Assembly: GCA_026395995.1 (NCBI GenBank)
Contig: JAPLXQ010000010.1
Span: 69,296 to 133,295, forward strand
DNA length: 64,000 nucleotides
DNA from: Candidatus Nomurabacteria bacterium
Lineage (GTDB): Bacteria > Patescibacteriota > Minisyncoccia > Phycocordibacterales > UBA9973
Direction: 5' to 3'
The notes beneath the pieces were generated by a model. It saw nothing but the letters and a program-made list of their open reading frames with translations. It did no database searches and was not told where the DNA came from. A program made the translations under genes and the position numbers. Positions 1 through 64,000 of this stretch are shown piece by piece; position 1 is the stretch's first letter; each line of letters starts with the position of its first letter.

Positions 1-497
1 ATTTAAGAGAATATTTAAAACAGCATATTCAGACATATAAAAATGAAAAAGAGAACAAAATAATTTTTCCTAAAATTATAGTTTCCCCATATACAGTTGA
101 AATGGTTAGTATCCTTTTGGTTGGTTCTGCTCCTTGTGGAGAGCCACTTTTAGGAGAAAGTAATATTGAAGAAATGATATCAGTTGAAAAAAGTAAAATT
201 AGAGCAGGTGTTCAATATTTTATAGTACGAGCGAGTGGTGATTCTATGAATCTTGCAGGCATCAATGATGGAGATTTAGTTTTATGTCGTTATGCTGAAA
301 AAGGGGAAACAGGAGATCGTGTTGTAGCTTTACTTGGTGGTGAAAATGTAACTATTAAATTTTATGACAAAAAAGATGGACGAAGAATTTTGTTACCAAA
401 AAGTACAAATAAAAGTCACCAGCCAATTATTCCAGAAGAAGGTGATGTTGTTCAGGGTATAGTACAAGAAGTTATTAAATTAATAGACGAAGAGTAA
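1..497 (+). CDS. LexA-like repressor / S24 peptidase, 5-prime partial (reading frame open to window start)
   Basis: The frame of the 102..497 ORF has no stop back to position 3. LexA-like autocleavage region (LLVGSAPCGEPLLGESNIEE) followed by S24 peptidase motifs (GDSMNLAGINDGDLVLC ... VVALL). Confidence 0.55.
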   Translation, partial: LREYLKQHIQTYKNEKENKIIFPKIIVSPYTVEMVSILLVGSAPCGEPLLGESNIEEMISVEKSKIRAGVQYFIVRASGDSMNLAGINDGDLVLCRYAEKGETGDRVVALLGGENVTIKFYDKKDGRRILLPKSTNKSHQPIIPEEGDVVQGIVQEVIKLIDEE

Positions 498-500
498 TTT

Positions 501-1004
501 ATGAATGAAAATCAATTTTCTAAAATAAACAATGAAGAACTATGGCTTTTATATGCTGATGCTGAATTGGAATTAAAAAATCGAGGTCTTGTTAGAACTC
601 GCAACATAGTAGGCGAAAGAGGTGAATTTCTTGCAATAGAAACATATAATTCAATTCCAGGTTTACCAAATCTTCAAGCTGCTCCAGAAGGAACACGAAA
701 TATTGATGCAATTAGTCGCAAAGGAGAAAGATATAGTATTAAAACAGTTTCAGAACCAGGTACAACTACTGGAGTATTCTATGGTATTGAAGAAAAAGGT
801 AATACTACGACTCCTGAAAAAAAGTTTGAGTATGTAATTATAGTTCAAATTTTTAAAAACTATCGTCCAAAAAGAATTATTGAATTAACATGGGAACAAT
901 TTTTGAAACATAAAAAATGGCATTCAACAATGAGGGCATGGAATCTTAGTGTAACAAAAGCTTTATTAGAAGAATCTAAGATTATTTTAGATAATATAAA
1001 ATAA
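501..1004 (+). CDS. hypothetical protein; a weak D...E.K pattern hints at a PD-(D/E)xK nuclease fold
   Basis: 167-aa ORF separated by 4-5 bp from both neighbours (operon-like). No family recognised with confidence. Confidence 0.35.
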   Translation: MNENQFSKINNEELWLLYADAELELKNRGLVRTRNIVGERGEFLAIETYNSIPGLPNLQAAPEGTRNIDAISRKGERYSIKTVSEPGTTTGVFYGIEEKGNTTTPEKKFEYVIIVQIFKNYRPKRIIELTWEQFLKHKKWHSTMRAWNLSVTKALLEESKIILDNIK

Positions 1005-1009
1005 TAAGT

Positions 1010-2542
1010 ATGAAAGTAAAAAAATTACAATTAAAAAATGGATACAAAAGATTTTTTAATCTTACTATTGACTTGGGAGATGACCCTAAAAGAATTATTG
1101 CTTTAGTTGGACCAAATGGTTGTGGTAAAAGTAGTGTTCTTGATGGAATGCTTTTTAAAAACAATGCTTACAAAGCATTAGGTAATAAAGGTCAAAAAAC
1201 GTTTGAATTTCATTCTTTAAATAAAGATCCAGGATTTAATCATACTAGTATCGAGATAGAATTTATAGATGGAAATTTTGAGTTGATTAGAAATTCTAAT
1301 GATTTAATTCAAAAACAAAATACTATATTTTCATTTAGAAGCCCTTATCGATATAATAGTAATCTTAAAGTGTCTCAGTCAAAAGCAACTACTGACATAA
1401 AAGAAAATAACTATGGAGCGACAGCTTCTTCTGATCTTGATGATAAAATGGAGGAAAACTATCGTAGGTTAAATATTAAATATAATAGATATTTAAACGA
1501 ACAAGATTGCACTCCTAGCCAAGCAAAAGCTAAAATTATTGGAGATTTAAATAATTCTTTGGTAAATTGTCTTGATTTAGAAATAAAAAGTATCGGTAAT
1601 ATTGAAGCAGGAGAAGGTACTTTGTATTTTAAAAAAAATGACCACTCAGTTGAATTTGAATTTAACGTCCTTTCTTCTGGTGAAAAAGAAGTTGTAGATA
1701 TTTTACTTGATTTATATTTAAGACAAGATGAGTATGACAATACAGTTTTTTTAATTGATGAGCCTGAACTTCATATTAATACTTCAATTCAAAAAAAGTT
1801 GCTTATTGAAATAAATAAGTTAATTGGGGAAAATTGTCAGATTTGGGTGGCTACGCACAGTATTGGATTTTTAAGAGCGCTACAAGAAGATTTAAAAAAC
1901 GATTGCCAAATTATTGAATTTAAAGAAGATTTGAAGTTAGCATCTGAAATAGTTACTTTGAAACCAATGTCGTTAACAAGATCAAATTGGCAAAATATTT
2001 TTAAAACTGCGCTAGATGATCTATCTACTCTTTTAGCACCTCAAGAGATTATTTATTGTGAGGGTAGTATTAGTAGATCATTAGATGAAAAAATGTTTAA
2101 TGATATTTTTTCATCTAAATATCATAATTCTTTATTTGTATCAAGTTTAGGAAAAGATGATAGTCAAAAATACGCAGGAATAGCATTAACTGTTATTAAT
2201 AAAGCTTTTTCAGGAGTAAAAATTAAAGTCGTTATAGATCGAGATGATAACTTAGAAATTCCTAAAGATGGTACTGTTGAAGTTAGAAAGTTAAAAAGAA
2301 GAGAGTTTGAAAATTATTTATATGATATTGAGATAGTAGAGAAGACTTACCCAAATTTAGTTTTAGAAAAATATAAAGAAATTTGTAAGGACATTACAAA
2401 TGATGATGTTAAATCTAAAACTAAAGAATTTATGGCTTTGTGTGGTGAAACTGATAATAAAACTTTTAGGTTAAATCTTGCCGAAAAATTAACAGAAGAA
2501 ACAGAAGTTTTTAAAGAATTAGAAAGAATTATATTTAACTAA
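1010..2542 (+). CDS. OLD-family ABC-type ATPase with C-terminal Toprim-like domain (overcoming-lysogenization-defect-like nuclease)
   Basis: Walker A LVGPNGCGKSSVLDG and Walker B VFLIDEPELHIN. C-terminal IIYCEGSISRSLDEK ... VVIDRDD resembles a Toprim Glu plus DxD pattern. Confidence 0.55.
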   Translation: MKVKKLQLKNGYKRFFNLTIDLGDDPKRIIALVGPNGCGKSSVLDGMLFKNNAYKALGNKGQKTFEFHSLNKDPGFNHTSIEIEFIDGNFELIRNSNDLIQKQNTIFSFRSPYRYNSNLKVSQSKATTDIKENNYGATASSDLDDKMEENYRRLNIKYNRYLNEQDCTPSQAKAKIIGDLNNSLVNCLDLEIKSIGNIEAGEGTLYFKKNDHSVEFEFNVLSSGEKEVVDILLDLYLRQDEYDNTVFLIDEPELHINTSIQKKLLIEINKLIGENCQIWVATHSIGFLRALQEDLKNDCQIIEFKEDLKLASEIVTLKPMSLTRSNWQNIFKTALDDLSTLLAPQEIIYCEGSISRSLDEKMFNDIFSSKYHNSLFVSSLGKDDSQKYAGIALTVINKAFSGVKIKVVIDRDDNLEIPKDGTVEVRKLKRREFENYLYDIEIVEKTYPNLVLEKYKEICKDITNDDVKSKTKEFMALCGETDNKTFRLNLAEKLTEETEVFKELERIIFN

Positions 2543-2557
2543 ATACAAATCAATCCC

Positions 2558-2785
2558 ATGAAAAACCACATTCACTATCATAAAGACGGGAGCCTGTGGG
2601 GCAAGGGGCAGATGGCGGGGGATGTGATGGAAGGATATTGGGAATGGTTTTGCAAGCCTGTAGCGGGAAAGAAGATCGGCACGAGGATGCGCTCGGGGTA
2701 TTTCAAAAACGGCAAACAAGTCGGCGAGTGGACTACGTATGACAAAACAGGTAAAGTTGTGAAAGTTACGAAAATGAAATCATAA
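2558..2785 (+). CDS. MORN-repeat-variant (YwqK-like) small protein; GC about 50% against a 30% background
   Basis: Repeated G..G.W..Y..G motifs (HKDGSLWGKG, YFKNGKQVGEWTTYDKTGK) and strong local GC elevation. Confidence 0.45.
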   Translation: MKNHIHYHKDGSLWGKGQMAGDVMEGYWEWFCKPVAGKKIGTRMRSGYFKNGKQVGEWTTYDKTGKVVKVTKMKS

Positions 2786-2790
2786 ATAAA

Positions 2791-3057
2791 ATGTCCAACA
2801 AATACGAACAAAAGGCGGAGGTGGAGATTGATCTGCATGGGCACACGATGCTCGAGGCGGGGGAGGTTTTGGATGCTTTGTTTCGAGAGATGAGATACAA
2901 ACATGTCCGCATCATCACTGGTAAAGGCAAGAATAGTGAGAATGGTCCCGTCTTGCCGAACTTTGTGCGAAACTATTTGAATTCCCGCGGGGTACATTAC
3001 AATCAATCCAAACTCCAATCCGGTGGCGAAGGCGCCCTCGAAGTTTTCCTACAATAA
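2791..3057 (+). CDS. Smr-domain protein
   Basis: IDLHGHT and ITGKGKNS motifs typical of the Smr/MutS2 C-terminal domain. Also GC-rich. Confidence 0.55.
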   Translation: MSNKYEQKAEVEIDLHGHTMLEAGEVLDALFREMRYKHVRIITGKGKNSENGPVLPNFVRNYLNSRGVHYNQSKLQSGGEGALEVFLQ

Positions 3058-3191
3058 CGTTTCAAACAATCTAAAATCTCTAATTTCAACCTTTTTATCT
3101 ATTTACCCATTCGTACGAATAGGTAAATGAATACAGTGGTGGTATAATATAGATATTAAAGTATTGTATTAAAAATTTAGTAAAATAAATT

Positions 3192-3458
3192 ATGAAAGAA
3201 AAAGAATACGAGAAAATTTTGAAAGCTTTGGCAAATCATCGTCGACTCAAGATCGTGATTTATCTTAAAGATAAAAAAATAGCGACTGTCGGCGCTCTCG
3301 CTTCCCATATCAAACTATCATTCAAATCAACATCCAAACACCTTACTGTTTTATATTCTGCTGGAATTTTAGAAAAAGAACAAAAGAATCTCTCCATGTT
3401 ATATAGTATCGCTGAACCGTTACCAAAGCTTGCTCGACAAATACTAAATACAATTTAG
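3192..3458 (+). CDS. ArsR/SmtB-family HTH transcriptional regulator
   Basis: [13 protein letters not shown] ... [30 protein letters not shown] winged-helix pattern. A TGGTATAAT -10 lies about 40 bp upstream. Confidence 0.55.
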
Positions 3459-3460
3459 AT

Positions 3461-3724
3461 ATGTACTATTTATATATTTTAAAATGTGCGGATCAGAGTT
3501 TGTATACTGGCATCACGACGGATTTGAAACGTCGGGTGGCGGAGCATAATGGTGAGAAGGGAAATAAACTCGGAGCGAAGTACACGAGTGCTCGTCGGCC
3601 GGTGGAAATGGTTTATTCTAATCGATTTAAAAATCGTTCTAATGCGAGCAAAGAAGAAGCGAGAATTAAAAGTCTGAGTAGGGAAAAGAAACTAGTTTTA
3701 ATAAATAAAAAGAAATCTGTGTAA
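3461..3724 (+). CDS. GIY-YIG nuclease-domain protein
   Basis: [29 protein letters not shown] is the canonical GIY-YIG motif. Confidence 0.7.
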
Positions 3725-3760
3725 GGGGAGTCCTTACACAGATTGTGTTAGAATTGGTGA

Positions 3761-4288
3761 ATGGATTTTAGTTATAATTTAAAAACGAATAGGCGGACGC
3801 GCGGAGTGCGGATCAGTGTCGGCGCTGGTGGAGAGGTGGTGGTGACTAGGTCACCGAGAATATCCATCGTACAAGTGGAAAGCCTTGTCACAAAAAGGGC
3901 GGAATGGATACGAGAGAAGATTGCAGAGATGGAAAAAAGGCCAAAGAAAATACTTGCTCATTTTAGTGTGAAGGAATACAAAGAGTTCAAGGAGCTCACA
4001 AGAGCTTTGGTAGAGGAAAGAATAAAAGTTTTAAATCAGAAATATAAATTTGAAGTAATGAGTATCAGCATTAGGAATCAAAAGACGAGGTGGGGAAGTT
4101 GTAGTGGAAAAAAGAATTTAAATTTTAAGTACAAACTTTTCTTTTTGCCACCCGAACTCTCGGATTATATTATCGTGCATGAATTATGTCATTTAAAAGA
4201 GATGAATCATTCGAAAAGGTTTTGGGATCTAGTCGCTTTGCAAGTGCCGAATCATAAAGAATGTCGAAAACAAATACAATTATATTAA
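3761..4288 (+). CDS. YgjP/DUF45-family metal-dependent hydrolase (HExxH)
   Basis: IIVHELCHLKEMNHSKRFWDLV near the C-terminus. Contains an in-frame 15-bp perfect palindrome GGTGACtaGGTCACC at 3840..3854. Confidence 0.65.
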   Translation: MDFSYNLKTNRRTRGVRISVGAGGEVVVTRSPRISIVQVESLVTKRAEWIREKIAEMEKRPKKILAHFSVKEYKEFKELTRALVEERIKVLNQKYKFEVMSISIRNQKTRWGSCSGKKNLNFKYKLFFLPPELSDYIIVHELCHLKEMNHSKRFWDLVALQVPNHKECRKQIQLY

Positions 4289-4305
4289 TAAAATAAAATA
4301 AAATT

Positions 4306-4785
4306 ATGAATACACATACACATCCGATAGTGGGGCATATACATCTAACAGTTTCTGACCTAGATCGAGCACTTTTGTTTTATCGAGACTTGCTCGGTTT
4401 CGAAGTTTCTGCGCGTTATGGAGACAGTGCAGTTTTTCTCTCTAGTGGTGGATATCATCACCATATTGGATTAAATACTTGGGCAGGCAAGGGTGCAAAG
4501 CCAGCACCTATGGGACACACTGGTATGTATCATGTCGCATTTTTATATCCGACGAGAAAAGCTCTCGCTATCGTTTTGAAAAAATTAATTGATGCAGAAT
4601 ATCCGCTCGAAGGCTCTGCTGATCATGGAGTTTCCGAGGCTGTGTATTTGAGGGACCCAGATAATAACGGAGTCGAGATTTATGTCGATCGTCCGAAAGA
4701 AACTTGGAAAGTTTCAAATGATGGGATGGTAGAAATGGTGACAGAAGTTTTAAACATAGAAGATGTGTTAAACGAGCTTGCATAG
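4306..4785 (+). CDS. VOC/glyoxalase-family protein
   Basis: N-terminal HIHLTVSDLDRALLFYRDLLGFEV and the second βαβββ module are typical of the glyoxalase/bleomycin-resistance/dioxygenase fold. Confidence 0.6.
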   Translation: MNTHTHPIVGHIHLTVSDLDRALLFYRDLLGFEVSARYGDSAVFLSSGGYHHHIGLNTWAGKGAKPAPMGHTGMYHVAFLYPTRKALAIVLKKLIDAEYPLEGSADHGVSEAVYLRDPDNNGVEIYVDRPKETWKVSNDGMVEMVTEVLNIEDVLNELA

Positions 4786-4872
4786 TTTTTTTGTGCTATA
4801 ATAAAAGTATTATTAATTTAATTTAAGAGATATTGTGCTTATTCGACACTGTGCAATATTTCTAAGAATCAA

Positions 4873-4938
4873 ATGTCAAAAGGAGATACGCATCAGCGTA
4901 AAGAAAAAAAGAAACCAAAGAAGGTCGTAGCAAAATAG
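4873..4938 (+). CDS. candidate tiny lysine-rich ORF (MSKGDTHQRKEKKKPKKVVAK) immediately upstream of a strong terminator
   Basis: Lies between a TGCTATAAT promoter at 4798..4806 and the terminator at 4951..4985. Could equally be a small RNA. Confidence 0.2.
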   Translation: MSKGDTHQRKEKKKPKKVVAK

Positions 4939-4950
4939 TTTTTTTGAAAA

Positions 4951-4985
4951 CAGTCCTAGTGAATAACTAGGACTGTTTTTATTTT
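4951..4985 (+). terminator. Rho-independent terminator
   Basis: ACAGTCCTAGTgaataaACTAGGACTGT followed by TTTTTATTTT. Confidence 0.6.
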
Positions 4986-5079
4986 GACGAATGAGGAGCA
5001 ATATAAAAATGTAGTTATTTTTATATTGTCCGAATGATGTCAAAAGAAGCTTAGCTTATTTTGTGAGTTTCTTTTTTTT

Positions 5080-5108
5080 TGACAAAAACTCTTTATTTTG
5101 CTATAGTA
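5080..5108 (+). promoter_or_regulatory. sigma70-like promoter
   Basis: TTGACA, 17-bp spacer, extended -10 TGcTATAGT. Confidence 0.5.
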
Positions 5109-5147
5109 TTTTCAGAAATAATAAGTAAATTAAAAAAAGAAAAAGAA

Positions 5148-5891
5148 ATGGGAAATTCTAAAGTATCAGCAATGAATAGAAAATTTGAAAGATTTTTAAT
5201 GGGACCTCGGGAATCTGAATATCCAAAAGCAAACCCTGAAGAATTATTGGCTCTAAAACAATTTAATTGTTTTCAAAAAATTATTTCAAAATTGTCATAT
5301 AATGGTTTTGAATATGTTGATGAAAAAATAATCAGAAAAAACCATGAAAGATTTGGTTATGTACCACCACCAGTAGCAAGAATAAAAGAAACATTAAAAC
5401 AGGTTTCTTTTCAAAAATGGTATGCTGGAGATATTTGTCTGACTATACATACTTCATTTGATGCAGAAAAAGGGTTGTATGGTGAATTTACAAAAAAGGG
5501 AACTGCTTGGGTTGTAGTTTCAGATGGAGTTACTAATGGAATTTATTTCCAACAAGTTAAACGTCATGTTCTTTTAGAAAATTTTGCAGATCGACTAATT
5601 AAAGCTGCTTTATTTATGGAAAACAGAATCAATGGACGTCCTACTGTTCCGGGTACAAATCAATTGTTTGAAATAAAACAAACGAATTCTGAGACATATT
5701 ATGTTTCTCCGTTAGATAAAAAAGATAAACGTTATTTTTTAAATGGAGAAATTCCAAAAGAATTGAGAAGTTATGCTACAACTCTGTTCAACAGGATTAA
5801 GTACTACCAGAAAAACAGGAAGAAAAATGGTATTAAAAAACGCCAAAGAAAAATTCGTAAAACGTGGACAATAAAACATCCACAAAAGTAA
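5148..5891 (+). CDS. hypothetical protein (basic C-terminus)
   Basis: The ORF-track start at 5079 overlaps the predicted promoter, so the start was moved to the first ATG downstream (MGNSKV). Confidence 0.4.
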   Translation: MGNSKVSAMNRKFERFLMGPRESEYPKANPEELLALKQFNCFQKIISKLSYNGFEYVDEKIIRKNHERFGYVPPPVARIKETLKQVSFQKWYAGDICLTIHTSFDAEKGLYGEFTKKGTAWVVVSDGVTNGIYFQQVKRHVLLENFADRLIKAALFMENRINGRPTVPGTNQLFEIKQTNSETYYVSPLDKKDKRYFLNGEIPKELRSYATTLFNRIKYYQKNRKKNGIKKRQRKIRKTWTIKHPQK

Positions 5892-5895
5892 GTAT

Positions 5896-5923
5896 ACGCA
5901 TGGGAAACTATGCGTTTTTTTAT
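5896..5923 (+). terminator. Rho-independent terminator
   Basis: ACGCATgggaaactATGCGT plus TTTTTTTATT. Confidence 0.55.
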
Positions 5924-6024
5924 TGGTTGTTTTTATCTTTTAGATATAGTATTGTAAAGAAAAATAACTAATACCTTAACAAATGAAAAGTGTGAAAAAT
6001 ACGACATTAAAAACAATGAATCAG

Positions 6025-7070
6025 ATGAAAGTCTGTATTTTTGGAATCCATGGACTAGTAGGTCAAAAGATAATTGAAGTTTTAAATGAAAGGTTCTTTA
6101 AAAATAAAGGTCTTTCAGAAGGTGATTTATCACCTGATAATATTATGCTTGTAGCGACAGATAAGTCGGTCGAAAATGGGGCTCGCTCTCATTTGATCGA
6201 TAGATTTCCTTTGACAAAAGGGTTGCCGATTATCAAAGCTATTGATGCAATTATTAAAAAACCAGATATCGTTCTGATGTCTGCTGGTTCGGAGGCTTCA
6301 AAAAAATGGGCAAAACAATTTGTAGAAGCCGGGTCTTATGTGATTGATAATTCTTCAGCTTGGAGAATGGATGACGATATTTCTTTGGTTATCCCTGGTG
6401 TCGCAGATTGGGGTGTGGGTGGAAGTATCCAACTCATTTCGAATCCAAATTGTGTGGCCATAATGGTAGCGACAGCTATCGCACCTCTGATACCTTTTGA
6501 TATGAGTGTCGTAGCTGTGGTGGCTTTGCAGTCGGCCTCTGGTGCTGGAGCTAAAGGACTTGAAGTTTTAGATTTTGAAGAACAGATGAATGAGAGACTG
6601 GCGACACCAAATGTTTTTCCTGGTAAATTGTACAACAATATTCTTCCGGCTTCAGGAAAATTTTCGAGTGAACTTTATAACGAAGAAGAGGAAAAGGGTA
6701 TTCATGAAATACGAAAAATATTTCGGAAAAATGATTTTAAAATATCTTTTCGATCGTTGAGGTATCCTGTGCCATACGGCCATGTAGCTAGTCTTAGAAT
6801 TAAATTTAAAGAAATTGTTTCTTTGGAAAAAATTCGAAACGCTTTAGCTATTGGTAACAATATTAAATATCAACTCGAACCATTTAATCTTGAAGGTGAT
6901 GTACTTGGTCATAATGAGTGTTTTGTTTTTTTGGGGGGGTGCGCCACGATCGAAACAATCATAAGGTGATTGAGATGATGGTAATGTCTGATAATCTTCG
7001 CCTTGGTGCTGCAGCAAACGCTGTTTCTATTATGGAAAAACTTATTGAAAATAAATTGATTCGTTTTTAA
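6025..7070 (+). CDS. asd: aspartate-semialdehyde dehydrogenase with an apparent frameshift in the homopolymer tract at 6934..6950
   Basis: MKVCIFGIHGLVGQ Rossmann N-terminus and SNPNCVAIMVATAIAPL active-site Cys motif. The ORF ends at 6969, but the conserved Asd C-terminus (VMSDNLRLGAAANAVSIMEKL) continues in another frame to 7070 after the tract. Confidence 0.65.
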
Positions 7071-7074
7071 CAAA

Positions 7075-7106
7075 AAAGCCCTGAACATTCGGGGCTTTTA
7101 TTTTTT
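7075..7106 (+). terminator. Rho-independent terminator after asd
   Basis: AAGCCCtgaacattcGGGGCTT followed by TTATTTTTT. Confidence 0.65.
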
Positions 7107-7129
7107 ATAAATATATAGTAGTATAAATA

Positions 7130-7311
7130 TACGAGCGTTGAAGGGCCCTTCCATGACAGTCAGGACAGGGATATCACCCTGGAGCTTTGGGAAGAAACCT
7201 CTAAAAAGGTAGTAGAACCCATTAAATGAGAAGTAAACAAGGTGGTACCACGATGAGAAACTCGTCCTTGTATAGCAATTTAATTATTGTTGTACGCGGA
7301 CGAGTTTTTTT
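7130..7311 (+). promoter_or_regulatory. T-box riboswitch leader, Ile specifier AUC, upstream of ileS
   Basis: Specifier loop cagggatATCAccctg with AUC at 7173..7175 followed by the conserved purine. T-box sequence AACAAGGTGGTACCACG at 7236..7252 (UGGU bulge to pair tRNA ACCA). Terminator CTCGTCC...GGACGAG plus T7 at 7261..7311. Confidence 0.6.
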
Positions 7312-7331
7312 AATTTTAATTTAATAAATAT

Positions 7332-10300
7332 ATGGAAGAAAAAAATAACACAAATAAATCAGAAGTAGCACTTCGTGAAGAAGCAGTTTTAGAATTTTGG
7401 AAAGAAAATGATATTTTCCAAAAAACTTTAAATAAAAAAGAAAATCCAAGAGGTGATTATATATTTTTCGATGGTCCGCCTACTGCGAATGGTATGCCAG
7501 GAATTCACCACATGGAAGCTCAAGCCTTCAAAGATGTCATGCCTCGTTATAAAACAATGAGAGGTTTTCATGTACCTAGAAAAGCTGGATGGGATACTCA
7601 CGGTCTTCCTGTGGAATTACAAGTAGAAAAAGCTCTCGGTTTGAAATCAAAAAAAGAAATTGAAAAATATGGTGTGGAACTTTTTAATCAAAAGTGTAAA
7701 GAAAGTGTTTGGAAATATCGAGATGAATGGATAAAATCACGTCAAAGAATGGGGTATTGGGTAGATATGGATAATGCTTATGTAACTTATAAAAATGATT
7801 ACATTGAAGCACTTTGGGGAGTAGTAGCAAAAGCCAATGATCGCGGACATTTATACAAAGACTTCAAAGTTCTTCCGTGGTGTACTCGTTGTGGAACAGC
7901 ACTTTCCAGTCACGAGCTTTCTCAACCAGGAGCATATAAAGATGTAAAGGATCTTTCAGTCTATGTGAAATTTAAAATAAAAGGTTTTGAAAATGGATAC
8001 TTTTTAGCTTGGACGACGACACCTTGGACTTTGCCTGGAAACGTGGGGCTAGCAGTCGGTAATGATTTTACTTATGTAGAAGCTAAAGTTGGTAATGATA
8101 TTTTGGTTCTTGCGAAAGAAAGATTAGAAATGATTACTGAGCCATACGAAATAATAGCAGAACATAAAGGTAGTGAAATGATTGGTATGGAATATGAACC
8201 ACTGTTTCCATATTTGAAAAATAATATAGAGAGTGATGTACGGACACAAATAGAAAATCTAAAAAACGCATTTAAAATTTATGGTGCAGATTTTGTGACG
8301 ACGACAGATGGTACAGGAATAGTACACACAGCAGTGATGTATGGAGCAGATGATTTTGACCTCGGTACAAAAGTTAACTTACCTAAATATCATACAGTAA
8401 ACGAAGAGGGAAGATTTGTTGCGGGTACTGATTTCCTCGAGGGACGATATGTAAAAGAAGCTGATGAGAATGGTAAGCCTACACTCGCGGTAGACATAAT
8501 AGACAATCTCACTGGCCGTGGACTTTTATTTAAAAAAGAAAATCACATGCACAGTTATCCGCATTGTTGGCGTTGTGATACACCGCTCATTTATTATGCG
8601 AGAACTTCTTGGTATTTCCGTATGAGTGCACTTCGTGATCAACTCCTAGCAGGAAATGAAAATATAAATTGGGAACCAAAACATATAAAAGAAGGACGTT
8701 TTGGTGAATGGCTCGACGGTATCAAGGATTGGGCTATTTCTCGTGATCGTTATTGGGGGACGCCGTTACCTATCTGGCAGAAGGCTGATGGAAGTTATAA
8801 AACTATTTCATCTCTTTTAGATTTGAAAAAATATACAAAGAAATCTGGAAATAAATATTTCATAATGCGCCACGGTGAGACAGAAGCCAATAAAAAAGGA
8901 ATTATTTGTTCATTACCTTCTGGTAAATGGCATCTAGATGAAGACGGAAAGAGGCAAGTAAATGAAACAGCTGAAAAATATAAAGATCAAAAAATTGATT
9001 TGATTTTTACTTCAGATTTTACTCGTACTCAAGAAACGGCAGAAATAATGGCTGATAAACTTGGATTAAATTCTGATCAAATTATCGTAGACCAAAGACT
9101 TCGTGAAATAGGTGCTTATTCTTTTGATGGAAAAAGTTGGAATGAATATCACGAGTATCATACAAAAACAGTTGAGAATTTCAACAAGCGTGTAAATGAA
9201 GATGAATCATATGAAGATGTAAAAATTCGTGTCACTTCTTTCCTTTATGAAATAGAAGAAAAATATAAAGATAAAAATATTTTATTTGTGACACATGGTG
9301 GACCAGCATGGTTGCTATTTGCTGGGGCTGAAGGTAAAGACCCAAAAGAAACATTAGACATGGTAATAGATAAGAAAGACTATCATTATTTCCAAAATGC
9401 AGAAATAAAAGAATTAAATTTTACTCCATTGCCACACAATGAAAAATTCGAATTAGATTTTCATAAACCATTTATTGATAATGTTGTATTAGAAAATAAC
9501 GGAGAAACACTTACTCGTACTTCAGAAGTGATGGACGTATGGTTCGACTCTGGGTCTATGCCTTATGCACAGGGTCATATACTTGGAGAAGAAATGAATT
9601 TCTCTCCCGCTAAAGCTGATTTTATTTCTGAAGGACTCGATCAGACTCGTGGTTGGTTTTATACTTTGCACGCTGTTTCAAATTTACTTTCAGACAAACC
9701 AAGTAATGCATATAACAATGTAATTTGTCTCGGGCTTATTCTGGATGCGAATGGACTCAAAATGTCCAAGTCTCGTGGTAATGCTGTAGACCCTTGGGCT
9801 ATGTTTGAAAAATATGGAGCAGACACTATTCGTCTCTGGATGTATTCTGTGAATCAGCCAGGGGAGTCAAAGAATTTTGACGAACGAACTGTGATGGAAC
9901 TTCACAGACAAGTTTTCGGACTTTTGTATAACATAGTTTCTTTTTATGAACTTTACCGAGACCATGACTTAGAAAGGTCTTTCCTTGAGGAGGAACATAG
10001 TGACGGGAAGGGTAAGTCCTTGCTAAGTCAGAACGTACTCGATATTTGGATTCTCGCTAGACTAAACGAATTAACAAAAAATGTTACAGAAAATTTGGAT
10101 GGCTACAAAACACTTGAACCAGTGCGCGCTATTCGTGATTTCATCGATGATTTATCTACATGGTATCTCCGTCGTTCACGTGAGAGAATTAAAGAAGGTG
10201 ATAAAAATGCAAAAGTTACTTTGTATTATGTTTTGAAAAACTTAACAAAACTTATGGCACCATTTGCACCATTTGCTAGTGAAGATATTTATCGAAAATT

Positions 10301-10862
10301 AAGAAATGAAAATGAGCCGGAATCTGTGCATCTTTGTGAATGGCCTAAATTCGAGGTTCTAGTTTCTAGTGATGAGGTTCTAGTGAAAATGCAGAAAACA
10401 AGAGACATTGTTTCTGTGGGATTAAAAGAGAGACAGAAATCAGGAATACCTGTGCGTCAGGTTTTGGGTAGTGTAAAGGTTCTTGTTGAAAAATTAGATA
10501 CTGAATACATTGATTTAATAAAAGAAGAATTGAACGTCAAAGAAGTAATACTAGAACCTAGCAACTCGAACCTAGAAACTAGTGTCGTACTCGACACAGT
10601 TATAACCCCTGAACTCAAAGAAGAAGGGAACTATCGCGAACTCGTTCGCGCTATTCAAGACATGCGTAAAAAAGCCGGACTTACTCCTTCAGACATAATT
10701 TCTCTTTCTATAGAAACTGATGAAATAGGAAAATCATTAATTCAAAAATTCGAAGCTGATTTCAAGAAAACTATTCTAATAAATGAAGTAAAATTTGAAA
10801 ATAACAGTGGGGAAGAGGTAAAAGTAGGCGCTTTAAATTTCAAAGTTAGTATTCTTAAATAA
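7332..10862 (+). CDS. ileS: isoleucyl-tRNA synthetase (type 2-like) carrying an inserted histidine-phosphatase domain at about 8790..9420
   Basis: HMEAQAF (HIGH-like), KMSKS, WAISRDRYWGTPLPIW and DVWFDSGSMPYAQ class-I editing aaRS motifs. The insert carries RHGETEAN, TRTQETAEI and VTHGG, the signature of the phosphoglycerate-mutase-like histidine phosphatase family. Confidence 0.85.
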   Translation: MEEKNNTNKSEVALREEAVLEFWKENDIFQKTLNKKENPRGDYIFFDGPPTANGMPGIHHMEAQAFKDVMPRYKTMRGFHVPRKAGWDTHGLPVELQVEKALGLKSKKEIEKYGVELFNQKCKESVWKYRDEWIKSRQRMGYWVDMDNAYVTYKNDYIEALWGVVAKANDRGHLYKDFKVLPWCTRCGTALSSHELSQPGAYKDVKDLSVYVKFKIKGFENGYFLAWTTTPWTLPGNVGLAVGNDFTYVEAKVGNDILVLAKERLEMITEPYEIIAEHKGSEMIGMEYEPLFPYLKNNIESDVRTQIENLKNAFKIYGADFVTTTDGTGIVHTAVMYGADDFDLGTKVNLPKYHTVNEEGRFVAGTDFLEGRYVKEADENGKPTLAVDIIDNLTGRGLLFKKENHMHSYPHCWRCDTPLIYYARTSWYFRMSALRDQLLAGNENINWEPKHIKEGRFGEWLDGIKDWAISRDRYWGTPLPIWQKADGSYKTISSLLDLKKYTKKSGNKYFIMRHGETEANKKGIICSLPSGKWHLDEDGKRQVNETAEKYKDQKIDLIFTSDFTRTQETAEIMADKLGLNSDQIIVDQRLREIGAYSFDGKSWNEYHEYHTKTVENFNKRVNEDESYEDVKIRVTSFLYEIEEKYKDKNILFVTHGGPAWLLFAGAEGKDPKETLDMVIDKKDYHYFQNAEIKELNFTPLPHNEKFELDFHKPFIDNVVLENNGETLTRTSEVMDVWFDSGSMPYAQGHILGEEMNFSPAKADFISEGLDQTRGWFYTLHAVSNLLSDKPSNAYNNVICLGLILDANGLKMSKSRGNAVDPWAMFEKYGADTIRLWMYSVNQPGESKNFDERTVMELHRQVFGLLYNIVSFYELYRDHDLERSFLEEEHSDGKGKSLLSQNVLDIWILARLNELTKNVTENLDGYKTLEPVRAIRDFIDDLSTWYLRRSRERIKEGDKNAKVTLYYVLKNLTKLMAPFAPFASEDIYRKLRNENEPESVHLCEWPKFEVLVSSDEVLVKMQKTRDIVSVGLKERQKSGIPVRQVLGSVKVLVEKLDTEYIDLIKEELNVKEVILEPSNSNLETSVVLDTVITPELKEEGNYRELVRAIQDMRKKAGLTPSDIISLSIETDEIGKSLIQKFEADFKKTILINEVKFENNSGEEVKVGALNFKVSILK

Positions 10863-11006
10863 TTGACAATTAATTTAAAAGTAATATCATATAAGTGTAT
10901 GAATATAAATTTTGTATTAAAAACAAAGAAGTCAAAGAAACTCTCAATCGAGGGCTCTTTTGCTTCATAATTTAGATACAACTTTCTCAAGTCAGTCTAT
11001 AAGCAA

Positions 11007-11035
11007 AAAGTCCCCCTCGATGGGGGCTTTTGTTT
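11007..11035 (+). terminator. Rho-independent terminator after ileS
   Basis: AGTCCCCCtcgatGGGGGCT followed by TTTTGTTT. Confidence 0.6.
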
Positions 11036-11465
11036 CGTAGTCTGACTCTTGTGTAGAAATTTTCCACCTAAAAGCCAGATTACCAAACAGTGTGCTTTGG
11101 TAAGGACTGGGATTAGTTATTTAACAATAAAATCAAAATAGGATGAAAAAAATCAACACATTTTTTCGGTTTATTATGTCTTTCTTTAAAAAGAAACAAA
11201 ATAAAAAAGTAGCAACATCACAAGAAAAACCATCTTTTCATCCAAATGATCCATTTGGTGAGGGGTGGAGCGGGCAAATATAATTTTGCTCGCTTTTTCT
11301 GTTTAGATAAGATAAATTGACTTTTTATATAAAATACTTTATAATAATTCAAATTCTAAGGTTCTTCGAAAATGTTATTTTTGTTGTATTCGTTTGAGTT
11401 ACTTTGTATTCCTATATGGAATTTAAGGTAATTCAAATTAATATTAACAATTAAAACCTATAAAA

Positions 11466-12305
11466 ATGAAAAATAATACTATCGAAAAAACGGTTTTCTC
11501 TATCAATGAACTTTTAGAGAGAAAAAAAGAAAATGAAGATTTATATATTCAAGATGAATTAAGATCTTTAATTAGTGACATATTTAAAAGCCCGAAAGAT
11601 GCTGCGGAGTTCTTTTCCAAAGAAGTTAAATCTACTCTAAAAAAAATTATCTGTATGGATAAAAGTACGGGTGCGTACAGTCTATATAAGTATTTGAAAG
11701 AAAGCGATTTTTCTTTTTCTGAAGGGCTTCTCATGTATGCAATAGACAATGAACCTTATTATAACAATAATGACAGTGCTTTCGTTTATTACTTATTAAA
11801 AGCTGTGCATAAAACAGAATTAGAAAAAAGTGTAACACTTTTTGTAAATCAAACTCTTCTCTTAGAAGGACATTTTTGGGATTATAAAGAGATATTTATA
11901 AATTCATACGAGTTGCACAGAAAAAATCTAATTCCTCAAATTCCTCAAAATATAGAAAGAGAAATAATTCATTCTGTAAGTACAGGTCAGCATCATCACC
12001 GCAAAATGAAAGCAATAGCTACTTCTGTTTTCTTGGGTATACAGGGAGCAACGCCTCATATTTTAAACACTTTCCTCTCAAAAGTAAGAGAGGTGATTAA
12101 AATGAAAGAGCAAGGAGAAATTAAAGTTAACTACAACATAAATAATTCAGTTCAAAATTTGGGATTTGTTCTGTATTGTTTAACTAATGAAGAAAAATAT
12201 AAGGAGTTAAGCATTTGCCCAACTGACGGACTATTTGACGGGGACGATGTAAGAATACCAATCTTTAACACTATATATGAAACTATTAAAAAATATAATT
12301 ATTAA
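11466..12305 (+). CDS. hypothetical protein
   Basis: 279-aa ORF. No family recognised. Confidence 0.4.
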   Translation: MKNNTIEKTVFSINELLERKKENEDLYIQDELRSLISDIFKSPKDAAEFFSKEVKSTLKKIICMDKSTGAYSLYKYLKESDFSFSEGLLMYAIDNEPYYNNNDSAFVYYLLKAVHKTELEKSVTLFVNQTLLLEGHFWDYKEIFINSYELHRKNLIPQIPQNIEREIIHSVSTGQHHHRKMKAIATSVFLGIQGATPHILNTFLSKVREVIKMKEQGEIKVNYNINNSVQNLGFVLYCLTNEEKYKELSICPTDGLFDGDDVRIPIFNTIYETIKKYNY

Positions 12306-12321
12306 TATAGTTATATTGAGG

Positions 12322-12352
12322 ACGGATACGAGTAATCGTATCCGTTTTTTTT
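12322..12352. terminator. bidirectional Rho-independent terminator between the converging 11466 gene and recG
   Basis: ACGGATACGagtaatCGTATCCGT flanked by T and A runs. Confidence 0.6.
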
Positions 12353-14570
12353 ATTCAAAATGCAATTCTAAATGCTTTTTGGAAAGCATAGTTTTTAGTA
12401 GAGGGTGGTGTATGAGGTCTGGGTCGGTGGCGATAATGTTTGTCGCTTCGAGGCGGGCGGCTTCAACCATTTTTATATTTTTTATGGCTTCCATTCCGAG
12501 GTCAGTGATGCCCCATTGTTTCGCGCCGCCTAGTTCACCTGCACCGCGAAGTGTGAGGTCGAGTTCGGAAAGTTCAAAACCATTTTTAGCAGTTTTGAGA
12601 GCATTCAATCTGTGCATAGTTTTTTCAGATTTTGCTTCTGCGAAAACATAGCAAAAAGCTTGGTGATTACTACGGATCACGCGTCCACGGAGCTGGTGTA
12701 GTTGTGCGAGCCCAAATCTCTCTGCACCTTCGATGATTATTATCGTCGCATTCGGAACATTCACGCCCACTTCGATTACAGATGTTGCAACGAGAATATC
12801 AATAGCACCCAAAGTAAAACGCTCCATCACTTCTTCTTTTTTTTCTTTACTCATCTTGCTATGAAGTACTCCGATTTCACAATCTGTAAATATTTCTTTT
12901 TTAAGTCTTTTTGCTTCAGCTACTGCAGACTTCATTGTGAGAGCTAGTTCCTTTTCCGGATCTGGTTCGTCGATACGAGGGCAGATGACATAGAGCTGTC
13001 TACCTTTGGCCATTTCTTCTTTTATTTTTTTATAAGTATCTTCTCTTTTGTCTGGAGTAATTATTTCTGTAATCACTGGTTTTCTACCTGCTGGCATTTC
13101 GTTGAGCAAACTTAAATCAAGGTCACCATAAATAGTGAGCGCAAGAGTGCGGGGAATCGGTGTCGCTGTCATTGAAAGTAGATGAGGGGCGAAGCCGTCT
13201 TTGCGAACAAGATTTCTTCTTTGGTTTGTACCGAAACGATGTTGTTCATCGATTATTGTGAGTGCGAGGTTTTTAAATTTCACCGATTTTGAAATGAGTG
13301 CGTGGGTGCCGATAAGTATTGGAATTTCACCATTAGCAGTCCATTTCAAAAGTTGAGCTCTGGAAATATTTGTCCAGCCGTCAGGACTAACCTTTGAAGG
13401 AAACTTCCGACAGGTCTTGCCTGTCAGCAAGGCGACGTTGATCGGTAAATGTTTAAAATATTTTATAAACGATTCAAAATGTTGAGTTGCTAAAATTTCC
13501 GTCGGTGCCATATATGCGACTTGGAGATTTCCGAATGTTTGAGGCTTGCCCTGAGCGGAGTCGAAGGGTCTTTGAGTAACTGTCGCATAAGTCACAGTCG
13601 CTGCGACGGCAGTTTTACCAGAGCCTACGTCGCCTTCGAGAAGGCGAGACATTGGGTGGTCCGCTTTAATATCAGTGAGAATTGTATTAATAGCATCGAC
13701 TTGTCCTTGAGTCGCTTGAAAAGGAAAACGTTCCAAGAATTCTTGCACCTTAGCTTCATCTGGATTAACGCAAAATGATTTATTATTTTTATATTCTCTG
13801 CGGTCTTGTTGTCTTTGTAATTGGATGAAAAAAACTTCTTCAAAAGCAAAACGCTTTCTAGCTGAAAGGGAATCGTGTTCATTTTGCGGTGTATGAATCC
13901 AAATGAGTGCAGTCTTCAAACTCGGTAAATGATATTTATCTAAAATGTCTTTTGGTATGTAATCGAAAAAACTATCCAATACACCACTGTTAAATATTTT
14001 TTGTATTGTATGATAAATCCACTTTGAAGTAATACCTCTAGTTTCTCTGTATACAGGATATGAAAGTCCTACTCCCTCTCCTTTATAAGGAGAGGGTCGG
14101 GGTGAGGTGGATTTTTCAGGGGGTGAATTCTTAAATAAACTCTCATGTTTATCTATAGGAAGGCTTCCAATTTTTTCAAATTCTGGATTAGTAAGATATA
14201 AACCGCTTTTACTTTCGGTAACTTTCCCTGTGAGTTTGATGTTTTCTCCTTCATGAATCATTTTTGCAAGGTAAGCTTGGTGAAACCAAATTATTTTTAT
14301 TCTTCCTGAGAGGTCTTCGATGTAAGCTTCGCCCATAGGAATCTTTGAACGGAAACCTTTTTTTGTTTTTAAATTTGTTACTTTTCCATACACTGTGGCT
14401 GTTTCACCAGCTACTAACTCATCAATTTGTTTTATTTGAGAAATATCTGAGTAACGAACAGGGAAGTAGAATAGTAGGTCGGCAACAGAAAAAAGCCCGA
14501 GCTTGTGAAGGGCTTTTTTCTGATTGATGTCGAGGCGTGAAATGTCCTCAAGTTTGTCACCTATATTCAT
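12351..14570 (-). CDS. recG: ATP-dependent DNA helicase RecG, with an in-frame GC-rich palindromic insert near its N-terminus
   Basis: DVGSGKTAVAA Walker A and DEQHRFG DEAH box, plus the N-terminal wedge-domain region. 739 aa. Confidence 0.8.
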   Translation of the reverse strand: MNIGDKLEDISRLDINQKKALHKLGLFSVADLLFYFPVRYSDISQIKQIDELVAGETATVYGKVTNLKTKKGFRSKIPMGEAYIEDLSGRIKIIWFHQAYLAKMIHEGENIKLTGKVTESKSGLYLTNPEFEKIGSLPIDKHESLFKNSPPEKSTSPRPSPYKGEGVGLSYPVYRETRGITSKWIYHTIQKIFNSGVLDSFFDYIPKDILDKYHLPSLKTALIWIHTPQNEHDSLSARKRFAFEEVFFIQLQRQQDRREYKNNKSFCVNPDEAKVQEFLERFPFQATQGQVDAINTILTDIKADHPMSRLLEGDVGSGKTAVAATVTYATVTQRPFDSAQGKPQTFGNLQVAYMAPTEILATQHFESFIKYFKHLPINVALLTGKTCRKFPSKVSPDGWTNISRAQLLKWTANGEIPILIGTHALISKSVKFKNLALTIIDEQHRFGTNQRRNLVRKDGFAPHLLSMTATPIPRTLALTIYGDLDLSLLNEMPAGRKPVITEIITPDKREDTYKKIKEEMAKGRQLYVICPRIDEPDPEKELALTMKSAVAEAKRLKKEIFTDCEIGVLHSKMSKEKKEEVMERFTLGAIDILVATSVIEVGVNVPNATIIIIEGAERFGLAQLHQLRGRVIRSNHQAFCYVFAEAKSEKTMHRLNALKTAKNGFELSELDLTLRGAGELGGAKQWGITDLGMEAIKNIKMVEAARLEATNIIATDPDLIHHPLLKTMLSKKHLELHFE
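14071..14125. repeat. GC-rich palindromic element inside recG (CCCTCTCCtttataaGGAGAGGG followed by TCGGGGTGAGGTGG)
   Basis: Perfect 8+8 palindrome plus conserved tail. Encodes SPRPSPYKGEGVG in frame. Related copies at 39371..39418 and 33567..33600. Confidence 0.6.
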
Positions 14571-14578
14571 AGGGTTTA

Positions 14579-14953
14579 TTAGTTACCGATTAAATCTTTA
14601 ACCTTCTTGGTGAGTTCATCAAGAGTAAAATTGGACTTTACCATAAATTCACTGATACCGAGCTTTTGGGCACGAGCAATATCTTTTTCTTCTGAAAGGT
14701 TTGAGAAAACTATTACAGGCACTGTGAGCATTGCTTTATTTTCACGAATTTTCTCTAGAATCATAAAACCGTCGACTTCAGGAAGAAGAAGGTCTAATAA
14801 GATTAAATCAATTTTTTCTCCACCGTCAATGATCTTAAAGGCTTCTTTGCTGTTTACAGCTGTGACTAGTTCATAGCCATCCTTTTTAAGCTTGGTTGCT
14901 TCTAAACCTTGAAGGAATAAATCGTCTTCTATTATAAGTATTTTTTTAGCCAT
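14579..14953 (-). CDS. response regulator, receiver domain only (CheY-like)
   Basis: KILIIEDD ... DLILLDLLLP ... phosphoacceptor Asp context. 124 aa. Confidence 0.7.
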   Translation of the reverse strand: MAKKILIIEDDLFLQGLEATKLKKDGYELVTAVNSKEAFKIIDGGEKIDLILLDLLLPEVDGFMILEKIRENKAMLTVPVIVFSNLSEEKDIARAQKLGISEFMVKSNFTLDELTKKVKDLIGN

Positions 14954-14990
14954 ATGTATATTTTACTCTGATATATTTTTTTTGCAAATC

Positions 14991-15746
14991 TTAGCTTTTC
15001 CAGACCGGTACAGTAAATAAAAACGTCGCCCCTTGGCCTTCCAGTGATTCAAACCAAACTTTACCACCATGAGTCTCTATTATTTTCTTTGAAGTATAAA
15101 GTCCAATACCAGAACCCATGGCTTCTTTCTTCTGGGCCTTATCTGTACGATAAAATTTCTCAAATATTTTTCCTTTACTGTCTTCAGAAATACCAATACC
15201 AGAATCTTTTACTGAAACTTCAACAAAATCATCCTCATTTACTTTTATTGAAACAAAAATCTTTCCATGGTAATTGCTATATTTGATAGCATTTTCAATT
15301 AAATTTTGAAGCACAACACGAATTTTTTCTTTATCAGCTTTTACATGCGGAATTGTATTAATTGGTTTTAAGAAAATTAATTCAATACCACGAGCAGCTG
15401 ACTCTCCAGAAAAATCAAAAATTGTATTTTCTATAGTATCTATTAAATTTGTGTTTTCAAAAATATATTCTTTTTCTACGACATCTTCTGACTTATTGAT
15501 TAATAAGATTTCACTGACTAAACCAATAGATCTTTCATTACCCTCATAAGCTCTTCGCAAAAGAGTCTCTTGTTCAGAAGTTAATTTGCCGAGATCACCA
15601 TCGAGAAACATTTTAATAATCCATTTGAGAGCAGCAAGGGATGTACGTATTTGGTGCGCCCCAATAGAAACTATTTCTGATTTTACAGCATTTAGCTTTA
15701 TAAGTCTCTCATTTTCTTCAAGTAATTTTTGAATGTCTTCTGTCAT
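14991..15746 (-). CDS. cytoplasmic sensor histidine kinase (HisKA + HATPase_c, no transmembrane or sensor domain)
   Basis: H-box SIGAHQIRTSLAAL, N-box NLIENAIKYS, G-boxes DSGIGI and GSGIGL. Confidence 0.7.
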   Translation of the reverse strand: MTEDIQKLLEENERLIKLNAVKSEIVSIGAHQIRTSLAALKWIIKMFLDGDLGKLTSEQETLLRRAYEGNERSIGLVSEILLINKSEDVVEKEYIFENTNLIDTIENTIFDFSGESAARGIELIFLKPINTIPHVKADKEKIRVVLQNLIENAIKYSNYHGKIFVSIKVNEDDFVEVSVKDSGIGISEDSKGKIFEKFYRTDKAQKKEAMGSGIGLYTSKKIIETHGGKVWFESLEGQGATFLFTVPVWKS

Positions 15747-15811
15747 ATAAATATTTTAGCACAAGATTTGTCTATTAGATATTCTTTAAGAGAAGTATTA
15801 TAATATAGCCT

Positions 15812-16786
15812 ATGAATAAAAAAGTCTTTATAACAAGGAAAATTCCAGACCTCGGAATTACAATGTTAAAAAATAAGGGTTATGAGGTAGATGTTTATCC
15901 AAAGAATAAAATAATGTCTCAGAAGGAGCTGGTATCTGTTCTTAAAAAGAAAGATTATGATGCTGTTTTGTGTTTATTGACCGATAAAATAGATGCTAAG
16001 ATTTATAGTGCTGCACCAAACACAAAGTTGTACGTGAACTATGCGACCGGCTTTGATAATTTAGATTTGGCTGAAGCTAAAAAACGTGGAATTTTGATTG
16101 CCAATGCTCCTGCCGATTTAGCCTCAGAAGCTGTCGCCGAGCATGCTCTCGTAATGATGCTAGCTCTTGCAGCGAGAATTGTCGAAGCCGATGATTTTGT
16201 TCGTCGTGGAAAGTATAAAGGTTGGGATCCGATGCATTTTATCGGTACAGATATTTTAGGGAAAACTCTCGGTCTTGTCGGTGCTGGTAGAATAGGGGAA
16301 CGAGTAGCTTTTTATGCAAAAGGGTTAGGAATGAAAATAATCTATACTGATGTCACAAAAAATTCTAGGATTGAAGAATCGGTCGGTGCAGAATACGTTT
16401 CTTCTATTGAAGAACTTTTACCAAAAGCTGATCTTGTGAGTTTGCATGTTCCACTACTTGATTCGACAAAGCACCTGATGAATGAAAAACATTTTAAGAT
16501 GATGAAATCGACTGCTTTTTTAGTAAATACTTCTCGTGGCCCTGTCGTTGATGAAAAAGCTCTCGTAAAAGCTTTGAAAGAAAAAGTTATTGCTGGAGCC
16601 GGTCTTGATGTTTTTGAGTTTGAACCAAAATTGGTTTCTGGTTTAGCAAAACTTAATAATGTTATTTTGACACCACACATAGGTTCAGCCAGTGTCGAAG
16701 CACGCAATCAAATGGCTGAGGTCGCAGTAAATAATATAATAGATTTTTTTGAAGGAAAACTTCCAAAGAATATTGTAAATAAATAA
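15812..16786 (+). CDS. D-isomer-specific 2-hydroxyacid dehydrogenase (D-lactate / glycerate / hydroxypyruvate reductase-like)
   Basis: [16 protein letters not shown]-binding motif and the catalytic region LHVPL ... [10 protein letters not shown] ... HIGSAS. Confidence 0.7.
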
Positions 16787-16790
16787 AAAT

Positions 16791-18218
16791 ATGAATGGAA
16801 AATTAATTATCGCAAGGCATGAAGAATCAGAATGGAATAAACTCGGCAAATGGACTGGTTCTGTGAATATTGGTTTAACTGGTGAAGGCTTTAATCAGTC
16901 CAGAAAAATGGGTGAACTCATTCGTGGTATTCCTATGGATCAAGCTTTTGCTTCAGCGCAAATCAGATCACTTGAAACACTTCTTTGTATGGAGGACGAC
17001 ATTTGTATTGATTTACCGATTACTCGATCCGATGCTTTAAATGAAAGAGATTATGGTGATTATACTGGAAAAAATAAATGGGAAATGAAAGATATTCTAG
17101 GCGAAGAAGAGTTTGATAAGCTTCGTCGTGATTGGGATTATTCTGTGCCAAATGGTGAGACTTTGAAAATGGTTTATGAAAGAATTGTGCCATACTACCT
17201 AAACACTATTTTGCCAATCTTAAAAGAAGGGAAGACCGTGCTTCTCGTCGCTCACGGAAATTCTTTGCGAGCCTTGATGAAATATTTAGAAAATATTTCT
17301 GATGAAAACATCTCTCATTTAGAAATGCTTTTTGATACTGTAGTAATTTATGAAATAAATGAAGAAGGAAAAATGGTTAGTAAGGAAGAGAGACATTTGC
17401 CAGCCATAAAAAATGATACAAAAAAGGTTGCACAAATTGTCGCAACGATTGGAATAAATTCTGGAAATAGAGAAACTCTTTTAGAATTGTTTAAAAATGG
17501 TATGAATATTGCTCGTTTGAATTTTTCTTGGTCTAGCCTAGATTGGCATGCAGAAAAAATAGCTTTAATTAAAGCTTCAGCCAAAGAGGCTGGAAAAAAT
17601 ATTTTGATTATTCAGGATTTACCAGGACCTAGAATTCAAGAAGAACATGGGCATACATATGACAAGACTACGACTTTCGATATGACAGAGCAAGATAAAA
17701 ATTTTGTGAAATTTGGTGTCGAGCAAGAGGTAGACTACACAGCACTTTCATTTGTCGGTAGTAAAAAAGAAATATTAGAATGTCGTGAACTTATAAAAAG
17801 TCTTGGTGGTACACAAAAAATAATTGCGAAAGTAGAGAGAAAAATCGCCGTCGATAACCTCGAAGAAATTATTTCTTCGGCTGATGCAGTGATGGTAGCC
17901 AGGGGAGATCTGGGCGATGAATTTCCACTTGAACAAGTTCCATTTATACAAGATAAAATTATTAAAGCTTGTAATAAGGCTGGTAAGCCCGTAATCACTG
18001 CTACACAAATGATGCTGTCGATGACAAATAGTCCGACGCCGACACGTGCTGAAGTAACAGATGTTTACTCTGCAATCTCACAAGGTAGCGATGCAGTAAT
18101 GCTTTCAGAAGAAACAGCCACAGGTAAATATCCAGTCGAAGCTGTGACTATGATGGAGAAAATTATTCTAGAAGCCGAAAGCCATATGACTAGTGATAAA
18201 AAATTAAATCTTTTGTAA
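16791..18218 (+). CDS. fusion of 2,3-BPG-dependent phosphoglycerate mutase (N-terminal) with a minimal pyruvate kinase A-domain (C-terminal)
   Basis: N-terminus: [15 protein letters not shown] and [13 protein letters not shown] (dPGM). C-terminus: [10 protein letters not shown] ... [10 protein letters not shown] ... IIAKVE ... [12 protein letters not shown] ... [20 protein letters not shown] ... [32 protein letters not shown] (pyruvate kinase), but with no B-domain lid and no C-terminal regulatory domain. Confidence 0.75.
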
Positions 18219-18220
18219 AA

Positions 18221-18253
18221 CTGCAGGGCGGAGGGGAACCCTCCGCCCTGCAG
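18221..18253. repeat. 15-bp perfect GC-rich inverted repeat CTGCAGGGCGGAGGG/CCCTCCGCCCTGCAG with 3-nt loop, no U-tract
   Basis: Lies directly after the pgm-pyk stop and before the TA pair. Highly atypical composition for this genome. Confidence 0.6.
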
Positions 18254-18298
18254 TTATCCACTTGACTTCTATATACACTCTATATATACTGTGTGTAT

Positions 18299-18571
18299 AT
18301 GTCAGAAACAGTAATAAATTTTAAAACAAGTGCAAAGCTTAAAGCACAAGCGAAAGAGGTCCTCGATGAAATGGGACTCAATTTTTCTATTGCTTTAAAT
18401 GATTATTTAAAAAAAATAATTCTCGAAAAGAGAATTGAATTCACTGTGCCTGAAATCCCAAATGCTCGTTTACGAAAAGCTATCAAAGAATCTAGGGAAG
18501 ATTATAAAAATGGAAAATCTTTTGGACCATTTAAGAATCATGAAGATTTTGAAAAATCATTAATGTCCTAA
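18299..18571 (+). CDS. dinJ: type II antitoxin, DinJ/RelB family
   Basis: MSETVINFKTSAKLKAQAKEVLDEMGLNFSIALNDYLKKII ribbon-helix-helix pattern. Immediately upstream of the toxin. Confidence 0.6.
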   Translation: MSETVINFKTSAKLKAQAKEVLDEMGLNFSIALNDYLKKIILEKRIEFTVPEIPNARLRKAIKESREDYKNGKSFGPFKNHEDFEKSLMS

Positions 18572-18575
18572 ATTT

Positions 18576-18839
18576 ATGCTTAATGCTATTTTCTCTAAAA
18601 ACTTTAAAAAATCTTTCAAAAAGAAAGATAAAATTATTCAAGAAAAAGTAAAAATACGCATTAGACTCTTTAGAGAAGATCCAAATAATTTAATTTTAAA
18701 TAATCATAAACTTTCAGGTGAGTATGAGGGTTGTAGTAGTATAAATATAACTGGTGATTATAGAGTAGTTTTTGAATTTCTTGATAAAAATACTGTGAAC
18801 TTAGTAGATATCGGAACTCATTCAGAATTGTATGAGTAA
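18576..18839 (+). CDS. yafQ: type II toxin, YafQ/RelE family
   Basis: NHKLSGEYEGCSSINITGDYRVVFEF ... VDIGTHSELY matches the YafQ/RelE mRNA-interferase core. Confidence 0.6.
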   Translation: MLNAIFSKNFKKSFKKKDKIIQEKVKIRIRLFREDPNNLILNNHKLSGEYEGCSSINITGDYRVVFEFLDKNTVNLVDIGTHSELYE

Positions 18840-18868
18840 TGATAAAAATTAAATCTTTTGTAAAAATT

Positions 18869-20122
18869 ATGACAAAAATAAAAAAAGTTACGGGGAGGGA
18901 AATAATAGATTCACGGGGGAATCCGACTGTCGAAGTCGAGTGTGAACTTGAGAGTGGGGCAGTGGCTGTGGCGGGTGTGCCGTCTGGGGCGAGTACAGGA
19001 ATACATGAAGCTTTGGAATTGCGAGATGCAGATAAGGCTAGGTACAACGGCCTCGGAGTTTTGAATGCAGTAAATAATGTAAACACAATAATCAATGAAA
19101 ATATTTCTGGAAAAGAATTTGATCAGAAATCTTTAGATGAGGCATTGATAAATTTAGATGGAACAAAAAATAAATCCAAACTCGGAGCGAATGCAATACT
19201 CGGTGTGTCGCTCGCTTTTGCTCGTGCAGTCGCAAATGAAAAGAAAATAAATTTATATGAATATTTAGGGAGCTTAGTAGGGAATACAGAATATGCTTTA
19301 CCCGAGCCGATGTTTAATGTTATCAATGGTGGTAAACATGCCGACAGTGGACTCGACATTCAAGAATTTATGATTATCCCTGTCGGTATAAAAACTTTTA
19401 AAGAAAAAGTCCGTGTAGTTTCAGAAGTGATTTCAGCTTTGAAAAAAGTTTTAGTGGAAAAAGGATTTGGTGTCGGAGTAGGGGATGAAGGTGGCTTTGC
19501 ACCAAAACTCGCTTCCAATGAAGAAGCTTTTGATATTTTAATTATGGCGATACAAAATGCTGGTTATACTACAGAGCAAATAAAGATCGGTATTGATGCT
19601 GCAGCATCTAGCTTCTTCTTCGAGGGAATGTATAAATTAAAAATAGCAGGGGAGGAGAAAAGTTTTAATACCGATGAAATGATAGCTTGGTATGAAAAGC
19701 TCGTATCTACATACCCGATAATTTCTATCGAAGATGGACTCGACGAAGAAGACTGGGCGGGATTTGTATCATTAAATAAAAAACTCGGAGACAAGATAAA
19801 AATAATAGGGGATGACCTTCTTGTGACGAATATAGAAAAAATCCAAAAAGCTATTTCAGAAAATGCTGTGAATTCTGTTTTGATAAAATTGAATCAAATC
19901 GGAACTTTGTCTGAGACAATCGACGCAATACAAATGACTAAAAAACAAAATTGGAACGCTATCGTTTCGCACCGTTCAGGGGAGACAAATGATACATTTA
20001 TCGCCGACCTTGCCGTAGGACTATCATGTGGTTACATAAAATCTGGCTCACTAACCCGCGAAGAAAGAGTCTGTAAATATAATCGTTTGATGGAGATAGA
20101 AGAGAATTTACTATCTAAATAA
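18869..20122 (+). CDS. eno: enolase
   Basis: MTKIKKVTGREIIDSRGNPTVEVE N-terminus and SHRSGETNDTFIADLAVG active-site motif. Confidence 0.9.
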   Translation: MTKIKKVTGREIIDSRGNPTVEVECELESGAVAVAGVPSGASTGIHEALELRDADKARYNGLGVLNAVNNVNTIINENISGKEFDQKSLDEALINLDGTKNKSKLGANAILGVSLAFARAVANEKKINLYEYLGSLVGNTEYALPEPMFNVINGGKHADSGLDIQEFMIIPVGIKTFKEKVRVVSEVISALKKVLVEKGFGVGVGDEGGFAPKLASNEEAFDILIMAIQNAGYTTEQIKIGIDAAASSFFFEGMYKLKIAGEEKSFNTDEMIAWYEKLVSTYPIISIEDGLDEEDWAGFVSLNKKLGDKIKIIGDDLLVTNIEKIQKAISENAVNSVLIKLNQIGTLSETIDAIQMTKKQNWNAIVSHRSGETNDTFIADLAVGLSCGYIKSGSLTREERVCKYNRLMEIEENLLSK

Positions 20123-20128
20123 AAATTG

Positions 20129-20215
20129 CGGAGGATGTGAGATTCGAACTCACGGACCCTTTTACAGGTCGGCGGTTTAGTAAACCGCTAGTTTAAACCA
20201 CTCACTCAATCCTCC
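20129..20215 (-). tRNA. type II (long variable arm) Ser-like tRNA with anticodon loop UUACUAA (anticodon ACU, i.e. A34)
   Basis: Acceptor GGAGGAT/ATCCTCC, D-loop with GG, anticodon stem GCGGU/ACCGC, long variable arm, T-arm GTGAG-TTCGAAT-CTCAC, discriminator G. Same architecture as the tRNA-Ser(GCU) copies but G34 to A. Confidence 0.55.
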
Positions 20216-20265
20216 AAGATTGTATTGCTATTGTAATTTATTTTGTAATTTTATACAATAGAAGT

Positions 20266-21303
20266 ATGGTAGAGACGTTAATATTAAATAGGATAAAATT
20301 TAATAAAAAAGGAATTCAAAAAAAGCTTATTTTGCAAGCTAAAAAGTCTTTAAATTTAACATGGTCTGAATTTGCTAAAGAATTAGGTGTAAGTACTAGA
20401 ACACTTACAAATTGGAGTTGTGAAAAGTTAAATATGTCTTTTGTCTCTGCTGAAAGAATTTCAAAATTAACAGATCTTAAAATTCCTAAAGGCTATTTAG
20501 TTATAAAATGGGATGATCATTTAAGAAAGATTAGTGCATCTGGTGGAAAGAGTAGTTTCAAAAAACATGGAAGAGTTGGTGGTGATGAAATATATAGAAA
20601 AAATAAATGGAAAGAATGGTGGACTAAAAATGGAAAGTATCAAAAAGCTCCTAGTGGTTATAATTCATTGTTAAATATAAAAAAACCAAAACATAATAAA
20701 TTGCTTGCTGAATATGTCGGTATTATGCTAGGTGATGGTGGAATAGCAAAATATTCTACGACAATTACTCTTTCAAATGAAGAAATAAATTATGTTAATT
20801 ATATATCAAGTTTGATAAATAAATTATTCGGTTTGACCCCAAAAGTTTATAAAAAGAAAAACGCTAATGCTGTCGATATAGTAGTTCAAAGAAAAGCTTT
20901 GGTAGATTTTTGCCAAAGTATTGGACTTGTTCAGGGAAATAAAGTTAAACATCAAGTAGATATTCCAAGCTGGGTCAAAGAGAATAAAAGTTTTTCGATA
21001 GAATGTGTTAGGGGATTAATAGATACTGATGGGTGCTTTTACACTAATTCGTATTATGTGAATGGTAAAAAATATTTTTATTTTAAAATTGCTTTTAAAA
21101 ACAGTTCTTTGCCGTTAATTAAATCAGTGGCAGAGATTTTAGCTAGTTTAGGAGTAAAAGTGAGAATAAGTAGAAATTTAAAAGACGTGCGAATTGAAGA
21201 AAAAGAATCAGTTTTAAAATATATAAAGGAAATAGGGACATATAATGATAAACATTTACAAAAAATAATAAAATGGAAAAATAGCAAAAATATGTTAGAG
21301 TAG
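20266..21303 (+). CDS. free-standing LAGLIDADG-family homing-endonuclease-like protein with an N-terminal HTH domain
   Basis: Two LAGLIDADG-type motifs (VGIMLGDGG and RGLIDTDGCF) and an N-terminal HTH (SEFAKELGVSTRTLTNW). Sits between two tRNA genes. Confidence 0.6.
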   Translation: MVETLILNRIKFNKKGIQKKLILQAKKSLNLTWSEFAKELGVSTRTLTNWSCEKLNMSFVSAERISKLTDLKIPKGYLVIKWDDHLRKISASGGKSSFKKHGRVGGDEIYRKNKWKEWWTKNGKYQKAPSGYNSLLNIKKPKHNKLLAEYVGIMLGDGGIAKYSTTITLSNEEINYVNYISSLINKLFGLTPKVYKKKNANAVDIVVQRKALVDFCQSIGLVQGNKVKHQVDIPSWVKENKSFSIECVRGLIDTDGCFYTNSYYVNGKKYFYFKIAFKNSSLPLIKSVAEILASLGVKVRISRNLKDVRIEEKESVLKYIKEIGTYNDKHLQKIIKWKNSKNMLE

Positions 21304-21313
21304 TTGGGTCAAA

Positions 21314-21402
21314 GGAACCGTGTCTGAGCGGTCTAAGGTACCTCTTTGCTAAAGAGGCAGGGGCTTTAAAACCCCTCGCGAGTTCGAATCTCGCCGGTTC
21401 CG
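21314..21402 (+). tRNA. tRNA-Ser(GCU), copy 1
   Basis: Acceptor GGAACCG/CGGTTCC, anticodon arm CCTCT-TTGCTAA-AGAGG, long variable arm, T-loop TTCGAAT, discriminator G. Confidence 0.75.
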
Positions 21403-21423
21403 CAACAAATCTAAACCCAAATC

Positions 21424-21447
21424 CGCGGCGACCGCGTTTTTCGCGTG
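21424..21447 (+). terminator. Rho-independent terminator after tRNA-Ser copy 1
   Basis: CGCGGcgaCCGCG followed by TTTTT. Confidence 0.45.
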
Positions 21448-21629
21448 AATTTGGATTTTTTACGGTATCTGATGGACAAAGTTCGAAATTACTTCGAGCA
21501 GAACCCCAATGATTTAAAAAGCTTTAGCTTTTTATTTTGGCGAAATTCGGGCGGGCTTCCATAAATACATACTATCATATTATTCTAAGTTTGAATATCC
21601 TTGTTGTGAATATACACTTATGATATACT

Positions 21630-21851
21630 ATGGGTAAATCAATTAGAACAAAAGAATACGGAGTATTCGTCAAAAGTCTTCGCCAAGCTCGTGAAGAAAT
21701 GGGATTAACACAGGTTGAGGTCGCAAAGAAACTTAAAAGACCACAATCGTACATTTCTAAATGTGAAGCTGGCGAACAAAGGATTGATGTGGTTGAATTA
21801 AATAAGTTTGCGAAACTTTATAAAAAAAACATTGGATACTTTATAAGTTAA
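21630..21851 (+). CDS. XRE-family HTH regulator
   Basis: LTQVEVAKKLKRPQSYISKCEAGEQRIDVVELNKFAKLY matches the Cro/C1-type HTH. Confidence 0.65.
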   Translation: MGKSIRTKEYGVFVKSLRQAREEMGLTQVEVAKKLKRPQSYISKCEAGEQRIDVVELNKFAKLYKKNIGYFIS

Positions 21852-21861
21852 TTATAAAATT

Positions 21862-22512
21862 ATGGAAAACAAAGAAAAACAAAATAATTTGCCTTGGATA
21901 ATTGTTGGTGTAGTTGTAATCGTTTTTATTATTTTTTTGGTAAGTAGTTCTAACAAAGGAAACACGAATCAATCAGGTAATTCTCCAACAAATAGTATAA
22001 CTGGATTTTTTACGCCAGAAAGTGATGCTCAAATAAAATGCAAATCAGTTACTCAAAAAGCCTTCGATAATTGGTCGGGGAAATTATCTAAGCAACTTTA
22101 CGATTCCATAATGATTGGTACCGACACAGGTCAAATAATCAATACTGGCTCAACTGTTGATTACAAATATAATTACAATACTGATGTAAATCTTTGTTTT
22201 ATGGAATATGTTTTTTCATGGAAAGTTAAAAAGGTTAGTTCGGGAAATGAAGGACAGGTTGATATAAAAGTTGTGCAAACACTCTTTTCTGATACCAACG
22301 ACCCTACAACCACAGGAAATACAGCTCTCGCAACTTTAGCTACAGGAACTGGCCCAAGTGGAAGTCAACTAGTACAACTTTGTTCTGTTATGGTGCCAGG
22401 GCATTATGACGACCCAACACAAAAACCAGTAGGCGAATTACTTGCTCCTACACAATGCAAGTCGGAATCAGAGTTTAATTCATTGGTGCTCGAAAGATTT
22501 GGCATTAAGTAG
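21862..22512 (+). CDS. membrane-anchored extracytoplasmic protein (N-terminal TM helix)
   Basis: LPWIIVGVVVIVFIIFLV signal-anchor followed by a Thr/Gly-rich region. Confidence 0.4.
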   Translation: MENKEKQNNLPWIIVGVVVIVFIIFLVSSSNKGNTNQSGNSPTNSITGFFTPESDAQIKCKSVTQKAFDNWSGKLSKQLYDSIMIGTDTGQIINTGSTVDYKYNYNTDVNLCFMEYVFSWKVKKVSSGNEGQVDIKVVQTLFSDTNDPTTTGNTALATLATGTGPSGSQLVQLCSVMVPGHYDDPTQKPVGELLAPTQCKSESEFNSLVLERFGIK

Positions 22513-22520
22513 TAAATTTT

Positions 22521-22925
22521 GTGCAAAAACTTTCAAAAAAATCCTTAATATCATTAGTAGTAATAATTCTTTTGATATTTTTGGGTTTATATTTCTCGCG
22601 AGATTCTATAACCAAACAATGGAAAGAATTTCAATTGAATAAAGAATTCGTTTGCCCAGAAAATCAAACTGCTGAACAAGCTGACGCTTATCGGTATAAG
22701 CAAACTAAATTTTACGTAGATAATTACCCCGATATAACCTTTCAGAATTTTTTAAGTAGGCGTATGCAACTTTTAGTTTCTCATAAATGTTCAGTTACTC
22801 TGCAGAATCTAGCGAATGATAATAATGGTGTATTGCCAGATCAAAATTCTGTTAATGAACTTAAAAATGCACCTTACGGACCAAACAATCTAACTCTAAA
22901 AGAAATGGCGAAAAATTTAAAATAA
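22521..22925 (+). CDS. small membrane-anchored protein
   Basis: N-terminal hydrophobic helix SLISLVVIILLIFLGLYF. Confidence 0.4.
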   Translation: MQKLSKKSLISLVVIILLIFLGLYFSRDSITKQWKEFQLNKEFVCPENQTAEQADAYRYKQTKFYVDNYPDITFQNFLSRRMQLLVSHKCSVTLQNLANDNNGVLPDQNSVNELKNAPYGPNNLTLKEMAKNLK

Positions 22926-22930
22926 TTAAG

Positions 22931-23497
22931 ATGGAAAGCGCAGAACAAGATTGTCATATGTTGGAAGAATATCTAAAGGTATTTCAAGATTTGATGTTGA
23001 CCATTTTACAGCGTCGCGCTCTTTTTAGAGCTTTTGAGGAATCCTTGATTGGTAAAAATATATCTGATGAAAATCCTTTTTTAAAATTTTATGCAGGTGA
23101 TTATAGGCGTTCTCAATTTGCTGATTTAAGAAAATTTTTTGATAATAACAAACGATACCCGACTTATAAGTTTTCTTTTATTACGGAACATTGTTCCGAT
23201 AAAACTATTCTAGATAGCCATAAAGAATTATTAAAAAGTTGGCAAGATAAATTTCAGGACATCGCAAATAAAATTGATTTTCATATTGAACAAGGGTTTG
23301 TGGCTACTCCTGTCTTCAAAAAACAATTTGATGATTTCACTGACGAAGTAAATGAATATATTGATAAGGTCATTGAGGTTTTGGTAAAGGACGGTCATAA
23401 AATAAGTTATCAAATGGGAAGAAAATCAGAATCTGATTTTCTAGTGAATTGGCAAAAAGAATATTTTGATGAGTTTAAGAAGATTGTTTGCGAATAG
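22931..23497 (+). CDS. hypothetical protein
   Basis: 188-aa ORF. No family recognised. Confidence 0.35.
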   Translation: MESAEQDCHMLEEYLKVFQDLMLTILQRRALFRAFEESLIGKNISDENPFLKFYAGDYRRSQFADLRKFFDNNKRYPTYKFSFITEHCSDKTILDSHKELLKSWQDKFQDIANKIDFHIEQGFVATPVFKKQFDDFTDEVNEYIDKVIEVLVKDGHKISYQMGRKSESDFLVNWQKEYFDEFKKIVCE

Positions 23498-23885
23498 GGA
23501 GCAATCCCCGCCGTTTTATAATGTTTCTTCAAAACGGCGTGGATTTGTGCGCGAACGGGTGGGTGGGTCAAGCACATAAAGAAATTTAGGACTCGCCATC
23601 CTTTTTTTTGTTATAATTGTATGGTGAGACATTTTTTTGAATTTATAAGCCCGCCCGAATTTCGCCAAAACAAAAAGAGGAGCAAGCGGAGGATTCCTCC
23701 CCAGACCCCTCCTCCTCCGTTTGCGACATCCGAATTCAGAAAAAAGGAATCAGCCGAAGTTTTGCGGAATCCTTTCCCCAGAAAATTGTTTCCGCAAAAC
23801 TTCGTCCGCATTGTTTCAGATTTCTTTTTCTGGATTTTCTTCGAAAAAAGTTCGAATTTTGTCCAGAATATACCGCAAATGTTTT

Positions 23886-23974
23886 TGGAACCGTGTCTGA
23901 GCGGTCTAACGTACCTCTTTGCTAAAGAGGCAGGGGCTTTAAAACCCCTCGCGAGTTCGAATCTCGCCGGTTCC
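23886..23974 (+). tRNA. tRNA-Ser(GCU), copy 2 (2 mismatches to copy 1)
   Basis: 89 nt, same cloverleaf as 21314..21402. Differs only at taaggt/taacgt in the D-region. Confidence 0.75.
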
Positions 23975-24012
23975 GCTTGTAATAATTTTATACATTTAAC
24001 GGCAATAATAAT

Positions 24013-24270
24013 ATGAACGGTACAAATTGGTCGGAAGTTTTCTTTTTTATTTCTTCAATAGGTTTTATATCTCTATGGGTTTTAACTATAGTATTTTTAT
24101 TTTACTTGATAAAAACTATGCACACTTTTTCTAGAATTATGAACAAATTAGAAAAAGATATAGAGAATATAAGTGAAGAAGCAAAAGATATGATAGACGA
24201 TGTGCGAGACAATATGATTTTCAAATTTTTATTCGGGAAAAAGAAGAAACATCACAAGGTTAAAAAATAG
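24013..24270 (+). CDS. small membrane protein
   Basis: N-terminal TM helix FFFISSIGFISLWVLTIVFLFYLI. Confidence 0.35.
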   Translation: MNGTNWSEVFFFISSIGFISLWVLTIVFLFYLIKTMHTFSRIMNKLEKDIENISEEAKDMIDDVRDNMIFKFLFGKKKKHHKVKK

Positions 24271-24288
24271 TTTTAATAATAATTAATT

Positions 24289-24630
24289 GTGCAAATCACA
24301 ATTGAAAAAAGAATGAAAAAAACAAAAGGAATGTCAGTAGGGAAGAAGGTGGCAATAGGTGCAGGAGTAGCAGCTATCGGAGCAATAGGAGCGTATGCTT
24401 TTATGGGTCCAAATGGAAAAAAGAATCAAAAGAAAGCGAAAGTTTTAGTAAATAAAATGGTTAAGACAGAAAAGAAAATCCAAAAAGATTGGAAAAATTT
24501 AAAAACAAAAGCCGGACCATCTCTAAAAGAATTCAAAGCTACCGTAAAGAAAGTAGCAGGCCAAACAAAAAAAGAAATTAAGAAAGAGGTAAAGAAAGCT
24601 AAAAAAGTAATAAAAAAGATTAGTAAGTAA
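24289..24630 (+). CDS. lysine-rich small protein with N-terminal hydrophobic segment
   Basis: VAIGAGVAAIGAIGAYAF followed by a KKxK-rich tail. Confidence 0.35.
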   Translation: MQITIEKRMKKTKGMSVGKKVAIGAGVAAIGAIGAYAFMGPNGKKNQKKAKVLVNKMVKTEKKIQKDWKNLKTKAGPSLKEFKATVKKVAGQTKKEIKKEVKKAKKVIKKISK

Positions 24631-24731
24631 ATACAATAATTATTGATTCTTGCAACAAAAAGTCACTCAAATAGACTTGTAGTTTTTACTGATAAAATAT
24701 AAGGAGGATTTACTATTTTCTTTATAGTGTT

Positions 24732-25007
24732 ATGATTCTTTCTATGGCAACAATAACAAAAAAGATTGATACAGAGTGGTTTGAATTAATTTTGTCTGGA
24801 AAGAAAAAATATGAGCTTCGACTTGCTGATTTTGATATTCAAGAAGGGGATACAATCAGGCTTGAAGAGTATAATGAAGAAAAAATACCTACTGGAAGAT
24901 TTATCGAAAAGATCGTGACTTACGTTCGAAAACCAGATTTATCTGAATGGATAGAAAAACAACCAGAACTTTTAGAAAAGTCTTTTTATGTTATTTCGTT
25001 TGAGTAA
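24732..25007 (+). CDS. ASCH/DUF3850-like (PUA-like) small protein
   Basis: WFELILSGKKKYELRLADFDIQEGDTIRLEE pattern. Confidence 0.45.
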   Translation: MILSMATITKKIDTEWFELILSGKKKYELRLADFDIQEGDTIRLEEYNEEKIPTGRFIEKIVTYVRKPDLSEWIEKQPELLEKSFYVISFE

Positions 25008-25015
25008 TATTTTTT

Positions 25016-25522
25016 ATGGCTTTGAATATTCAAACAAAAAATAATACAGAACAAGAATTAGCCACTAAAGTGGTTATTGAATATGTTATTAAAAAGTATT
25101 CTGTACCTTTGTATACTTCCAATGTACTTATTGAAGAAAAGGTTATTCCACATTCTCATCCTGTTTTGACTTTAAATACTCGAACGACTGAGCCGTTATT
25201 TGTATTAAAGACTTTTGTACATGAGCAGTTTCATTGGTTTGTACAAAATAATGAAAAATATGCTGAATGTATTATGTATTTAAAAAAGTACCCTGATTTA
25301 GGAGATTGTAATAAAACTGGCACGTATCCAAACAGTTTTTGGGAGCATTTGATTGTTTGCTGGAATACGAAAAATTTCTTGAATCAATTGCTTGATATAG
25401 AAAAAATTAATTTCATTGATACTGATCGAAAAGTATATCCATTGACAGAAAAGTTTGTTGAGGAAAATTTTGAAACTTTAAAGAAAGATTTATCTAAATG
25501 GCAAATGGTATATAATTTTTAA
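25016..25522 (+). CDS. hypothetical protein
   Basis: 168-aa ORF. No family recognised. Confidence 0.35.
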   Translation: MALNIQTKNNTEQELATKVVIEYVIKKYSVPLYTSNVLIEEKVIPHSHPVLTLNTRTTEPLFVLKTFVHEQFHWFVQNNEKYAECIMYLKKYPDLGDCNKTGTYPNSFWEHLIVCWNTKNFLNQLLDIEKINFIDTDRKVYPLTEKFVEENFETLKKDLSKWQMVYNF

Positions 25523-26190
25523 TGCGCTAAAGTAAAAGCTATTACTTTTTTAGCTCCAGCATTTTTTAGTATTTTTCTAGCTTCGTTTAAGGTTGCGCCG
25601 GTGGTCGTCACATCGTCTATTAATATTATATTTCTATTTTTTATTTTAGCTTCATTGATAATTCCAAAAGTCCCGATGAGATTTTGTAATCTTTTATTTC
25701 GATCACGAATGAGGGCTTGATGCTCAGTCTCTTTTGTTTTTATTAAAACATTATTTACTAATTCCCAATATACGCCATGGCGTATATTGTTTGATTGATT
25801 ATTTATTTTAATTAAATGTTTACAGACTAATTCGGCTTGGTTGAAACCCCGCTCATTTGTTCTCTTTTTAGAAAGGGGAATAGGGATCAGGATTGGCTCG
25901 CGGAAATTTTCGAAAATTGAGAGATCAGTAAGTTCTTCATTTATTTTTCCATATAAGCTTTCTGCGAAAATTTCCGCGAGCCTTTTTTTACCTTTATATT
26001 TTAGTAGACTAATAGCTTTTTTAATCGGTGGATGTCGATAATCATATAAAGCAAAAATCCATTTTACCGTTTCTCTTTCGGCTATGGGAAAACTAGAAAT
26101 ACAATCTAAACATAAAATTTCTCCAGATTTTTTACAAGAGAGGCAATTCACAGGAAATATTAAATTCAATATAGTATTTAAAATACTCAT
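25519..26190 (-). CDS. comF: ComF-family phosphoribosyltransferase-domain competence protein
   Basis: N-terminal Cys4 (CLSCKKSGEILCLDC) and the PRTase motif ILIDDVTTTGATL. Confidence 0.7.
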   Translation of the reverse strand: MSILNTILNLIFPVNCLSCKKSGEILCLDCISSFPIAERETVKWIFALYDYRHPPIKKAISLLKYKGKKRLAEIFAESLYGKINEELTDLSIFENFREPILIPIPLSKKRTNERGFNQAELVCKHLIKINNQSNNIRHGVYWELVNNVLIKTKETEHQALIRDRNKRLQNLIGTFGIINEAKIKNRNIILIDDVTTTGATLNEARKILKNAGAKKVIAFTLAH

Positions 26191-26220
26191 ATGTTATAAT
26201 ATATAGATATTTTATCATAT

Positions 26221-27351
26221 ATGGCGAACCCATTTCAAAAATTAATAGATGCAAGTAAAGGTATCTTCTCTAGTAGCTCATCAGAGAGTGCTGTAGGTAT
26301 TGATATAGGAACTTCTGCTATAAAAGTAGTTCAAATAAAAAAGAAAGCTGGACGTGCTGTTCTTGAGACTTATGGTGCTGTCTCTCTCGGTCCCTATGCT
26401 GGTATTGATATTGGACGAGTGACAAATTTAAATGAAGAAAAAATAATTGAAGCATTAAAAGAAGTTATTAAACAATCTGGTGTCACTACTATATCATCAG
26501 CCTTAGCTATTCCTTCTCAGTCTAGCTTGGTTTTTTCTTTTGAACTTCCGTCTCAGGTAAAAGAAAGTGATATGGCAAGTATAGTGCCAACAGAAGCACG
26601 TAAATATATTCCTGTACCAATGTCAGAAGTTACTCTTGATTGGTTTTTATTACCTAAAAAACAACCTAGTTTTGAAGAAGAAAATAATCCAAATATTCCT
26701 ATTGTACAAGAGCAAAATAATGAAGTTTTAGTTGTGGCTATACAAAATGAAGCAGTTTCCAAATATAGTACAATTATGAATCAGTCAGGTCTCGATGCTA
26801 GTTTTTTTGAATTAGAAATATTCTCTTCTATTCGTTCTAATTTTGAACACGAACTTTCTCCAGTTTTAATTCTTGATTTTGGTGCAAGTAAAACAAAGCT
26901 TTCAATTGTAGAATTTGGTTCTGTAAAAAGTTTTCATACAATCACTCGTGGTTCAGCTGATATTACAGAATCTATTTCTAAATCCTTAGATATTACTTTT
27001 GGCAAAGCAGAAGAAATGAAAAAAGAATTTGGTTTGTTTGGTAATGGAGCAGAAAAAAGTTTAACAGATATTATTAAAATTCATACAGACTATTTGTTTT
27101 CAGAAACAAATAGTGTTTTATTAAACTATGAAAAGAAGTATAATAAAGCTATTAGTAAAGTTATTTTAACAGGTGGCGGATCTCTCCTAAAAGGTTTTAA
27201 GGAAGTAGCAATTAGTAATTTTCCAACTCAAGTAGAAATGGGTAACCCGTTTTCAAAGGTTGATGCACCGGTTTTCTTGGAAAAAGTTTTAGAATCCACA
27301 GGTCCAGAGTTTGCAGTTGCTTTGGGTCTTGCTTTGAGGAAGTTACAATGA
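26221..27351 (+). CDS. pilM: type IV pilus assembly ATPase-fold protein PilM
   Basis: VGIDIGTSAIKVV actin-like fold. Confidence 0.7.
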   Translation: MANPFQKLIDASKGIFSSSSSESAVGIDIGTSAIKVVQIKKKAGRAVLETYGAVSLGPYAGIDIGRVTNLNEEKIIEALKEVIKQSGVTTISSALAIPSQSSLVFSFELPSQVKESDMASIVPTEARKYIPVPMSEVTLDWFLLPKKQPSFEEENNPNIPIVQEQNNEVLVVAIQNEAVSKYSTIMNQSGLDASFFELEIFSSIRSNFEHELSPVLILDFGASKTKLSIVEFGSVKSFHTITRGSADITESISKSLDITFGKAEEMKKEFGLFGNGAEKSLTDIIKIHTDYLFSETNSVLLNYEKKYNKAISKVILTGGGSLLKGFKEVAISNFPTQVEMGNPFSKVDAPVFLEKVLESTGPEFAVALGLALRKLQ

Positions 27352-27392
27352 GATAATGTATATACACCGAGTGTGATCTTTTTAAATCAACT

Positions 27393-28004
27393 ATGGAACA
27401 AAATTTTCAAACATCATTTATACCAAAAAAACCAATGGTAGAAGAACAAGTTGTACGTTCACGTCCGACTAGTTTTTTTACGATCCTTTCTATTTTTATT
27501 TTCTTCACTGTTGTATTGGCTTCAGGTGGTGTTTATTTCTATCAAATATCGTTGACTAATCAAGCTGATCAAATGGCCAAGGATTTGAGTATTGCTCAAA
27601 ATCGTTTTGAGCCGACTTTGATATCCAAATTACAACAATTAGACAAAAGATTGAATTCTGCAAATCAAATATTATCAAAGCACGTAGCAGTCTCTCCAGT
27701 TTTTGATTTGTTGCAAAAGGTTACACTGAAGACTATTCGTTATTCTAAATTTTCTTATACTTTAGGTGATACTGCTAGCTCAAAAATTAATATTACAATG
27801 ACAGGGCAGGCAATAGGTTATCGATCAATAGCTTTACAATCTGATGTTTTTACAAAATACAGTCAGGATATAATAGACCCAGTTTTTTCTAATCTTTCTT
27901 TGGATGCTAAAAATAATGTTGTCTTTAACTTAGATTTTTCTATTAATCCTTCTTTTGTAAATTATAAACAGTTGATTTCTCAAGGTAATCTTTCAACACA
28001 ATAA
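27393..28004 (+). CDS. pilN: PilN-like bitopic protein
   Basis: Single N-terminal TM helix. Position after pilM. Confidence 0.55.
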   Translation: MEQNFQTSFIPKKPMVEEQVVRSRPTSFFTILSIFIFFTVVLASGGVYFYQISLTNQADQMAKDLSIAQNRFEPTLISKLQQLDKRLNSANQILSKHVAVSPVFDLLQKVTLKTIRYSKFSYTLGDTASSKINITMTGQAIGYRSIALQSDVFTKYSQDIIDPVFSNLSLDAKNNVVFNLDFSINPSFVNYKQLISQGNLSTQ

Positions 28005-28005
28005 T

Positions 28006-28605
28006 ATGAGATTTTTAATTCCAATCATTTTAATACTAATATCAGTTGCAGGGTTTTTCATGTTTTTAAATCCAAACTATGCTCAAATAAAACTTTTAAC
28101 AAATAAAATTACTTCTTACAATACAGCCCTAACTAATTCTAAATCTTTAGAAAACGAAAGAGATAAACTTGCAACAAAATATAACTCAATAGACACAGAA
28201 AATTTAAAGAAACTATCTGTTATGTTGCCGGACAATGTAGATAATATTAGACTTATTTTGGAGATTGAAAAAATAGCAGCACCATACGGTATGGTCTTAA
28301 AAGATGTAAAATATAGTGCTGTAGTAGAACCAGTAGTTACTACTAAGGTAAAGCTAGCAAAAACAGCTGTCGTCAAAAAAGATTATGGAGATTGGGATCT
28401 AGAATTTTCTACTTCTGGTACTTATACTAATTTCATTAAACTCTTAAAAGACCTAGAACACAATCTTCGTATTGTCGACATTGCGTCTATAGATTTTTCT
28501 TCTGACGTTTCTACTGCTCCAAATACTGGAGCCTCTCTTTCTACTTCTTCACCTGATACCTATAAATTTAATTTTAAAATTAAAACTTATTGGCTTAAAA
28601 ATTAA
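28006..28605 (+). CDS. pilO: PilO-like bitopic protein
   Basis: N-terminal TM helix and a coiled-coil region. Gene order. Confidence 0.5.
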   Translation: MRFLIPIILILISVAGFFMFLNPNYAQIKLLTNKITSYNTALTNSKSLENERDKLATKYNSIDTENLKKLSVMLPDNVDNIRLILEIEKIAAPYGMVLKDVKYSAVVEPVVTTKVKLAKTAVVKKDYGDWDLEFSTSGTYTNFIKLLKDLEHNLRIVDIASIDFSSDVSTAPNTGASLSTSSPDTYKFNFKIKTYWLKN

Positions 28606-28607
28606 AT

Positions 28608-29090
28608 ATGAACCCACAAATAAAAAAAATAATATTGTTCGTAGGTATAGCATTAGTAGTTATTTTAGTTGCAATTTTTTTCTTTAAAAAATCACCGACT
28701 ACTACAGTAAGTTTAACTTCTTCTGCTAAAAATTCTGCACCAGTGACGACTAGTGGAACAGTAGCTAAGGCTTCTCCTGTTGTCGGACAACAATTTTTAA
28801 CCACATTACTCAATATAAATAATATTAAATTAGATGATAGTATTTTTTCTGATCCTAGTTTTGCTACATTAACTAATTCAAGTATTGAACTAGTTTCTGA
28901 GGGAAATGAAGGAAGACTATGCCCATTTCTTCCAATTGGAACCGAATGTTCACCTATACTTTCTAACACAAATCCTCTTACTGGAGCTGTTTTGCCACCT
29001 ACTCCCGACAGTAGTATTATCCCTCCAGGAAATACTGTGCAAAATCCTCCAGTTAATCCACCTGCTCCATTAACAGGTGGAACAAATTAA
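28608..29090 (+). CDS. PilP-like membrane-anchored Pro/Thr-rich protein
   Basis: TM helix followed by low-complexity PPxNPP repeats. Gene order. Confidence 0.4.
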   Translation: MNPQIKKIILFVGIALVVILVAIFFFKKSPTTTVSLTSSAKNSAPVTTSGTVAKASPVVGQQFLTTLLNINNIKLDDSIFSDPSFATLTNSSIELVSEGNEGRLCPFLPIGTECSPILSNTNPLTGAVLPPTPDSSIIPPGNTVQNPPVNPPAPLTGGTN

Positions 29091-29092
29091 AT

Positions 29093-30841
29093 ATGAGCTT
29101 TTTAGAAGAACTTGCAAAACAAGGCTTGATAAACGAGAGCCAAATAGGGGAAATCAAAGGAAAAGCAGAAGAGAAATATGCTGGTGATATTGATGATGCT
29201 CTTTTAGAATTTGGTATTAATAAAGATAAGGCTCTAGAAATAAAGGGGCAGTATTTTTCTATGCCAATAAAAAAAATTTTAACAAAAACTCTTTCTTTTG
29301 AAGCCTTAAAATATATTCCGGAAGATTCAGCGACACATTATCATTTTGCCCCAATTGGTTTCAAAGAGGGTGTACTAGAAGTAGGTATTACTGATCCAGA
29401 AAATATTCAAGCGATGGATGCTTTGCAATTTATTTCTGCCAAATTAAACACTCCTTTTAAAATTTTTCTTATTTCCAAGAGTGACTATATGGATATCATG
29501 GAAAATTATAAAGGTATATCTGGCGAAGTAAATCCAGAGCTTAATGAAATAAATAAAGAAGAGACTGCTGATTTAAAAGATTTGAGTGAGGCCTCTCTTA
29601 GTAAGGATATAAAAGAAATAAAAATTGGTGAAGAAGCTAAAATAGTAGAATCAGCTCCGGTAATAAAAATCGTAGCTGTTATTTTGCGTAATGCTATTGA
29701 AGGAAATGCTTCAGATATACACATAGAATATACTGGTGAAAAAGTAAAAGTCCGATATCGTGTGGACGGAATACTTCATACTACAATTGTCTTACCATCA
29801 AATGTTTACAATGGTATTGTTTCCCGTATTAAAATATTAGCTAAGATGCGTTTAGATGAAAAAAGAAAACCACAAGATGGGTCTTTTTCTACAAATATTG
29901 ATGGACGAAAAATTGATTTTCGTGTTTCCACAATGCCAGCTTATTATGGAGAAAAAGTCGTGATGCGTATACTGGATTCTGAAAAGGGGGTAAAGCCACT
30001 AGATACTCTAGGTCTTTCAAAAAGAAATTTGGAAATGGTCAGAGAAGCTTTGACTCGTCCATATGGACTGATTCTTATCACTGGTCCGACTGGTTCCGGA
30101 AAATCTACTACTCTTTATTCTATGATCAATGAGTTAGACAAAGACAGAAGCAATATTGTGTCCCTTGAAGATCCAGTAGAATATCATATTCCAGATGTAA
30201 ACCAAAGTCAGATGATGCCAGAAATTGGTTATGATTTTGCTTCCGGACTCCGATCTATTTTACGTCAGGATCCAGATATTATTATGGTGGGAGAAATTCG
30301 TGACAAAGAAACAGCTCAGCTCGCTATTCAAGCAGCTTTGACGGGTCACCTTGTTCTTTCAACATTACACACTAATAATGCTATTGGTGCTGTGCCTAGA
30401 CTTGTCGATATGGGTATTGATCCATATCTAATAGCTCCAACATTGATATTGTCTATTGGTGAGAGACTTTCTCGTCTTACTTGTCCTTCTTCTAAAAAAT
30501 TATCTCAAATGGATCCTAGTGTTCGAGCTCAGCTTGAAAAATCATTAATTGATTTACCAGAAGAATATAAAAAAGAGATTACAATAGGTGAACAAATGTA
30601 TGAAACAGTTCCTTCGCCTGAGTGTCCTTCTGGAACTCGTGGACGTATTGCTGTCTTTGAAATGTTTAAGGTTGATAAGGGTATGCAAGAGGTTATTTTG
30701 AAAAACCCCGTCGGTTCTGAAATTTATAAACAAGCTAGGTCTAAGGGCATGCTAACAATGAAAGAAGATGCTATGATTAAAGCAATCGAAGGTACAATAC
30801 CTTTTCAAGAAGTTTACAATTTTACCACTGATATAGATTAA
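29093..30841 (+). CDS. pilB: type IV pilus assembly ATPase PilB (GspE family)
   Basis: Walker A GPTGSGKSTTLY, Asp box, His box and Cys4 zinc motif (CPSS...CPSGTRGR). Confidence 0.85.
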   Translation: MSFLEELAKQGLINESQIGEIKGKAEEKYAGDIDDALLEFGINKDKALEIKGQYFSMPIKKILTKTLSFEALKYIPEDSATHYHFAPIGFKEGVLEVGITDPENIQAMDALQFISAKLNTPFKIFLISKSDYMDIMENYKGISGEVNPELNEINKEETADLKDLSEASLSKDIKEIKIGEEAKIVESAPVIKIVAVILRNAIEGNASDIHIEYTGEKVKVRYRVDGILHTTIVLPSNVYNGIVSRIKILAKMRLDEKRKPQDGSFSTNIDGRKIDFRVSTMPAYYGEKVVMRILDSEKGVKPLDTLGLSKRNLEMVREALTRPYGLILITGPTGSGKSTTLYSMINELDKDRSNIVSLEDPVEYHIPDVNQSQMMPEIGYDFASGLRSILRQDPDIIMVGEIRDKETAQLAIQAALTGHLVLSTLHTNNAIGAVPRLVDMGIDPYLIAPTLILSIGERLSRLTCPSSKKLSQMDPSVRAQLEKSLIDLPEEYKKEITIGEQMYETVPSPECPSGTRGRIAVFEMFKVDKGMQEVILKNPVGSEIYKQARSKGMLTMKEDAMIKAIEGTIPFQEVYNFTTDID

Positions 30842-30876
30842 AAGTCGTAATTATAATATAATAAAGATATAAAAAT

Positions 30877-31278
30877 ATGGAAGGAGACAAGAAAAAAATT
30901 TTAATAGTAGATGATGATACATTCCTTATTGATATGTATGCTTTGAAATTTAGCCAAGGTCCTTTTGAAGTCTATACTGCTCAAAGTGCCATGGAAGCTT
31001 TAGAAAAAATAAAAAATGGATTAACTCCAAATATTATTTTGTTAGATATTATGATGCCAGAAATGGATGGTTTTGAAATGTTAGAAAAAATGATTAATGA
31101 AAAATTGGCATTAGATTCTTTAAAAATAATTCTCTCAAACAAAGGACAACAGTCAGATATTGACCGTGGTTTACAATTGGGTGCTTCTGGTTATATTGTC
31201 AAAGCTAGTAGTACACCAGCAGAAGTGATAGATAAAGTTATGGAAATTTTAAATAAAAAATTAGCAGCAGCTAAATAA
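30877..31278 (+). CDS. receiver-only response regulator (PilH/CheY-like) embedded in the pilus cluster
   Basis: KILIVDDD ... ILLDIMMPEMDGFE. Confidence 0.65.
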   Translation: MEGDKKKILIVDDDTFLIDMYALKFSQGPFEVYTAQSAMEALEKIKNGLTPNIILLDIMMPEMDGFEMLEKMINEKLALDSLKIILSNKGQQSDIDRGLQLGASGYIVKASSTPAEVIDKVMEILNKKLAAAK

Positions 31279-31283
31279 TATCT

Positions 31284-32345
31284 ATGGATTATCAAAAAAC
31301 ACTTGAAGAATTAATATTGACAGTAATGCGAGAAGGGGGTTCAGACCTTCATCTTGGTGCTTTGCGTGTACCTGCTGTTCGTGTTTCAGGTGAACTTATT
31401 TTTTTAGTCAAAATGCCTGTCTTATCAAAAGAGGATATGTCGGCTATTTTAAATATTTTGATTGGTCAAAAAAAGTTTGATGATTTTCTTCTTAAACAAG
31501 AAATTGATTTTTCTTATGATTTTAATAACGGGCAAGCTAGACTTCGTGGTAATGCTTTTTTTCAAAAAGGTCTTATTAGTATTGCACTTCGTTTGATACC
31601 AAAAGTTCTTCCTCTCGAGGAATTAAATTTATCTCCAATGATTGCTGAGATTGCTAGAAAAAAACAAGGATTTTTTCTTTGTGTTGGCCCTGTCGGACAA
31701 GGTAAATCTACTACTCTTTCAGCGATGATTAATCTTATAAATAATGAACAAGCTCGCCATATTGTAACCATTGAAGATCCTATTGAGCATATTTATGTTC
31801 CAAATAAATCTATTATTGATCAACGCGAAGTAGGTATTGATACCGAAGATTTTCATATTGCTTTAAAATCTGCTTTTCGTGAAGATGTAAATGTTATCAT
31901 GATCGGTGAAATGCGTAATACTGAAACTATTGGGACAGCTGTCACTGCTGCTGAGACAGGACACTTGGTGCTTTCTACTCTTCATACAAATAATGCCTCT
32001 CAAACTATCGACCGTATTATTGATTCCTTCCCTGGAAGTCAGCAAGATCAAATTCGAATCCAGCTCGCTTCATCTTTGCTTGGTATATTTTCTCAAAGAC
32101 TTGTACCAAAAATAACTGGTGGATTGATACCTGCCTATGAACTACTTTTAAATAATAATGCTGTCTCGAATCTGATTCGAGAAAAGAGAACTCATGAAAT
32201 AGATGTCGTCATTGAAACAGGAACTGAAAATGGAATGATAGACCTCAATCGCTCTTTACTAGAATTGGTTCGAAAAGGTGAAATTTCAATGGAAACTGCT
32301 TATCAATATTCTTTAAATCCAAAAGGTTTAGAGAGAATGGTCTAA
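31284..32345 (+). CDS. pilT: twitching-motility / retraction ATPase PilT
   Basis: Walker A GPVGQGKSTT, AIRNLIRE-like motif AVSNLIREKR. Confidence 0.8.
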   Translation: MDYQKTLEELILTVMREGGSDLHLGALRVPAVRVSGELIFLVKMPVLSKEDMSAILNILIGQKKFDDFLLKQEIDFSYDFNNGQARLRGNAFFQKGLISIALRLIPKVLPLEELNLSPMIAEIARKKQGFFLCVGPVGQGKSTTLSAMINLINNEQARHIVTIEDPIEHIYVPNKSIIDQREVGIDTEDFHIALKSAFREDVNVIMIGEMRNTETIGTAVTAAETGHLVLSTLHTNNASQTIDRIIDSFPGSQQDQIRIQLASSLLGIFSQRLVPKITGGLIPAYELLLNNNAVSNLIREKRTHEIDVVIETGTENGMIDLNRSLLELVRKGEISMETAYQYSLNPKGLERMV

Positions 32346-32352
32346 TAAAAAT

Positions 32353-33558
32353 ATGCTTTTTAAATATAAGGTTGTTGATGACAAAGGAATAAATCGAGAG
32401 GGAAGTATTGATGCACCTAATAAGGATTTTGCTATTTCCGGTCTTCAACATCGTGGTTTCATTGTCGTTTCTATTTTTGAAGAAGATGAAGTTAAAAATA
32501 TTTTTAACTTTTCTTTTTTGATGCGTATACCAGTGAAGGATGTAGTGATACTTTCTCGTCAGATCTCTACTCTTTTCGGTGCTCAGGTTTCTGCTTTGAA
32601 AGCTTTTTCTTTACTTGCTAGTAATACTGAAAACAAACTCTTAGCTAAAAAATTAACCCAAGTAGCAGATGACTTGCAATCCGGTGTATCTATTTCTGGA
32701 GCATTAGCTAAGCATCCAGATGTTTTTTCTGAGTTTTATGTGAACATGGTCAAGGCTGGTGAAGAAACAGGAAAATTAAATGAAACATTTTTATACTTGG
32801 CTGACTACTTAGATAGACAGTATGAACTCACTTCTAAAACAAAGAATGCTTTGATTTATCCGATTTTTGTTATTATTACATTTTTTGTAGTTATGGGTCT
32901 TATGTTTGTCGTCGTTATTCCGAAGCTTTCAGCTATTATACAAGACACAGCACAAACAATTCCTTTTTATACAAAAGTCGTTATTGCTATTTCCGATTTC
33001 TTTGTAAATTATGGTTTTATTTTCTTAATTTTTATTGTGCTTATGGGTATTTGGGTTTGGAGACTTTCTAGTACTGAGGCAGGTAAGACTTATTTGGATA
33101 GATTAAAATTGAACACTCCAGGTATTGGTAATTTGTATAAAAAATTGTATCTTTCTCGTATTGCTGACAATATGGACACTATGCTTTCTTCTGGGATTCC
33201 TATTGTTCGAGCGATAGATATCACTGCTGAAGTCGTGGATAGTAAAGTCTATAAAATAATCTTAAAAGATGCTGCTGAAGGCGTGAAGTCTGGACTTTCT
33301 TTTTCTATGGCCTTAGAACGTCATCCAGAATTACCTAGTATTTTGGTGCAGATGGTAAAAGTCGGAGAAGAGACAGGGGGGCTCGGTTCTATTTTAAAAA
33401 CATTAGCAACTTTTTATAAAAGAGAAGTGGATGATGCTATTGATACTCTCGTCGGACTCATTGAGCCGGTGATGATTGTCGTCCTTGGTCTTGGTGTCGG
33501 AATTTTACTTGTGTCTGTTCTCGTACCTATCTACAACGTCGCTGGAAGTATTAAATAA
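32353..33558 (+). CDS. pilC: type IV pilus platform protein PilC (GspF family)
   Basis: Two GspF repeats and three TM segments. Confidence 0.8.
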   Translation: MLFKYKVVDDKGINREGSIDAPNKDFAISGLQHRGFIVVSIFEEDEVKNIFNFSFLMRIPVKDVVILSRQISTLFGAQVSALKAFSLLASNTENKLLAKKLTQVADDLQSGVSISGALAKHPDVFSEFYVNMVKAGEETGKLNETFLYLADYLDRQYELTSKTKNALIYPIFVIITFFVVMGLMFVVVIPKLSAIIQDTAQTIPFYTKVVIAISDFFVNYGFIFLIFIVLMGIWVWRLSSTEAGKTYLDRLKLNTPGIGNLYKKLYLSRIADNMDTMLSSGIPIVRAIDITAEVVDSKVYKIILKDAAEGVKSGLSFSMALERHPELPSILVQMVKVGEETGGLGSILKTLATFYKREVDDAIDTLVGLIEPVMIVVLGLGVGILLVSVLVPIYNVAGSIK

Positions 33559-33566
33559 AACAACCT

Positions 33567-33600
33567 CACCCTAACCCTCTCCTGGAAAGGAGAGGATGGA
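33567..33600. repeat. intergenic copy (reverse orientation) of the GC-rich palindromic element: CCTCACCCTAACCCTCTCCtggaaaGGAGAGG
   Basis: Matches the recG and ligA elements (CCTCACCCcgACCCTCTCC reverse-complemented). Confidence 0.55.
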
Positions 33601-33717
33601 GAATGGGGTACGTTTTCCACAGGTAGTATTGTTATAATTTAAACCATGTTATAATTAACCTATTAAAAATAAGTCGAAATTATTTTATTAATTATTAGTT
33701 TAAGTTTAAAAAAATTT

Positions 33718-34169
33718 ATGAAGAAAATGAATCTTAAAAAAGGTTTCACATTAATCGAATTGTTGGTTGTTATTGCAATCATCGGTATCTTGGCCTCAGT
33801 CGTATTGGCATCACTTAACTCTGCACGTACAAAAGGAAAGGATGCATCTGCAAAGACACAAGTGTTCGTTCACAAGCTGAAATATTTTACAATACTGTAG
33901 GCACAACACCTGCTAACTCTTATGGTGCTGCTGACGTTGCTGGTGCTAACCAAGCTGGTAGTGTCTGTCAAGATGGTACTGTAGCTGGTTTACTTACAGC
34001 TGCTGGTACTCAAACAGGAACTACAGCAAGTTGTCACGTTGCTGCTGATCATGGATCATACGCAACTGAAATAGTACTAGCAGACGCTAGTAGATTCTGT
34101 GTTGATAGTACAGGTTTTGCTGGTGCATCATCAGTTGCTCTTGGTTCAGGAACAGTTTGTACTCGTTAA
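33718..34169 (+). pseudogene. type IV pilin gene 1; +1 frameshift at about 33865..33875 between the N-terminal module and the C-terminal domain
   Basis: Prepilin leader plus [23 protein letters not shown]. After DASAKTQV the pilin-like C-terminus ([13 protein letters not shown] ... FCVDSTGFAG) continues in another frame to the stop at 34167. Confidence 0.6.
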
Positions 34170-34207
34170 TAGTACTTTTATAGTATAAAAATACTATAAT
34201 ATTTTTT

Positions 34208-34254
34208 CAAAAACCACCTTCGGGTGGTTTTTGTTTTGTGTAACATGCTATAAT
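34208..34254 (+). promoter_or_regulatory. repeated terminator-promoter unit (AAAAACCACCttcgGGTGGTTTTTGTTTT ... TGCTATAAT); further copies at 34834..34878 and 35463..35510
   Basis: Three near-identical units, each between consecutive pilin genes. Hairpin plus T-run followed by an extended -10. Confidence 0.6.
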
Positions 34255-34292
34255 AGTACTATTATTAAAGTAATTAAAAATTAACATTTTAT

Positions 34293-34809
34293 ATGAAGAA
34301 AATGAATCTTAAAAAAGGTTTCACATTAATCGAATTGTTGGTTGTTATTGCAATCATCGGTATCTTGGCCTCAGTCGTATTGGCATCACTTAACTCTGCA
34401 CGTACAAAAGGAAAGGATGCATCTGCAAAGACCCACTCCACCTAATTCTTACGGAGTACCACCTACTAGTGTTTGTGAAGATTTACAAGTTCAGAAGTTG
34501 TTTACAGCCGCACATCTTCAAACACAAAGCAATGCTAGTTGTTTTGTTTCTGCTGATAGTAATTCTTATTCTGCTAGTGTAACCCTCAATGATCATACAG
34601 ATTTTTGTGTGGATAGTTCTGGTTTTGCGGGAGTAGGAACAGCTGTTCCTGTTGATGCAGATGGTAATGCTAGTTGTGGCGCTGCTGGTACTGGTGGAAA
34701 TAATAATCCTTTACCTCCTTGTGATCTTGAATCTGCACCTGGTAGTGGTTTGTTCAATTTGTTAGCTGGTGGTGCACCTGGTGGTGGTGATTGTACAATT
34801 AATCCTTAA
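34293..34809 (+). pseudogene. type IV pilin gene 2; first 140 bp identical to pilin 1, joined out of frame to a divergent pilin C-terminal domain
   Basis: 34293..34432 is identical to 33718..33857. The N-terminal frame stops at 34443, while the C-terminal ORF (PTPPNSYG ... FCVDSSGFAG ...) is in the -1 frame. Confidence 0.55.
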
Positions 34810-34914
34810 AAGATTTTTACATAATCACAAAACAAAAACCACCTTCGGGTGGTTTTTGTTTTGTGTACTTGATATAATGGTTCTATTATTAAAGTAATTT
34901 AGAAAAGATATTTT

Positions 34915-35445
34915 ATGAAGAAATTAAGTTTCAAGAAAGGTTTTACATTGATAGAACTGTTGGTTGTTATTGCTATTATCGGAGTACTCGCTAGTGTTAT
35001 TTTAGCTTCAATCAATACTGCTCGTACAAAGGGAACAGATGCTGCTATTAAATCACAATTAGCAAATGCTCGTGTTCAGGCAGAGCTTACTTATGATGCA
35101 AACGGTTGTTATGGTGCTACTTGTTCTGCTTCAGCTCCAGCGATTCTTGCTCCAGGGGCATGTTCTGTCGGTATTGCACTTGCTAATAGTATTTTTAATA
35201 CATCTGTGGATTCAAAATTTTCAGCACAGATTAGTGGTGCTATTGCCAATGATATAGGAGGATATAATGCTTGTTCTGCAGCTGTCGGAGGTACTACTTG
35301 GGCTGCTTCAGTCGGTCTTCGTACAAATCCTACGATACAAGCATGGTGTGTAGATAGTAGTGGTACATCAAAACTTGAGACAATTGCTGCCAATTCACAG
35401 GCTGCTTTAAATGGAACAGTTACTGCAGCAGGTCTTTGTTTATAA
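34915..35445 (+). CDS. type IV pilin (intact)
   Basis: [32 protein letters not shown]-methylation/cleavage motif. C-terminal Cys pair. Confidence 0.75.
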   Translation: MKKLSFKKGFTLIELLVVIAIIGVLASVILASINTARTKGTDAAIKSQLANARVQAELTYDANGCYGATCSASAPAILAPGACSVGIALANSIFNTSVDSKFSAQISGAIANDIGGYNACSAAVGGTTWAASVGLRTNPTIQAWCVDSSGTSKLETIAANSQAALNGTVTAAGLCL

Positions 35446-35543
35446 TTACTTTTAATCTCTCAAAAACCACCTAAATAGGTGGTTTTTGTTTTGTGTAGAT
35501 ATGCTATAATTATAATGTTTATTAATATAATTTTTAAAATTAA

Positions 35544-36332
35544 ATGATTCTTACTATTACAATACTTTTCTTTCTTTTTGGTGCTATTATAGGCAGTTTT
35601 TTGAACGTCGTAATTTACCGTTTTAATACTGGTAAAACATTTGGTGGACGTAGTATGTGTATGGCTTGCAGTAAAAGTCTTTCTTGGTATGAGCTTGTAC
35701 CTGTTTTTAGTTTTTTAATTCAAAAAGGGAAGTGTCGTAATTGTAAAGCTAAAATTTCTATTCAATACCCGTTGGTCGAAGTTTTGACTGGTTTTGTTTT
35801 TGCAGCTATTTTCTTAAAATATCAGCTTTTGTTTTGGCTTAATACTGTCGACTTCACAATAACTTTGGCTTATTATGCGACACTATTTTCTTTGTTGATT
35901 GTGATTGCTGTCTATGATGTTCGTCATAAAATAATTCCAGATATTTTAGCTTTTGTTTTTGGTTTAATTTCTTTTATTGGAATTTTCTTTTTCTTGAATG
36001 GTAATTTTTACCCACACCTTCCAGCTCTTTTAGAATATTTGTCTGGTTTAATTTTGGCTTTACCATTTGCTTTCTTTTGGCTTGTCTCTCGTGGACGATG
36101 GATGGGGCTCGGTGATGCTAAGCTATCTCTCGGACTCGGATGGATGCTCGGTCTATCTCTTGGTCTTTCTGGTCTAGTCTTAGCTTTTTGGCTTGGAGCT
36201 ATTCTGGGTATTGGACTTTTGATTTTTTCTAAAAAACATAATATAAAAAGTGAAATTCCATTTGCACCATTTTTGATTATTGGTACATTTTTGACTTTCA
36301 TTTTTGAAATGAATTTCTTCCCGTTTTATTAA
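35544..36332 (+). CDS. pilD: prepilin peptidase / N-methyltransferase PilD (A24 family)
   Basis: Cys4 motif CMACSKS ... CRNC and catalytic Asp regions VYDVRHKIIPD and GLGDAKL. Confidence 0.8.
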   Translation: MILTITILFFLFGAIIGSFLNVVIYRFNTGKTFGGRSMCMACSKSLSWYELVPVFSFLIQKGKCRNCKAKISIQYPLVEVLTGFVFAAIFLKYQLLFWLNTVDFTITLAYYATLFSLLIVIAVYDVRHKIIPDILAFVFGLISFIGIFFFLNGNFYPHLPALLEYLSGLILALPFAFFWLVSRGRWMGLGDAKLSLGLGWMLGLSLGLSGLVLAFWLGAILGIGLLIFSKKHNIKSEIPFAPFLIIGTFLTFIFEMNFFPFY

Positions 36333-36340
36333 TTTAAAAT

Positions 36341-37084
36341 ATGGTAAATTTTTTAAAAAAAATAAAGAATAATTTATTTCACCCTTTTATTAAAAAGGGT
36401 AGTAGTCAATCTGGAATGACATATATAGAGCTAATCGTAGTCCTTACTATTTTTGGAATTATGTCTACTGTGTTGCTTTTTAAGTACGGCACATTTAATG
36501 CTCAGATTGATTTACAAAATTTATCTCAAGATATTGCCTTGCAAATAGTTTCTGCTCAAAAATCTGCTTTATCAGGTAAGTTGCCTGACATTGGTGGAGC
36601 TGGCTATGACTTAGTAAATCCTACTTCATTTCCAAATTGGAGACCTGCTTATGGTGTTTATTTTAATTCAAATCCAGCTACTGTCGCTAGTACTATTGCT
36701 AATCCAGATAACAAAAAAATTATTTCTTTTGTTGATACAAATAATGTGAAATATTACCAAGAAGGATGTAATGATTTGAATAGACCTGGTGAGACATCAG
36801 ATCAGTGTATTGATGTAATAAATATTCAAAAAGGAGATTATGTTAGTAATATTTGTACAAAGCAGAATATTTCTGATGCTGACTGCGTTAGACATGAATC
36901 TGTTTCCATTACTTTTACTCGTCCTGATTCTAGTGCTTTTATTGTCACAGAAACAAATCCTGATTTAGCAGACCTTTCTATAAACCAAGCTGCTGTGGTT
37001 ATTATTACTATTTCTTCAGAAAATGATAATACTTTAATTAAACAAATCACTATCGACGCCTCTGGTCGTATTTCAGTAAGTTAA
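36341..37084 (+). CDS. minor pilin / pseudopilin
   Basis: GMTYIELIVVLTIFGIMS prepilin N-terminus. Confidence 0.55.
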   Translation: MVNFLKKIKNNLFHPFIKKGSSQSGMTYIELIVVLTIFGIMSTVLLFKYGTFNAQIDLQNLSQDIALQIVSAQKSALSGKLPDIGGAGYDLVNPTSFPNWRPAYGVYFNSNPATVASTIANPDNKKIISFVDTNNVKYYQEGCNDLNRPGETSDQCIDVINIQKGDYVSNICTKQNISDADCVRHESVSITFTRPDSSAFIVTETNPDLADLSINQAAVVIITISSENDNTLIKQITIDASGRISVS

Positions 37085-37085
37085 T

Positions 37086-37757
37086 ATGCAAAAAATTATT
37101 AATAAAAAAGAATCAGGTTTTACTATAATTGAAGTGATGATTTCAGTCGCACTTTTTACGACTATTATTATTGTCGGTATTGGTGCTTTGATAAATGCTG
37201 GTAATTTGCATAATAAATCTTCAAAAGTCAGATCAATCCTAGATAACTTATCTTTTGTGATGGAAGATATGTCTCGTAATTTACGAACAGGTGATACTTA
37301 TTTGTGTACCAGTGACGTAGAAGCTGGTCCTGATTGTTCTGATGGAAAGCAAATTATTTTTAATAATAATACCGCTGGAGTAGCTGGTGAAAAATGGTTA
37401 TATGCTTTTACTGATTCATCTATGTACACAGGAAGTGTCAATATTATTAAAGCTACTTCTACAGACTTACAGACATTTCCAGTAATGTCTGTCGATAATA
37501 TTATTCAACTAAACCCAGACGAAATTAGACTAGACTCTTCTTCTGGTTTTACTGTAGTCGGAGCTAATACAGATGATACATTTCAACCATATGTAATAAT
37601 TAGACTTTCAGGTAAAATTATTTATAAGAATAATGAAATACCTTTTAAATTAGAGACTTCGGTATCACAAAGGTTTAATGATATTGTTTCACCTCCACCA
37701 CCAGTAGCTGGTGCACTTGGTGCAGGTCCCGTCGTGCCAGCGGTCACAATTCCTTAA
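37086..37757 (+). CDS. minor pilin / pseudopilin
   Basis: SGFTIIEVMISVALFTTIIIVG prepilin N-terminus. Confidence 0.55.
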   Translation: MQKIINKKESGFTIIEVMISVALFTTIIIVGIGALINAGNLHNKSSKVRSILDNLSFVMEDMSRNLRTGDTYLCTSDVEAGPDCSDGKQIIFNNNTAGVAGEKWLYAFTDSSMYTGSVNIIKATSTDLQTFPVMSVDNIIQLNPDEIRLDSSSGFTVVGANTDDTFQPYVIIRLSGKIIYKNNEIPFKLETSVSQRFNDIVSPPPPVAGALGAGPVVPAVTIP

Positions 37758-38334
37758 ATATATTATGATTAATTTTTTATTAAAAACAAATAAGAATTCA
37801 AAAGGTTTCACTTTGGTTGAAACACTTGTCGCTATTTCAATATTTACTATTTCTATTTTAGGAATGATTTCAATTTTATCTAATGGTATTACTGATACAA
37901 ATTATGCTAAAGATAAGATTATTGCTACTTATTTAGCTCAAGAGGGGGTTGAATTTGTTCGTAATGTTCGAGATGATAGTGTTTTGTATAATACTACAAA
38001 TTCAGGCTGGAGTGATTTTTTAAATAGGACAACAAATTGTGTTCCAAGTGGCACAGATCAAATTTTGGGTTGTCGTATGAATGATGATTTATCAACTACT
38101 GATAATTTTGCTGCATGTGCAGATTTTTCTAGTTGTGAGTTGTATATAAATACTGGGACTAATAAATATAGCTCTGATCCTCAAAGCGGTGACGATTCTG
38201 GTTTTAGTCGTATTATTACATTGAACACTGGTGTCAGTCCTAATAAAGTTACTATAACATCAAATGTTTCTTGGATGCAAAAATCAGGAAGACAAAGTGT
38301 TTCATTTACCGAAGATTTATTTAATTTATATTAA
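37757..38334 (+). CDS. minor pilin / pseudopilin
   Basis: KGFTLVETLVAISIFTISILG prepilin N-terminus. Start moved to the ATG overlapping the stop of the previous gene. Confidence 0.5.
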
Positions 38335-38336
38335 AA

Positions 38337-40927
<2,591 letters not shown>

Positions 40928-40957
40928 AAAAAGTCTTTATTTTGTTATACTTTTAGT

Positions 40958-41233
40958 ATGGAAATCAAAGATGTGGAAAACTTGGCAGAGATGTCAAAAA
41001 TAGAGCTTACAGACGCAGAAAAACAGCAAATCCTCAAAGATATGGATGGTATTTTAGGCTATGTGAAGCAAGTGGAAGAAGTTCAAGTTCCTGACACAAA
41101 AATGGAGTATGCACACAGAAATATTTGGCGTGAAGATGATAGTGAGAGAGGTGCAGAATTTTCTGCAGATTTAATCAAAGGTCAATTCCCAGACAAAGAC
41201 GGAGATTATATAAAAGTGAAGAAGGTTTTATAA
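40958..41233 (+). CDS. gatC: aspartyl/glutamyl-tRNA amidotransferase subunit C
   Basis: 91 aa, ELTDAEKQQILKDMDGILGYVKQVEEV pattern, immediately upstream of gatA. Confidence 0.65.
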   Translation: MEIKDVENLAEMSKIELTDAEKQQILKDMDGILGYVKQVEEVQVPDTKMEYAHRNIWREDDSERGAEFSADLIKGQFPDKDGDYIKVKKVL

Positions 41234-41287
41234 AAATGTTACAGATTCTGCTATCGCAGAAAATCTAACAAATATTATATAAAAAAT

Positions 41288-42703
41288 ATGACAGAAAATA
41301 TTGATATAAAAAATTTAAATATAGAGAAGGCAAGTGAGATGCTACGAGACGGAAAAATAACTTCTGTCGGTTTGGTGGAAGCTTGTTTGAAAAATATTAC
41401 AGAGAGAAATGGAGAATTGAATGCAATACTCGAAGTTTTTTCTGATGCACTTGAAAATGCAAAAAAAGCAGATGAAATGATTACGAGAGGGGAGGGAGAC
41501 CAATTGACTGGTATACCTCTCGTTATCAAAGACAATATTTTTATCACAGGGAAAAAAGTTTCAGCTTCTTCAAAAATTTTGGAAAATTATGTTGCATCTT
41601 ATGATGCATTTGTTATAGAAAAATTAAAAAAAACTGGAGCAGTATTTATCGGCCGAGCAAATATGGATGAATTTGCGATGGGAAGTTCTACAGAAAACTC
41701 AGCTTATGGTCCGACAAAAAATCCATTTGATATTACTCGTGTTCCTGGTGGAAGTTCTGGTGGCTCAGCTTGTTCTGTAGCTGCTGGTTTTTGTCTGGGA
41801 GCACTTGGTACTGATACTGGAGGTTCTATTCGTCAGCCAGCAAGTTTTTGTGGACTCGTCGGCATGAAGCCTACATATGGTGGAGTATCGCGCCGCGGAA
41901 CTATCGCTATGTCTTCATCTCTCGATCAGATCGGCCCGATAACAAAAACAGTTGAAGATGCAAAAATTATTTTTAATACTATTGTTGGGAAAGATAGTAT
42001 GGATGCGACTTCAATAGATTTAAATTCTACTGGTTCAGATATTACTGGAGCAAAAATCGGTATTCCACGAGACTGGCTCAAAGAAGGTATTGATGCTGAT
42101 ATTATGGAAAACTTTAATATTTCAGTTGAGAAATTAAAAAAACTTGGTTATGAAATAGTAGACATCGATTTACCTTATGCAAAATATTCTCTAGCTGTGT
42201 ATTATATTTTGATGCCAGCAGAAGTGAGTACAAATTTGTCACGACTCGATGGTATTCGATATGGAAATCGTGTAGAAGGGGAGAATATTTTTGATACTTA
42301 CAAAAAAACCAGAAGTGCAGGTTTTGGTCCTGAGACTCGTCGTCGTATTATTCTCGGCTCATATGTTCTTTCTCATGGATATTATGATGCTTATTACAAT
42401 AAAGCTTGGAAGGTTCGTCATGCTATAGAAAAAGAATTTGAAGATATTTTCAAAAAAGTTGATTTTGTTTTAACTCCTACTACTCCTTCTGTGGCATTTA
42501 AATTTGGTGCCAAAAAAGATCCACTACAAATGTATTTGTCAGATATTTTTACAGTACCAGCAAACATAGCAGGTGTTCCGTCTTTATCTGTACCTAGTGG
42601 TTTTTCTTCTGAAGGATTGCCTTACGGTGTTCAATTTATGGCTCCTTTATGTGCAGATGAAAAATTATTTGCAATAAGTCTCGAATTAGAGGAAAATATA
42701 TAA
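41288..42703 (+). CDS. gatA: aspartyl/glutamyl-tRNA amidotransferase subunit A (amidase signature)
   Basis: GGSSGGSACSVAAG amidase signature, Ser-cisSer-Lys triad context. Confidence 0.85.
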   Translation: MTENIDIKNLNIEKASEMLRDGKITSVGLVEACLKNITERNGELNAILEVFSDALENAKKADEMITRGEGDQLTGIPLVIKDNIFITGKKVSASSKILENYVASYDAFVIEKLKKTGAVFIGRANMDEFAMGSSTENSAYGPTKNPFDITRVPGGSSGGSACSVAAGFCLGALGTDTGGSIRQPASFCGLVGMKPTYGGVSRRGTIAMSSSLDQIGPITKTVEDAKIIFNTIVGKDSMDATSIDLNSTGSDITGAKIGIPRDWLKEGIDADIMENFNISVEKLKKLGYEIVDIDLPYAKYSLAVYYILMPAEVSTNLSRLDGIRYGNRVEGENIFDTYKKTRSAGFGPETRRRIILGSYVLSHGYYDAYYNKAWKVRHAIEKEFEDIFKKVDFVLTPTTPSVAFKFGAKKDPLQMYLSDIFTVPANIAGVPSLSVPSGFSSEGLPYGVQFMAPLCADEKLFAISLELEENI

Positions 42704-42704
42704 T

Positions 42705-43349
42705 ATGCAACCAAATATCATTGATACAGTCACTTCTAAGCCAGTATTTAATCCAACTTATATAAACTTAGAATATGTCTTTAATAAAATATATGAGTTT
42801 TTTCATGCTATTTATAATGCTTTGTTTGCTGCTAATAATACAAGCACTAGTAGTAGCCAGGGTGTTTCTAATTTTCAAGGAATTTTAATTTTATTTTGTA
42901 TTTTTTTTATTATTATAATAATTTACTGCACGGTTAGAATTTTTGAAATTAGAAAACAAGAGCAAGAATACATGGATAATGAATTTGCTGTCTATGCAAA
43001 AAAACATGAAGAAAAGGATAAATACATTCCTTTAAATAATCAACGTTGGGAAAATGTTTTGAAATATTTACACTCTCAAAGTCCGAGTGATTGGCGTGTA
43101 GCTATTATTGAAGCAGATTTGATTCTTGAAGATATGACAAAAGATATTGGTTTGGAAGGGTTGAATTTAGGGGATCGTTTAAAATCAGCCAATCGAGACA
43201 AATTTAAAACACTCAATGATGCCTGGGAAGCACATCTTGTACGTAATAGAATTGCTCATGATGGAACAAAATTTGAAATCAATCAACGTGAAGCACAAAG
43301 AGTTGTTTTTCTTTATGAAAAAGTCTTTAACGAGTTTCGTATTATATAG
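42705..43349 (+). CDS. hypothetical membrane protein occupying the position where gatB would be expected
   Basis: One strong TM helix (ILILFCIFFIIIIIYCTV). No GatB motifs. Confidence 0.35.
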   Translation: MQPNIIDTVTSKPVFNPTYINLEYVFNKIYEFFHAIYNALFAANNTSTSSSQGVSNFQGILILFCIFFIIIIIYCTVRIFEIRKQEQEYMDNEFAVYAKKHEEKDKYIPLNNQRWENVLKYLHSQSPSDWRVAIIEADLILEDMTKDIGLEGLNLGDRLKSANRDKFKTLNDAWEAHLVRNRIAHDGTKFEINQREAQRVVFLYEKVFNEFRII

Positions 43350-43374
43350 ATACTTATAAACTCTTGTTTCTTGT

Positions 43375-43444
43375 TGCGGGGCCAGGAATCGAACCTAGGT
43401 CCTAAGGTTATGAGCCTTATGAGATACCACTTCTCCACCCCGCT
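43375..43444 (-). tRNA. tRNA with CAU anticodon (elongator Met or Ile2/lysidine type)
   Basis: Anticodon arm TAAGG-CTCATAA-CCTTA, D-arm GAGA/TCTC with GG loop, T-loop TTCGATT, 4-nt variable loop. The anticodon stem lacks the 3 GC pairs of an initiator. Exact 5-prime end uncertain by 1 nt. Confidence 0.6.
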
Positions 43445-43480
43445 ATGTAGTGGAATCTATTATACTACATTTTTAAAAAT

Positions 43481-44242
43481 ATGCAAAAGATTTTCAAGAA
43501 TATAATTTTGTTAAATAAAAAAGAAGGAGAGACTCCGCTTGAATCTTTGGAGTCTTTTCGATTGAAACATGCAGAATATAAAAATTTACCAATGACATAT
43601 GCAGGGAGGCTTGACCCTATGGCCGAAGGTTTGATGATTGTTTTGACAGGAGAAGAATGTAAAAACAAAGAAAAATATTTATCTTTTGATAAAGAATATG
43701 AATTTCAAGTTTTATTTGGTTTTGCTACTGATACTTATGATATTTTAGGGAAGGTGACCCAACCCCATAGGCAAGGCCTATGGGGTAAAAAAGAATTAGA
43801 AAAAGTTTTGAAAGAATTTTTAGGAAAAAGGAAACAAAAGTATCCTGTATATTCTTCAAAGACTGTAGACGGTAAACCGCTTTTTTCTTATGCACGTAAT
43901 GGTGAAAATGTGGAGATACCAGAAAAGGAAGTGGAAATAAAAAGTTTGAAATTAATAAAAATACAAAGTATTAAAAAAGAAAAACTTTTGAAAAATATTG
44001 AAAAGAGAATAAATAAAGTAAAAGGGGACTTTAGACAAAAAGAAATTATAAAAATTTGGAAGAAAAACTTAAACACAAAAAATGTTCAACACCGAGTGTT
44101 GAACATAGCGAGTTTTAAAGTTAAATGCTCCAGTGGTACCTATGTCCGTTCTATCTCAAATGAAATGGGAGAAAAACTCGGTATCCCAACACTTGCATAT
44201 TCAATCAAAAGAACAAAAATAGGGAAGTATAGCTTGAAATAA
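43481..44242 (+). CDS. truB: tRNA pseudouridine(55) synthase TruB
   Basis: GRLDPMAEGLMIVLTGE with catalytic Asp. Contains an in-frame perfect palindrome CCCCATAGGcaaggCCTATGGGG at 43763..43785. Confidence 0.75.
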   Translation: MQKIFKNIILLNKKEGETPLESLESFRLKHAEYKNLPMTYAGRLDPMAEGLMIVLTGEECKNKEKYLSFDKEYEFQVLFGFATDTYDILGKVTQPHRQGLWGKKELEKVLKEFLGKRKQKYPVYSSKTVDGKPLFSYARNGENVEIPEKEVEIKSLKLIKIQSIKKEKLLKNIEKRINKVKGDFRQKEIIKIWKKNLNTKNVQHRVLNIASFKVKCSSGTYVRSISNEMGEKLGIPTLAYSIKRTKIGKYSLK

Positions 44243-44246
44243 AACG

Positions 44247-44255
44247 TGCTATAAT
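44247..44255 (+). promoter_or_regulatory. extended -10 TGCTATAAT placed 6 bp before the ATG at 44262 (probable leaderless transcript)
   Basis: The same TGnTATAAT motif recurs at 4798, 34246, 35502 and 59986. Confidence 0.4.
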
Positions 44256-44261
44256 TTGCCT

Positions 44262-45173
44262 ATGCTATTTTCAGCAATTTTTACAATATTAGGTCTTTCA
44301 GTTTTTGAGGCAATTTCATCTATAGATAATGCGGTTATAAATGCCGAAGTGCTTTCGACGATGGGGAATAAGGCTCGTAAATGGTTCCTTCTTTGGGGCT
44401 TTTTAATAGCTGTTATTGTGGTCCGTGGAGTCTTGCCATTTATTATCGTTTGGGGCTTTAATCCTTCATTATCAGCCTCACAGGTCCTATCTGCTGCTTG
44501 GTCATCTGATCCAATAGTCCATGAGTCAATAGTGAAATCAGCCCCGATACTCCTTGTAGCTGGTGGAATATTTCTTTTATTTTTATTTTTACATTGGTTA
44601 TTCTTAGAAGATAAACATTTTGGAATACCAAAGACTGAAAAATTCTTTATGAAAAATGGTCTTTGGTTTTATACAATTGTTTCCATCCTTCTCACATTTA
44701 TTTGTTGGTTTGCTTTAAAACAAAATCCTATGATGGCCTTCGGGGCGGTGATAGGTTCGACTTTGTTTTTTATCACTCACGGCTTCAAACAAAATGCTGA
44801 AGCTGAAGAAAAAAGTTTATCAACATCAGCTCGTAGTGATTTGAGTAAATTATTTTTCTTGGAAATTATTGATGCTACATTCTCTATTGATTCTGTGCTC
44901 GGAGCTTTCGCTTTTACATTATCTGTGCCACTTATATTGTTAGGTAATGGACTTGGTGCATATTTAGTTCGTAAGCTTACAATAGGTAATATAGAAAATA
45001 TTAAAAAATACGTCTTATTAAAAAACGGAGCAATGTACTCTATTTTGGTCCTCGGTATTATTATGATTTTGCAAAGTTTTGGTCATGAAATTCCTGAATA
45101 TGTTTCTCCATTACTTACAATTATGATTATTACTTTTTTCTTCTTAAAATCTAAAAAACTTCTAAAATCTTAA
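44262..45173 (+). CDS. TerC/DUF475-like integral membrane protein
   Basis: Repeated SIDNAVINAEVL / FSIDSVLGAF motifs in a multi-TM protein. The ORF-track start at 44256 is a TTG overlapping the -10 box, so the ATG at 44262 is preferred. Confidence 0.5.
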   Translation: MLFSAIFTILGLSVFEAISSIDNAVINAEVLSTMGNKARKWFLLWGFLIAVIVVRGVLPFIIVWGFNPSLSASQVLSAAWSSDPIVHESIVKSAPILLVAGGIFLLFLFLHWLFLEDKHFGIPKTEKFFMKNGLWFYTIVSILLTFICWFALKQNPMMAFGAVIGSTLFFITHGFKQNAEAEEKSLSTSARSDLSKLFFLEIIDATFSIDSVLGAFAFTLSVPLILLGNGLGAYLVRKLTIGNIENIKKYVLLKNGAMYSILVLGIIMILQSFGHEIPEYVSPLLTIMIITFFFLKSKKLLKS

Positions 45174-45288
45174 GTATCTTTTAATTGTCTGGACAATTTT
45201 TGTTAATTTCGCTAGAATTGTAAGCTGTTAGGGTTAATAGCCATATTAGCCTTATATTATAAAAATATGATAATGTATTTGTGTATAT

Positions 45289-45822
45289 ATGAATCTTTTT
45301 CTAAAAATATTTAAGACTTCAAAAAATTTAATTTCTGTAAAAGATATTAATTCTGAAAAAACAGAAATAATTGAAGTTGGTGAAAAAATAAATAAAAAAA
45401 TAAAAAAACTATTTAATGGTTCTTTGGCTATTCGGCAAGTAGATGCTGGTTCAGATAATGCTTGTGAACAAGAACTTGTTGCGCTATCAAATGCTTTTTA
45501 TGACGTTGAGCGTTTTGGTATACATTTTGTAGCTTCTCCAAGACATGCCGATATGCTCATGGTTACTGGTCCTGTAACACGTAATATGGCTGAAGCCCTA
45601 AAAAGGGCATATGAAGCGACACCAGAACCAAAAATAATAATTGCTGTCGGAGATGATGCAATAAATGGTGGTATATATAAAGATTCTTATGCTGTTGTTG
45701 GTGGTGTTGATTCTGTGATACCTGTTCATTATCAAATTCCTGGTGATCCACCAAGTCCAAAAGTTATTTTATTTCATCTTTTAAATATTCTTGAAATTAT
45801 TGAGAATAAAAAATTAATTTAA
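45289..45822 (+). CDS. NuoB / group-4 [NiFe]-hydrogenase small-subunit homologue lacking three of the four [4Fe-4S] Cys ligands
   Basis: SPRHADMLMVTGPVTRNMAEAL ... EPKIIIAVGDDAINGG ... PGDPPSP. CC(A/V)E becomes ACEQE, GxCxxxGG becomes GDDAINGG, PGCPP becomes PGDPP. Confidence 0.7.
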   Translation: MNLFLKIFKTSKNLISVKDINSEKTEIIEVGEKINKKIKKLFNGSLAIRQVDAGSDNACEQELVALSNAFYDVERFGIHFVASPRHADMLMVTGPVTRNMAEALKRAYEATPEPKIIIAVGDDAINGGIYKDSYAVVGGVDSVIPVHYQIPGDPPSPKVILFHLLNILEIIENKKLI

Positions 45823-45827
45823 ATATT

Positions 45828-47876
45828 ATGATAAATTTTATTACATCAGAATTTAGTTTTGAGATTTTGTTTTTACTTTTTAGTGTTGGGGCTATTGGTT
45901 CTCTGTTTTTAAATAAAAACGACAAATTGGCAAACTTCTGGAGTAGTTTCTTTTCAATCAGTAGCTCTATTTGGGGTTTGATAATATCTATCTGTGCTAT
46001 TTCTTTTGGACAAGATCTTCTTTTTTCTGTAGGTCATTCAGTCTTCTCTGTTTTTTCAGTGTCTTTTCATGTTGATAAATTATCTGCTTTTTTTATCTTT
46101 ATAATTTCTTTAATTTCTTTGTTTTGTTCTATTTATGGTATTGGTTATGTAAAGCATTTTTATAAAAAATATAATATTGGTGCTTTAGGGTTCTTTTATA
46201 ATACTTTTATTTTAGGAATGTTACTCGTCGTCTCATCTTCCAATGGAATATTTTTCCTTTTAGCTTGGGAATTGATGTCTCTAGCTTCTTATTTCCTTGT
46301 TGTTTACGATAGAAATGATGAAGAAAATATAAAAGCTGGTTTTTTATATTTTATAATGACTCATGTCGGTACTGCTTTTATTATATTGGCATTATTATTG
46401 TTGTATAAATTTACAGGCTCATTTGATTTTGATATTGTTAAATCAAACATGGGATTAGTTCCTCTATATATTAAAAATCTTGTTTTTATATTCTCAATAA
46501 TTGGTTTTGGCACAAAAGCAGGTATTGTACCTTTCCATGTTTGGCTTCCTAGCGCTCACCCAGCAGCACCTTCACATGTTTCAGCTTTAATGTCTGGGGT
46601 GATGATCAAGACAGGTATTTTTATGATGATCAAAATTTTTCTTGATATTCTTCAGCCAGTACCTGTTTGGTGGGGGCTTACTATTTTAGTTATTGGTTCT
46701 GTCTCTTCTTTGCTTGGAGTTTTATATGCACTTACAGAACATGATTTAAAAAGACTTTTGGCTTATCATAGTATTGAAAATATTGGTATTATTTTGCTTG
46801 GTCTTGGTAGTGCTCTTACTTTTACATCTCTCGGTTTACCAGCATTAGCATTACTTGGTCTTATTGCTGCACTTTTTCACACATTAAACCATGCCACATT
46901 TAAATCATTACTTTTCCTTAGTGCTGGTTCAGTAATTAGTCAAACACACACTAGAAATATGGAAGAATTTGGTGGTCTTATAAAATACATGCCACAGACA
47001 GCCTTCTTCTTTTTAATTGGTTCAATGGCGATATCAGCACTTCCTCCTTTTAATGGATTCTTTAGTGAATGGTTAACTTTTCAATCACTTTTCCAAGGTA
47101 TAATGTCCTTAGATTTTTATTCTAAAGGAATTTTTATTTTTGCAGTTGGTTCATTAGCCTTTACTGGGGGATTAGCTTTAGCTTGTTTCGTAAAAGCATT
47201 TGGTGCTACATTTTTAGCTCGTCCTAGAAGTGAAGAGGTTAAACATGCTAAAGAATCTTCCTTCTCTTTACTTTTTGGTATGGGAGCTTTAGCTTTATTG
47301 TCTTTAGTATTTGGTATTTTTTCTGGATACTTGGGATCTTTTTTTGAAAAGATAGCTAAGAGTTTTACTTTTGCTCAAAATGTTTTTTATCCATCTTTCT
47401 CTACTGACTCTATGTTAAAAGTCGGTAACAGTTTCTCTTCTGTTTCAGCCCCAGCTATTTTTATATTTTTTGCTATTATCTTTTTAATTGTTATTTTTGT
47501 GACTAAGTTTTTGATTAATAGAAATCAAAAAGTAACTATAAATTCTACTTGGGATTGTGGTACAGATTTGACTCCACGTATGGAAATTACTGCGACAGGA
47601 TTTTCTAGATCTATTATTGTTATTTTAAAAGGAATACTTCGACCAAATATTAAAAAAGAAATAGTATATAATGATGCCGGTAGTAAATATCTACCAAAAT
47701 CACGTTTTGTTATTTTGAGTATTAAAGATATATATCAAGCATATTTTTACACACCCTTACATAAAATTACAACTTTCCTTTCTTTGCAGATAAAAAAGAT
47801 ACAAAATGGAAATGTAAATTCTTATATTTTGTATATCTTTTTTGCATTAATAGTCACTTTATTTTTAGCGATATAA
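45828..47876 (+). CDS. NuoL/MrpA/HyfB-like antiporter-type membrane subunit
   Basis: LLAWELMSLASYFLV and VPFHVWLPSAHPAAPSHVSALMSGVMIKTG motifs. 682 aa. Confidence 0.7.
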   Translation: MINFITSEFSFEILFLLFSVGAIGSLFLNKNDKLANFWSSFFSISSSIWGLIISICAISFGQDLLFSVGHSVFSVFSVSFHVDKLSAFFIFIISLISLFCSIYGIGYVKHFYKKYNIGALGFFYNTFILGMLLVVSSSNGIFFLLAWELMSLASYFLVVYDRNDEENIKAGFLYFIMTHVGTAFIILALLLLYKFTGSFDFDIVKSNMGLVPLYIKNLVFIFSIIGFGTKAGIVPFHVWLPSAHPAAPSHVSALMSGVMIKTGIFMMIKIFLDILQPVPVWWGLTILVIGSVSSLLGVLYALTEHDLKRLLAYHSIENIGIILLGLGSALTFTSLGLPALALLGLIAALFHTLNHATFKSLLFLSAGSVISQTHTRNMEEFGGLIKYMPQTAFFFLIGSMAISALPPFNGFFSEWLTFQSLFQGIMSLDFYSKGIFIFAVGSLAFTGGLALACFVKAFGATFLARPRSEEVKHAKESSFSLLFGMGALALLSLVFGIFSGYLGSFFEKIAKSFTFAQNVFYPSFSTDSMLKVGNSFSSVSAPAIFIFFAIIFLIVIFVTKFLINRNQKVTINSTWDCGTDLTPRMEITATGFSRSIIVILKGILRPNIKKEIVYNDAGSKYLPKSRFVILSIKDIYQAYFYTPLHKITTFLSLQIKKIQNGNVNSYILYIFFALIVTLFLAI

Positions 47877-47878
47877 AT

Positions 47879-48805
47879 ATGAATATTTTAATTTGGATAA
47901 TTCAAATAGTTTTTATACCAATAATGTCACCATTGTGTGTCGGTATTATTAGAAAAATAAAAGCCAAACTTCAAAATAGAAAAGGGGCTAGTATTTTTCA
48001 ACCATATAATGATTTATGGAAACTCTTTAATAAAGATGAAGTTATCAGTAAAGATGCTTCTTGGGTTTTTAGATATGCCCCTTTTGTTATTTTTTCAGTG
48101 ACTATCTTTGTCGGTATGAGTGTTCCAATTTTTATGTCTTTTGTAAACAACACTTTTACTAGTGACATATTGGTAATTATTTATATGCTTGCATTGGGAA
48201 CATTTTTCTTGGCTCTTTCTGGTTTAGATACAGGTGGAGCTTTTGGTGGTTTTGGTTCAAGTCGTGAAATGACTATGTCTGCTTTAGCAGAAGGTGGTTT
48301 TATCTTCTCTCTTTTAACAATTTCTTTCATAGCTGGTACTACCAATCTATTGGCTATTTCTAATGTTGGAATTCTTCAACATGGACATTTGCTACTTTCA
48401 TCTATATTGGCTTTTATATCATTCTTCATAATATTATTAGCAGAAAATACAAGATATCCTTTTGATAATCCGTCTACTCACTTGGAATTAACTATGATTC
48501 ATGAAGCTATGATTTTAGAATATTCTGGAAAAAGATTAGCTCTTATTGAATGGGCATCTTCAAATAAACTTTTAATTTTTATTTCTTTGGGCTCCAGTTT
48601 GTTTTTCCCTTGGGGTATAGCTGGGGCACTTAGTTTAAGTGCGTTACTTTTCGGTTTATTTATTTTTTGTTTAAAGGTATTTATTTTTTGTTTAGCAATA
48701 GCTGTATTGGAATCAAGTATAGCAAAATTGCGATTCTTTAAATTACCTGATTTATTGTTGATAGCCTTTATTCTTAATGTGATAGCAATTATTTTAATTT
48801 TTTAA
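47879..48805 (+). CDS. NuoH/HyfC/EchB-like membrane subunit
   Basis: ENTRYPFDNPSTHLELTMIHEAMILEYSG conserved loop. Confidence 0.7.
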   Translation: MNILIWIIQIVFIPIMSPLCVGIIRKIKAKLQNRKGASIFQPYNDLWKLFNKDEVISKDASWVFRYAPFVIFSVTIFVGMSVPIFMSFVNNTFTSDILVIIYMLALGTFFLALSGLDTGGAFGGFGSSREMTMSALAEGGFIFSLLTISFIAGTTNLLAISNVGILQHGHLLLSSILAFISFFIILLAENTRYPFDNPSTHLELTMIHEAMILEYSGKRLALIEWASSNKLLIFISLGSSLFFPWGIAGALSLSALLFGLFIFCLKVFIFCLAIAVLESSIAKLRFFKLPDLLLIAFILNVIAIILIF

Positions 48806-48807
48806 TT

Positions 48808-49455
48808 ATGAATATTTTATTTTATACAATTTTGCCGGAGATAGTTTTATTAAGTATTATTTCTTTACATTTAGTAAAGAAAAATAGTGAGATGGTCTTT
48901 CTTTATGGTTTTCAATCAATCGCAATTGTTTTAATGTTGTTTTGTTCGTTTTTAACGACAGGTAAACTTTCTTTGTTATTGGTTACGGTTGTTGTATTAC
49001 TTGCCAAGGTAATATTAGCACCATTATTTTTTAATAAATTAATTTTAAAACACAAGCTGGTTTTTTCTGTAAAAAAGTATGTTAATACATCTTTTAGTTT
49101 GGTAATTATAGCTATTTTAATTATCACAGCTTATTCAGATAAATTTACTTCATTAACAAATATTATTCCAGCAAATCACGCATCGCTATCTCTAGCATTT
49201 TCTGCAATGTTATTGTCTTTGTTTTTGATTGTGAATAGTAGGGGAGCATTGTCTCAAATTGTAGCCATTCTTTCTTTGGAAAATAGTATTGTCGCTTTTG
49301 CTGTTTTTGCAGAACTAGAACAATCTGCTGGTTTGCAAATAGGTATAGTTTTTGATATCTTTGTTTGGATGATAGTAGCAACAATGTTTGTTTCAATGAT
49401 TCAAAAGCATTTCGGGTCGATTGACGTTACTTCAATGAAAAACCTAAAAGATTAA
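48808..49455 (+). CDS. HyfE-like small membrane subunit
   Basis: About 215-aa polytopic protein in the HyfE position. Confidence 0.45.
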   Translation: MNILFYTILPEIVLLSIISLHLVKKNSEMVFLYGFQSIAIVLMLFCSFLTTGKLSLLLVTVVVLLAKVILAPLFFNKLILKHKLVFSVKKYVNTSFSLVIIAILIITAYSDKFTSLTNIIPANHASLSLAFSAMLLSLFLIVNSRGALSQIVAILSLENSIVAFAVFAELEQSAGLQIGIVFDIFVWMIVATMFVSMIQKHFGSIDVTSMKNLKD

Positions 49456-49459
49456 ATTT

Positions 49460-50902
49460 ATGGAATTATTATTTATTTTTACATTTTTATTACTTGCTTC
49501 ACTTATTGGCCTCTTTACTAAAAAGAGATTATTTATTGAGTTTGTTTCTGTTTTTGCTTCTATTTTTGCTTTGTTTGGGTCAATCAACGTTGCTATGAAG
49601 GTAGTAGCTCTTGGTTCTTATAGTCCATTTAGTTTTTTATATGTTGAATCTTTTGGAGCAGTTTTACTACTTATTATTTCTTTGATTGGTTTGTCAACGA
49701 CTGTTTATTCTATACAATATCTTCGTCAAGAAAGTGCTAAAAATATTATTGGACCTGCTAGAGTTAGACAGTATTTTGTCTTGTTGAATTTATTTATTCT
49801 TTTTATGTTTTTAGCAACAACAGTAAATAGTCCAATTTTTAGTTGGATTTTTATTGAGGCTACAACATTATCGACTGTTTTTCTTATTAGTTTTTATAAT
49901 AAATCATCTTCAGTTGAGGCTGCTTGGAAATATCTAGTAGTGAACTCTGTTGGATTATTATTTGGTTTCTTTGGAACACTTTTATATTTTACTTCTTTAC
50001 ATTCCGTTGATAATGGTTCAATCGTTAGTTGGAATGGTCTTTTGAATGGCGCAACAAGCCTCGATCCTGTTATTGCCAAAATAGCTTTCATATTCGTCTT
50101 GATTGGTTATGGTGCTAAAGTGGGTCTTGCACCTATGCATACATGGAAGCCAGATGCTTATAGTAAGGCCCCAACACCGCTAGGAGCATTGTTTTCAGGT
50201 GCTTTGTTGCCGGTGGCTTTTGTAACTATTTTAAAATTTAAAACAATAACTGATACTGTTGTTGGTTTGTCATTTAGTCAAAATCTACTTATTTTATTTG
50301 GAACACTATCTGTTTTTATCTCAGCCTTTATTATTTTTTCTTCTAGAAATTATAAAAGACTATTAGCTTATTCTGGTATAGAAAATGCTGGAATTATGGC
50401 TCTCGGTTTTGGTTTTGGTGGGTTGGGTATTTTTGCTGGAACCTTACATATGATTTATCATTCTTTGATTAAATCTGCTCTTTTCTTTTGCTCAGGTAAT
50501 TTTTTATTGAAATATGGTTCAGCAAAAATAAAAAATATTAGAGGTGCTATAAATGTCCTTCCTTTCACTAGTGTTGTTTTTGTTGTTGGATTTTTGGCCT
50601 TGATTGGTATGCCACCATTTGGTGTATTTTTTACAAAGTTAACAATTCTTTCTGCTGGAATAAAAAATCATCAATTGTTTTCAATAGTTCTTATTTTCCT
50701 AGTCTCTCTTTTGTTTATTGGTTTTTTGAAACATGTGACTGCTATGGTTTTTGGAAAAAAACCAGAGGACATGTCTATTAAAAAAGAGAGTGTTTGGTTG
50801 ATCATTCCACCATTAGTATTGATTGGTGTTGTTATTTGTTTAAGTTTTTATATACCACCATTTTTATATACCTTATTTAATAATATAGTTTTACATTACT
50901 AA
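49460..50902 (+). CDS. NuoN/NuoM/HyfF-like antiporter-type membrane subunit
   Basis: GLAPMHTWKPDAYSKAPTPLGALFSGALL motif. Confidence 0.7.
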   Translation: MELLFIFTFLLLASLIGLFTKKRLFIEFVSVFASIFALFGSINVAMKVVALGSYSPFSFLYVESFGAVLLLIISLIGLSTTVYSIQYLRQESAKNIIGPARVRQYFVLLNLFILFMFLATTVNSPIFSWIFIEATTLSTVFLISFYNKSSSVEAAWKYLVVNSVGLLFGFFGTLLYFTSLHSVDNGSIVSWNGLLNGATSLDPVIAKIAFIFVLIGYGAKVGLAPMHTWKPDAYSKAPTPLGALFSGALLPVAFVTILKFKTITDTVVGLSFSQNLLILFGTLSVFISAFIIFSSRNYKRLLAYSGIENAGIMALGFGFGGLGIFAGTLHMIYHSLIKSALFFCSGNFLLKYGSAKIKNIRGAINVLPFTSVVFVVGFLALIGMPPFGVFFTKLTILSAGIKNHQLFSIVLIFLVSLLFIGFLKHVTAMVFGKKPEDMSIKKESVWLIIPPLVLIGVVICLSFYIPPFLYTLFNNIVLHY

Positions 50903-50903
50903 T

Positions 50904-52478
50904 ATGAATAAAGAAATAATAAAAAATTATATACCAGAAAATACAAAAGTAGATTTTGTTGGAAATATTGCTCTTGTAAAAGTTGAAGCAGTAAATATTT
51001 TAGAAATTGCTAATGATTTATATAATCATAAAAATCTTCCGCTTAAACTCGTTACAGCGACAGATGAAAGGTTTGAAAATGGATGTTTTAAAATTTGGTA
51101 TATTTTTGGAATTCCAAAAGAAAATATTTTTATAGCCTTATTTATTGAACTTAAGAATATTGAGGAATTCCCATCAATAGTCTCAGTTGTTTTTGAGGCT
51201 GGTAACTATGAAAGAAAAATAAAAACTTTTTTCGGTCTTACTCCAGCAGGGGCTTTTGATACAAGGCCAATAATTTTACATGAAAATTGGCCAATTGATG
51301 TTTTTCCACTTCGAAAAGATTTTAATTTACAAACAAAAGTAAAACAATCAACTGGAACATATGAATTTCAAAGAGTTGATGGTGAGGGTATTTATGAGAT
51401 TCCTGTCGGTCCAATTCATGCTGGTATTATAGAACCTGGTCATTTTCGATTTAGTGTCGCTGGAGAAGAAATAATGCTCTTAGAAGCAAGACTTGGTTTT
51501 GTGCATAAAAGTATAGAAAAAATATTTGAATCAGAAATATCAATAGATGAAAAAATAAAACTTTCTGAAAAAATTTCAGGAGATAGTTCTTTCTCTTATT
51601 CTGCTGCTTTTTGTCGATCGATAGAAAATTTAGCTGGAATTGAAGTTTCTAAAAGAGCTGAGTATTTGCGTGCTATTTATTCTGAATTAGAAAGATTAAC
51701 AAATCATTTTGGCGATGTTGGTGCTATGATGCTAGATACAGGGTTTAATTTTGGTGGAGCAAACGGTTCTCGTTTACGTGAGATAGTTATGCAACTAAAT
51801 GAAAGACTTACTGGTAGTAGGTTTTTGCGTGGAGTAAATGTCGTAGGTGGTGTGACTAAAGATATAGATTTAAATGAAAAACAAATTTTATTAAACAACC
51901 TTGAAAAGATATTTAAAGATTTTGAAGAAGTTATTGAAGTAGTAGAAAGTAAAATTTCTTTATTGAATCGTTTACGAGGAACTGGAGCTATTACTCATAC
52001 TATTGCTAAAGATTTTGGAGTGCTGGGTGTACCTGCTAGGGCTGTAGGCATTGAAAATGATACACGTTTAGATTTTCCATATAGTGTGTATCAAGAATTA
52101 GATTTTAGTAAAGCTGAAGTTCAAACTACAGGAGATGTATATGCTCGTTTCTATGTTCGAATAAAAGAAATTCGTACTTCATTTAACCTTATTGAAAAAG
52201 CCCTAATCAATTTACCAGAAGGAAAAATAAATTCATCATTAGATAAAATAGTTTTAAAGAAGAATTCTGTAGTTATTACCCTTGTGGAGGGGTGGAGAGG
52301 GGAAATAGCATATTTCATTACTACCGATTTAAATGGAAATATTAGTAGAGTTTATCCTCGTGATCCATCTTTTCTAAACTGGTCAGCCGTCGGCTGTGCT
52401 GGTCCTGGCAATGTCGTTCCAGATTTCCCACTCATAAACAAAAGCTTCAATCTTTCTTATACAGGAAATGATTTGTAA
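50904..52478 (+). CDS. fused NuoC-NuoD / hydrogenase large-subunit homologue with NiFe-binding Cys motifs replaced
   Basis: PVGPIHAGIIEPGHFRF and IENLAGIEVSKRAEYLRAIYSELERL are conserved. The L1 motif RxCGxCxxxH is ISGDSSFSY. The C-terminal DPCxxCxxH-equivalent is NKSFNLSYTGNDL. Confidence 0.7.
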   Translation: MNKEIIKNYIPENTKVDFVGNIALVKVEAVNILEIANDLYNHKNLPLKLVTATDERFENGCFKIWYIFGIPKENIFIALFIELKNIEEFPSIVSVVFEAGNYERKIKTFFGLTPAGAFDTRPIILHENWPIDVFPLRKDFNLQTKVKQSTGTYEFQRVDGEGIYEIPVGPIHAGIIEPGHFRFSVAGEEIMLLEARLGFVHKSIEKIFESEISIDEKIKLSEKISGDSSFSYSAAFCRSIENLAGIEVSKRAEYLRAIYSELERLTNHFGDVGAMMLDTGFNFGGANGSRLREIVMQLNERLTGSRFLRGVNVVGGVTKDIDLNEKQILLNNLEKIFKDFEEVIEVVESKISLLNRLRGTGAITHTIAKDFGVLGVPARAVGIENDTRLDFPYSVYQELDFSKAEVQTTGDVYARFYVRIKEIRTSFNLIEKALINLPEGKINSSLDKIVLKKNSVVITLVEGWRGEIAYFITTDLNGNISRVYPRDPSFLNWSAVGCAGPGNVVPDFPLINKSFNLSYTGNDL

Positions 52479-52496
52479 TTTTTTTTAAATAAAAAA

Positions 52497-52523
52497 ATCG
52501 CATAGTGTTTTTCACTATGCGAT
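52497..52523. terminator. bidirectional terminator
   Basis: ATCGCATAGTGtttttCACTATGCGAT flanked by A/T runs. Confidence 0.6.
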
Positions 52524-52527
52524 AATA

Positions 52528-53667
52528 TTAATTTTCTGAAATTTTACTTATAAAGGTTAATTCCTCCGGATAAACAATCGTTCCTTGTTCAAAAGTTTTT
52601 TCGAATTCTGTCGGGTCGAATTCTGTAAAAAGTCTTGTATCGTGACTTGTTACTCCTACTACGTATTCCAAATTATAATTTAATAATTCTGGAACTCTTT
52701 TTTCAATAACCTTTTTTGCTGTTTTGTAAAGAAAATGAGCACGCATTTTTTGTGCTTCATCGTTTGTGTGTTCTTTAAACAACAAACCAGCGCACATAAT
52801 GGTTACACCGTCTTTTTCATCAACTCTTCCTGATTTGATATTTTTTAAGATTATACTAGCTGCAATAGCTATACAATCATCAAGGGTTTTTAAATGACTC
52901 CTGAAAGGGCTAACAATAAGAGCTTTGTTTGGTATATGCAACCAATCAAAACCTAATCCTATACAAAGAGAAAGTTCTTTATGCTCTCTGTCTAATGCAA
53001 CTTCTTCACTTGTGGAATTTTTAATATAGTTATAGTTTCCCATAACCAATTCCATTAATGCGTTCATCACCTCATCAGAAACATCTGGAAATATCTTCAA
53101 CATTTTAAGAATTATTTCTTCTCTCGAAGAATTTAAATTTTCAAAAACATTAAAAATTTCTCCATTTTTATTGTGAAATATCAGAGACTGATTGTCTGTT
53201 TCTATACCCATCACAATAGAGTATAAAATACCCTCATTCCTCTTTTCAAGAAAAACTGATTTAAATTGGTCTCTTAGTCTCTTTGCCCATACTAAGGCTT
53301 GACCAGTATTATTATCATGTCCAGCACAGCAACGTTTCTCACTTCCTTTTGAAAAGTGGTATGTCGAAACTATTAAACAAGGTTTTTTACTTGAGCAGTG
53401 TTTAATTGTTTTTTCGATTAAGTCACTCAAATAAGAGTCTCCTAAGTCAAAAATTCCACCAAGTGTTCTATACGGTCGTAATATCCCAGTAGGAATATTG
53501 GTAAACTTTGCAATATGGACTCTTCCGTCCATACACTTGAATAGTAGTATTCTCGCAGGGTGTAACTCTTTGTAAAGCATTCTTGCGTGCTTTCTTTCAG
53601 GGCTACGGTGTTTAATGCTTTCCTCGATGTTATGACTAATCAAAAATTCAGTTGTTTTATTTGCCAT
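52528..53667 (-). CDS. hypothetical protein with a CxDGR motif and Cys/His-rich segment
   Basis: LFKCMDGRVH ... YHFSKGSEKRCCAGHD. Weak resemblance to β-carbonic-anhydrase ligand motifs, not convincing. Confidence 0.35.
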   Translation of the reverse strand: MANKTTEFLISHNIEESIKHRSPERKHARMLYKELHPARILLFKCMDGRVHIAKFTNIPTGILRPYRTLGGIFDLGDSYLSDLIEKTIKHCSSKKPCLIVSTYHFSKGSEKRCCAGHDNNTGQALVWAKRLRDQFKSVFLEKRNEGILYSIVMGIETDNQSLIFHNKNGEIFNVFENLNSSREEIILKMLKIFPDVSDEVMNALMELVMGNYNYIKNSTSEEVALDREHKELSLCIGLGFDWLHIPNKALIVSPFRSHLKTLDDCIAIAASIILKNIKSGRVDEKDGVTIMCAGLLFKEHTNDEAQKMRAHFLYKTAKKVIEKRVPELLNYNLEYVVGVTSHDTRLFTEFDPTEFEKTFEQGTIVYPEELTFISKISEN

Positions 53668-53776
53668 GCCTTAGATCTTTTTAAGGTTCAATTTGAATAC
53701 ATTATATCATATTAATTATAATTAGCAAGCTTATTTTAGAAATTATATTGCATATATTTTATGCTAAAATGGATGT

Positions 53777-56770
53777 ATGTCAGACATATTTACTGAAAAA
53801 TATAAAGCTTTAAATAAAGCCCAGAAAGAAGCTGTGGAATTTATAGATGGACCAGTGATGGTCGTCGCAGGGCCGGGAACAGGTAAAACTCAAGTCCTCG
53901 CTCTTCGCATAGGACATATTCTAAAAGAAACTGATACAAAAGCAGACAGTATTCTTTGTCTTACTTTTACCAATTCTGGAGTGAAAGCAATGAAGAAAAG
54001 ACTCGAAGAATATATAGGTACCGATGTAAATAATGTAAAAATTTCTACTTTCCATGCTTTTGCTATCAAACTCGTCGAAGATAATTATGAACTTTTGGAT
54101 TTTAAAAGAATGCCAAAATTGCTCGAAGATGACGAGGCTGTTTTTCTCGCAGATGAGATAATGCAAAACAATACTTGGGAATATTTGCGTCCTCGTTCAA
54201 ATCCGACGATGTATTTCAATGATTTGAAAAGTCTCATTTCAGTTTTAAAGAGAGAGCGCCTAACACCTGAAGAATTTTTGAAAGAAGTTGAACATGATAT
54301 TAAGTTTTTTAAAAATGATCCAGATAGTATTTCTACTCGTGGAGAAAGTAAGGGAAAATTAAAAAAAGAAATAGAGAAAAAAATAGAATCACTAGAACGC
54401 ACTCGTGAAGTTGTGGAATTTTATCGTATTTATGAAGAGAGAAAAAGGGAAGAGAATCTGATGGATTATGATGATGTTTTAGAATATGCAGTAAAACTCG
54501 TAGAAGAATATGAAGATGTTCGCGCTAGTGTTTACGAAGATTATTTATATGTATTAGTGGATGAACATCAGGATTCGAGTGGTGTGCAAAATAATTTCTT
54601 GAAAGCTGTTTGGAAAGATACAGAGAAGCCAAATATTTTCGTAGTGGGGGATGACAGGCAATTGATTTATGCTTTTTCTGGTGCAAAGCTTTCATATTTT
54701 GAAGAATTTGCACACTTCTTTGGTAAAGCGAAATTAATAATTCTCACAGAGAATTATCGTTCCACTACACCGATTCTCGCTCTCGCTGATAATTTACTCA
54801 GTAGTTCTATTACGAAAGAAAAATTAAATTCCAATACAAAGGGTGAAGAAAAAATATTACTGAATGAATATAGTTATCCGAGAGATGAGATAATCGGTGC
54901 AGGTTTGTATTTCAAAAATAAAATAGCAGAATCAACTGATAGAGATAAAATGAAACCAGAAGACTGTGCGATATTAGTGCCGAAGAATTTCCATGTTCGC
55001 ACAGCTATACAAATACTGGGAGATATGGGTTTGCCTGTTTCGACTGGTAAAAGTATGTCACTTTTTAATGTAAAAGAGACATATAGCTTTTTGCGAGTTT
55101 TAAATATTATCACTGAGCCTTTTAATTCTGTATTCCTGTCAGAAAGTTTACTCGATAAGACTAGCGGAGTAAGTCCTTTTGAAGCACATAAATTTTTGAA
55201 AACTTTAAAGCCAGATAGGATGACTATCGATGATTTGATAAACAATGGTGGTGGAGATGGGCTTTTTGCGGGGGAGAATGATATTTCAAAATGGGGTAAG
55301 GTTTTAAAATCTTGGACAGAATTAGCGAATGACAAACTCTCTATTATTGTGAGTAAAATAGGTAATGAACTTCTGATAGATAATTCCAAGACTCATACTG
55401 AGCTTTTGAAAAATGTCGAAGTGGTTCGTAGCTTTATTCATACTGCGATGATTTTTGAGCAAAAACATAACAACGCAAGTTTGAAAGATTTTATAGAATA
55501 TTTTAAGAGATTAGAAACTTATGGTAATCATATTACACTAGCTACTTTTGAATCTGATAATGGTATCCAAGTAATGACACTTCATAAGTCAAAAGGTTTG
55601 GAATATAAAAATGTCTGGATTGCACATATGAATGAAGAAGTTTTAATGTCTGAAAAGAGAAATGGTTTTACGCTTCCTGAAAAAGTAAAAGAGCACATAC
55701 ACGAGCGTGATATTGAAAATGCGAAGAGGGAACTCTATGTAGCCATAACCCGTGCGAAGGAGAATTGTATTATTTCACATGCAAATGAAAGCTATAATGG
55801 GGCGCAAATGGAACTCGCTCAAATAATTCGTGAATTACCTGGTACACATTTTGTTAAAAAAGAAAAAGAAGAAACAGAAAAAGAAATAATGGCAGGCGAG
55901 AGTGGAGTAAAAATATATACAAATATCGTTGAGAAAAAAGAAGGGAAGATCATTGATGAAATTAAAGATTTTGCACGAGAAAATTATAAAAATACGAAAG
56001 TTACAGTCACACTTCTCAATAACTTTTTTGAATGTCCTTGGAAATGGTATTTTAGAAATTTTTTGAAATTACCTGAAGTAAAAGGTACATCACTTGCTCT
56101 CGGTTCTGCTGTTCACTCTACTATAGAATTTATTTTGAAAAATAAAGAATTGCCGAGTGATAAAGTAATTAAAGAAAAAATACAAGAATCTTTAAATAAA
56201 GAAGGAGTTCAAGATGAGAAAGAGATTAAAACTTTAGCGAAAGATGCAGAAAAAGCTATTAAAAATTGGATTGATAATTATTATGCTAATTTAGCAAAAG
56301 ATTACAGTTCAGAGCGCTCCGTGCAATTCACCGATCCAAAATATCCTGATTTGCTTATGTATGGAAAGCTCGATTTGACAGAGAGAGAAAATGGAAATAT
56401 TACAATTACTGATTTTAAAACTGGTAAACCAAAAACAAAAAGTGAAATTGAAAAGATTGACGAAGAGGGTAGACTCTCTGGCTATATGCGCCAGCTCGCT
56501 ATGTATTCATATCTCGTGGCGGGAGCAGAACGTGGAAAGAGTGTAGAAAGTTCACGACTTCTTTTTCTCGAAGCAAAAGAAGATGATAAGAATGCTTTGT
56601 ATTCTATACACATAGACGAAGAAAAAATTGATTTATTAAAGCGTGACATTTCAGACTATGTTAAAAATCTCGAAACTGGAGAATGGACAAATTTAGAATG
56701 CCACTACAAACCTTGGGGAAGTAGTAAGGATGAGTGTGAATATTGCGCACTCGCTAAAAAGATTATTTAG
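53777..56770 (+). CDS. UvrD/PcrA-type SF1 helicase fused to a C-terminal Cas4/AddB-like PD-(D/E)xK nuclease with Cys4 cluster
   Basis: Walker A AGPGTGKTQVL and DExQD (VLVDEHQDSS). Nuclease core DLTERENG ... ITDFKTGKP ... RQLAMYSY. Cys ligands in FECPWKWY ... CHYKPWGSSKDECEYC. Confidence 0.75.
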   Translation: MSDIFTEKYKALNKAQKEAVEFIDGPVMVVAGPGTGKTQVLALRIGHILKETDTKADSILCLTFTNSGVKAMKKRLEEYIGTDVNNVKISTFHAFAIKLVEDNYELLDFKRMPKLLEDDEAVFLADEIMQNNTWEYLRPRSNPTMYFNDLKSLISVLKRERLTPEEFLKEVEHDIKFFKNDPDSISTRGESKGKLKKEIEKKIESLERTREVVEFYRIYEERKREENLMDYDDVLEYAVKLVEEYEDVRASVYEDYLYVLVDEHQDSSGVQNNFLKAVWKDTEKPNIFVVGDDRQLIYAFSGAKLSYFEEFAHFFGKAKLIILTENYRSTTPILALADNLLSSSITKEKLNSNTKGEEKILLNEYSYPRDEIIGAGLYFKNKIAESTDRDKMKPEDCAILVPKNFHVRTAIQILGDMGLPVSTGKSMSLFNVKETYSFLRVLNIITEPFNSVFLSESLLDKTSGVSPFEAHKFLKTLKPDRMTIDDLINNGGGDGLFAGENDISKWGKVLKSWTELANDKLSIIVSKIGNELLIDNSKTHTELLKNVEVVRSFIHTAMIFEQKHNNASLKDFIEYFKRLETYGNHITLATFESDNGIQVMTLHKSKGLEYKNVWIAHMNEEVLMSEKRNGFTLPEKVKEHIHERDIENAKRELYVAITRAKENCIISHANESYNGAQMELAQIIRELPGTHFVKKEKEETEKEIMAGESGVKIYTNIVEKKEGKIIDEIKDFARENYKNTKVTVTLLNNFFECPWKWYFRNFLKLPEVKGTSLALGSAVHSTIEFILKNKELPSDKVIKEKIQESLNKEGVQDEKEIKTLAKDAEKAIKNWIDNYYANLAKDYSSERSVQFTDPKYPDLLMYGKLDLTERENGNITITDFKTGKPKTKSEIEKIDEEGRLSGYMRQLAMYSYLVAGAERGKSVESSRLLFLEAKEDDKNALYSIHIDEEKIDLLKRDISDYVKNLETGEWTNLECHYKPWGSSKDECEYCALAKKII

Positions 56771-56829
56771 GAAAATAATAAAGCTAAAGCAAAATGTATT
56801 TTCTTTATGCAAAGCTTAGGAAAATAAAA

Positions 56830-56858
56830 ATCCCGTTGCAAGAACATTGCAACGGGAT
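56830..56858 (-). terminator. Rho-independent terminator (minus strand) directly after the 23S-like fragment
   Basis: Minus-strand CCCGTTGCAAtgttcTTGCAACGGG followed by ATTTTTATTTT. Confidence 0.6.
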
Positions 56859-57060
56859 TACCTGGGTACTTAGATGTTTCAGTTCTCCAGGGCAGTAAGA
56901 TCTATGGATCAAGTCGTAGTGTTCAATCCCCATAGCTTATCGTAAATGATTAAATCTACGTCCTACTATTAAATTTTTCGTGAGTAAGTTAAGTTTACTC
57001 CTGTCAAAGAACTATTTTTATTCTTCCAATCTTAACTTGGGTAATCTTCGTGCTTGTATT
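56859..57060 (-). rRNA. orphan 5-prime-domain fragment of 23S rRNA, truncated
   Basis: Minus-strand GATAAGCTATGGGGATTGAAC ... TTGATCCATAGATCTTACTGCCCTGGAGAACTGAAACATCTAAGTACCCAGG aligns to E. coli 23S positions about 60-200 (GAACTGAAACATCTAAGTACCC universal). No further 23S sequence follows. The upstream extent is uncertain. Confidence 0.5.
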
Positions 57061-57426
57061 GTTTCAATATTGTAGAGTTTTTGTTTAACCAAATCGGTTA
57101 ACTTTGTTCGGTAAACTAAACAAAAGTTTGTATACAGCCGGACTTTGTCTTAGTATGATTCCCAACGATGTATAGATCGTTACTAGGATTGACGCAGTTC
57201 ACATTGAAAGTAATACATCTTCAAAGTACCACTATTTAAAATAAAAATCAACTAGAAAAGACTAGGTCCGTTATCCATCCAGCCGAGAATAAGCCCTAAA
57301 AGGGTGAAAGTTATAATGAGTATTATTAAAAGATTGATATTCTTTTTCATAATTTAAGTATACTATAAAGTCTTGCAAATAAAGCCTTTTGCCGTTAATA
57401 TCATATGTATGTATAAAAAGGCTAAT

Positions 57427-58440
57427 ATGAAAAATAAAGAAGAGCTTTTGGCTGATTTAGCAAAAGAGAATTTTAAACGCCGAACTCTTTCTTTTTATAA
57501 ATATGTCAAAATAGAAAATCCAAAAGAAATGCGTGATATGCTTTTTGATAAACTTTCAGAGCTTAAATGTCTGGGTAGAATCTATGTCGCACATGAAGGT
57601 ATCAATGCGCAGATGAATGTACCTGAACACAATTGGGATGCTTTTAATTCTTTCTTACAAAATATTCCAGAATTCACAGGTGTACCATATAAATTCGCAG
57701 TAGAAGAAAAAGGTAGTAGTAGTTTTATAAAATTAATTATAAAAGTGCGAGAAAAAATTGTTGCTGATGGACTCGATGATAGTACTTTTGACCCGGCAAA
57801 TACAGGTGAATATGCTCTCGCAGAAGAAGTGAATGAAATGATAGATCGTGGTACGACAGTTATCGATATGCGAAATATTTACGAAGCAGCCATTGGTCAC
57901 TTTGAAAATGCAAAGATAATGAATGTCGATACTTTCCGAGAACAACTTCAAAAAGTGCAAGACATGTTCAAAGATAAAAAAGATGAAGAAGTTTTGCTAT
58001 ATTGTACTGGAGGAATTCGTTGTGAAAAAGCTTCTGCGTGGATGAAACATAATGGTTTTAAAAATGTGAAACATATAAAAGGTGGAATTATCGATTATGC
58101 TCACAGAGTAAAAGAATTAGGTTTACCAAATAAATTTAAAGGCAAGAATTTTGTCTTTGATGAGAGAATGGGGGAGAGAGTTGGCGATGAGATTATTTCT
58201 GCTTGTCAGATTTGTGAAAAGGAAAAGTCGGACGAATATATACACTGTAAAAATCTTTCTTGTCATATGTTATTCATATCTTGTAAAAAGTGTGAGAAAA
58301 ATTTAGATGGTTACTGTAGTCGCATTTGCCAAATTTGTGATAAATTTCCTAAAAAAGTAAATCAACTTTTTATCAATCGAAATCAACAAAAGCATTCAAA
58401 TCAATACAAGAAGAATTACAAGAGAACAAATGTGGTATAA
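57427..58440 (+). CDS. trhO: rhodanese-domain tRNA uridine(34) hydroxylase TrhO/YceA-like
   Basis: LSFYKY N-terminus, VAHEGINAQM, rhodanese loop LYCTGGIRCEKASAWMKHNGF and C-terminal Cys-rich tail. Confidence 0.65.
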   Translation: MKNKEELLADLAKENFKRRTLSFYKYVKIENPKEMRDMLFDKLSELKCLGRIYVAHEGINAQMNVPEHNWDAFNSFLQNIPEFTGVPYKFAVEEKGSSSFIKLIIKVREKIVADGLDDSTFDPANTGEYALAEEVNEMIDRGTTVIDMRNIYEAAIGHFENAKIMNVDTFREQLQKVQDMFKDKKDEEVLLYCTGGIRCEKASAWMKHNGFKNVKHIKGGIIDYAHRVKELGLPNKFKGKNFVFDERMGERVGDEIISACQICEKEKSDEYIHCKNLSCHMLFISCKKCEKNLDGYCSRICQICDKFPKKVNQLFINRNQQKHSNQYKKNYKRTNVV

Positions 58441-58472
58441 TTTATAAATTAAAAGATAACTTAAATTTTATT

Positions 58473-58709
58473 ATGAAACACGAAATAACTACAAAATACA
58501 GCGCTGTTCATGTTTTTTACGAAGGAGGTAGTTCTACTTTAGATGAATATAGTGTTCCTTGGTTTCAAAAACTACAATCTTCAGAAGTAAAAACATTTTG
58601 TGACTCTGCATACTCAAATGGTAAGGCAGATCTTGAAGATAATTATAGCAACAATCTTTCGCTTGTTTACAATGGTGATAGTACTTATACATTAAAATTA
58701 AGAGATTAA
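58473..58709 (+). CDS. small hypothetical protein
   Basis: 78-aa ORF. Confidence 0.3.
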   Translation: MKHEITTKYSAVHVFYEGGSSTLDEYSVPWFQKLQSSEVKTFCDSAYSNGKADLEDNYSNNLSLVYNGDSTYTLKLRD

Positions 58710-58721
58710 TAAAATAAAAAT

Positions 58722-59915
58722 ATGACAAGTTTAGAAAAAGCAAAAATAGAAATCCCAAAAGAAAATCCAGATTTACCCATGCAATTAAAATTTGATGTTT
58801 CTTCATCTGAAACAATAGAAAAACTTTTGTCCGTAAAAGATTTAACTTTACCTACAGAAAATGGAGAAAGTAGAAATATTATCGGTAAAGTTTTTGACCA
58901 AGTAATTAAAAAATTAGAAGAACATAATTTTTCTGATATAAATGTTGTGCGAGGTAATCCTATTGTTCTAGCTAGTGATAACTTTGATAGTCTTTTATTT
59001 ACTCCAGGAAATCCTGGAAGGTCTGCGACTTATACTAGATATACTGACGAAGATCACGTTCTCCGTACTCATACCTCTGCACTTATTCCACAAACATTTA
59101 AAAATTTCAAAAAGGAAATTGATCGTTCTACTTTTGTTTTACCTGGGCTCGTATACAGAAGGGATGTTATCGATCCTAGGCATTTAGATGTTTTTCATCA
59201 GATAGATGTTTGGACTTTACAGGATAATAGTAAGTACGGAAAAGTAAATCGAGAAAATTTATTAGAATTAGCTAGAACTGTTTTCGAAGCTGCTTGTCCT
59301 GATGCTGAGATGATAGTCTATGAAGCGAAGCATCCATATACAGTTGATGGTATTGAAGTCTATGCAAAAGTAAATGGTGTAGAAATAGAAGTTTTTGAAG
59401 CAGGTCTCGCTCATCCAGAAGTTTTGAAAAATTGTGGTATTGATCCTGAAAATTATTCCGGTCTCGCTCTCGGTATGGGAGTGGAGAGATTAATAATGGC
59501 TAGAAAGAATTTACCAGACATTCGCCTCATACGTTCTACTGATCCGAGAATTATCAAACAAATGACTGATATGGAACCATATAAAAATGTTTCTAATCAG
59601 CCAGCTATTTCTCGTGACATGTCTTATATTGTGAATAAAAATGATTCTGAAGAAGATCTTTGCGAAGATATCAGAAATGTTTTCGGTGAACATGCTGATC
59701 TACTCGAAGAAGTAAAAATATTAGAGAGAACTCCTTTTGATAAATTGCATCCAGTAGCAAAAGAAAAACTCGGAGCAGTCGAAGGCCAAGATAATGTTTT
59801 GGTACGTATTATTCTTCGTCACCCTGATAAAACTTTAACTAAAAAAGAAGCCGCTGATTTGTATGAAATGGCTTATCCAAAACTTCACAAGGGAAGTACT
59901 CAAGGATATAAGTAG
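58722..59915 (+). CDS. monomeric (mitochondrial-type) phenylalanyl-tRNA synthetase-like protein: PheS class-II core fused to an FDX-ACB anticodon-binding domain
   Basis: VLRTHTSALIPQ, VLPGLVYRRDVIDPRHLDVFHQID, motif 3 GLALGMGVERLIMARKNLPDIRL, then a C-terminal FDX-ACB-like region (PAISRDMSYIV ... ILRHPDKTLTKKE). 397 aa. No pheT adjacent. Confidence 0.65.
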   Translation: MTSLEKAKIEIPKENPDLPMQLKFDVSSSETIEKLLSVKDLTLPTENGESRNIIGKVFDQVIKKLEEHNFSDINVVRGNPIVLASDNFDSLLFTPGNPGRSATYTRYTDEDHVLRTHTSALIPQTFKNFKKEIDRSTFVLPGLVYRRDVIDPRHLDVFHQIDVWTLQDNSKYGKVNRENLLELARTVFEAACPDAEMIVYEAKHPYTVDGIEVYAKVNGVEIEVFEAGLAHPEVLKNCGIDPENYSGLALGMGVERLIMARKNLPDIRLIRSTDPRIIKQMTDMEPYKNVSNQPAISRDMSYIVNKNDSEEDLCEDIRNVFGEHADLLEEVKILERTPFDKLHPVAKEKLGAVEGQDNVLVRIILRHPDKTLTKKEAADLYEMAYPKLHKGSTQGYK

Positions 59916-59934
59916 AATAAACCTTAAAATTACT

Positions 59935-59994
59935 AAAAAATCCCCTAAAATAGGGGATTTTTTAGTTTTGTTTTAATAAAAAAAATGCTATAAT
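59935..59994 (+). promoter_or_regulatory. terminator (AAAAATCCCCTAaaaTAGGGGATTTTTT) followed by extended -10 TGCTATAAT at 59986..59994 for gyrB
   Basis: Hairpin with T-run, then the promoter 11 bp upstream of the gyrB ATG. Confidence 0.55.
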
Positions 59995-60004
59995 GGGTGT
60001 ATAT

Positions 60005-62047
60005 ATGGCAAAAGAAAAAGAACAAAAATATGGGGCAGAACAAATATCTGTCCTAGAGGGGCTTGAGCCGGTTCGCCGCCGTCCTGGTATGTATATCGGT
60101 ACTACTGGTATCGATGGTTTGCACCACCTCGTATGGGAAATATTCGACAACTCTCGTGACGAAGCCATGGGAGGATATTGTGATGAGATTGAAGTAGTCG
60201 TTTTACCTGGAGACATTATCCGTGTGACAGATAATGGTCGCGGAATTCCTACAGACATTCACCCTAAAACAAAAGTTTCTGCACTTGAGACAGTTATGAC
60301 TACACTCCATGCTGGAGGTAAATTCGGTGGAGAAAATTCTGGTTACAAAGTTTCCGGAGGATTGCACGGAGTGGGTGCTTCTGTGGTGAACGCTCTTTCT
60401 CTTTATACAAAAGCAGAAGTACATCACGATGGTGGAAAATTCATGCAAGAATATACCCAAGGCAAGAAAAAAGCTGCTGTTAAAAAAGTCGGTTCTTCAA
60501 AAGCTCATGGTACAGTCATCACTTTCCAGCCAGACCCAGAAATTTTTAAAGAAGGAGTTATTTTTGATTATGATACGATTGTAAATCGTTTTCGTCAGCA
60601 AGCATATCTTGTAAAAAAACTTCGCATTCGTGTGATCGATGCTAGAAAATATGAAGGAAAAATAAATACTGATGATGTGGTTTATTTTAGTGAACTTAAT
60701 TTGGAAGTTCCATCTACTACCTTTTATTTTGAAGGAGGATTGGTGTCTCTCGTAAAATATACAACACGTCTACAAAAATCTTTATCTAATAAAATCTTTT
60801 ATGTTGAAAAAGACCAAGACAATGTCGGAGTTGAAATAGCGCTTCGCTATGTCGATGATATGACAGATAAGATTATTCCTTTCGCAAACAATATTTATAC
60901 ACCAGAAGGTGGTACACATGTGACAGGTTTCAAAACTGCTCTCACAAGACTTTTGAATACTTACAGTAAAAAAAATAATGTCTTAAAAGAAACTGAAGGT
61001 GGTTTTACTGGTGAAGATGTTCTCGAAGGTTTAGTCGTCGTAGTCTCAGTCAAGCTTCCAGAAATTCAATTTGAAGGACAAACCAAAGCTAAGCTTGGAA
61101 GTATGGAAGCTCAGGGAGCGGTAGCGACAGTCTTTGGAGAAGCCTTCTCTGCTTTCTTGGAAGAGAACCCAGATGAAGCTAAAGTCATCATGAATAAGGC
61201 TATTTTGGCCCTCAAGGCACGTAAAGCAGCCAAAGCAGCCAAAGACTCAATCCTTCGTAAAGGAGCCCTAGAAGGTATGACTTTGCCTGGAAAGCTTGCA
61301 GACTGTCAAAGTAAATCAGCGGCTGAATCTGAAATATTCATCGTGGAGGGAGATTCCGCTGGAGGTACAGCTAAAATGGGGCGTGATAGAAAGACTCAAG
61401 CTATCTTGCCACTTCGTGGAAAGATTTTGAATGTCGAGCGTGCACGTCTCGATCGTATGCTAGGATCTGAACAAATAAAAAACCTAGTCATTGCGATGGG
61501 TACATCTATTGGTGATACTTTTGATCTTGAAAAAATCCGTTATCATAAAATAATTATTGCGACTGATGCCGACGTGGACGGAGCCCACATTACGACCTTG
61601 CTCTTAACTCTATTCTACAGATATTTCCGCCAAGTCATTGATGCTGGATATTTATATATTGCTCAACCTCCACTTTATAAAATTAAAAAAGGCAAACAAA
61701 TTTCTTACGCTTATACAGATGAAGAAAGAATTAAATTAGCAGGAGAGGGAGATGTAGAAATTGAAAACTTGGAAGATGGTGTCGTCGAAGAAGTAGAAGA
61801 GACAGAAGAAGACGTAAAAAAGAAAGCCAACAAAGTTCATATTCAAAGATATAAAGGTCTCGGAGAAATGAATGCCGAAGAACTTTGGGAGACTACTATG
61901 GATCCAGCTCACCGTATGATTAAAAAAGTAAATGTCGATGATGCTGAAGAAGCCAATAAAATCTTTGATATTTTGATGGGCTCAGAAGTGCCACCACGTA
62001 AATCTTTTATTCAATCAAATGCCAAGCTGGCAGAGATTGATATCTAG
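60005..62047 (+). CDS. gyrB: DNA gyrase subunit B (ParE not excluded)
   Basis: GHKL ATPase motifs, EGDSAGG, PLRGKILNVE, ATDADVDGAHI Toprim, C-terminal tail. Confidence 0.8.
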   Translation: MAKEKEQKYGAEQISVLEGLEPVRRRPGMYIGTTGIDGLHHLVWEIFDNSRDEAMGGYCDEIEVVVLPGDIIRVTDNGRGIPTDIHPKTKVSALETVMTTLHAGGKFGGENSGYKVSGGLHGVGASVVNALSLYTKAEVHHDGGKFMQEYTQGKKKAAVKKVGSSKAHGTVITFQPDPEIFKEGVIFDYDTIVNRFRQQAYLVKKLRIRVIDARKYEGKINTDDVVYFSELNLEVPSTTFYFEGGLVSLVKYTTRLQKSLSNKIFYVEKDQDNVGVEIALRYVDDMTDKIIPFANNIYTPEGGTHVTGFKTALTRLLNTYSKKNNVLKETEGGFTGEDVLEGLVVVVSVKLPEIQFEGQTKAKLGSMEAQGAVATVFGEAFSAFLEENPDEAKVIMNKAILALKARKAAKAAKDSILRKGALEGMTLPGKLADCQSKSAAESEIFIVEGDSAGGTAKMGRDRKTQAILPLRGKILNVERARLDRMLGSEQIKNLVIAMGTSIGDTFDLEKIRYHKIIIATDADVDGAHITTLLLTLFYRYFRQVIDAGYLYIAQPPLYKIKKGKQISYAYTDEERIKLAGEGDVEIENLEDGVVEEVEETEEDVKKKANKVHIQRYKGLGEMNAEELWETTMDPAHRMIKKVNVDDAEEANKIFDILMGSEVPPRKSFIQSNAKLAEIDI

Positions 62048-62080
62048 TTAGATAAAATAGAACTAATGTAAAATAAAAAA

Positions 62081-62118
62081 GGTTGAATCGCATTGTGCAA
62101 TTCAACCTTTTTGTTTTT
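62081..62118. terminator. bidirectional Rho-independent terminator
   Basis: GGTTGAATcgcattgtgcaATTCAACC followed by TTTTTGTTTTT. Confidence 0.6.
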
Positions 62119-62336
62119 CAGTCCTCCTCTTTTTTTGGAGGAAGAGACATTAACTTTTGCTCTTTTTGTTCTTGTTTTTTTACCGACCAGAGAACGGCAA
62201 TAACAACAACAATGATAAAACAAATAGACAGTGGATTATACTTCCCGGAATATGTTTCCGGACCAAAATCTGATGCCTCGGCTGTTACACTTACCATAAG
62301 TGTAAACAGTAATAAAAAAATTTTTTTCATGTACAA
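62118..62336 (-). CDS. small secreted/membrane protein (signal peptide plus TM helix)
   Basis: MYMKKIFLLLFTLMVSVTAEA ... ICFIIVVVIAVLWSV. Confidence 0.4.
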   Translation of the reverse strand: MYMKKIFLLLFTLMVSVTAEASDFGPETYSGKYNPLSICFIIVVVIAVLWSVKKQEQKEQKLMSLPPKKEED

Positions 62337-62436
62337 TTATTTTTTTAATTTATTCTAAAATAGAGAATATCATATCTATATTAAAAAGTCAAGGTAAATA
62401 TAGATAAAATAAAAATCACCCCGGAGGGTGATTAAC

Positions 62437-63012
62437 TTAAACAAGAAAATTAACTATTTTTATTATAGGTTCTCCTATTAATTTCTTTTGAAATGGACCA
62501 TAATGAAAAGTCGCTTCAATTTTTTTACCATCTAAAAGTATTGGCAGGAATAGCTTATCAGCAGGCATCATTTTTTTTAATGGTAAGTCGTGAATATGGA
62601 ATAATGTCGGTTTTAGCATCTCTTTAGTTTCTTTGATTTTACCTTTCCATTTTTCTGTAATATAAAAATGAACTCGGCATACAAAAGTAGTATTATCACT
62701 TTTTGTATTATGAAAATCAATAATAGCTACTTTTACCAAATTCTTCTGTAAGACTTTTACCTTACCTTCTTCTTTGGCTTCTCTGGTGGCTGCTTTTTTT
62801 TGAGTTTCTCCTTTTTTAATTCCACCTCCTAAGCCGTTCCAGCAACCTTTGCCAATTTTGTCAGCTTTAATGCTGAGCCAAATTTTATTTGTTTTTTTGA
62901 CCTTTAAATAAAGAACTGTGGCTTCTTTTAAAGTTTTCTCTTTTCTTTTCTTAAGTACCTTTTTCATGATCTTTATATTTTTAAATAAGTATTTTCTTTG
63001 CTGATTATACAA
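62437..63012 (-). CDS. NUDIX hydrolase
   Basis: Nudix box GGGIKKGETQKKAATREAKEEGKV. Confidence 0.6.
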   Translation of the reverse strand: MYNQQRKYLFKNIKIMKKVLKKRKEKTLKEATVLYLKVKKTNKIWLSIKADKIGKGCWNGLGGGIKKGETQKKAATREAKEEGKVKVLQKNLVKVAIIDFHNTKSDNTTFVCRVHFYITEKWKGKIKETKEMLKPTLFHIHDLPLKKMMPADKLFLPILLDGKKIEATFHYGPFQKKLIGEPIIKIVNFLV

Positions 63013-63067
63013 CCATTAAAATAAATAGCAAACAAAAAATCGAGGGTTAGCCTCGATTTTTTGTTTG

Positions 63068-64000
63068 CTATAGTTCTAAAGATTTTGAATTTATTTTCTC
63101 TAAAGTTTGATTTAAGAATTCTTCTGGAGAGATATTTTCTATTTTTGTATTATCTCGTTTTTCGATAGTCAGAGTGTTGGCATCTTTTTCTTTATCACCA
63201 ATGACGATGACATAAGGTGTTTTGTTTGTCTTAGCATTACGAATTCTTTTGCCGAGACTTTCATTCGAATCATCGAGTTCAACTCTGATATCACTATTTT
63301 GGAATAAATCAAAAACAGTCTTGGCGTAATTTCCATGATTTTCTGCAGAGATTGGAATAATGGTGACTTGGGCAGGAGAGAGCCAAAGAGGGAAATTACC
63401 AGCAGTATGCTCGATCATCACACCCATAAATCTTTCGAGTGAACCAGAGATGGCACGATGAATAACAACTGGGCGTTCTTTTTTGCCTTCGTTATTCACA
63501 AAACTTAAATCGAATCTTTCAGGAAGATTGAAATCACATTGTATTGTTGCTAGTTGCCACTCACGTCCGATAGCATCTTTAAACATGAAGTCTAATTTTG
63601 GTCCGTAAAAAGCCGCTTCATCTTTTGCTGGTTTATAAGGAAGGTTCTCTTCGATACAAACTTTTGTCAAAGCTGATTCTGCCTTGACCCAGACATCATC
63701 AGAACCTAAATATTTTGTTTTATCATCTCCACGCAAAGAGAGTCGTACCCAATATCCATCAATTAGACCCATTGTAGTATAAAATTCTTTAATAATACCA
63801 ACAATTGTTTTTATCTCATCTCCGATTTGATCACTAGTACAGAAAAGATGTCCATCATCTTGAGTGATAGATCGTACACGAGTCAATCCTCCTAATTGTC
63901 CAGATTTCTCATCACGATAGACTGTCGCTGGTTCAAAATATCGTATTGGCATATTACGATAAGAGAATTGGTTGTCTGCAAAGATTTGCATATGGTGAGG
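63068..64000 (-). CDS. thrS: threonyl-tRNA synthetase, C-terminal part (gene continues beyond the window end)
   Basis: Class-II core motif 3 region (GPKLDFMFKDAIGREWQLATIQCDFNLPERFDL, HRAISGSLERFMGVMIEH) and anticodon-binding domain. The reading frame is open past position 64000. Confidence 0.75.
   Translation of the reverse strand, partial: PHHMQIFADNQFSYRNMPIRYFEPATVYRDEKSGQLGGLTRVRSITQDDGHLFCTSDQIGDEIKTIVGIIKEFYTTMGLIDGYWVRLSLRGDDKTKYLGSDDVWVKAESALTKVCIEENLPYKPAKDEAAFYGPKLDFMFKDAIGREWQLATIQCDFNLPERFDLSFVNNEGKKERPVVIHRAISGSLERFMGVMIEHTAGNFPLWLSPAQVTIIPISAENHGNYAKTVFDLFQNSDIRVELDDSNESLGKRIRNAKTNKTPYVIVIGDKEKDANTLTIEKRDNTKIENISPEEFLNQTLEKINSKSLEL

What the first reader, a model, noticed from the sequence alone, without database searches (positions are those of the whole stretch)
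58722..59915. Mitochondrial-type monomeric PheRS-like gene in a bacterial genome
The protein joins a PheS-like class-II catalytic core (LRTHTS, GLVYRRDVIDPRHLDVFHQID, GMGVERLIMARKNLPDIRL) directly to a C-terminal ferredoxin-fold anticodon-binding (FDX-ACB-like) domain in 397 aa. No pheT is adjacent. That is the architecture of organellar monomeric PheRS rather than the bacterial (αβ)2 enzyme. If this is the only PheRS in the genome it would be a notable case of aaRS streamlining.
Basis: partly seen in the sequence, partly recalled or inferred. Interest (0 to 1): 0.6.

Follow-up and report, generated by a model that had tools for sequence, protein, structure and literature searches.

The report
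Single-chain PheRS-like ligase replacing pheST
A tiny-genome (Nomurabacteria/CPR) bacterium carries a one-polypeptide relative of phenylalanyl-tRNA synthetase, built like the mitochondrial enzyme but belonging to the uncharacterised 'SrmL mystery ligase' family, at exactly the chromosomal position where its relatives keep the normal two-subunit enzyme genes, which suggests (but does not prove) that it has taken over that essential job.

Summary
The ORF (58722-59915, +, 397 aa) and its architecture are real: a PheS-type class-II core plus a C-terminal FDX-ACB-like domain, with human mitochondrial PheRS as best full-length structural match. It is not a member of the mitochondrial-PheRS or bacterial PheS equivalogs, since it fails both curated cut-offs. 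It passes NCBIfam NF051887, 'PheS-related mystery ligase SrmL', a catalogued family of unknown function that also occurs in a cultivated gammaproteobacterium and on plasmids. Like the rest of the family it has a remodelled Phe pocket (FPF to HPY, G[FW]AFG to GLALG) and lacks the Asp/aromatic/Arg triad that PheRS uses to read G34. The new result is positional. In six related Paceibacteria lineages pheS-pheT sit directly upstream of gyrB. In the window and at least ten other loci srmL sits there instead, between orthologous flanks, and the two states are interleaved among relatives. None of 67 srmL loci has pheST nearby. Best reading (about 0.55): in-situ displacement, so this enzyme is the cell's PheRS. 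Main rival (about 0.33): an accessory paralogue, with pheST elsewhere. Whole-genome absence of pheST could not be tested here.

The parts
58722..59915 (+). srmL-family gene (GenBank protein MCX6755382.1, locus tag NT068_02485): a monomeric PheRS-like class-II ligase of 397 aa
   Evidence: ORF. NCBIfam NF051887 scores 380.5 bits against a cut-off of 300, over the full length. A 100% identical database entry is.
58722..58862 (+). N-terminal extension (aa 1-47) specific to the window clade and its nearest SrmL relative P0124. It replaces the coiled-coil arm of bacterial PheS.
   Evidence: Alignments. Pfam and NCBIfam matches begin at aa 40-48.
58863..59564 (+). Class-II catalytic core (tRNA-synt_2d, aa 48-281)
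   Evidence: Pfam E 9e-37. Aligns to E. coli and A. baumannii PheS alpha.
59142..59219 (+). Motif 2 region, PGLVYRRDVIDPRHLDVFHQIDVWTL (aa 141-166). It keeps Arg146, Phe158 and Gln160. The canonical E-G-L is D162-V163-W164.
   Evidence: Residue table. E. coli numbering derived from the alignment: F206, Q208, E210, G211, L212.
59331..59342 (+). H204-P-Y206-T207 in place of the universal PheRS F-P-F-T (E. coli F248, F250, T251). The ring-stacking walls of the amino-acid pocket are changed and the pocket-bottom Thr is kept.
   Evidence: Invariant in the family alignment.
59460..59492 (+). Motif 3, G247-L-A249-L-G-M-G-V-E-R256-L. The canonical form is G-[FW]-A-F-G. Ala249 (E. coli A294) and the motif-3 Arg are kept, and both flanking aromatics are Leu.
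59592..59885 (+). C-terminal ferredoxin-fold, FDX-ACB-like domain (aa 291-388)
   Evidence: Pfam 29.1 bits. Aligns to the human mitochondrial PheRS anticodon-binding domain. The model shows a beta-alpha-beta-beta-alpha fold.
59724..59795 (+). Remodelled anticodon-reading face. E335-R-T337 replaces the PheRS D-x-[FY]. It is followed by the SrmL-specific conserved insertion PFDKLHPVAKEKLGAVEGQ-D-N (aa 338-358). The protein ends in G-Y-K instead of the conserved C-terminal Arg.
   Evidence: Alignment. The role of the triad is described in PMC8136816.
53777..56770 (+). Left flank of the slot: UvrD/PD-(D/E)XK helicase-nuclease, orthologous to the gene upstream of pheS in related genomes
   Evidence: tblastn identities of 49-71%. 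Pfam labels.
57373..58440 (+). TrhO (tRNA U34 hydroxylase, rhodanese family). It lies in the same position as the TrhO-family gene upstream of pheS in L152.
   Evidence: NCBIfam NF001133 at 244.7 bits. L152 gene order.
58473..58709 (+). 78-aa ORF of unknown function that ends 12 nt before srmL. It is conserved only in the closest relatives.
   Evidence: No family match.
59993..62047 (+). Right flank of the slot: gyrB. DNA homology to the pheST-bearing locus L152 resumes at its start codon.
   Evidence: blastn 60003-62047 against L152 11829-13921.
62437..63012 (-). NUDIX hydrolase, in the same position and orientation as in L152 and L003
   Evidence: Pfam. Synteny.
63068..63991 (-). 3' part of thrS (it runs off the listed ORF towards the window end), part of the conserved gyrB to thrS(-) arrangement

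Best explanation
The gene encodes a member of the SrmL family: one-polypeptide class-IIc aminoacyl-tRNA-synthetase-like ligases with the architecture of mitochondrial PheRS, that is, a PheS-type catalytic core plus a ferredoxin-fold tRNA-binding domain. In this Nomurabacteria lineage it has replaced the pheS-pheT operon in situ, in the slot helicase-(trhO)-X-gyrB-(nudix)-thrS. It most likely serves as the cell's phenylalanyl-tRNA synthetase, activating Phe (or a very close aromatic amino acid) with ATP and transferring it to tRNA-Phe, without the beta subunit and without its editing domain. It would use a rebuilt aromatic pocket (His204, Tyr206, Trp164, Leu248, Leu250, with Thr207 and Ala249 kept at the bottom) and a rebuilt tRNA-reading surface. 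What is shown here: the ORF, the fold and architecture, SrmL membership, the conserved ATP and motif residues, the changed pocket and anticodon residues, and the positional replacement of pheST with its interleaved distribution. What is inferred: that pheST is absent from the rest of the genome, that the substrate amino acid is Phe, and that the tRNA is tRNA-Phe.
For: 1. Architecture and catalytic competence. The protein has a tRNA-synt_2d core and an FDX-ACB-like domain, and the best full-length structural matches are human mitochondrial PheRS. The motif-2 Arg, the adenine-stacking Phe158 (replaced by Pro in most other SrmLs), Gln160, the motif-3 Arg256, the HTS motif, and the specificity-pocket bottom residues equivalent to E. 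coli T251 and A294 are all kept.

2. Slot replacement. pheS-pheT lie directly 5' of gyrB in six pheST-bearing lineages: L058, L084, L139-146, L147/148, L150/151 and L152. L149 shows helicase-pheS-pheT but ends before gyrB. In contrast, srmL lies 5' of gyrB in the window, L001, L003, L087, L088, L121, L130, L132, L133 and L159, and 4-6 kb upstream of it in L012 and L014.

3. Orthologous flanks. L152 has the order helicase-TrhO-small ORF-pheS-pheT-gyrB-NUDIX(-)-thrS(-). The window has helicase-TrhO-small ORF-srmL-gyrB-NUDIX(-)-thrS(-). Identities are GyrB 80%, ThrRS 70% and LigA 66%.

4. Interleaved states. L003 (srmL) has flanks closest to L139 and L084 (pheST): helicase 78%, GyrB 83-85%. The split between srmL-bearing and pheST-bearing organisms has 0% bootstrap support in the GyrB tree.

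5. No co-occurrence seen. None of 67 window-clade loci has pheS or pheT in its flanks. No contig is shared between about 190 PheT clusters and 120 SrmL clusters, including scaffolds of 800, 704, 593 and 457 kb carrying srmL and of 672 and 378 kb carrying pheT.

6. Conservation is at housekeeping level: SrmL identity is at or above GyrB identity for most pairs and similar to PheS relative to GyrB.

7. SrmL genes are mobile single-gene units (on plasmids, twice inside resistance regions), as expected of a self-sufficient replacement synthetase.
Against: Whole-genome absence of pheS and pheT was not shown for any srmL-bearing MAG. The window covers only 64 kb of a 287-kb contig. By calibration, a PheT from this MAG would fall just below the top-120 cut-off of the database search (predicted about 58% identity against a 60% cut-off).

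The window clade is nested inside a family whose other members occur in organisms that almost certainly have normal PheST: the Saccharospirillum mangrovi chromosome and Azotobacter and Glutamicibacter plasmids.

All four aromatic wall residues of the Phe pocket are changed (F248H, F250Y, F293L, F295L in E. coli numbering), and the alpha-amino-binding Glu is Asp.

The Asp/aromatic/Arg triad that reads G34 in every PheRS, including the mitochondrial one, is replaced and a conserved insertion sits there.

Some genomes carry two SrmL paralogues side by side. No tRNA gene is linked to srmL.
Confidence: 0.55

Rival explanations
1. The gene is an accessory SrmL paralogue with a different, still unknown specificity. 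It would ligate a non-Phe substrate, or act on a different tRNA or RNA, or on a non-tRNA acceptor, and it would coexist with a canonical pheS-pheT pair located elsewhere in the genome. On this view the position next to gyrB reflects insertion into a variable, recombination-prone region.
For: The protein passes the curated SrmL equivalog and fails both PheRS equivalogs, and it is nested in SrmL at 100% and 98.5% bootstrap. It shares the family's changed pocket residues and its remodelled anticodon-binding face, which lacks the G34-reading triad. Other family members sit in a 3.7-Mb gammaproteobacterial chromosome and on plasmids, where they must be accessory. The region upstream of gyrB does accept insertions: PemK and a PQ-loop gene between pheS and pheT in L084, PaaX_M and a methyltransferase in L139 and L150, and giant surface proteins in L012. 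Absence of pheST from the genome is unproven.
Against: This explanation requires pheST to have left its otherwise invariant position (six of six lineages) each time srmL appears there, in several interleaved lineages. No locus with both was seen among 67 srmL loci and 8 pheST loci. A sub-1-Mb genome would then hold PheST plus one or two SrmL copies. The window clade also retains the adenine-stacking Phe and evolves as slowly as a housekeeping synthetase.
Confidence: 0.33
2. The gene is a local invention: a recent in-place fusion of the resident pheS with the 3' end (B8 domain) of the resident pheT, following deletion of most of pheT. This would parallel the presumed origin of mitochondrial PheRS.
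For: The gene sits exactly where pheS-pheT sit in relatives, and its domain order (PheS core followed by a PheT-C-terminal-type domain) is what such a deletion would produce.
Against: The protein is only 30-37% identical to the PheS of neighbouring lineages and about 22% identical to their PheT C-terminus. It is 39-44% identical over its full length to SrmLs of Proteobacteria and Actinobacteria, and it forms a 100%-supported clade with them that is separate from Paceibacteria PheS. Mitochondrial PheRS scores higher on the SrmL model (234-249 bits) than the local PheS does (152 bits). Any fusion event is therefore ancient and not local.
Confidence: 0.04
3. The gene encodes a catalytically inactive pseudo-synthetase that acts as an RNA-binding or regulatory protein.
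For: The amino-acid pocket and the anticodon-binding face are altered, and many other SrmLs have lost the adenine-stacking Phe.
Against: In the window clade all class-II ATP and motif residues are invariant: Arg146, Phe158, Gln160, Arg256 and the HTS motif. The changed pocket residues are themselves invariant, which points to selection for a defined ligand.
Confidence: 0.05

Closest known systems
NCBIfam NF051887, 'PheS-related mystery ligase SrmL' (for example WP_108125014.1 of Saccharospirillum mangrovi)
   Same: The window protein passes the curated cut-off over the full length (380.5 against 300 bits). It shares the H-P-Y-T, G-L-A-x-G and D-x-W signatures and the conserved insertion in the C-terminal domain, and it groups with the family at 100% bootstrap.
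   Different: The window clade is a distinct, slowly evolving sub-branch (98.5% bootstrap) confined to Paceibacteria. It keeps the 'FHQ' adenine-stacking Phe where most SrmLs have Pro, it has an N-terminal extension, and it sits in the pheS-pheT slot. The Saccharospirillum gene is stand-alone and the Azotobacter and Glutamicibacter genes are plasmid-borne. No function is known for the family.
Mitochondrial monomeric PheRS (FARS2; TIGR00469; PDB 3CMQ, 3TUP)
   Same: Both are a single chain of about 400 aa with a PheS-type core, a linker and a ferredoxin-fold anticodon-binding domain, and neither has an editing domain. FARS2 is the best full-length structural match. The motif-2 loop length is mito-like (YRRD-ID--H). 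Mitochondrial enzymes score 234-249 bits on the SrmL model.
   Different: The window protein fails the TIGR00469 cut-off (138 against 258 bits). FPF is HPY and G-W-A-F-G is G-L-A-L-G. The G34-reading D-x-F and C-terminal Arg are absent and an insertion of about 18 aa occupies that face.
Bacterial (alpha-beta)2 PheRS, PheS/PheT (TIGR00468, TIGR00472), including the short CPR forms (PheS about 235 aa, PheT about 600 aa)
   Same: The catalytic core is homologous (about 30-37% identity) and the chromosomal position is the same as in related Nomurabacteria.
   Different: The window protein is one polypeptide. It has no B3/B4 editing domain or B5 domain and no alpha-subunit coiled coil. It fails the pheS cut-off (108 against 237 bits).
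Bacterial 'FP[FY]T-type' monomeric PheRS-like proteins seen here (P0190/P0277, P0251)
   Same: They share the one-chain architecture and are bacterial. P0277 lies in a compact operon immediately before a CCA-adding enzyme gene.
   Different: They keep FP[FY]T, G-W-A-F-G, D-x-Y and the C-terminal Arg, and P0190 passes the pheS_mito cut-off (264 against 258 bits). They, rather than the window protein, are the true bacterial counterparts of the mitochondrial enzyme.
Plasmid-borne replacement synthetases such as MupA/IleRS2 (an analogy recalled from general knowledge, not tested here)
   Same: SrmL genes occur on plasmids and twice lie inside multidrug-resistance regions. A self-sufficient alternative synthetase with a changed substrate pocket is the classic form of inhibitor resistance.
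   Different: No PheRS inhibitor, resistance phenotype or activity is known for SrmL. The linkage rests on only two cases, one of them a truncated copy.

Membership tests
SrmL (NCBIfam NF051887, PheS-related mystery ligase) | Whole-protein HMM score at or above the curated cut-off (300 bits), matched end to end | tested here: met
   380.5 bits, covering profile positions 3-349 of 349. The orthologue and the paralogue in L011 score 372 and 388 bits.
SrmL (NCBIfam NF051887, PheS-related mystery ligase) | Family signature residues as derived here: H-P-Y-T, G-L-A-x-G, D-x-W, and the C-terminal-domain insertion Y/F-[DE]-x-L-P..A..[RK]-L-G...Q-x-N | tested here: met
   All are present in the window protein and invariant in its clade. 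The only departure is that it keeps F in 'FHQ', where most members have P.
SrmL (NCBIfam NF051887, PheS-related mystery ligase) | Phylogenetic placement inside the family | tested here: met
   Neighbour-joining with 200 bootstraps gives the family 100% and the window clade 98.5%. The rest of the family is monophyletic without the window clade in only 1.5% of replicates.
Mitochondrial-type monomeric PheRS (TIGR00469) | HMM score at or above the curated cut-off (258.35 bits) | tested here: not met
   138.4 bits. True mitochondrial enzymes score 343-361 bits and P0190 scores 264 bits.
Mitochondrial-type monomeric PheRS (TIGR00469) | Single chain with a PheS-type core and a C-terminal FDX-ACB domain | tested here: met
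   Pfam, profile alignment to 3CMQ, and Foldseek against 3cmq at E 1e-21 over 380 columns.
Any PheRS (bacterial, archaeal/eukaryotic or mitochondrial) | Two Phe residues (F-P-F) and the G-[FW]-A-F-G aromatics that line the phenyl ring pocket | tested here: not met
   The window protein has H204-P-Y206 and G-L248-A-L250-G. The pocket-bottom residues T207 and A249 (E. coli T251 and A294) are kept.
Any PheRS (bacterial, archaeal/eukaryotic or mitochondrial) | Anticodon G34 read by a conserved Asp, a stacking Phe/Tyr and a C-terminal Arg of the FDX-ACB domain | tested here: not met
   These positions are E335-x-T337 followed by an insertion, and the C-terminus is G-Y-K. The triad and its conservation, including in the human mitochondrial enzyme, are described in PMC8136816.
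Any PheRS (bacterial, archaeal/eukaryotic or mitochondrial) | Activates Phe and charges tRNA-Phe | not testable with these tools
   This needs biochemistry or genetic complementation.
Bacterial PheS alpha subunit (TIGR00468) | HMM score at or above the cut-off (237.45 bits), and a partner pheT | tested here: not met
   107.6 bits. No pheT is adjacent or anywhere in the 64-kb window.
Class-II aaRS catalytic domain | Motif 2 Arg and adenine-stacking Phe, and motif 3 Arg | tested here: met
   R146, F158 and R256 align to the E. coli PheS motif residues and are invariant in the clade.
Sole PheRS of its genome (in-situ displacement of pheST) | The gene occupies the orthologous pheS-pheT locus | tested here: met
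   The window and L159 compared with L152, L147, L139 and L084 have the same flanks on both sides.
Sole PheRS of its genome (in-situ displacement of pheST) | No pheS or pheT anywhere else in the same genome | tested here: inconclusive
   None is present in the 64-kb window or in the flanks of 67 srmL loci. No contig, assembly or accession range is shared with PheT hits. However, the search lists are truncated and calibration shows they could miss it.

The most novel reading that the evidence does not exclude
A clade of Nomurabacteria (CPR) has discarded the universal bacterial (alpha-beta)2 PheRS. It relies instead on a single-chain SrmL-type enzyme that reads neither the phenyl ring nor the G34 anticodon base in the canonical way. 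The two solutions (pheS-pheT and srmL) behave as interchangeable cassettes at one locus among related populations. If true, this would give the first function for the 'mystery ligase' family, namely an alternative, mobile, editing-free PheRS. It would be the first bacterial lineage with a one-polypeptide PheRS as its only PheRS. It would also identify a bacterial sister group relevant to the origin of mitochondrial PheRS.
Probability: 0.5. Interest if true: 0.8.

Novelty: new member of a known kind. Interest (0 to 1): 0.6.

Why it matters
PheRS is the one aminoacyl-tRNA synthetase that is a two-subunit heterotetramer in essentially all bacteria, and the one-chain form is regarded as an organellar peculiarity. 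If a bacterial lineage has swapped the pheS-pheT operon for a single SrmL gene, several things follow:
- An uncharacterised, widely scattered and partly plasmid-borne family gets a testable function.
- PheRS editing and the canonical G34 read-out would be shown to be dispensable in a free-replicating bacterium.
- pheS and pheT are used as universal phylogenomic and completeness markers, so such MAGs would be scored as incomplete.
- There would be a compact orthogonal PheRS scaffold, and a bacterial comparator for the evolution of FARS2.

If pheST turns out to be present elsewhere, the gene is simply one more member of a known family of unknown function.

Tried and rejected
1. Literature. Six searches found nothing on this family or on bacterial monomeric PheRS. 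The terms covered SrmL, monomeric PheRS with Patescibacteria, CPR or Parcubacteria, and cmx plasmids with PheRS. Two papers read in part were irrelevant.

2. Same-genome test by contig-length fingerprints. Two PheT searches shared no contig with SrmL hits. Calibration shows that the window MAG's PheT would fall just under the list cut-off, so I do not count this as evidence of absence.

3. Same-genome test by assembly accession. PheT look-ups returned GCA_026395915.1, GCA_000990895.1, GCA_964638985.1, GCA_020851595.1, GCA_037143815.1, GCA_005795785.1 and GCA_031291825.1. None is an srmL-bearing assembly. The window's own contig is not in the gene-position index.

4. Protein accession ranges. 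No PheT falls in the window MAG's range, but only listed hits could be checked.

5. Hainich H43 sample. It has both a pheST contig and an srmL contig, but their coverages differ (16x against 7x in the same assembly), so they are different populations.

6. tRNA linkage. There is no recurrent tRNA next to srmL.

7. Remnants of pheT between srmL and gyrB in L012. Only large surface-protein genes lie there.

8. Local pheS-pheT fusion origin. Rejected by the phylogeny and by the identities.

9. Rate argument. The idea that the window-clade copy evolves much more slowly than the second paralogue is only marginally true, so I dropped it.

10. Resistance-transposon idea. The Glutamicibacter gene occurs in a single plasmid at DNA level, so the linkage is anecdotal.

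11. Biopython distance bootstrapping timed out and was redone with numpy.
Full report
**Observation.** The ORF is exactly as described: 58722-59915 on the + strand, ATG to stop, 397 aa, containing the quoted motifs. Pfam finds the PheRS-type class-II core (tRNA-synt_2d, aa 48-281, E 9e-37). It also finds a C-terminal FDX-ACB match (aa 291-388, 29.1 bits, just under the 31.1 gathering score). An AlphaFold2 model built on 19 homologues has mean pLDDT 81. Its best full-length Foldseek hits are the human mitochondrial PheRS entries (3cmq, E 1e-21, 380 aligned columns), and bacterial PheS alpha chains match only the core. The neighbours are TrhO and a 78-aa ORF upstream and gyrB downstream. A phmmer search with the protein and with its C-terminal domain against all six-frame ORFs of the window finds no other PheS- or PheT-like gene. 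The window comes from a Candidatus Nomurabacteria MAG (Patescibacteria/CPR). The protein is GenBank MCX6755382.1, locus tag NT068_02485, on a 287-kb contig.

**Family assignment.** The protein fails the curated cut-offs of both PheRS equivalogs. It scores 138 bits against a cut-off of 258 for pheS_mito (TIGR00469), and 108 against 237 for pheS (TIGR00468). It passes NCBIfam NF051887, 'PheS-related mystery ligase SrmL', end to end with 380.5 bits against 300. I found no literature on this family.

An exhaustive search of 1.84 billion representative proteins shows a broad family of 360-420-aa full-length relatives at 30-44% identity, including high-GC sequences. One of them is WP_108125014.1 of the cultivated gammaproteobacterium Saccharospirillum mangrovi, which a source names SrmL. 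There it is a stand-alone chromosomal gene. Full-length members also sit on plasmids:
- an Azotobacter chroococcum plasmid, among IS elements, an HNH endonuclease gene and toxin-antitoxin genes;
- a Glutamicibacter nicotianae plasmid, directly downstream of a Cmx/CmrA chloramphenicol exporter and near tet(33);
- a truncated copy on a Corynebacterium diphtheriae plasmid, between erm(X) and tet(65).

In those hosts the gene is accessory. That they have ordinary pheST is inferred from general knowledge and was not checked here.

In a bootstrapped neighbour-joining tree the SrmL family is monophyletic (100%) and the window clade is a distinct sub-branch inside it (98.5%). The remainder of the family is monophyletic without the window clade in only 1.5% of replicates. 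True mitochondrial PheRS score 234-249 bits on the SrmL model, against 152 bits for a CPR PheS. SrmL is therefore specifically related to the one-chain PheRS lineage.

A separate small group keeps all canonical PheRS residues (P0190/P0277, P0251). P0190 passes the pheS_mito cut-off. P0277 lies in a compact bacterial operon immediately before a CCA-adding enzyme gene. These proteins, rather than the window protein, are the real bacterial counterparts of the mitochondrial enzyme.

**Active site.** I used the alignment to E. coli PheS to transfer numbering. The known specificity residues T251 and A294 land correctly, which checks the register. On that numbering the window protein keeps:
- the motif-2 Arg (R146);
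- the adenine-stacking Phe (F158, E. coli F206);
- Gln160;
- the motif-3 Arg (R256);
- the HTS motif;
- the pocket-bottom residues T207 and A249 (E. coli T251 and A294).

All four aromatic wall residues of the phenyl pocket are changed: F248H, F250Y, F293L and F295L. The alpha-amino-binding Glu is Asp, and the following G-L is V-W. The same changes are shared by the whole SrmL family. The window clade differs from most other members in keeping the 'FHQ' Phe, which they have replaced by Pro.

**C-terminal domain.** All genuine PheRS anticodon-binding domains sampled (two CPR PheT, the human enzyme, two other mitochondrial enzymes, and the FP[FY]T monomers) share D-x-[FY], [KR]-x-S and a C-terminal [VL]-R. 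Every SrmL, including the window protein, has [ES]-x-T instead, followed by a conserved insertion of about 18 residues (here PFDKLHPVAKEKLGAVEGQ-D-N), and ends in G-Y. The M. tuberculosis PheRS-tRNA structures show that exactly this Asp, this stacking Phe/Tyr and this Arg read G34, and that the interface is preserved even in the human mitochondrial enzyme (PMC8136816). Two defining PheRS features were therefore tested and not met. The protein is built like a monomeric PheRS, but if it handles Phe and tRNA-Phe it cannot read them in the canonical way.

**Synteny, the unexpected part.** In related Paceibacteria, pheS (about 235 aa) and pheT (about 600 aa) lie directly upstream of gyrB. This was seen in six independent lineages:
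- L058
- L084
- L139-146
- L147/148
- L150/151
- L152

L149 shows helicase-pheS-pheT but its contig ends before gyrB. The typical order is TerC-helicase/nuclease-...-pheS-pheT-gyrB-...-thrS(-)-L32-NusB/NUDIX-RNase III-SMC.

In the window, and in L001, L003, L087, L088, L121, L130, L132, L133 and L159, srmL lies upstream of gyrB instead. In L012 and L014 it lies 4-6 kb upstream, with inserted surface-protein genes in L012. This holds even in clade members only 52-54% identical to the window protein.

L152 is a gene-for-gene counterpart of the window. Its order is helicase-TrhO-small ORF-pheS-pheT-gyrB-NUDIX(-)-thrS(-). The window has helicase-TrhO-small ORF-srmL-gyrB-NUDIX(-)-thrS(-). Identities are GyrB 80%, ThrRS 70%, LigA 66% and helicase 50%, and DNA homology resumes at the gyrB start codon. 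L159, a relative whose SrmL is 97% identical to the window protein, extends the right-hand synteny through L32, NusB/NUDIX, RNase III and SMC.

The two states are interleaved among relatives. L003 (srmL) has flanks most similar to L139 and L084 (pheST), with helicase at 78% and GyrB at 83-85%. These are closer than L003's flanks are to the window's (71% and 82%). The split between srmL-bearing and pheST-bearing organisms gets 0% bootstrap support in a GyrB tree. The slot is also a recombination hot spot. Among pheST loci with GyrB 86-90% identical, PheS alleles range from 56 to 94% identity, and assorted accessory genes are inserted around pheS. SrmL itself is 86-91% identical among lineages whose helicases are only 47-71% identical. 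None of the 67 window-clade loci carries pheS or pheT in its flanks.

**Interpretation.** An unrelated accessory gene would not be expected to sit repeatedly in the precise place of an essential operon while that operon is missing from its otherwise invariant position. The simplest reading is in-situ displacement, or cassette exchange by recombination in the conserved flanks, of pheS-pheT by a functionally equivalent single gene. On that reading this SrmL is the cell's PheRS. It would be monomeric and without an editing domain, with a rebuilt aromatic pocket (His204, Tyr206, Trp164, Leu248 and Leu250 over the retained Thr207 and Ala249 floor) and a rebuilt tRNA-reading surface. Three further points are consistent with this:
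- Conservation is at housekeeping level, with SrmL identity at or above GyrB identity in most pairs and similar to PheS.
- All ATP-binding residues are retained.
- The family occurs elsewhere as a mobile single gene, twice in resistance regions, which is what a self-sufficient alternative synthetase would look like. This analogy to MupA/IleRS2 is recalled, not tested.

I give this explanation about 0.55.

**Main rival.** The main rival (about 0.33) is that the gene is an accessory paralogue of different, unknown specificity and that pheST lies elsewhere in the genome. In its favour:
- SrmL membership;
- the family-wide loss of the canonical Phe and G34 contacts;
- coexistence with PheST in other bacteria, which is inferred;
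- the presence of two SrmL paralogues side by side in several CPR genomes. These are L097, L099, L114 and L115, and, about 6 kb apart, L011, L094, L095 and L124, where the second copy adjoins a PLP-decarboxylase, kinase-like, GFO/IDH/MocA and RibA-like gene cluster;
- the fact that I could not examine a whole genome.

My attempts to test co-occurrence were inconclusive:
- Contig-length fingerprints and assembly accessions of about 190 PheT clusters and 120 SrmL clusters never coincide.
- This holds for srmL scaffolds of 800, 704, 593 and 457 kb and for pheT contigs of 672 and 378 kb.
- However, a calibration (PheT identity is about 0.98 x GyrB identity minus 16) predicts that a PheT from the window's MAG would be about 58% identical to my query. 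That is just below the 60% cut-off of the truncated hit list.

A recent local fusion of pheS with the 3' end of pheT is rejected by the phylogeny and by the low identities. An inactive pseudo-synthetase is unlikely, because the catalytic and pocket residues are invariant.

**Verdict.** The label 'mitochondrial-type PheRS' fails the membership tests, and the protein is a new member of the already catalogued but functionally unknown SrmL family. What raises the finding above the ordinary is the positional evidence that, in this CPR lineage, srmL and pheS-pheT alternate at one orthologous locus. A pheS/pheT HMM scan of the named assemblies and one aminoacylation assay would settle it.

Noticed in passing
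window 7332-10862 (+): A 1176-aa class-I synthetase (tRNA-synt_1, Anticodon_1 and DUF5915; IleRS-like) has a complete histidine-phosphatase/phosphoglycerate-mutase-type domain (His_Phos_1, aa 510-680, E 1e-35) inserted in the middle of the catalytic domain.
   Followed up: no
window 16791-18218 (+): A 475-aa fusion of an N-terminal His_Phos_1 (PGM-like) domain to a pyruvate kinase barrel, next to enolase (18839-20122). This looks like a fused lower-glycolysis enzyme.
   Followed up: no
window 20128-20215 (-), 20266-21303, 21314-21403, 23887-23976; L002 12817-12902: ARAGORN calls a tRNA-Ser with anticodon ACT, which is unusual for bacteria, and the same call recurs in a related MAG. A LAGLIDADG_3 ORF lies between it and a tRNA-Ser(GCT). 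A second tRNA-Ser(GCT) copy lies 2.5 kb further on, inside a predicted ORF.
   Followed up: no
window 45828-52478 (+): A complex-I/Mrp-like membrane module in a CPR genome: two Proton_antipo_M proteins, a NuoH-like protein, and a fused 30-kDa plus 49-kDa subunit.
   Followed up: no
L011 3504-9894 (= L081, L094, L095); L097, L099, L114, L115, L124: A second, typical SrmL paralogue (370 aa, 'PHQMDVW') lies next to or within 6 kb of the window-clade gene in several CPR genomes. In L011 it adjoins a divergently transcribed cluster of a PLP-decarboxylase-like, a kinase-like, a GFO/IDH/MocA and a RibA-like gene, and an Aminotran_4 gene follows the window-clade copy. The two copies evolve at similar rates.
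   Followed up: partly
L156 (NZ_CP142605.1 49734-50852); L158 (OV884290.1 11588-12220); L157 (NZ_CP066311.1 46090-47202): SrmL-family genes on plasmids of cultivated bacteria. In Glutamicibacter the gene is directly downstream of a Cmx/CmrA chloramphenicol exporter and near tet(33). In C. diphtheriae a truncated copy lies between erm(X) and tet(65). In Azotobacter the gene is among IS elements, an HNH endonuclease gene and toxin-antitoxin genes.
   Followed up: partly
L155 489-3121: A 390-aa bacterial monomeric PheRS-like protein keeps all canonical PheRS residues, and its cluster representative P0190 passes the mitochondrial-PheRS cut-off. It is encoded 3 nt upstream of a CCA-adding enzyme gene in a compact operon. 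This is possibly a genuine bacterial one-chain PheRS.
   Followed up: partly
L084 8483-11821; L139, L147, L150, L152 pheS-pheT loci: Among organisms whose GyrB is 86-90% identical, PheS alleles range from 56 to 94% identity while PheT stays at 66-76%. In L084 a PemK toxin gene and a PQ-loop gene are inserted between pheS and pheT. The region upstream of gyrB behaves as a recombination and insertion hot spot.
   Followed up: partly
L003, L139, L084 and window thrS: ThrRS identities are discordant with the flanking markers. L003 against the window is 83%, but L003 against L139 is 48%, even though helicase (78%) and GyrB (83%) make L003 and L139 the closest pair. This suggests two ThrRS types or exchange at that gene too.
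   Followed up: no
window 57373-58440 (+): The TrhO ORF as listed starts at a TTG about 38 codons upstream of where the family match begins. TrhO-family genes at the same position in L004 and L152 are only 32-34% identical to it, although the neighbouring genes are much closer.
   Followed up: no
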